A DNA stretch of 35,798 nt. Source: Macrostomum lignano. Lineage: Eukaryota. The stretch covers positions 1 through 35,798 of the forward strand of contig NIVC01003979.1 of assembly GCA_002269645.1 (NCBI GenBank), read 5' to 3'. The notes beneath the pieces were generated by a model. It saw only the letters and a list, made by a program, of their open reading frames with translations, did no database searches and was not told where the DNA came from. Below, piece by piece: positions 1 through 35,798 of this stretch (position 1 is its first letter; each line of letters opens with the position of its first letter). A program made the position numbers and the translations under genes.

Positions 1-54
1 AATTTGAGCCAAATAATTCCAGTCTGGACCCATACGCTTGTTTTCACGACGGAG

Positions 55-890
55 CTGTCATCTCTCCGACAAATTCACTGTCATCTCTCTGACCAAGTCA
101 CTGTCATCTCTCTGACCAAGTCACTGTCATCTCTCTGACCTAGTCACCGTCATCTCTCTGACCAAGTCAAAGTCATCTCTCTGACCAAAGTCACGTCATC
201 TCTCTGACCAAGTCAAAGTCATCTCTCTGACCAAGTCAAAGTCATCTCTCTGACCAAGTCAAAGTCATCTCTCTGACCAAGTCAAAGTCATCTCTCTGAC
301 CAAGTCAAAGTCATCTCTCTGACCAAGTCACCGTCATCTCTCTGACCAAGTCACGTCATCTCTCTGACCAAGTCACCGTCATCTCTCTGACCAAGTCACC
401 GTCATCTCTCTGACCAAGTCACCGTCATCTCTCTGACCAAGTCAAAATCATCTCTCTGACCAAGTCACTGTCATCTCTCTGACCAAGTCAAAGTCATCTC
501 TCTGACCAAGTCAAAGTCATCTCTCTGACCAAGTCACCGTCATCTCTCTGACCAAGTCACCGTCATCTCTCTGACCAAGTCAAAGTCATCTCTCTGACCA
601 AGTCAAAGTCATCTCTCTGACCAAGTCAAAGTCATCTCTCTGACCAAGTCAAAGTCATCTCTCTGACCAAGTCAAAGTCATCTCTCTGACCAAGTCAAAG
701 TCATCTCTCTGACCAAGTCATAGTCATCTCTCTGACCAAGTCAAAGTCATCTCTCTGACCAACAAGTCAATAATCTCTCTCTGACCAAGTCAAAGTCATC
801 ACTCTAACCAATTCATTGTCATCTCTTTAACCAAGTCATTGTTATCTCTCTGACAAAGTCAAAGTCATCTCTCTGACCAATTCGCTGTCA
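55..890. repeat. 23-bp minisatellite (GTCATCTCTCTGACCAAGTCAAA, with CACC/CACT variants), intronic in the M13-like gene
   Basis: Directly visible head-to-tail units with no spacers, degenerating at both ends. Confidence 0.97.
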
Positions 891-908
891 TCCCTACGCA
901 ACACTCAC

Positions 909-3900
909 TAGATATGTCAAAGGACTGCAAGATCTCATGCGCCATCATGCTGGCAGCCCCGCTGTAGGCCAGCAGCTGCGGCAGGCCGGCTGACGGGAAC
1001 AGCGGCACCTGCAGAGCGCCCGCCTGAGCCAGCAGCTCGCGTCGTAGGCCAGATAACGAAGTCCAGGCTCCCACAGCTGGCCCAGTGCTGAAATCCAGCG
1101 GATTGTACGGTCTGGGTGAGCAGCCGGCCTGGCGAGTCTTGTAGTTGATTGCAGCTCACAATCAGGCTGAAGTAGCTGTGGGTACTCGGATCAATCTGCA
1201 ACGTACAGGAAATCTGCATGGAGCTGCTGATGCTGCTGCTTGGAACAACACTCTTGACTGAGCAGCACAGTGGTAAATGCGTCTGACTGGTCTCGCCACG
1301 ACCCCTGGTTATGATGACGCGATAAATTGACAATTTATGTTATTTACATGTTGCCGTGCCATTCACGCCCATGAGGCCAAGCCCCAAGGCACAGAAATTG
1401 TACATGTACGCTGACGATTAGAAAGTCAGTCACGACCGCTGTACACCCTGCGTGAGCGTGTGTACCCTATTGGCGCGCTTGTAGGTTTTCAGGAGTCAGT
1501 GGAACGGGAAGAATTGTCGAAGTGCTGGTTGTGAGACGATATATATTAAATATGTATTGAGCAGTAAGCTACTCACCTGGCGGAACTCCGCGTCCAAATA
1601 ACTGTCATCCCAGGCCTCATCTGGGTAGCCGGTTTTCTCCACCATGTCGGCCAGTCGCTGCTTGGCTCGACGCTTCGTCTCGTTGTCCATCCAGACCAGC
1701 CGGTTGATGCTGTCCTTCGCAGCCCGGCGCATCTTCTCGAAAAGAGCACCGGCCTGCATGCGCGAGTCAGGTGTGACAGCTCGAAATTAGCGAAACAGGA
1801 GTTGCCTAGTTCTCACCTACTGGACTTGGGACAGCTGCACTTTTGTTTGTTTGCCGTGCAGTTTCGAATGCCTTTTTAACCTCACAGTCAGTAAGCCTGT
1901 GAAATCATGTCGGATGGTTCAAATAACTTTATAAGCTGGTTTACCGATAGTGACGGTCTCAAACGTCAAGCTTAAAAATGGAAAAAAAACCTTTCTCTTT
2001 AACAATTTTTAGCTAAATTAGGCCTTCATAAATAAAAATTCTTAATACTAAAGCGTTAAATCCTGTTCTTACCAGTGCTCCTTGGCCTGAGTGCAGTCCG
2101 TACTTACGTACTCCTGTACTTGTGTACTCCCGAACTTGTGTACTCCGTACTTCCGTACTTCCGTACTTGCGTACTCCCGTACTTGCGTACTCCCGAACTT
2201 GTGTACTCCCGTACTTGCGTACTCCCGTACTTGTGTACTCCCGTACTTGCGTACTCCGTACTTGCCGTCTCATGCTCTCGTTGGCCACATTTTCGCTTCT
2301 TTTCATTGGCTGACACCGACATTCTGTCTGTCATTGCACTTTTTGAATGTGTTCGACTAATTAATTACCCTGGCCTTGGCGCCTGGTTCGAAATTGTTGC
2401 GAACGAAGAGCGCCGACAGAGCCTGGTTCATGCCCCACCGCACGGTCTCCAGGCAGTCAGTCGCTGCATCGTCACCAACACTGCCGCCGCCGATGCCAAT
2501 TGTCAGCCCGTTGCTGGGCCAAACTATTCGTCGGTAGGCGGCAAATCTGAGCCGGTACTCGCCGCTCAGATCCCATTGGAAGAAGGCGATCAGGGTCCAG
2601 GTGAGGTAGTTGTTCATCTTTCTGCTCGGGGTGCGGCCAATGAAAAAATTAGTCTCTTCCAAAAGCTCGAAACACCTCGAAACTTCCCAACCTGGAAACT
2701 TCCCAACCATGGAAACTTCCCAATCTGGAAACTTCCCAACTTTAAAACTTCTCAACCTTGAAGCTTCCCAACCTGGAAACTTCCCAACCTTGAATCTCCC
2801 AACCTTGAATCTCTCAATCTTGAATCTCTCAATCTTGAATCTCCCAACCTTGAATCTCCCAACCTAGAATCTCCCAACCTTGAATCTCCCAACCTTGAAT
2901 CTCCCAACCTTGAATCTCCCAACCTTGAATCTCCCAACCTAGAATCTCCCAACCTTGAATCTCCCAACCTTGAATCTCCCAACCTTGAATCTCCCAACCT
3001 TGAATCTCCCAACCTTGAATCTCCCAACCTTGAATCTCCCAACCTTGAATCTCCCAACCTTGAATCTCCCAACCTTGAATCTCCCAACCTTGAATCTCCC
3101 AACCTTGAATCTCCCAACGTTGAATCTCCCAACCGTGAATCTCCCAACCTTGAATCTCCCAACCGTGAATCTCCTAACCTTGAATCTCCCAACCTCGAAA
3201 CTTAATTTTAGTCTAAAACGACGTGAAAGACTTCTTTTCAGACTCAATCTACAGTCTGTTAAATTAAAACTCGAAAACTGTGTTTTCTCAATATTTCTGA
3301 GTACAGACTCAGAGCGTTTCATTAAACTTTTTAATCGGCCTTTTCTCAATAGACCAACTTTACGATTAAAGTCAGTGGGGCTGCCTCTGCGCATGGAGTC
3401 CAACAGGTCCCGCAGCTGGTCAACATAATACCAGTCAGTCACCAGCACCTGGGTGTCGTTTCTTATCACCAGACCTGGCTGGTAGATTTCAGCCAGGTAG
3501 GCTCGGAAGTCAATGTGAGACGAAATTCTATCAGTGAGATCGCTGATTTTCGCTAAGTTGGCCGGATGGTCGGCGGGTTGCTCGGGAAGGCTGGCGTGCT
3601 GCAGGACGGCCTCGTGAGTCTGCGGAGTTCGGGGGTGCAAGTTTGAGCTGCAGTTCTTACTGAAGTGACAATAAAACGGGTGAATTCCCTGTTGTAAGAA
3701 AATTCCCTGATAGTGGAATGGCAAGAGGGAATTCCCATCTTACTGAACCTTAATGGTATGATAGCAAGGGGAATCCCCATCTGAACCCATCTTAACAGTA
3801 TGATAGCAAAAGGGAATCCCCATCTGAACCTATATCTTAACAGTATGATAGCAAAGGGGAATTCCCATCTAAACCCATTTTAACAGTATTATAGCAAAGG

Positions 3901-6053
3901 GAATTCCAATCGGAACCCATCTTAACGGTATAATAGCATAGGGGAATTCCCATCTGGACCCATCTTAACGGTATGATAGCAAGGGGGAATTCCCAACTGG
4001 GCCCATCTTAACGGTATGATAGCAAGGGGGAATTCCTATCTGGACAGTAGAATGGCAAGGCGGAATTCCCATTAATTTCGTTTTAAAATCAAGTTTTTTC
4101 CTATTAAGCTGAGATGCATTTCATTTTCTTAGGTTTATTCTCTACTTCTTAAACTACTGCCAGTAGCAAGCAGCGCTTTCTGAGCTTCCATTTCAAATTC
4201 CCTCACCAGCAGCAGCTGCTCCTCAACGTAGAGCACATCGTTGGCAAATGTCTCAACTCGAGCTGTCTGATTGGTCATCGCTGCGTCTCTCACCAGCATG
4301 CCGGCCACGTCCTTGATCAGGCTGCGGTACAGCTCCTTCTCCTAAATTATTTGAAAAAAACCTTTTTGTATTTTCATAGAAAATGTGGTCTACTTTGCGA
4401 CTACTTTGTACTAAAATATCAACAATAAGACTTACATGACGGACGTACATCGCGTCGCTTCGAGAGTTCATGCCAACCTAAATTACAGAGTGAGTTTTGT
4501 CTCTGTTTTCTGGGAATTTCTAACAGTAAATCTCCGTTTGAGAGTCTCTCACTGAAAATCTCATTCTGAGAATCTCCCACTTGAGAATCTCTCACCTGAT
4601 AATCTCTCACCTGAGAATCTCTTTGCACTTGAGAATCTCTCACCTGAGAATCTCTCACTTGAGAATCTCTAACCTGAGTATCTCTCACCTGAGAATCTCT
4701 CACCTGAGAATTAATCTCTCCCCTGAGAATCTCTCACCTGAGAATCTCTCACTTGAGAATCTCTAACCTGAGTATCTCTCACCTGAGAATCTCTCACCTG
4801 AGAATTAATCTCTCCCCTGAGAATCTCTCACTGAGAATCTCTCACTTGAGAATCTCTCACCTCAGAATCTGTCACCTCAGAATCTTTCACTTGAGAATCT
4901 CTCACCTGAGAATCTCATTTAAAATCGCTCTAATACTCAACGGAAATTAACATAAAGAAAAATGGTTCGCTAAAATACAAAACCTCTCTTGTCTCAATCA
5001 AAGAGCAAAAGCTCCTCACCCAGATAGCGTAGCGCCTGTCGCTGCCCCTCCGGTGCAGGAAGTCGCTGTAGACGGCTCTCGTGGCGAACAGCGAGTGCGC
5101 GTAGAACCTGCCGCTGACCGCCTGGAAAGTGCGGCTGAAACCGCCGAGGCCGCCAGCCGCTGAGCTGGACTGGTTGAGCAGGAACTCGCCGACACCTGCC
5201 GCTCGCATCGCGGCCAACAGCGGGTTGTCGCCGATGTAACTCGGCGTGTCGAAATTCTCCTCGCACCTGGAGAAGCAATCATGCAGACGTGCGCTGACGG
5301 CAATTCTGCCCATTCCTCTGACTCCTGAGCACATACACTCGTACACACGCTCACACAGGGTGTACACACGCTCACACAGGGTGTACACACGCTCACACAG
5401 GGTGTACACACGCTCACACAGGGTGTACACACGCTCACACAGGGTGTACACACGCTCACACAGGGTGTACACACGCTCACACGCTCACACAGGGTGTACA
5501 GCGGCCATTTGACTTTCTAATCGTCAGGCATGTACACTGTCTGTTGGTTGGCCCTCATGGCTGTGATCTGCTCTTCTCCCTACCTGGCGTAGAACCGTCT
5601 CAGCTTCCGTTCCCAAGCAGGATTTCCGCCCCCACCGCCGCCGCCGCTTCTCAAGCTACTCGCCAGCTTCCGCCGAGCTCCGAGCTCCATCTCCGCAGGG
5701 ACATTGCCCGCTGTTCCATCTCCGCCGCACGCAAAGCTGTAGAAATCTGAGCACGGCTCCGAGCTGGTGTTCATCCGTCGGGCTGCCGCGGCCGCCACGG
5801 AGAGGCAGTCTGGCTCGGTCAAGCAGATGTCGGTCAGCTCCAAGCTGCCGTTGTCAGCGCCTCGGCGAATGGCTACGGCGAACAGGCAGATGAAGACAAT
5901 GGCGAGCAGGCTGACCAGGCCGGTGGCGACGGCGAGGCAGCGGGCCGGAGGCAGCGGAAGGCGCCTGAAGAATCGGCTGAAGACACCGCCGCTGCTGCCG
6001 CCGCTGGCACTGTCGTCAGAGTGGAAGATGTGCGCTTTGCCGGGGTGCCTCAT
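909..6053 (-). CDS. Neprilysin/ECE (peptidase M13)-like type II membrane protein, 3'-incomplete, probably catalytically inactive
   Basis: Exons (minus): 6053-5584, 5266-5020, 4477-4436, 4341-4207, 3619-~3359, ~2617-2369, 1753-1577, 1195-909, bounded by GT/AG (the exon 5/6 junction is less certain). Exon 1 has a signal anchor (CLAVATGLVSLLAIVFICLFAVAI) and CLTEPDC...MNTSSEPCSDFYSFACGG. Later exons give NYLTW, DCLETV...ALSALFVRNNF, WMDNETKRRAKQRLADMVEKTGYPD and AGALQVPLF...AHEILQSFD, all recognisable M13 blocks. One apparent frameshift lies in the 1195-909 exon. Confidence 0.88.
1352..1520 (+). mobile_element. Dispersed ~170-bp SINE/MITE-like hairpin element, copy A
   Basis: Shares CCCCAAGGCACAG, TGTACA..CTGACGATTAGAAAGTCA, CCGCTGTACACCCTG.GTGAGCGTGTG and TCAGGAGTCAG.GGAA with copies at ~5292-5560 (-), ~12750-12890 and ~27385-27525. 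Confidence 0.7.
2098..2265. repeat. Variable ~16-18-bp minisatellite (CGTACTCCCGTACTTG family)
   Basis: Tandem units visible; explains the repetitive ORFs at 2013-2360. Confidence 0.9.
2676..3198. repeat. 15-bp minisatellite (TGAATCTCCCAACCT)
   Basis: Tandem units visible, preceded by degenerate GAAACTTCCCAACCT variants; source of the LNLPT/GDSRL ORFs. Confidence 0.96.
3725..4070. repeat. ~42-bp minisatellite with GGGAATTCCC palindromic core
   Basis: About 7-8 imperfect units of GTATGATAGCAAGGGGAATTCCCATCTGAACCCATCTTAAC. Confidence 0.9.
4545..4918. repeat. 15-bp minisatellite (GAGAATCTCTCACCT)
   Basis: Tandem units visible; unit resembles the 2676-3198 unit. Confidence 0.94.
5292..5560 (-). 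mobile_element. Dispersed hairpin element, copy B, with an internal 21-bp tandem expansion (~5340-5500)
   Basis: Reverse complement reads GTGTACATGCCTGACGATTAGAAAGTCAAATGGCCGCTGTACACCCTG, then (TGTGAGCGTGTGTACACCCTG)n, then CTCAGGAGTCAGAGGAATGGGCAGAATT. Confidence 0.75.
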
Positions 6054-6393
6054 GGCTGTTGCATTCCCTGAAAGCAGCTCCGCCACCCACCTTGGCCAGC
6101 GGCCTATATCTGCTGTCTACCTAGGCAGCAATTTGCATTCCGTTGTCATGGTTACGCGCTGTGTTTAACACTCAGTTTGAATATGTTTATATTCTTATGC
6201 ATGAGAATATTTATTCAAATGCAAATCGCTATATTAATAATCAGATCAGAGCTGCTTATTTTAAAAGGTTTTTTTCGAGCGAATCCAGGGTACAAAGTCT
6301 GCATAGCTTAGAAGTTCGCTAAACTCATGGGTGAAGATTTACACTGGCTGCTTTCGGCTAAGTTATTTATTCAAAATTCTTTAAGCCAATAGA

Positions 6394-6980
6394 CTTCAGG
6401 TGATCTATACCCAATCAGTTCCATATCCTTCAGGTGATCTATACCCAATCAGTTCCATATCCTTCAGGTGATCTATACCCAATCAGTTCCATATCCTTCA
6501 GGTGATCTATACCCAATCAGTTCCATATCCTTCAGGTGATCTATACCCAATCAGTTCCATATCCTTCAGGTGATCTATACCCAATCAGTTCCATATCCTT
6601 CAGGTGATCTATACCCAATCAGTTCCATATCCTTCAGGTGATCTATACCCAATCAGTTCCATATCCTTCAGATGATCAATACCAATCAGTTCCATATCCT
6701 TTTTCAGGTGATCTATACCCAATCTGTTCCATATCCTTCAGGTGAGCAATATGAATCAGTTCCATTATCCTTCAGGTGAGCAATACGAATCAGTTCCATT
6801 ATCCTTCAGGTGAGCAATACCAATCTGTTCCATTTCCTTCAGGTGAGTAATACCAATCTGTTCCATATCCTTCAGGTGAGCAACACCAATCTGTTCCATA
6901 TCCTTCAGGTGAGCAATACGAATCTGTTCCATATCCTTCAGGTGAGCAATACCAATCAGTTCCATATCCTTCAGGTGAGC
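6394..6980. repeat. 34-bp to 33-bp minisatellite upstream of the M13-like gene
   Basis: Unit CTTCAGGTGATCTATACCCAATCAGTTCCATATC (34 bp) changes to a 33-bp GAGCAATACC variant after ~6740. Confidence 0.96.
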
Positions 6981-7554
6981 ATTTAGGCTGTCAGCAGAGC
7001 GGCACATGACACAGGGCAAGGAGTCTGATGGCGGGTGTTAAGTCACCCACCCGCAGAATTTCTTCCAGACACCGGCTAATTTATGGATTTCTGTTCCGCT
7101 TCAGTGAGCACAGCCCCCCCCCAGGTCAGACAAGTCATGTGCCTACAAATATGAGAGCTTTAACAAGCAACAAGCAAGTAAAATAAAAAATGCGGGTCGC
7201 ACTGGATGACCTTGACCGACATTGTTCCTTGTGTTTGAAAGTTTTATGCGCTCTAGATTAAGTTTAAGTTTTATGCGTTTTATGCGCGCTAGATCTTGAA
7301 CTTAGAATCTGGAGTTGCCGGCTCCTCCGGGTAGCAACAGTTTCCTACAACGGAACTTCTTTGAGGTTTTCATTTCTACATAAGAGATGAGTCGGGTTTC
7401 TGAGCCATTTTTATATTTAAACTCGCCATCCTAATTTATAAAAAACTTTTTAAAAGTTCAAAAAAAGTTTTTTTTCCGAAATTTCCGAAATCCGAAATTT
7501 TTAAAAAACTTTTCCACTAAGGACTTTCGATTAAGAAGGACGCGTGTGGCTCTA

Positions 7555-7770
7555 TCCCTCCCTCCTCTCCTTTCCTCATCTCCTTTCCTCATCTCCCTCC
7601 CTCCTCTCCCTCCCTTCTCCTCTCCCTCCCTTCTCCTCTCCCTCTCCCCTCCTCTCCTCTCCTCCTCTCCCTCTCCCCTCCTCTCCTCTCCTCCTCTCCC
7701 TCTCCCCTCCTCTCCTCTCCTCCTCTCCCCTTCCTCCTCTCCATCTCCTCTCTCCACTCCCTCCCCTACC
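7555..7770. repeat. Polypyrimidine (CTCCT/CTCCC) low-complexity tract
   Basis: Nearly pure C/T; source of the R/G/E-rich and P/S/L-rich ORFs. Confidence 0.95.
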
Positions 7771-8754
7771 TGTTTTCCCCTCTATCCCATTTCCATCCAC
7801 TATCCCCGCTTCATATCAGTTAGCATCCTTTCTGCCTCAATTCGAAAACACTGGTTACCTACCAGTCCAAGCCCTCGCATACACGTAGAAAGGGGACTCC
7901 GGCATTCATGGCTCATCTCAAATTGAAGTTTTGTCTAAAAAAACGCACTTACAGAATTCGCTCAATCTTAGGTCAATCGGTGCATAATGCCGTCCCGTCA
8001 TTTTACTCAAAGTTGGATCTCTATGCAGGCAGTCTGACTAGCTAACCTTACCAAATTCCCCTGCATAGTTCCACACCCTCATGCGGATGCAGATGCGCCC
8101 CCATCACATGCTTTTGCTCTCCCTCTCTGATCAGCCACCACCGCCATCCTCGCTTGTTGGACGGGGCCCGGTTGGGAGGGGGCGCAGTCTGTCTGGCACG
8201 GCCCACGCACCGGCCAAGGACTCTTCCCGTAGGAATTATTAACAGCATTCCGGACTAGAAACCTTAGAGATCCAGCTGTCCCGCTAGTCCAGTTGTCACA
8301 AATAGGGGGTCTTTGCCGCCGGACAACAGGTGCCGCATATTATATAATTAAAATGAAAGCGGCTCCCCGTTTCCCTCATCAGCCACTTGCTCCAACCACC
8401 CCCGGATTTAAGGGAACTCTACATGCAGTTTGAGCAATATGACGGGCTTCAGTGCGACTTTAAACCTGTATATGCGGGTCCAGACAGTGCGCAGCATGCT
8501 GACAGGAGAAGGGGACGAGAGGATCAGCCGGAGACTCCGGCAACAAGAAGATCCGTGAATTGAAGTCTGGAGTGCCAGTTCATCTTGCTCATGACCTGGT
8601 TTCTCAAAAAAATCCCAGGAAAGTTGCGATACAGAAAGTTCCATAACCCTTGCTCGATCTTCAATTATGGGGTGAAATTTAAAGAATTTATTTAGCTTTA
8701 AATAGGAACCAAGCATGTCGCTTTGTGAAGAGTCGCTTACATTTCAGACCGAAT

Positions 8755-9179
8755 CCGAAATTTCACAAGACCGAAACTTCACAAGACCGAAATTTCACAA
8801 GACCGAAATTTCACAAGACCGAAACTTCACAAGACCAAAACTTCACAAGACCGAAACTTCACAAGACCGAAACTTCACAAGATCGAAACTTCACAAGATC
8901 GAAACTTCACAAGACCGAAACTTCACAAGATCGAAACTTCACAAGACCGAAACTTCACAAGATCGAAACTTCACAAGACCGAAACTTCACCAGACCAAAA
9001 TTTCACAAGACCGAAACTTCACAAGACCGAAACTTCACAAGACCGAAACTTCACAAGACCGAAACTTCAGAATACAGAAATTTCACAACGCCGAAAACTA
9101 CTAGCTCGTACATGGTCTTTGTTATATTGATTTCTACTATGTGAAGTTTCAGCTTTGTGAAGTTTCGGTCTTGTGAAAA
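8755..9179. mobile_element. Foldback/MITE-like element with 16-bp modular arms
   Basis: (ACAAGACCGAAACTTC)n at 8755-9068 and its reverse complement (GTGAAGTTTCGGTCTTGTGAAA, ~2 units) at 9140-9179 around a ~70-bp unique centre. Confidence 0.6.
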
Positions 9180-9999
9180 GAAAATGTTTAGGCGTTGAAA
9201 AAATTCTGCGTTACGAAGCCCCGTTTGTGAATATTGAAAAACCACTCCAGATTATGCTCTCAGCTCTCCATGACTCGGGAATGGGGAAGCGGGACAACCC
9301 CCACCCCCAGCCTAACCTTAACAAGAAAGTAGCGTAATTAAGCAGGCCCGCTGTCTCACTGACCAGTGAGGGAAACGCGGGAGCGCAGTCTGATGATAGC
9401 CAGTTTTTTGGACAGTTTTTTTGCCGGGCAGTTTTATTGTTGAGCCCCCTTGCTGAGAAGGGTTTACGGCTGGTGATTCTGACCCGATCATGCGAGGCTG
9501 CAGGTAGGGCAGTAAACTCATGTTCATTTTCCCTCATCTCAAGCGCCGCAGCCTCCCGCAGTCTTCTCCCTCCCCACCCGGCGGTTCCACCCCCGCCGCC
9601 CGCTGCTTGACAACTGTTGCAGCAAATTTTTCCCAAAAGTTTCTGCTATCTTGGCAGAAAGTACGAGCCAGAAACGGATTAGTTGCGGATTAAATCGCGT
9701 GGGTTCAGCTGCCAGGGCGGCCAGGGCCCGTGTTGGGCCAGCCAACAAAGACCTTTGATTGTCTGCTCTGTGCGGCGGCGTCTGCCAGCAATTTTCTGTC
9801 TCTCAAAGCCAGTTAGGGGGATTGATTGAGTATCCAGCTGTATGGCTGATGCATGCTAACTGATGGAATGCACCACATTCGCTAGTGTTCTGAGGTTTGA
9901 AGGCCGCGGAGCCAAAGTGGTCACTTTTATCGTCGTAAGAAGCAGCCTCTCAAAGAGCAACAAGAAAACTTGTGTTCCACAATCAGCACTGATGAACAG

Positions 10000-10545
10000 C
10001 CACCCCACAAACAGCACCCCACAGACAGCACCCCACAGACAGCACCCCACAAACAGCACCCCACAAACAGCACCCCACAAGCAGCACCCCACAAACAGCA
10101 CCCCACAAACAGCACCCCACAAACAGCACCCCACAAACAGCACCCCACAAACAGCACCCCACAAACAGCACCCCACAAGCAGCACCCCACAAACAGCACC
10201 CCACAAACAGCAGCCCACAAACAGCAGCCCACAAACAGCACCCCACAAACAGCACCCCACAAACAGCACCCCACAAACAGCACCCCACAAACAGCACCCC
10301 ACAAACAGCCCACCACAAACAGCACCCCACAAACAGCACCCCACAAACAGCACCCCACAAACAGCGCCCCACAAACAGCACCCCACAAACAGCACCCCAC
10401 AAACAGCACCCCACAAACAGCACCCCACAAACAGCACCCCACAAGCAGCACCCACAAACAGCACCCCACAAACAGCACCCCACAAACAGCCCACCACAAA
10501 CAGCATCCACAGACAGCACCCCACAAACAGCACCCCACAAGCCAA
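10000..10545. repeat. 14-bp minisatellite (ACAGCACCCCACAA)
   Basis: Tandem units visible; explains five overlapping repetitive ORFs. Confidence 0.97.
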
Positions 10546-11005
10546 CAGCTGCCGCTGCAGCAACATAGCTATGAATTCTTGCTAAGCAGGACTCACCCGC
10601 ATGGGGAGCCCACCCGGCGGAGAGGCCAGATGAGTAGGGAGTCGGTCCACAGGGGTGTGGGTGGACAAACTCTACCTGTTAGCAATTCCTGTTGAGCTGA
10701 GTTGATCATGGTCCGATGAGGGCTCAACAGTGGTTAGCGAAAACCTGTGTTCCCCCATGGTAGTAATAAAGTGGGATTTCACTTCCGTTCTCTTCCCGCT
10801 CCCCCTGCAGCGGCAGCCAATGAGGATGACCGGCTTTCAGAGAGTTTTGGGAGGCAACGGATGGGGCGGGAAGTCGGCGGCATTTATTAAAGTCTCTACA
10901 CTTCGCGACAACCCGCTGTCCTCCCCGGACTGGGAAACCCGCATTGAAGCTAGCCAGACTCACTTCGTTGAAACCAATATTCAAGTCATCTTTTGGGCCT
11001 TCATT

Positions 11006-13414
11006 ATGATCTTCAAAGACAGTTTGGAAGATTCTAAAGTGGAGCAGCAAGCTGACAGCGAAATCGGGCAGGTGAGAGGCTTGTATTTGCTGGAATTGAC
11101 CTGTTGCTTCACCGGCTTCCTGTGAGATTTCTGACAATCTGTATCTTTTGGCGTCATGTACTGATCTGACATCATGTACCGATCTTCTGACACCCTGTAC
11201 TGCTCTTCTGACACCCTGTACTGCTTTTCTGACACCCTGTACTGCCGTCGAACCCCCCGAAGGTGCTGCTGCACGGCGTGTCGCTGGCGTCGCTGCGCCT
11301 TAACGGCGAGGAGCGGCTCTGCCTGGCCCAGATCTCCACCCAGCTGCTCTCCGGCCACACCTACAACGACATTCACAACCGACGCGTCGCTCTGGGCATC
11401 ACCTGCGTCCAGTGCACCCCGCGCCAGTTGGACAGCCTGCGCCGGGCCAGCGCCATGCCAGCCAGCGCCAAGCGCTGCGGCACGATCACGCGGCGCGAGG
11501 CCGAACGCCTGGTCCGCTCCTTCCTAGGCGAGCCGGAGCGGCCGCGCCTGCCGCCTGGTTACAAATTCAATGTCGGCCACGCCTGCGGCTGGGGCTGCCG
11601 GGGCAGCTTCTGGCCGGAGCGGTACACCAGCTCCAGGGCCAGGTGGGTGCCATTAAATCTCATTTAAGGGGGCGTCATTTTATTTGAGGGGGCGCCATTT
11701 TATTTGAGGGGCGCCATTTTATTTGAGGGGGCGCCATTTTATTTGAGGGGGCGCCATTTTATTTGAGGGGGCGCCATTTTATTTGAGGGGGCGCCATTTT
11801 ATTTGAGGGGGCGCCATTTTATTTGAGGGGGCGCCATTTTATTTGAGGGGGCGCCATTTTATTTGAGGGGGCGCCATTTTATTTGAGGGGGCGCCATTTT
11901 ATTTGAGGGGGCGCCATTTTATTTGAGGGGGCGCCATTTTATTTGAGGGGGCGCCATTTTATTTGAGGGGGCGCCATTTTATTTGAGGGGGCGCCATTTT
12001 ATTTGAGGGGGCGCCATTTTATTTGAGGGGCCTTATTATATTTTGAGGGGGCACCATTTTATATGAGGGGCGCCATTCTATTTGACGGGGCGCCATTCTA
12101 TACAAAGGCGCCATGCTATACAAGTGGTGCCATTTTATCTATGGGGCCCTATTTCATTTGAGGGGGCGCCATTTCATTTGGGGGCGCATTTAAGTCTAGG
12201 GGCGCCATTTTATATGAGGTGCGCCATTCTATCTGAGGGGGCGCCATTCTATCTGAGGGGGCGCCATTCTATCCAAGGTTCTATACGAGGGGCGCCCTTC
12301 TATTTGAGGAAGCGCCATTTTATTTTGAGGGGCGCCATTCTATACGAGTATGAGGGGCGCCATTACATTTGAGGGGCGCCAGAGCTACAGTGTAATTGGT
12401 TACCATATGCCAACTGACTGGGGGTGGCTGGCCCCCATAGCAACACAAAAGCCAATACTTTAGTAACCAATCACTGCCCTCAGGTGCGTGATGTGCAGCC
12501 AGTGCCGGGAGTTCTTCTCCCCGAACAAGTTCATCTTCCACTGCCACCGCCCGGAGGACTTCGAGTCGGCCAGAGTGGCCGAGTTCCGCCAGCCGGACGC
12601 GGCGAACTTCAACGCCTGGCGAAGGCACCTGACGTTGACGGACCCGGAGCCGAGCAGCGAACTGCTGCACAACTGGGAGGACGTCAAGGCGCTGTTCAAC
12701 GGCGGCTCGCGGCAGAGCACCGCCTCTGGCAAGGTTGGTCGCATGCCCCACGATTCACACACACGGGGGAAACTTCCAAGGCGCAGCAGAGAGTGTACAC
12801 GCCTGATGATTAGAAAGTCAGGGCTGCTGTACACCCTGTGTGAGCGTGTGTGCCTGCATGCGCATCAGTGCTCAGGGAGCAGCGGAACCCGGTTCACAAG
12901 CTCTCCATTGCAAACGATTGCTTCATTTCAGCCCGGCAGTCCAACAGCGGAGCAGCGGCAGGAATCGACCGCCGCCGCCGCCGCCGCCGCCACGGGCGCC
13001 CCAGACAGCAACGACAGCAGCAGCAGCAGCAGCCAGGGCGGCAGCATCTGCGGTGAGATGGCCGGCAACGGCGCAGCAGTTATCGGCGAAGAGCCGCCGC
13101 CGAAGATCTCGCCAGCTGCGGTCGCGTCGCCGCTGATGTGGGCCCAGCTTCTCATGCGGGCGGGCGCTATTCAGGGGCCGCTGCAGCCGCCCTGGCCGCT
13201 TGGACCGACGCCGCCTCTGCCGCTGATGCCGATGTCGATGCCGCTGTCGATGCCGCTGCCCGTCCCGCTGTCGCCGCCCCACCCAGCCATGTACTTTGGC
13301 TGCCCGCTGGTCGGCCGGGACAGTCCGGCCGGACAATCCGGCAATCTCCGTGGTCTGAAGAGGCGCCTTAGCGACCACTCCATCGAGGCCATTATGGGCG
13401 GCTCCGGCGTTTGA
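11006..13414 (+). CDS. SKOR: SKI family transcriptional co-repressor (SKOR1/2, Fussel/CORL orthologue)
   Basis: Exons ~11006-11071 (start uncertain; ...SEIGQ|GT), 11263-11642, 12484-12733, 12932-13414, all phase-compatible. Ski/Sno/Dac domain: ERLCLAQISTQLL...YNDIHNRRVALGITCVQCTP.QL..LRRA.AMP.S..RCG.IT.REAERL. SAND-like domain: CGWGCRGSF.PERY.SSRA.C..C..C..FFSPNKFIFHCH...QPDAANFNAWRRHL.L...WEDVKALFNGGSR. These are SKOR-specific wordings. Confidence 0.95.
11185..11243. repeat. 21-bp repeat x3 (TCTGACACCCTGTACTGCTCT) just before the SKOR exon 2 acceptor
   Basis: Three direct copies visible. Confidence 0.85.
11668..12380. repeat. 20-bp minisatellite (ATTTGAGGGGGCGCCATTTT) in SKOR intron
   Basis: About 17 near-perfect units to 12020, then degenerate copies to ~12380. 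Confidence 0.97.
12750..12890 (+). mobile_element. Dispersed hairpin element, copy C (inside the putative SKOR intron 12734-12931)
   Basis: GTGTACACGCCTGATGATTAGAAAGTCAGGGCTGCTGTACACCCTGTGTGAGCGTGTG...CTCAGGGAGCAGCGGAA. Confidence 0.7.
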
Positions 13415-15466
13415 AATTTCTATTACAGTTTTTACGAGTAGTGTCGAACAAAACCAATTTGGTGACTATTTTTATTGATGAATTTTTTTTAATGTCATCG
13501 AGTTTCATATCAGCTTCGTAAATAAGTGCAGTGCTCCGCAGTAAGAGGTGTGCCCACGATGCCATCATGGACGCAAAGACTTGCTGTTCTGCACAGCGCT
13601 TGAGTGGGGTTTGGCCATAGACAAATTTGGCTGAGAAAAATGCTATGAGTAAATACGAGTCTCGATAAACTTGTAAGTGCACCTTTAGATGAAGCACTCT
13701 TCTTTTGCAACTCGAACTGCAACTGAGCATCCTCAGTTAGTACAGGAGCCTGTACCGGTGCAGCGATTCTCAGGAACCGAGCAGACCGCAAGTACTGCCA
13801 AACTGGGACTCGAGCAGACTCATAACAGAACATCATGTGCCAATTGTCATGTCCTGCAGCAAGCCTATAGCCTAAATTGATGCTTTATTCGATTACTATT
13901 ATTGGCCATGTAGGCTTTGCCAAAATATTTGGTTATCTTTAGTTTCCCTGTGCTTTTTCCTCTTGCATTACTACTTTTATTAGTTCAGTAGCCAATTAGA
14001 GATGTTATTTACTAGCTAAATGAGACGAGAAGTGCTGCACTGCTTCGGTCTGTTCTACTTTTTTTCTATTTAAACTGTTAGATTCAAATAAACTCGTGTG
14101 AGGCGCCAAGTTGTACCCACTTTACCTTTGGCAACAATTTTCATCAGGTTGTTCTATCTTTTTCTGTCTACCAGTAGTAAGTAGTAAGTAGTATAAGTAA
14201 CTAGTGCAAAAGACTGCTCATATGAGTGAGCGGCTGTTAAAAAAATGACCGTGTAAATAGAATATAATGCACACATAAAAACGCACAGTGCAGGCCAAAG
14301 CAATTATTAAAATACTCTAGTATACGAAATGAATAATCAAGTTTGTTTAAATGAAGTTATCTGAGAGTTACAGGGTCGACGTGTCTGCTGATTTGTAGTT
14401 CAAAGAAGACAACAGAAAGGCAATTTTCTAGTGGTATTTGTTGCAGGATTACGAGTACTATATGATAACTTGATGGGGGCCACTCAGCACATTTGCGTGC
14501 AAGCTGCTGCCAGTTCAGTAGTAAGTTAAATAGAAGCATTTTAATGTATTTTAGATTACCCAGCTGATGAACTCTTCCGACCGCGTCTTTCCCCACCAAA
14601 CACCCGCCCCAGCCCCCAATTTTTATTGCCCTTCCTCGCCCGGTTTTCCCGCCTGCCATGTACATTTTGGTGACGCAGGGCTAATGTACATTAGGGCTAG
14701 GGCTGCACCAATCGCAAGAAGCTGTTTACGCCTGCAAGTCACTCCAACTGCCTCATTTTATAAAAATAGCCTTTAAAATTCTTTCTTACTACTGAACTGA
14801 AAGTAGAGGAACTGTTTTATCAAGCAAATATGCCAAATTGGGCCGAAGTCATCTAGTTTTTTGCCCGTGTAGTTACCTATAAATAGCTATCAAAGTACCT
14901 AATAACAATTAAACTTGAATATTACACACACTACACAGAATGTGTAACGAGGCGAAAAAACACTCGAGTTTCGGTTAGGAATTTACAATTGATTGTACGC
15001 ACAGCAATCGGCATGAAAGTACAGTCACTGGCTCAAAGAATATCGCAATGTACATGCACGCTCTTAAAATTTTCAAGCCAGAGGCGGAGATGTGTACGTT
15101 TACGGGGTTAAAACAATCACGTGACGTGTCTATCGCAACTGACCCTGCCTCAAACGGGTCAGTCGTGTAGCGATTGTACATTTATCTTTACACTGGAGTA
15201 TATTACAAAGCTAGGCACGCTGGTACTACTGTAAGTAAGTAGCGGTTTAATAAATGTTTGCCAACAATAATATAACTAATAAAAATGGAACTGGAACTTC
15301 GAGTAAATAAAAATATAATACAAAATATTTGCTGTAAATGTGCGATGTTGTAAAACAACAACAACAAATGTGCGATAGTGATCTGATTGAATTACCGTGA
15401 ATATCGCAGAGATTAAGGTTTATTACAGCTTAACTATCAATGAAAACGATTGAATTGTCTTTCGGA

Positions 15467-15595
15467 GGCGTAACCAGGATTTTTCATGGGGGGCGCTAGC
15501 ACCGGGGGGCGCTAGCACCGGGGGGCGCTAGCACCGGGGGGCGCTAGCACCGAGGGGCGCTAGCACCGGGGGGCGCTAGCACCGGGGGCTACGCC
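15467..15595. mobile_element. Short MITE-like element with GGCGTA(G/A)CC terminal inverted repeats and an internal 16-bp tandem repeat
   Basis: GGCGTAACC (15467-15475) vs GGCTACGCC (15587-15595); interior (ACCGGGGGGCGCTAGC) x~6. Confidence 0.6.
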
Positions 15596-15703
15596 CAAAA
15601 GTTCCCTTTGGTACTAAAAATCGCTTTCAAAGCCCTAATATTAACAGAACCAATTAGAAAACCCATCAGTAATTGTGCCGGCCTGTATCAACCAGCCGGG
15701 ACC

Positions 15704-18700
15704 TCAGCCCACAATGTACTGCTTGTAATTGGACAGCTTCTTCAGCTGCGCCTTGACTGCTCGCACCAGATCGGTGGGCTGCATCACCAGGCTGATCTCC
15801 GGCCCGTGCGCAGACAGCCGGTGCGCCACCTCCTTGGGCTCCGGCCACAGCCTCAGCGGACGGCCGTTGACCTCCGTCAGCGTCCAGGTGGTGAAATTGG
15901 CGTCATCAAGGACGCCCGCGGTTCGATAGGCGAGGCCGTGGGCCGCCGCCAGACCGTCCTGGAAGATGCAGTTTTGTTTGATTGGGATTTGAGAAGATTT
16001 GTGGATGAGGCTCACTTCAGGTGTCTTTGACCATGCCACTTACAGGATAATGGGGGTAGAAGTTTAGGTAAGTGGAAGGAGACTCAGTTAGGTGAAATGA
16101 GACTCAGGTAGGTGGAATGAGACTCAGTTAGGTAGAATGAGACTCAGGTAGTGGAATGAGACTCAGGTAGGTAGAATGAGACTCAGGTAGGTAGAATGAG
16201 ACTCAGTTAGGTGAAATGAGACTCAGGTAGGTGGAATGAGACTCAGTTAGGTGAAATGAGACTCAGGTAGGTGGAATGAGACTCAGTTAGGTGAAATGAG
16301 ACTCAGGTAGGTGGAATGAGACTCAGTTAGGTGAAATGAGACTCAGGTAGGTGGAATGAGACTCAGGTAGGTGGAATGAGACTCAGTTAGGTAGAATGAG
16401 ACTCAGTTAGGTAGAATGAGACTCAGGTAGTGGAATGAGACTCAGGTAGTGGAATGAGACTCAGGTAGGTGGAATGAGACTCAGATAGGTAGAATGAGAC
16501 TCAGTTAGGTGGAATGAGACTCAGGTAGTGGAATGAGACTCAGGTAGTGGAATGAGACTCTAGTAGGTGGAATGAGACTCTAGTAGGTGGAAGGGATTCA
16601 AATCCGCCTCACCTGCTGCACGTGGGCCACCTCGGCCGATTGTCCGGTGGTCACCAGGCCGAGAGAGCGGCCGTCTGGCCGGCTCACGCAGAAGGCCTTG
16701 CCATGCGGCAAGCGCCGCAGGCGGAGGGCCACCCGGCCAACGGAGCCCTGCAGGATTCGGCGGCACTGCTCCAGCGACTCCAGCCGGAAGCCGTCCACGC
16801 TCATCACCTGTTGACGGAAGGTGAGCTGGTATTAACCGACCAACCAAGTGAGGAGGAAGGAACCGCCAAGGACCGCTGATATTAAGCGGGTCTACGCTAG
16901 CTGTGCAAGCCGCCGCCGGCTCACCTGGTCGCCAACGCGAAGGCAGCCGTGCAGTCGAGTCGCTCGCCGATTCCAGCCAGCGATCCACAGCCTACCAGCG
17001 CAGTGGACGATGGCCACATTGTCGAGTAGGTCAGCAGCGTTGCAGTACACCTGCACGCCACCTGGGTGCAGAATCTGGCGCTTCAACCGTTCGACCGAGG
17101 CGCAGAGCGGACTGAGACGCGGCCCGCCGGGACCCAGGGTGTTCACCACGAACTGGCCGCCCTGGGTCTCCTCGACGCTGATGTCCGCCTGGAGGAAAGG
17201 ACGGCGGGTTGAAAACATTTACTAAGAATCATCCAGAGTTCTGTGGTGGACCACAAAATAGCTTGGCAAGTTAAGCAATGAAACGTAGCTATCAACACAA
17301 ACTCTAATTTGCGCAACCCCTAAATTTCACAACCCCTAAAAACGATTTTGTCGACAAACTGATAAATAATATTTTTACCGAACAACCCCTTTTTCCAGCT
17401 TTTCTTATTAAACCAAGTGCTAGAGTCAAGGATTCGAACCGGGCAAATCCAATTCGAATTTGCGCCAAAAAGTGACGTCGTTAAAAAGTCGTTAAACTCA
17501 GAATAGATTTTTTAAATACTACGAGTACACGATGTAATAGTAATTTTTGAAGGTACTAGAAATATGCTTAATGATACATGCTTAATACTACGAGCGTATT
17601 TGCATCCAAGAATTTCTCCTTTTGGCGCCAATTCGAATTGGATTTAATTCAGCAAAAACAAAGCCAGATCATGTGCACGCAATCTGTTACCTTTCTATCA
17701 AAGAAGCCGGACACCAGCACCGGCTTAGTCAGGTGCTGATAGGGCGGCGGGTCCGGATTGGGCCGGAACACCCCGACGGCTGACCGAAACCGCCTGGTAC
17801 GCAGTCGAGTCAGGGCGTCCCAGTCCTCCAGCTCGCGGTATTTGCTCTCAAGCACAGCGTACGCCTCCGGCTCCATGGCGTCCAGCTCGGCGAACTGAGG
17901 ATAGGTGTACTCGATGTGAATAATACAATTGCATCGCGCTATCCCATCACGTGACTGCCATCCCACCATTATTAGCCATCCACTCCTTATCTATTCTTAT
18001 CTTAGGTAGACAAAGTGTGCTTCAACATGCAGCTACTACCCAAAATCTAGGAGAAATTGCCCCCTCGTCACCTCGTCGCCTTTGTCTTTGTCAACCTCCT
18101 CGCTGTCCTCGCCGCCCTCGTAGATGCTGTACACTGTCTGCAGCTGTTGGCGCAGATCCTTGACCCCGGCTTCGCCACGCTCTCGACGCATTCGATCTTC
18201 CAGGCGGTGCAATTCGCGCAGCACTTCGCCTCCGCGCTGACGTCTTTGCTTTTTGGACTGGCTGAGCAGCCTGCTCCGGTCTGCCGTGTCCTCATCCTCA
18301 GCACCAGACTCGGCCTCCTCCTCTTGAGCCTCAGCCTCCGCCTCCGCCTCCATCCGCTTCAATCCTTCGATATCATCGGAGTCGAAGTCGAACGAATCGC
18401 TAGCAATGTTCTCTTCCGCTGCTGCAGCCTGAGCTCCTTGTCGCTGCACTGCCGCTAGCTTTTCATTGTTGGGGCTGCAATGATTTTTGCACTTTTCTTG
18501 CTCGGTTGCCTTCTGATTGTAATAAACAAGTGTAAGATAGTTAAGGAATTCAAAGATTTGATTGCAGTCAGTCAGCTATCTGTAGGTCTCGCAAGGGCGT
18601 ATTCAGCATGCCAGTGTGGTATGAGACAGGACCAGGACCATGGGCTAAGGTCTGCGATGCTCCATGCCTGCCCTCATCTTCAGCAGGTAAAGGCCGGAGG

Positions 18701-19520
18701 GAGGTCTGCCCCCTCTATTTGCCTCTGGCAGCCGCAGACCCCCCACGCTGTCTCGCAAGCCGACCCAGGGTCCCGGCGAGTGTTCAAGGCAGACCCTAGG
18801 GCGCTGGTGACCCATCCAGTGGCTTTTGCCGAACTTGGGTATGCGGGTCTGGCTCGCCAGTTCGCAGGCCGTGGTACTGCTCAACGTACCCTCTAATGCC
18901 TAAGGTGTTCGACCGTGCCGATGGGCTAGAATGCCGGGGAGTAGTCCGGTCGCAAGCGGTCCCCCTCCTGGTGTCGGGCCAGCCTTGGGGGTTCTTTTGG
19001 CCTACTGCCCGGTCAGGTGGAGTGGCCCGGTGAGTACCGCGCTCCTTCGAGGGTAGCCCACCAACCTTTATCTCTAGGGCACTACCCACCTGATGTCCCC
19101 GTTGTCGTACACCTCGCCTTCATCGTCCTCATCATTATCCCCCAAGGTGCCGTAGATGTTCTCCGGCTTGCTCCTGTCGGCCAGCTGGGCCAGATTCCTG
19201 GACAGACAAGCCACCCAGTCGGCGGCCTCCTGCTGCGAGTCGGCGGTGAGGGTCAGCATGCGGTCGGACAGCGCCATCAGGAAGCTGCAGGGATCGTCTA
19301 CTAGCGCGGCGACCCGGCTGCAGCCGCGCAGGTCGAACGAGTTGATTGGTGGGTCCGTTCTGGCCGCGGCGGCGTCCTCGTAGTACTCGAGCGAGGGCAG
19401 ACCGCCGAACAGCAGGAAGACGAACCAGCGGCGGGTTGGGCGGCGGAGCAGGCTGATGGGGCCGCTGGCCAGGGTCTGCTTCTTCAGGTAGCCAGCTTTG
19501 ATTACTACCTGCTGGTTCAT
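15704..19520 (-). CDS. PH-domain adaptor with acidic Tyr-containing linker and two C-terminal PDZ-like modules (583 aa)
   Basis: Exons 19520-19090, 18474-18072, 17894-17691, 17188-16925, 16807-16613, 15958-15704; all junctions GT/AG and phase-compatible, total 1752 nt. PH signature: IKAGYLKK...RRWFVF...LEYYED...INSFDL...LTADSQQEAADWVACL. PDZ-like text: LRVGDQVMSVDG...VALRLRR and LGL...EVAHVQQDGLAAAHGL...LTEVNGRPL. Confidence 0.85.
16080..16590. repeat. 19-20-bp minisatellite (GAGACTCAGGTAGGTGGAAT)
   Basis: About 25 tandem units filling most of the last intron of the PH gene. Confidence 0.96.
17445..17645. mobile_element. ~200-bp MITE-like element with 27-bp terminal inverted repeats
   Basis: AAATCCAATTCGAATTTGCGCCAAAA (from 17445) vs CTTTTGGCGCCAATTCGAATTGGATTT (17619-17645); AT-rich interior; no clear target-site duplication. 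Confidence 0.7.
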
Positions 19521-19625
19521 CTAGGCCGCAGTGCTTGGTAATGACGGGGTGGTTGTGAGTTGTTAGGCCATGTTGTAGTCAACGCTTTTCTGCTTTTCTT
19601 AATAATTTCTGCCTTCAAGGTCCGA

Positions 19626-20040
19626 CCACAGACTACAGAAACGTATTTCTTTGGCCCCGGCCATAGACTACAGAAACGTATTTCTTTGGCCCCGGCCATA
19701 GACTACAGAAACGTATTTCTTTGGCCCCGGCCATAGACTACAGAAACACATTTCTTTGGCCCCAGCCATAGACTACAGAAACGTATTTCTTTGATCCGAC
19801 CATAGACTACAGAAACGTATTTCTTTGGCCCCAGCCATAGACTACAGAAACGTATTTCTTTGGCCCCAGCCATAGACTACAGAAACGTATTTCTTTGGCC
19901 CCGGCCATAGACTACAGAAATGTATTTCTTTGGCCCCGGCCATAGACTACAGAAATGTATTTATTTGGCCCCGGCCATAGACTACAGAAATGTATTTATT
20001 TGGCCCTGGCCATAAACTACAGAAACGTATTTATTTGACC
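19626..20040. repeat. 35-bp minisatellite (CCATAGACTACAGAAACGTATTTCTTTGGCCCCGG)
   Basis: About 12 tandem units upstream of the PH gene ATG. Confidence 0.96.
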
Positions 20041-20452
20041 TGGGACAATAAAACTCCAAATTTGGATTCTAACAAAGGTTCAGCACTACCGGTCGAATAC
20101 TAACCGTTACCATCGCAACCAGCGGTTGCTATCGAATCACAGTATTCGGGGCCAAAGGCGGTCTTAGGCCTTTATGATACACACGCTTTGACAGAGAGCT
20201 TATCTGTAGTGCGAATTGTCTCAGCATCTCTGATGCTGTTTTATACTCAACAATGAGAGACAGTGGGTACAGAGATGGTCCATACTATTATTCTCATCTT
20301 TTCTCAGACACGGAGTGAGTGTAGGTTCAGTATGGGTTGAGTCACCGTTGACACACTTCAAGCAAAAAAAATTTGAGTTCATTTTAGAAATGATTTCTCT
20401 CATAGACGTGCTTTTGCGTATGCAAAATGGGATTAAGCCAAACAAGGGATTG

Positions 20453-20688
20453 CCATCATAAACTCGAAAAATCACATCGTCGAAAACAAGGCTCCATCAC
20501 AAGCTCGAAAAGGCACAAGCTCTAACCCTAACCCTAACCCCAAGGCACAAACCCTAACCGTAACCCCAACCCTAACCTAACCCTAAACTAACCCTAAAGG
20601 CACAAGCTCTGACCCTAACCCTATTCGAGCTTGTGATGGTGGTTGCTAAATCAGTTTTCGACGATGTGATTTTTCGAGCTTATGATGG
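20453..20688. mobile_element. Nested inverted-repeat element enclosing degenerate telomeric (CCCTAA)n
   Basis: Outer IR 20453-20487/20654-20688 (35 bp, 1 mismatch); inner IR 20494-20509/20624-20639; interior of CCCTAA-type hexamers. Confidence 0.75.
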
Positions 20689-21687
20689 CCCCCCCAAACA
20701 AGGACAGAGTCGCAATCATGTAAACACTTACAGTTCGAGTTTGAAACCGATGTTTCTCAAGATCAATTAAACCCCTCCGTCAGGAAATGAAATTGTTGTC
20801 TTTTGCGCGTTTATTGCCGTGCTGGCTAAGAGCGCGAAACTTTTGGTTTGGGGTGGCGAGCAGATCGAATGAGGCCACAAAAAAAGAGAAGAAATGCTCA
20901 GCTGAGCAGAGTGCTGCTGCTGTAGCTCTTGTGTTTATAAGCAGTAGGCGAAAATAAGAGAGAAGGTACTGAAAAATTGTGCACACACACTGTCGAAGCT
21001 TCTCTGCTCCAAGTGAAAGAGAATTCTGCTTGGTCTTCCAAAAGAGACTCTCCAAAAGGTGTATCATCGGTAAGAGACAGAGCTCAAATTCTCAGCCAAT
21101 GAGTATACGGAATGCTTGCTATTTCCATGTTCCTACACTGAGTAAGCTGTTATTTTAATACCATGACACGGCAGATGCGCTCTTAAAGTAGCCATGAATT
21201 CAAATCTGACAAATTTGTGTAATTATAGTGTTGTACAGATTGCCTGCTGTTGTGATAGCACCATCGGCACATTGCAGCTCTGCTTTTGTGGGTGCATTGT
21301 GTCCACTATGTATGAAACCTCTATTGGTGGGAACATTAGAGCAAAAAGTGAATGATGAGCTGCAAAACGTATAATGATATCAACCTTAGACAATCGCGTG
21401 ACTCAGTAGGTCACAATCCTGGAAAACCACCTGCCACAGGTCATGTTTCACAGATCACCTATCTATCACGGAAGAGCGATACTGGATAGTTACATGTACA
21501 GAATTTTGTTTACAAGGCAATTAATGTTATTTTATGATGAAGTCAGTTCCTATTTGATTACACGTTTATTTCGTGCGATAATGACATGACTGAGTGATTA
21601 AAATGAAATTTAAAATCAAACCGTCACCCGTCAGTCAAGGATGTACCGCATCAGTCAGTTTAAAGACCCAATGACCACACCAGCCTC

Positions 21688-22950
21688 CTAATCAGTGCCG
21701 CTGGTGTTGCAGCTCACGTGGTACCAGGTGATGGCATCCATCAGGTTCGGGTCCGTGCCCTTCACGCACTGGCAGTCGGCGCCTCTCACCTTCATGGTGG
21801 CTCCCGGCTCGTAGAACACATTGCGACCCTCGGCCTCGTTCCACACCTCGCAGCCATTGAGGCGGCACACCCACTCGGTCTGGTCGCTGCGCCGGCGGCC
21901 AAGGATGTAGGCGAAGCCGCACCTGCACAGGTCGTTGCCGACCGTCTTCTCGGCGCCGTACGTGTCGCACGGCTCACCGCAGCTGGCCACGGCGAACAGG
22001 CTGCGGGTTTGCGGGGTGGGGGTTAGTGTCTGGTACAGGACTTCCATTGTCCCCTGTTGGACAGGTGTCTGATACAGCTGACTATCATTGTCATCTGTTG
22101 GACAGGTGTCTGGTACAGCTGACTATCATTGTCACCTGTTGGACAGGTGTCTGATACAGCTGACTATCATTGTCCCCTGTTGGACAGGTGTCTGATACAG
22201 CTGACTATCATTGTCACCTGTTGGACAGGTGTCTGGTACAGCTGACTTCCAGTGTCACTTGTTGGACAGGTGTCTGGTACAGGACTCCAGTGTCACTTGT
22301 TGGACAGGTGTCTGGTACAGGACTTCCAGTGTCACCTGTTGGACAGATGTCTGGTACAGGACTTCCAGTGTCACCTGTTGGACAGGTGTCTGGTACAGCT
22401 GACTTCCAGTGTCACTTGTTGGACAGGTGTCTGGTACAGGACTTCCAGTGTCACCTGTTGGACAGGTGTCTGGTACAGGACTTCCAGTGTCACCTGTTGG
22501 ACAGGTGTCTGGTACAGCTGACTTCCAGTGTCACTTGTTGGACAGGTGTCTGGTACAGGACTCCAGTGTCACCTGTTGGACAGGTGTCTGGTACAGGACT
22601 TTCAGTGTCACCTGTTGGACAGGTGTCTGGTACAGCTGACTTCCAGTGTCACTTGTTGGACAGGTGTCTGGTACAGGACTCCAGTGTCACCTGTTGGACA
22701 GATGTCTGATACAGGACTCCCATTGTCACCTGTTGGACAGGTGTCTGATAAAGGACTCCCACTGTCACCTGTTGGACAGGTGTCTGATGCAGCTGACCTC
22801 CATTGTCACCTGTTGGACAGGTGTCTGATACAGGTGTCAGTCCCAGAAGTCCTAGTCACGTCTCCTACTCATCTAAAATCCAACCAGTTAAACAAAAGAA
22901 GCTCACCATGTCACCAGGACAGCCGCAGCTCCGAAGGTCTTGGCAATCAT
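21688..22950 (-). CDS. Secreted small Cys-rich protein (118 aa), left copy
   Basis: Exon 1 22950-22907 (MIAKTFGAAAVLVT+TG|GTGAGC), exon 2 22000-21688; joins to MIAKTFGAAAVLVTCLFAVASCGEPCDTYG... with a hydrophobic signal peptide and 8 Cys in the mature part. Confidence 0.85.
22048..22835. repeat. 38-41-bp minisatellite in the intron of the left secreted-protein gene
   Basis: About 20 units of CAGTGTCACCTGTTGGACAGGTGTCTGGTACAGGACTTC and variants. Confidence 0.96.
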
Positions 22951-23529
22951 ATCGATGGCTGTGGAGTTTCTGCAGAATATTTCTCTGTAGAAGGCTTTAC
23001 TTGTCTCGTTGCAGAGCAAAGTTTGTCTCAATGGGCAGCAGGACCTGCTTATTTTTATAGACTCTGGCACGTTGACAATGCACTGCGTTATTTGGGGAGC
23101 AGGTCGGTTCTTTAATTATTTAGTAATTGTTTTCATTGCATAATCAGGTACCTCGATTTCTAAATATTCAGAATGTATTCAGAGAACACAATAAATTGCT
23201 AGTCATAGCCAACACAGATACATGTAAGAAAACATAATGGATTGCTAGACTAGCCAAACACAGATAGGAGAGAAGAATGGATTGCTAGACTCTGCACAAG
23301 ATTACAAAAGAGATTATTAACAAATTCGTTTTTGCTTGTCCTTCAAAGAACTAAAACTTTATTTAAAGATTATTAAAATTCTTTAAACTGATAGATCTGC
23401 CCGATCCAGCACTTGCTGCACACTATTTAGAAATCGAGGTACCTGATTATGCAATGAAAACAATTGATAAATAATTAAAGAAGCAACCTGCCCATCCATA
23501 ACGCAGTGACGTGTCAACGTGCCAGAGTC

Positions 23530-23536
23530 TATAAAA
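23530..23536 (+). promoter_or_regulatory. TATA box (TATAAAA) of the right secreted-protein gene, mirrored in the left arm
   Basis: Canonical TATAAAA ~110 bp upstream of ATG 23639; TTTTATA at the equivalent position in the left arm (~23053-23059). Confidence 0.6.
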
Positions 23537-23638
23537 ATAAGCAGGTCCTGCTGCCCATTGAGACAAAATTAGCTCTGCAACGAGACAAGTAAAGCCTTCT
23601 ACAGAGAAATATTCTGCAGAAACTCCACAGCCATCGAT

Positions 23639-24495
23639 ATGATTGCCAAGACCTTCGGAGCTGCGGCTGTCCTGGTGACATGGTGAGCTTCTTTTGTTTA
23701 ACTGGTTGGATTTTAGATGAGTAGGAGACGTGACTAGGACTTCTGGGACTGACACCTGTCCAACAGGTGACAATGGAAGTCCTGTATCAGACACCTGTCC
23801 AACAGGTGACAATGAAAGTCAGCTGTATCAGACATCTGTCCATCAGGTGACAACGAAAGTCAGCTGTATCAGACACCTGTCCAACAGGTGACAATGAAAG
23901 TCAGCTGTATCAGACACCTGTCCAACAGGTGACACTGGAAGTCCTGTATCAGACACCTGTCGAACAGGAGACACTGGAAGTCCTGTATCAGACACCTTTC
24001 CAACAGGTGACAATGAAAGTCAGCTGTATCAGACACCTGTCCAACAGGGGACAATGATAGTCAGCTGTATCAGACACCTGTCCAACAGGGGACAATGATA
24101 GTCAGCTGTATCAGACACCTGTCCAACAGGGGACAATGGAAGTCCTGTACCAGACACTAACCCCCACCCCGCAAACCCGCAGCCTGTTCGCCGTGGCCAG
24201 CTGCGGTGAGCCGTGCGACACGTACGGCGCCGAGAAGACGGTCGGCAACGACCTGTGCAGGTGCGGCTTCGCCTACATCCTTGGCCGCCGGCGCAGCGAC
24301 CAGACCGAGTGGGTGTGCCGCCTCAATGGCTGCGAGGTGTGGAACGAGGCCGAGGGTCGCAATGTGTTCTACGAGCCGGGAGCCACCATGAAGGTGAGAG
24401 GCGCCGACTGCCAGTGCGTGAAGGGCACGGACCCGAACCTGATGGATGCCATCACCTGGTACCACGTGAGCTGCAACACCAGCGGCACTGATTAG
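23639..24495 (+). CDS. Secreted small Cys-rich protein (118 aa), right copy
   Basis: Exon 1 23639-23682 (donor GTGAGC), exon 2 24183-24495 (branch-point-like CACTAAC at ~24154-24160, acceptor CCGCAG). Protein identical to the left copy. Confidence 0.87.
23752..24150. repeat. Mirror copy of the 38-41-bp minisatellite (about 10 units) in the intron of the right gene
   Basis: Reverse complement of the 22048-22835 unit with fewer copies. Confidence 0.95.
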
Positions 24496-25206
24496 GAGGC
24501 TGGTGTGGTCATTGGGTCTTTAAACTGACTGATGCGGTACATCCTTGACTGACGGGTGACGGTTTGACTTTAAATTTCATTTTAATCACTCAGTCATGTT
24601 ATTTTTTTATTGTATATTGTGTAGGCTATATACTAGCAATCTACTGTTGTTTACTGTCCGTGAATTAGTCACTTCCTATCAGTGCTTAAATATAATGAGT
24701 ATGATTAATTGATTTGATAATACCATAGTAATAAATAAATAATAATAAACAATACTATCCATTGCCAAGTAAATAATTATAATAGTACGTATTTAAAGTA
24801 AATTTAAACGAAAGTCAAGGTCAAAATGCTTAAATTTTAATCACAGCATCAGTAAAAGCAACGAATTCATAGTTAGTGTAAACTTGCCTCTATATATTTT
24901 ATTGCTCAATTTTGTTTAACTGCAGCAAAAAAATTAACAAAAGAAGCGATAAGGCAGCAGGTTACAAAAGTATAAAATTTGAGACTAGAAGCTTTGATTA
25001 GGGTTTGATAATTGACTTCTTTAGTAAAAATCAAGTTTGACCGCACAAGCGGCTAAATATAACAATATTGAAATTATTGAAAAAAATGGATTATTGCACG
25101 TTTAAGATACAGAAATTTCATTTTAGAGAAATTTTATCAACAAATATTCGTTCATTGCACAGAAAACACTTGGATAGCTGAACCGTTATGGCACATTCAG
25201 TGTCGG

Positions 25207-28200
25207 TTATTTCTTCTTTGCGAACCCGGTATCGAAGTCTTTTTGACTCTCCTGAAATTTAAGTGCATGCCAGACATGTCAGAAAAATAAGATAACATCG
25301 GGATCAGGTGACATCGGGATCAGGTGACATCGGGATCAGGTGACATCGGGATCAGGTGACATCGGGATCAGGTGACATCGGGATCAGGTGACATCGGGAT
25401 CAGGTGACATCGGGATCAGGTGACATCGGGATCAGGTGACATCGGGATCAGGTGACATCGGGATCAGGTGACATCGGGATCAGGTGACATCGGGATCAGG
25501 TGACATCGGGATCAGGTGACATCGGGATCAGGTGACATCGGGATCAGGTGACATCGGGATCAGGTGACATCGGGATCAGGTGACATCGGGATCAGGTGAC
25601 ATCGGGATCAGGTGACATCGGGATCAGGTGACATCGGGATCAGGTGACATCGGGATCAGGTGACATCGGGATCAGGTGACATCGGGATCAGGTGACATCG
25701 GGATCAGGTGACATCGGGATCAGGTGACATCGGGATCAGGTGACATCGGGATCAGGTGACATCGGGATCAGGTGACATCGGGATCAGGTGACATCGGGAT
25801 CAGGTGACATCGGGATCAGGTGACATCGGGATCAGGTGACATCGGGATCAGGTGACATCGGGATCAGGTGACATCGGGATCAGGTGACATCGGGATCAGG
25901 TGACATCGGGATCAGGTGACATCGGGATCAGGTGACATCGGGATCAGGTGACATCGGGATCAGGTGACATCGGGATCAGGTGACATCGGGATCAGGTGAC
26001 ATCGGGATCAGGTGACATCGGGATCAGGTGACATCGGGATCAGGTGACATCGGGATCAGGTGACATCGGGATCAGGTGACATCGGGATCAGGTGACATCG
26101 GGATCAGGTGACATCGGGATCAGGTGACATCGGGATCAGGTGACATCGGGATCAGGTGACATCGGGATCAGGTGACATCGGGATCAAATGTTCTCTTGCC
26201 TCCGCTAGCTCGACCAGGCGTTGCAGAGCCTCCTCGCTGAGGTCAAAGTCCTCCACTACGGACCAGGTGCCCTTCGGCTGAAATCTGACTGGAAAGCTGA
26301 ACACCACGCCCTCCGGGATGCCGTACCAGCCTGGGGGTTTTTTGCATGGTTCAAAATCATTGCCTTGAAGCAAGCGAATAAAACTTAAGAAATAAATCAT
26401 TAGTACAGGAGGGAGAACTCAGTCACATTGGTACAGGATCAGTGGGAGAACTCAGTCACATTGGTACAGGATCAGTGGGAGAACTCAGTCACATTGGTAC
26501 AGGATCAGTGGGAGAACTCAGTCACATTGGTACAGGATCAGTGGGAGAACTCAGTCACATTGGTACAGGATCAGTGGGAGAACTCAGTCACATTGGTACA
26601 GGATCAGTGGGAGAACTCAGTCACATTGGTACAGGATAAGTGGGAGAACTCAGTCACATTGGTACAGAAGCCGGAGCAGTGCTCACCCTTGGATGCGATG
26701 CCCAGCGAGGTGACGCCGCCTCCGGCCGCCTGTCCGAGCCACCAATCTCGTAGGGTGTCGGCCGTGGCCCGGGCGAGGCTGGCCGCAAAGTGTCCGGCCG
26801 CCTTGCCGTCGGTCGGCCAGAGACTCTCGGCCTGCCGCTTGGCCAGCAGCCTGGGCAGATCGGTCTGGACCCATTCCTGGTCCCACAACGGCTCGGACAG
26901 TGGCCGCTTGTACCAATCTGGCCCGGTCACGGCGCCAGTCTCCTCGCCGCCCAGGTTGGCGCGGTCCAGCTCCGGCCAGTGGCCGCCGGCCGGGTCACCC
27001 CAGATGACCAGGTCGCCCACGCATGCCGGATTCACCTCGTAGCGGCCCTGGCCGAGCCGGGCGGCTACGGCGCCCTTGGCCCAGCGCTCCATCAGGCGCG
27101 GAGTGGCGGCCACCCTGTCCGGGTGTGGGGCCGAGGGGCCACCGCCGCGGGCCCGGCCAGCCGCGGACCATTCGAGAAGGACGCGAGCGCCGAAGTTCAC
27201 CGGGGCGCGGCCGGAGACGAGGATTCTGGGATGGGGTGGTCGGGGTATTTGAGCGATTGGGAAACTGATCTCTAGTTAGCTGGTTAGTGGGGGCCGTAGC
27301 CCAGTGATGAGTTAGCGGCCCAGGCTCGATTCCAAGTGCAGTCACCATTAATTTGAGGCTAAATTGGAATCTCGGCTTGGCTCTGTTCGTGCAATTAACG
27401 CCCTTGAGGACCAACCCCCAAGGCACAGTGAAGTGTACATGCCTAACGATAAATAAAGTTAGGGCCGCTGTACACTCCTGTGTGAGTGTGTGCCTGCTCA
27501 GGGGAGTCGGCGGAATGGGCAGTAATGCCTCTCGCCGGTTGTGTGACAATGTCGCTTAAAGTGCGCCAGGGTGCACATGGCCCTCTGCCTGTGATAACAA
27601 AGGAAGCATGCAGCATCATCAGCAGCAGCACCTCCAGCACCGGCTGCGGGCAGTGCGACTCGACGCGGATGATGCGGCCTGCCAGCTGGAGCCGCCGACG
27701 GCAGTTACTAATCCTACAGATTAAAATTACATGTACCTAATGGATTTCAGGTAACGTAGTTTAGCAGTGCTCTCACCGAATGCCGGCGGGCCCGCCGCAG
27801 CCAGCCGCCTGGATGGCGGCCGCGTACTCCGCATACAGACTGGCGTAGCGCCTCAGCCAATGGGAGCGAGCCTCGCCCTGATTGGCTGGCGAGTCACCCG
27901 ACGCTGCTGACTGCGACGGCTCGAGTTCGTCCAGCAACACCAGCAGTTCGGCGCCGGCCAGCGCGTCTGCGAGACTTCGCGTGCATCTGATGGAGCGGAC
28001 AAGCGGCTGGGCCAGGTCCGTGACTTCCATGGCCAGACCCTTGGTAATTTGAGGAGTGAGTGTTGAGTTTTTTAAGTTATTTCGTTCACAAATATTTATT
28101 TAGGGGCGTAGCCAGGGAGGGGCAAGGGCTGTACTTCCATCTCCCTAACCGGATGGCAAAGTCTATGGCGCCCCTGGTGCTAAAGCCTCTGGTGCTGGCG

Positions 28201-31200
28201 CCCCTGGTGCTAAAGGCCTTCAAATTAAATGGCACTCCCTCCCTTAAAAATTCTGGCTAAGCCCCCATATCATATTAACAAACTAAACGCATTGCGGTAT
28301 ACAAATAGAAAAACAAAATTAATGTGAGTCCAACAAACAATTACGAGTATTTTTGACTTGCCTTGATTTGTGAATAAAAAATGGAGGTAGCGCAAAGCCA
28401 ACTTGCATACCATGTTGATGTAATTGCCTCCCGTGTAACAATCAGTCTCAAAAACTGCACAGGTTTTTATTGTTGCCATTTTAGCAGTTTCAAGATACTA
28501 TTTAAAAAAGGTTCATAATTTTTATGCCTGGCTTCTAATTAGTATCTCTTCATTCAATGGATATTGAGATAGACACTTGGGATGTCTTGACAGAAAACTA
28601 ATTATACCTTATCTTCATATCTCCTGTCTCACCTATCTTTCCCCTAACTCTCCCCTACCTCTCCCCTATCTCTCCCCTACCTCTCCCCTACATCTCCCCT
28701 ACCTCTCCCCTACATCTCCTCTACCTCTCCCCTACCTCTCCCCTAACTCTCCCCTACCTCTCCCCTACATCTCCCCTACCTCTCCCCTACCTCTCCCCTA
28801 CATCTCCTCTACCTCTCCCCTACCTCTCCCCTAACTCTCCCCTACCTCTCCCCTACATCTCCCCTACCTCTCCTCTACCTCTCCCCTACCTCTCCCCTAC
28901 CTCTCCCCTACCTCTCCCCTACATCTCCTCTACCTCTCCCCTACCTCTCCTCTACCTCTCCCCTACCTCTCCCCTACCTCTCCCCTACATCTCCTCTACC
29001 TCTCCCCTACCTCTCCCTACCTCTCCCCTACCTCTCCCCTACATCTCCCCTACCTCTCCTCTACCTCTCCCCTACCTCTCCCCTACCTCTCCCCTAACTC
29101 TCCCCTACCTCTCCCCTACCTCTCCCCTATCTCTCCCCTACCTCTCCCCTACATCTCCCCTACATCTCCCCTACCTCTCCCCTACATCTCCCCTACATCT
29201 CCCCTACATCTCCCCTACCTCTCCCCTACATCTCCCCTACATCTCCCCTACATCTCCCCTACCTCTCCCCTACCTCTCCCCTACCTCTCCCCTACATCTC
29301 CCCTACCTCTCCCCTAACTCTCCCCTACCTCTCCCCTATCTCTCCCCTACCTCTCCCCTATCTCTCCCCTACCTCTCCCCTACATCTCCCCTACCTCTCC
29401 CCTACATCTCCTCTACCTCTCCCTACCTCTCCCCTACCTCTCCCCTACCTCTCCCCTACATCTCCCCTACCTCTCCTCTACCTCTCCCCTACCTCTCCCC
29501 TACCTCTCCCCTAACTCTCCCCTACCTCTCCCCTACCTCTCCCCTATCTCTCCCCTACCTCTCCCCTACATCTCCCCTACATCTCCCCTACCTCTCCCCT
29601 ACATCTCCCCTACCTCTCCCCTACATCTCCTCTACCTCTCCCCTACCTCTCCCCTACCTCTCCCCTACATCTCCCCTACCTCTCCCCTACATCTCCCCTA
29701 CCTCTCCCCTACCTCTCCCCTACCTCTCCCCTACATCTCCTCTACCTCTCCCCTACCTCTCCCCTACCTCTCCCCTAACTCTCCCCTACCTCTCCCCTAT
29801 CTCTCCCCTACCTCTCCCCTATCTCTCCCCTACCTCTCCCCTACATCTCCCCTACATCTCCCCTACATCTCCTCTACCTCTCCCCTACCTCTCCCCTACC
29901 TCTCCCCTACATCTCCCCTACCTCTCCCCTACCTCTCCCCTACCTCTCCCTACCTCTCCCCTACCTCTCCCCTACATCTCCTCTACCTCTCCCCTACCTC
30001 TCCCCTACCTCTCCCCTAACTCTCCCCTACCTCTCCCCTATCTCTCCCCTACCTCTCCCCTATCTCTCCCCTACCTCTCCCTTACATCTCCCCTACCTCT
30101 CCCCTATCTCTCCCCTACCTCTCCCCTACCTCTCCCCTACCTCTCCCCTACCTCTCCCCTACATCTCCCCTACCTCTCCTCTACCTCTCCCCTACCTCTC
30201 CCCTACCTCTCCCCTAACTCTCCCCTACCTCTCCCCTACCTCTCCCCTACCTCTCCCCTACCTCTCCCTACATCTCCCCTACATCTCCCCTACCTCTCCC
30301 CTACATCTCCCCTACATCTCCCCTACCTCTCCCCTACATCTCCTCTACCTCTCCCCTACCTCTCCCTACATCTCCCCTACCTCTCCCCTACATCTCCCCT
30401 ACCTCTCCCCTACCTCTCCCCTACCTCTCCCCTAACTCTCCCCTACATCTCCCCTATCTCTCCCCTACCTCTCCCCTACATCTCCCCTACATCTCCCCTA
30501 CATCTCCTCTACCTCTCCCCTACCTCTCCCCTACCTCTCCCCTACCTCTCCCCTACCTCTCCCCTACCTCTCCCCTACATCTCCTCTACCTCTCCCCTAC
30601 CTCTCCCCTACCTCTCCCCTACATCTCCCCTACCTCTCCCCTACATCTCCTCTACCTCTCCCCTACATCTCCCCTACCTCTCTACCCTATCTGTCCCCTA
30701 TCTGTCCCCTATATTTCCCTTATCTCTCCCCTATCTCTCCTCTACCTCTCCCCTACCTCTCCCTACCTCTCCCCTAACTCTCCCCTACCTCTCCCCTATC
30801 TCTCCCTACCTCTCCCCTATCTCTCCCCTACCTCTCCCCTACATCTCCCCTACCTCTCCCCTACATCTCCTCTACCTCTCCCCTACCTCTCCCCTACCTC
30901 TCCCTACCTCTCCCCTACATCTCCCCTACCTCTCCTCTACCTCTCCCCTACCTCTCCCCTACCTCTCCCCTAACTCTCCCCTACCTCTCCCCTATCTCTC
31001 CCCTACCTCTCCCTACATCTCCCCTACATCTCCCCTACCTCTCCCCTACATCTCCCCTACATCTCCCCTACATCTCCTCTACCTCTCCCCTACCTCTCCC
31101 CTACCTCTCCCCTACATCTCCCCTACCTCTCCCCTACATCTCCCCTACCTCTCCCCTACCTCTCCCCTAACTCTCCCCTACCTCTCCCCTACATCTCCTC

Positions 31201-34200
31201 TACCTCTCCCCTACCTCTCCCCTACCTCTCCCCTACCTCTCCCCTACATCTCCCCTACCTCTCCTCTACTTCTCCCCTACCTCTCCCCTACCTCTCCCTA
31301 ACTCTCCCCTACCTCTCCCCTACCTCTCCCCTATCTCTCCCCTACCTCTCCCCTACATCTCCCCTACATCTCCCCTACCTCTCCCCTACATCTCCCCTAC
31401 ATCTCCCCTACATCTCCTCTACCTCTCCCCTACCTCTCCCCTACCTCTCCCCTACATCTCCCCTACCTCTCCCCTACATCTCCCCTACCTCTCCCCTACC
31501 TCTCCCCTACCTCTCCCCTAACTCTCCCCTACCTCTCCCCTATCTCTCCCCTACCTCTCCCCTACATCTCCCCTACATCTCCCCTACATCTCCTCTACCT
31601 CTCCCCTACCTCTCCCCTACCTCTCCCCTACCTCTCCCCTACCTCTCCCCTACCTCTCCCCTACATCTCCTCTACCTCTCCCCTACCTCTCCCCTACCTC
31701 TCCCCTACATCTCCCCTACCTCTCCCTACATCTCCTCTACCTCTCCCCTACATCTCCCCTACCTCTCCCCTACATCTCCCCTATCTGTCCCCTACCTCTC
31801 CCCTACCTCTCCCTATCTGTCCCTATCTGTCCCCTATATTTCCCTTATCTCTCCCCTATCTCTCCCCTTTTTTTACCTTATCTCCCCTATCTTTCCCTTA
31901 TCTCCTCTATCCTTCCGGTTCCCTACCTCTCCCCTCTTTTCCCTCTCTCTCCTCTATCTACGATCTCTCCTCATCTCTACTCAATCCAATCCCCTCTCCT
32001 CCAACCCTCTCTCGCAGACTGCTCACCTCCATCTCATCCGATCCCCGCCTGTCGTACAGGGTGACGGCCAGCTCGGTGCCGCAGCCGAACACGGAGCCGT
32101 CCGCAAGCAGCGGCAGCAGGTGATAAGCGGCATCGCCGCAGGCGGCCGTCACGGTGACGCGAAGCGGACGAGATTTTGCTCGCAACGCGGACGTCTCCGC
32201 GTCCAGTTTGGCCTTGTAGCGAGTGTTGTCATTGGCAACCGCCCGCTGCTGGGGACTCGTCATGTCCGACTCGAAGTCGTAGTAAGCTGATTGAATGATG
32301 TAAAGAATAGTAAAAAGAGTGGCTGGATTGTTGTGTCGTGGCAAGGAGCCCGTAAAAGGGCCGTTTTTCTGACTAACTAAAAAGGGGTATTTTTTCCTAC
32401 TACTCTACTTAAAGTAGTGCAGTTCATAAATCATTCGTATAATGTATTTTGGAATCACGTGACATTTTGGGGTTTCTAATTTATTGATTGTGTAATAATT
32501 TATTGTTGGATGTCAAATATAAGCGCGGGTTGTCCTAAGGGAGCTCTTGTTCTTGTTTACCGGCAAAAGTCTTACCTGCCTAAGTACTCGTTTGTTTTTC
32601 CTGTGTTAGTCTATCGAGACACCACATGGATACTCGTAGTTAGCGAATCAGCAGGTGACTTTGGAAACTGTACATCTGCTCTGAATTTCTCATACACCTT
32701 TATTCCTTCTTTCCTTGGGAGGAAAGCGTTGACCCTTCATAGGCTCTGTAATAAGCTCTTTAAGTCTTGCGCCACTCAAGTCAAGAACTCGCTTTGAAAT
32801 CATTGCTGCAAAAATTCTGTATGAAACTTTGCGGCATCTTTGTTTGGGTTTTCCAATTTGGAAGCTGCAGACATCTGACCCATTCTGACGCTTAAAAGAC
32901 ACCAGAAACGTCGCCACCGGGGTGACAGGGGGACAGGGGCCAATGCTTTGCCCGCCACCCCACCTTTGTTGACCTGTTATGGAAATCAATAATTTTGCTT
33001 CAGGGCAACAAAAATGTGCCTACGGCGCTAAAATGAGTGCCTGTGGCGCTAAAATGAGTGCCTGTGGCGCTAAAATGAGTGCCTGTGGCGCTAAAATGAG
33101 TGCCTGTGGCGCTAAAATGAGTGCCTGTGGCGCTAAAATGCGTGCCTGCGGCGCTAAAATGAGTTCTTGTGGCGCTAAAATGAGTGCCTGTGGCGCTAAA
33201 CTGCGTGCCTGCGGCGCTAAAATGAGTGCCTGCGGCGCTAAAATGAGTGCCTGTGGCGCTAAAATGATCGCTGACAACACCGATTCTGAAAATAATGTAC
33301 ATTTAGGAATTTAGTCGCGTACATGAACATGCAGAATTCTTGGCTTTGTCCCCCCCACCATAAAATCCATGGCGAAGCCCCTGAAAGACACCCAGTTCAA
33401 AGTTCAACACACGAAGTTGGCTAGATCAAGGCACCTAAAAATCTCGAAGACTTGATACGAGTTGAGTAGAGTTTTTCAATTTGAGTACTTCAATCTCACC
33501 TTTAGCATATTCCTGGAATTCGTTGGCGCCCCCAATCAGGACACCTTTGCCGCCTTGGTTCACCAGCTCTCGCCACACGATAGGGGATTTGTACTGATGC
33601 CAGCCGCGCTCCTCGCAGCACTGACGGGACCAGTCCTGGCGAAATAAAATGGCCAATGCAGACTTCTTTTGGCTTAAACAGAATTTTATATCAAAGTTTA
33701 TAGAAGGACCCGCCAATTGTGTAAATTCACAGTATTTTACAACAAGGTGCGCCCACCTAGTTTATAAATCTATGTAAATTTATTGAGCGTCGCTTCTTTC
33801 AATTTTTTTCTTGACAAACTTGTAAGTTCAACTCGAACAAAACGCATAGTCTTTTTTCGTTTTGTTTGAATTCGGAAGTCCAGAAGGTGACATGGCTATT
33901 GTGAGTTTTGACGATTTTCTCACCGGCCATTCCTCTGGAGTTTTCACGATCTTCGTCAATTTGAAGGCTGGCAAATTCTTGGCTAAATAATCGGCCAGTA
34001 GTTCTACTCTGGCATAGTACGGACAGTCTGATGAGCCTAAAATGTATTATTTTGTTTTTATGTTTGATGATGTGCGGCGTAAATATCCTTTATGCAAAAT
34101 CAGTTAGTGACGAAAATTCAATGATTACTCGTATTAGCAAAGTATGATTGAATATTTTGAATACATTTATAAAAGGATACGAATCACTAAATTTTTACAT

Positions 34201-34285
34201 AATTTACATCAATTTTTGGATATATATGGCATTACTGAGTATTCGCAACTGAGAAAAACTTACCAGCAATAACAATTTTTGCCAT
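25207..34285 (-). CDS. MDH1B: Putative malate dehydrogenase 1B (MDH1B)
   Basis: Exons 34285-34264, 34036-33924, 33635-33500, 32286-32027, 28039-27777, 27225-26687, 26330-26200, 25251-25207; phases all join (last intron GC-AG). [30 protein letters not shown]...[33 protein letters not shown]...DLVIWGD...[24 protein letters not shown] closely follows vertebrate MDH1B as I recall it. Confidence 0.93.
25295..26186. repeat. Perfect 16-bp satellite (ACATCGGGATCAGGTG) x~55
   Basis: No variant unit seen across ~890 bp. Confidence 0.98.
26402..26667. repeat. 33-bp minisatellite x8 (GTGGGAGAACTCAGTCACATTGGTACAGGATCA)
   Basis: Fills most of the MDH1B intron 26331-26686. Confidence 0.96.
27385..27525 (+). 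mobile_element. Dispersed hairpin element, copy D
   Basis: CCCCAAGGCACAG..GTGTACATGCCTAACGATAAATAAAGTTAGGGCCGCTGTACACTCCTGTGTGAG...CTCAGGGGAGTCGGCGGAATGGGCAG. Confidence 0.68.
28103..28265. mobile_element. MITE-like element with GGGGCGTAGCCAG terminal inverted repeats
   Basis: GGGGCGTAGCCAG (28103-28115) vs CTGGCTAAGCCCC (28253-28265), 12/13 match; interior GGCGCCCCTGGTGCTAAAG repeats. Confidence 0.62.
28600..31950. repeat. ~3.3-kb 11-bp minisatellite (CCTCTCCCCTA, ~300 units) in MDH1B intron 4
   Basis: Continuous array with recurrent CATC/AACT/TATC/CTCT variant units. Confidence 0.98.
33023..33266. repeat. 21-bp minisatellite (TGAGTGCCTGTGGCGCTAAAA) x~12
   Basis: Tandem units visible; source of the MSACGAK ORF. 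Confidence 0.95.
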
Positions 34286-34689
34286 ATTTATCCCGCCTTT
34301 TAATTGCTTGCAAGTAGAAGCGAAAACAAAAACTAAGCCTAGGCCCCTAACCGTTTCTTGGAAGTTGCCATGACTCCCTAAAAAGTCAAAAAAATCAAAA
34401 TGCAATGAGCAGAAAATCAAATTTTAATCTGCATATATAAATTGTTTTATTGCATTTTAATTAAAGCGAAATTTAGCACAGTTAACAACACTAAAAAATG
34501 GAATACTATCGAGGAAAGACATAATATACGAATGACTAATTCGCGCTATTCAAATCTGGACACATTGGCATCTTTTTTCTTCCCCGAAATTGGCTGATTT
34601 AGCCTGATTAGCCTTGCCTTGCCTAGATTGCTCTTGTATCAACCCGGCATTTGTTCGTTAATGTTCGTTCGTTAACTGCTTTTGTAGGT

Positions 34690-35090
34690 CCATGGCTTGG
34701 CAGCGTGCAAAATCTTGTTGCCAAAGGCAAGTACTCACGAAGCTTTGACGTACCTATGCAAAAAATTTTGGACAGACTGCAGACAAACTTTCTGATCATC
34801 AGCTGCCATGTTGTTGAAAAGGTGTCTGGCTGACTCTCAATACGCAGCTGGTAGGGTGATAGCTGAATTATAATGTCTGTCTCATCTACCGTCCAAAACT
34901 TTTCGGCCTTCGGGCAGACTTTGCTGCTTGACGAAGCGCAGAAGCCATTGCTTCATGATATTGGTGAGCTCATTGTATAGCTCCTGTATATGACATCCCT
35001 CCTGATAGAAGAGGAGCTCTAACTGCTGAAGCAGCTTTAAAAGCTTAGCTAGGATTAGGAAGCAGAGAAAGAACTCGATCTTAGAGTCTC
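34690..35090 (-). pseudogene. Decayed DNA-transposase (hAT-like) fragment
   Basis: Hand translation gives DSKIEFFLCFL...ELLFYQEGCHIQELYNELTNIMKQWLLRFVKQQSL, then a stop, then KFVCSLSKIFCIGTSKLREYLPL(G)NKIL with a frameshift. This recalls the C-terminal half of hAT-type transposases; from memory only. Confidence 0.45.
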
Positions 35091-35798
35091 CAGAGTGCCT
35101 TTGATGCTTGAATTTTTGGGGACATTATGCTTGGATGGCTTTACTTAAATGAAGTAAAGATATTCATTCAATTCAATCAAAGGAAAATGCATAGCTTTCA
35201 AAACACAAAGGTCTCATTTCCTATCGTTTATAAATTGGTTTGTTATTAGACATTACAATACCATTATTATTCAATTTATTTGAAAAGTAAAGTTTATTTG
35301 AGATAATTAGAAAGATATTTTGAATTGTAAGTTATTCAATGCCTTGCTTTAGATTCAAACTTTGGATGAAAGTAAATACACATGCTGCAAATTGTTGTAA
35401 ATAAAATTTTGCATTCATAGCAGTCTTATATAGAGATTTGGCACATGGAAAAGAAAAATGCATTTTAAATATTATAAAATAAATATGTTATAGAATGTAT
35501 GTATGTTATAATATGTCAATTTAAGCATAGAAGATACACAAAACATTGAAGTATAGAATGCAAACACTGAACACCAAACATAAAATTTAAATACAAAAAC
35601 TGGAACATTGGAAAGTGTAGCATTCAATTCAGAATATACAGACAGTGGTAGAATGCAGGAGTAGGGTCGCCTTTTGAGTCCCAGAAAAGTTTTTGAACCA
35701 AACTATTTTTAAAGAGACTTGTAAATCATAGATACAAATTATTTATTTGTTAGGAAATTTTTTGCAGGCTCAAACTAGGGCCTAAAAACATTTATAAA

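Follow-up and report, generated by a model that had tools for sequence, protein, structure and literature searches.

Inverted duplicates commonly arise through replication-based rearrangement. Head-to-head pairs with concerted evolution include Hsp70Aa/Hsp70Ab in Drosophila, and young inverted duplicates are found in C. elegans, while the primate X/Y palindromes (P1-P8 and others) have gene-bearing arms of 9 kb to 1.45 Mb with proposed arm-to-arm gene conversion. The locus described here, from contig NIVC01003979.1 of the flatworm Macrostomum lignano, shares with Hsp70Aa/Hsp70Ab-type pairs the two complete, divergent copies around a short unique spacer, the promoter for each copy, and coding sequences that are nearly or fully identical. 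It differs in that the gene has two exons, a predicted secreted product and a hypervariable intronic minisatellite, and in that we infer concerted evolution from a divergence gradient only. With the primate palindromes it shares inverted arms that are at least 99% identical over most of their length, a unique spacer, and protein-coding genes inside; unlike them, the arms are 1.2-1.6 kb long with one gene per arm, in a hermaphrodite and with no sex chromosome involved. The inverted duplicate gene pair is already a known class, to which this ordinary inverted tandem duplication belongs, and a specialist is not expected to be surprised by it. The 'system-like' label that an earlier note had attached to the structure is too strong: the M. 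lignano genome abounds in duplications and tandem repeats, and this is a plain inverted tandem duplicate within it.

The window (the whole 35,798-nt stretch analysed) is a complete contig of the Mlig_3_7 assembly. In it the palindrome lies within a gap of ~5 kb, flanked on one side by a PH-domain gene (Mlig033688; product PAA49094.1, BOX15_Mlig033688g3, 583 aa) and on the other by a malate-dehydrogenase (MDH)-like gene on the minus strand, the final coding exon of which (26328-26179) is upstream of the palindrome. The features of the palindrome are as follows.

21580-23166 (1587 bp), minus strand: left arm, proximal to the PH-domain gene, holding gene copy A
21565-21570, minus strand: AATAAA for copy A, 10 nt outside the arm
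21688-22000, minus strand: copy A exon 2, coding part with stop codon, Cys-rich mature protein
22001-22906, minus strand: copy A intron, 906 nt, phase 2, including the 41-bp minisatellite
22026-22834, minus strand: minisatellite of the copy A intron, ~20 copies of 41 bp
22907-22950, minus strand: copy A exon 1, coding part (MIAKTFGAAAVLVT plus TG of a Cys codon), hydrophobic start of a predicted signal peptide, donor GTGAGC
23052-23059, minus strand: TATAAAAA box of copy A, ~100 nt upstream of the ATG (read from sequence)
23167-23423 (257 bp), no strand: unique spacer between both promoters
23424-24603 (1180 bp), plus strand: right arm, distal, holding gene copy B
23530-23537, plus strand: TATAAAAA box of copy B
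23639-23682, plus strand: copy B exon 1, coding part
23683-24182, plus strand: copy B intron, 500 nt, phase 2, including the 41-bp minisatellite
23751-24157, plus strand: minisatellite of the copy B intron, ~10 copies of 41 bp
24183-24495, plus strand: copy B exon 2, coding part with stop codon
24730-24749, plus strand: two AATAAA for copy B, 24730 and 24744, ~130 nt outside the arm

The inverted repeat noted earlier was borne out to the base (arms of 1587 bp and 1180 bp, spacer of 257 bp), as was the presence in each arm of a complete two-exon gene, in divergent orientation, with TATA box, ATG, GT...AG intron, stop codon and a predicted secreted, Cys-rich product. A 621-nt inverted match at 99% is far beyond chance, and the arms are unequal in length because the copy number of the 41-bp intronic minisatellite, and it only, differs. 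The duplication does end, as had been proposed, just inside the 3'UTR, with a separate AATAAA outside each arm; the arms stop 108 nt past the stop codons, so the two copies must rely on different AATAAA, each beyond its own arm. The description of the copies as identical holds for the spliced CDS (357 nt; 0 differences; identical 118-aa products) but not for the arms, which differ at 18 alignment columns and in minisatellite length. The coding parts of exon 1 (44 nt, most of the predicted signal peptide) and exon 2 (313 nt) are joined across the splice sites GTGAGC ... CCCGCAG; unspliced, exon 1 reads directly into TGA, and every sense frame of the intron is interrupted by 5-13 stops. Arm-specific sites that tell the copies apart lie at 23568/23571 versus 23021/23018 and at 24568/24600 versus 21615/21583. 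The spacer retains no residual inverted symmetry, with a self-reverse-complement score no better than that of shuffles, and carries an imperfect direct repeat, (G)GATTGCTAG(A/T)C..., three times, from about 23195, 23241 and 23281. A scan of the whole window against Rfam returned no match.

The arms are not equally similar throughout. With the minisatellite left out, the part covering exon 2 and the 3'UTR is identical at 444 of 446 positions, and the part covering the promoter, exon 1 and the start of the intron has 316 matches over 330/327 positions. Twelve differing columns fall in the innermost 88 bp, compared with four in the 685 bp from the TATA box outward (Fisher p=2.9e-9 for columns, 4.5e-5 for events). 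This gradient is compatible with gene conversion between the arms that stops short of the centre, which may have kept the arms near-identical elsewhere, or with erosion of the palindrome centre.

The inverted pair is also present in two other Mlig_3_7 contigs, NIVC01003836.1 (L001) and NIVC01001271.1 (L002), at the same site and with the same flanks; the spacer sequence is identical in all three, and every one of the arm-specific promoter and UTR differences is common to them. The CDS of the six copies contains no informative variation, and the sole variable site among them, in the 3'UTR (the equivalent of 24568), can be put down just as readily to a single new mutation. The three contigs form a mosaic of 0-3% divergence that drops to ~0% across the palindrome, and local coalescence is therefore recent. 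Dating of the duplication to before the whole-genome duplication by the shared arm differences was rejected, given the mosaic and this recent coalescence. CDS, splice sites and TATA boxes are intact and identical in five of the six copies, and the distal copy of L001 has five indels in exon 2. Elsewhere in the same contig (26700-27899) there are 0 mismatches and 14 gap positions, and given such indels without substitutions the apparent frameshifts look like long-read errors.

Downstream of its predicted cleavage site (mature residues ~22-118) the 118-aa product has nine Cys, a number that might allow a disulfide dimer. Its N-terminus has a hydrophobic h-region (residues ~5-20; Kyte-Doolittle 2.3-2.5) followed by a small-residue VAS/C site, and relatives of the protein likewise begin with hydrophobic leaders. 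Among them is a single-copy M. lignano paralogue, Mlig010735 (PAA68186.1; 55% identical, E=5.7e-33), the locus of which was checked and is not palindromic. In the paralogue an intron interrupts the gene at the same place and in the same phase, within a Cys codon (TG/C) of the predicted signal peptide, and dN/dS between the two genes is about 0.48. Across flatworm, nemertean and other relatives, nine columns are invariant (four Cys, two Gly, two Asp and one Leu), and the C-terminal module of the family is strongly conserved as C(R)xNGC...PG...CxC..G.DPxLxD...LYHxxC. Due to the shared intron of the paralogue, the conserved Cys framework and dN/dS < 1, the gene looks real, and it appears to belong, together with Mlig010735 and the nemertean proteins, to a small, uncharacterised family of predicted secreted, Cys-rich proteins restricted to such lineages so far.

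Established families gave no name to this group. Pfam-A (2025) returned no family at E<=10 for the 118-aa protein, for a DUF4789-labelled fragment, or for the C-terminal module taken from the paralogue (which has no recorded Pfam entry) and from each of two nemertean relatives. At full length, the paralogue and the nemertean relatives likewise had no match at E<=1. The likeness to DUF4789, a domain that is uncharacterised in its own right (bioRxiv 10.1101/2023.09.03.556149), lies in the UniRef name for A0A1I8GGQ0, a 68-aa fragment (the C-terminal module) of Mlig010735, whereas none of the palindrome protein, the labelled fragment, the paralogue and the nemertean relatives matches the family HMM. 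The 118-aa protein drew no match in a word-indexed homology search, and the family alignment drew one metagenomic relative only, the index evidently missing these eukaryotic proteins. Matches in the PDB by sequence were at chance level (best E 0.07 for the single protein, 0.67 for the profile), and a literature search on the locus tags, PF16033/IPR031993 and M. lignano palindromes found nothing relevant.

An AF2 model from an alignment of eight sequences is all-beta (pLDDT 74.9), and the single-sequence model is poor (pLDDT 57). Foldseek with the alignment-based model gave no significant match (best E 0.23, TM 0.24-0.34), and the top non-significant matches were FnI pairs (3gxe, 3ejh, 2cku), the MUC2 vWC domain and VWF C6. 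The model resembles VWC and FnI folds in being all-beta with two consecutive Cys-framed modules, and the pattern C..G...W...CxC of the N-terminal module recalls the first VWC subdomain; it differs in its Cys spacing (CxC, not CxxCxC) and in that neither Pfam VWC nor fn1 matches the protein. Our best guess is that two small VWC/FnI-like modules make up an extracellular binding protein.

The transcript-guided annotation in GenBank called the paralogue but placed no gene in the palindrome in any of the three contigs. The exact 118-aa protein is absent from a collection of 15 billion proteins, and an exact look-up of the unspliced ORF likewise returned no record. The absence from the annotation is weak evidence because six near-identical inverted copies would lose multi-mapping reads. 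The gene has no stand-alone entry and is present only within chimeric models that fuse it to its neighbours; two of these in UniRef (A0A1I8H5Q8 and A0A1I8ITQ0), which presumably derive from the older ML2 assembly, run through antisense distal exon 2 and then the sense proximal copy. What looks like a real protein-coding gene, in six near-identical copies over three contigs, has been missed by the M. lignano annotation as a stand-alone gene, and transcript-guided annotation in this species is likely to overlook palindromic and multi-copy loci. The function of the family is testable, with RNAi, in situ hybridisation and transgenesis existing for M. lignano.

Taken as a whole, the locus is an inverted tandem duplicate of a small nuclear gene, probably with both copies transcribed, and this is the account that we favour. 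The copies would be transcribed divergently from their own promoters flanking the 257-bp spacer, and such transcription would mean twice the dose of one protein, which is predicted to be secreted, disulfide-rich, all-beta and extracellular. Dose doubling, homogenisation of the copies and an effector role (reproductive, adhesive, toxin or immune), as suggested in the earlier note, are hypotheses beyond the structural findings.

The structure may instead be real with one or both copies silent or decaying, a neutral by-product of a duplication-prone genome that serves no dosage function. The genome of M. lignano is indeed rich in duplicated blocks and tandem repeats, with duplicated non-repetitive blocks amounting to 180 Mb and simple and tandem repeats making up 15% (PMC5730564), and the gap in the annotation at all three contigs, the missing exact product and the five indels in the distal copy of L001 would all agree with silence. 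Set against this are the intact, identical CDS, splice sites and TATA boxes of the other five copies, the resemblance of the L001 indels to long-read errors, and a family conserved with an invariant Cys framework and dN/dS < 1, and we regard silent copies as unlikely.

A second alternative makes the locus a source of hairpin RNA, in which minus-strand read-through from the MDH-like gene would yield a fold-back dsRNA of ~1.2 kb, processed to small RNAs that regulate the gene or its paralogue. The geometry permits this, as a minus-strand transcript from the MDH-like gene would carry the antisense of the right arm and the sense of the left, and automatic minus-strand models do extend from that gene across both arms and into the PH-domain gene. 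Those chimeric models, however, translate promoter and antisense exon sequence and look like ab initio artefacts rather than transcripts, the stretch separating the arms from the MDH-like gene contains three minus-strand AATAAA (plus-strand complements from 24898, 24836 and 24606), and the intact ORFs, promoters and splice sites of both copies are unneeded by a pure hairpin locus, all of which makes a hairpin source very improbable. By analogy with the Drosophila hpRNA loci that tune young testis genes, a further version might have the locus regulate itself, with a 1.2-kb hairpin RNA from read-through or transcription spanning the spacer giving small RNAs that tune this fast-evolving gene for a predicted secreted protein, and perhaps also its paralogue Mlig010735. 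To our knowledge a locus of this kind, if true, would be the first in a flatworm, and we give the idea even less credence than the simple hairpin.

The arms of Foldback elements contain tandem subrepeats of unequal copy number, and the palindrome could in principle be such a mobile element, or a remnant of one, with long terminal inverted repeats that are partly tandem subrepeats and a captured host gene. The tandem 41-bp subrepeats of the arms, also unequal in copy number, fit this description, as does a short inverted repeat inside the 41-bp unit (ACCTGT-TGG-ACAGGT). Inspection of the arm flanks, however, showed no target-site duplication at the outer ends, the structure sits at the same site with the same flanks in three contigs, there is no further copy of arm or minisatellite in the window or at the paralogue locus, and the arms are fully explained by one gene whose paralogue has the same exon structure; a mobile origin is accordingly a far-fetched reading of the locus.

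Least credible is an assembly artefact from a fold-back chimeric long read, a worry raised in the earlier note and now largely dismissed because the palindrome is present in three contigs, with shared arm differences and differing minisatellite lengths, and in the chimeric UniRef models: PacBio reads with a missed adapter are able to create palindromes and one read set lies behind all three contigs, but such a read would not account for an asymmetric 257-bp spacer without self-complementarity, 18 arm-specific columns, minisatellites of unequal length in the two arms, unique flanks that lead into different genes on either side, or recurrence in contigs that differ by 0-3% from each other nearby.

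The three haplotype or homeologue copies offer a small natural experiment on the evolution of a short palindrome and an intronic minisatellite in a neopolyploid genome. Intron lengths differ among all six copies, from 500 to 1318 nt. A coding role for the minisatellite was considered and ruled out on its 41-nt period, the stops in all sense frames and the ordinary intron at this position in the paralogue. Long antisense ORFs across the copy A minisatellite (22170-22709 and 22528-23115, plus strand) are by-products of the stop-poor repeat.

The palindrome lies between the malate-dehydrogenase-like (MDH-like) gene and the PH-domain gene Mlig033688. The arms of 1587 bp and 1180 bp and the 257-bp spacer claimed for it in the earlier note are matched exactly by the repeat finder and gapped BLAST.

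Inverted repeats and minisatellites of the palindrome (window positions)
21580-22200 and 23983-24603: inverted-repeat pair, 621 nt, 99% complementary (repeat finder)
22830-23091 and 23498-23759: second inverted-repeat pair, 262 nt, 98% (repeat finder)
21580-23166 and 23424-24603: arms into which both pairs merge (gapped BLAST, reverse-complemented left side against the right), with the proximal gene copy on the minus strand and the distal copy on the plus strand
22026-22834: 41-bp minisatellite, left arm, 20.4 copies
23751-24157: 41-bp minisatellite, right arm, 10.1 copies

The minisatellite alone accounts for the 407-bp gap in arm length; its unit includes a short internal inverted repeat (ACCTGT-TGG-ACAGGT) and it yields long spurious antisense ORFs (e.g., 22170-22709 and 22528-23115, plus strand). 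With the minisatellite left out, arm identity is 444/446 in the 3′ part (exon 2 and the first 108 nt of the 3′ UTR), and 316 positions of 330/327 match in the 5′ part, which runs from the promoter through exon 1 into the beginning of the intron.

The arms hold two complete divergent transcription units with the same product and separate 3′ ends. The claim of identical copies holds for the coding part, where the spliced CDSs are equal at 357/357 nt and encode 118 aa, and the other predicted elements were all located: TATA boxes (TATAAAAA) in both arms, a duplication ending just inside the 3′ UTR, 108 nt beyond the stop codons, and separate AATAAA signals at 21570-21565 (minus strand) and at 24730 and 24744 (plus strand). 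Splicing is supported because unspliced exon 1 reads straight into a TGA (MIAKTFGAAAVLVTW and then the stop), the donor (GTGAGC) and pyrimidine-rich acceptor (...CCCGCAG) are present, and both introns contain 5-13 stops per sense frame in all sense frames.

Each copy would be driven by a TATA promoter of its own, the two lying about 470 bp from each other, and two active copies would double the dose of the 118-aa protein at the locus. The spacer is unique sequence except for three imperfect direct repeats at 23195-23320 ((G)GATTGCTAG(A/T)C...CACAGATA, starting near 23195, 23241, and 23281), which might act as regulatory elements common to both promoters. The best independent support for the palindrome ORF being a gene comes from the paralogue PAA68186.1 (Mlig010735g1; 116 aa, 55% identity, E = 5.7e-33), annotated from transcripts at its own locus, the sole intron of which has the same position and phase, cutting a Cys codon (TG|C) within the predicted signal peptide. 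The dN/dS between the two of about 0.48 (dN 0.36, dS 0.76; Nei-Gojobori) indicates constraint, though the protein evolves fairly fast. The paralogue is single-copy, with no inverted or tandem repeats at its locus, and its intron lacks the 41-bp array.

It is unlikely that the pair is a silent or neutral duplicate. In the transcript-guided GenBank annotation the palindrome is left without a gene call at all three loci, the window and the sister copies L001 (contig NIVC01003836.1) and L002 (contig NIVC01001271.1), and the exact 118-aa product is absent from a collection of 15 billion proteins. Discarded multi-mapping reads, expected where six inverted copies are near-identical, could account for this, and so could silence. 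Exon 2 of the distal L001 copy carries five indels, which are read as long-read errors because L001 carries indels without substitutions elsewhere (0 mismatches and 14 gap positions against the window over 26700-27899), suggesting a poorly polished contig. Compared with the window, L001 has many single-base indels but hardly any substitutions, e.g., at 4017-4319 and 842-2027, and this gives the distal gene copy a frameshifted look. A hairpin-RNA locus is a very improbable reading of the palindrome, and a foldback-type element is more improbable again. An assembly artefact, in the form of a fold-back read chimera, is scarcely credible, as such a chimera would leave no asymmetric spacer, while the 257-bp spacer shows self-complementarity no greater than shuffled sequences and the palindrome is repeated in L001 and L002 with the same arm-specific differences and different minisatellite lengths.

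In both sister contigs, which carry the genes Mlig033688g2 (L001) and Mlig033688g1 (L002), the head-to-head pair is likewise upstream of the PH-domain gene. All of the proximal-versus-distal differences of the window recur in the same arm of each, covering the inner promoter, two 5′ UTR sites, and the outer boundary, and the spacer is 100% identical across the three contigs. No two of the six copies have introns of equal length (about 906/500, 1105/1318, and 993/824 nt). With exon 2 as the query, an exhaustive HMMER search recovered a 1024-aa UniRef model containing the 118-aa protein at 99% identity, the 90%-identity cluster of which holds Macrostomum lignano proteins, including PAA49094.1 (BOX15_Mlig033688g3). 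In A0A1I8H5Q8 (1024 aa) and A0A1I8ITQ0 (1088 aa) one strand is translated through distal exon 2 in antisense and then the proximal promoter and CDS. We take these models to come from ML2, an older assembly, by way of WormBase ParaSite and, if so, the inversion is present in that assembly too. Both are chimeras over window 15600-27200 (minus strand), joining the MDH-like gene, the distal exon 2 antisense ORF (24157-24465), the promoter, the proximal CDS, and the PH-domain gene in full. No stand-alone entry exists for the small Cys-rich gene, which occurs only in these chimeric models.

The arm differences are strongly clustered, with 12 columns (about seven events) in the innermost 88 bp versus four in the other 685 non-minisatellite bp (Fisher p = 2.9e-9 for columns, 4.5e-5 for events). 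Two known processes would give this pattern: gene conversion between the arms, provided that it rarely extends to their inner edge, and erosion from the palindrome centre. The sole variable site among the six copies in the zone of putative conversion, equivalent to 24568, has C in two of the distal arms and T in all other arms, for which one ordinary mutation suffices, so the six copies do not demonstrate conversion. Compared over window 6900-28000, the three contigs form a mosaic of 0-3% divergence, with about 0% across the palindrome, so the duplication cannot be dated from them. The window matches L002 without a difference over about 7200-13800, is 1-3% diverged from both contigs over about 13800-19500, and is near-identical to both in two further stretches, about 20100-24600 and 26700-27900. 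Such a mosaic suggests that haplotypes or homeologues have undergone recombination or conversion with each other.

The 118-aa protein has a hydrophobic N-terminus, and cleavage likely occurs before C22, placed there because the conserved CxxxC follows the hydrophobic stretch, leaving nine Cys in the mature chain. Pfam returned no match at E ≤ 10 for the protein and none for the paralogue, the relatives, or a 68-aa paralogue fragment that UniRef labels 'DUF4789 domain-containing'; on these grounds the protein is not assigned to DUF4789. DUF4789 is itself uncharacterised (bioRxiv 10.1101/2023.09.03.556149). PDB sequence searches with the single protein and with the family profile gave chance-level matches only. 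An AF2 model from an eight-sequence alignment (pLDDT 74.9) is all-beta with eight strands and has no significant Foldseek match in the PDB (best E 0.23); its weak top matches (fibronectin type I pairs, MUC2 vWC, VWF C6) offer only a lead that the protein may consist of two small disulfide-framed beta modules, as in extracellular binding proteins. The family is uncharacterised but small, with distant relatives in the nemerteans Lineus longissimus and Tubulanus polymorphus and in metagenome and read-archive contigs. They share the motif C(R)xNGC...PG...CxC..G.DPxLxD...LYHxxC, and nine columns are invariant (G64, C65, C91, C93, G96, D98, L101, D103, and C112). A single-copy 109-aa relative lies at 8001-8330 of ENA metagenome scaffold ERZ23486787, from a compact eukaryotic genome, beside MutS-like and PHD/FYRN genes.

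In structure, the locus is a gene-bearing palindrome, a miniature likeness of those on primate sex chromosomes, and it would work like classical inverted duplicate gene pairs, with no hint of a new mechanism. Its chief practical value is that it corrects the annotation and offers a gene that can readily be tested, the flatworm being a tractable one.

The Mlig_3_7 assembly (GCA_002269645.1), of which the window is one whole contig, is described as 15% simple and tandem repeats, with duplicated non-repetitive blocks adding up to 180 Mb (PMC5730564), because the sequenced line has extra copies of a large chromosome following a recent genome duplication (PMC12869490, PMC10733133). This background explains the window's 43 rows of tandem repeats. 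At 20510-20623, in the interval that separates the palindrome from the PH-domain gene, is a short interstitial array of telomere-like repeats, (CCTAAC/CCCTAA)n. A 3.2-kb array at 28627-31868 (11-bp unit TCTCCCCTACC, about 296 copies, GC skew near -1.0) is probably intronic, as the flanking ORFs are assigned to the MDH-like gene (chimeric models; L002 annotation PF02866 Ldh_1_C). A 16-bp minisatellite (25295-26186; 55.8 copies, 100% matches) begins right where the last coding exon of the MDH-like gene (26328-26179) ends, and the frame of that exon continues into the first unit before it meets a stop. Exons of a SKI/SNO-family gene are found at 11263-11667 and 12488-13414 (plus strand), with Pfam matches to Ski_Sno_DHD (E = 1.1e-28) and the c-SKI Smad4-binding domain (E = 4e-8).
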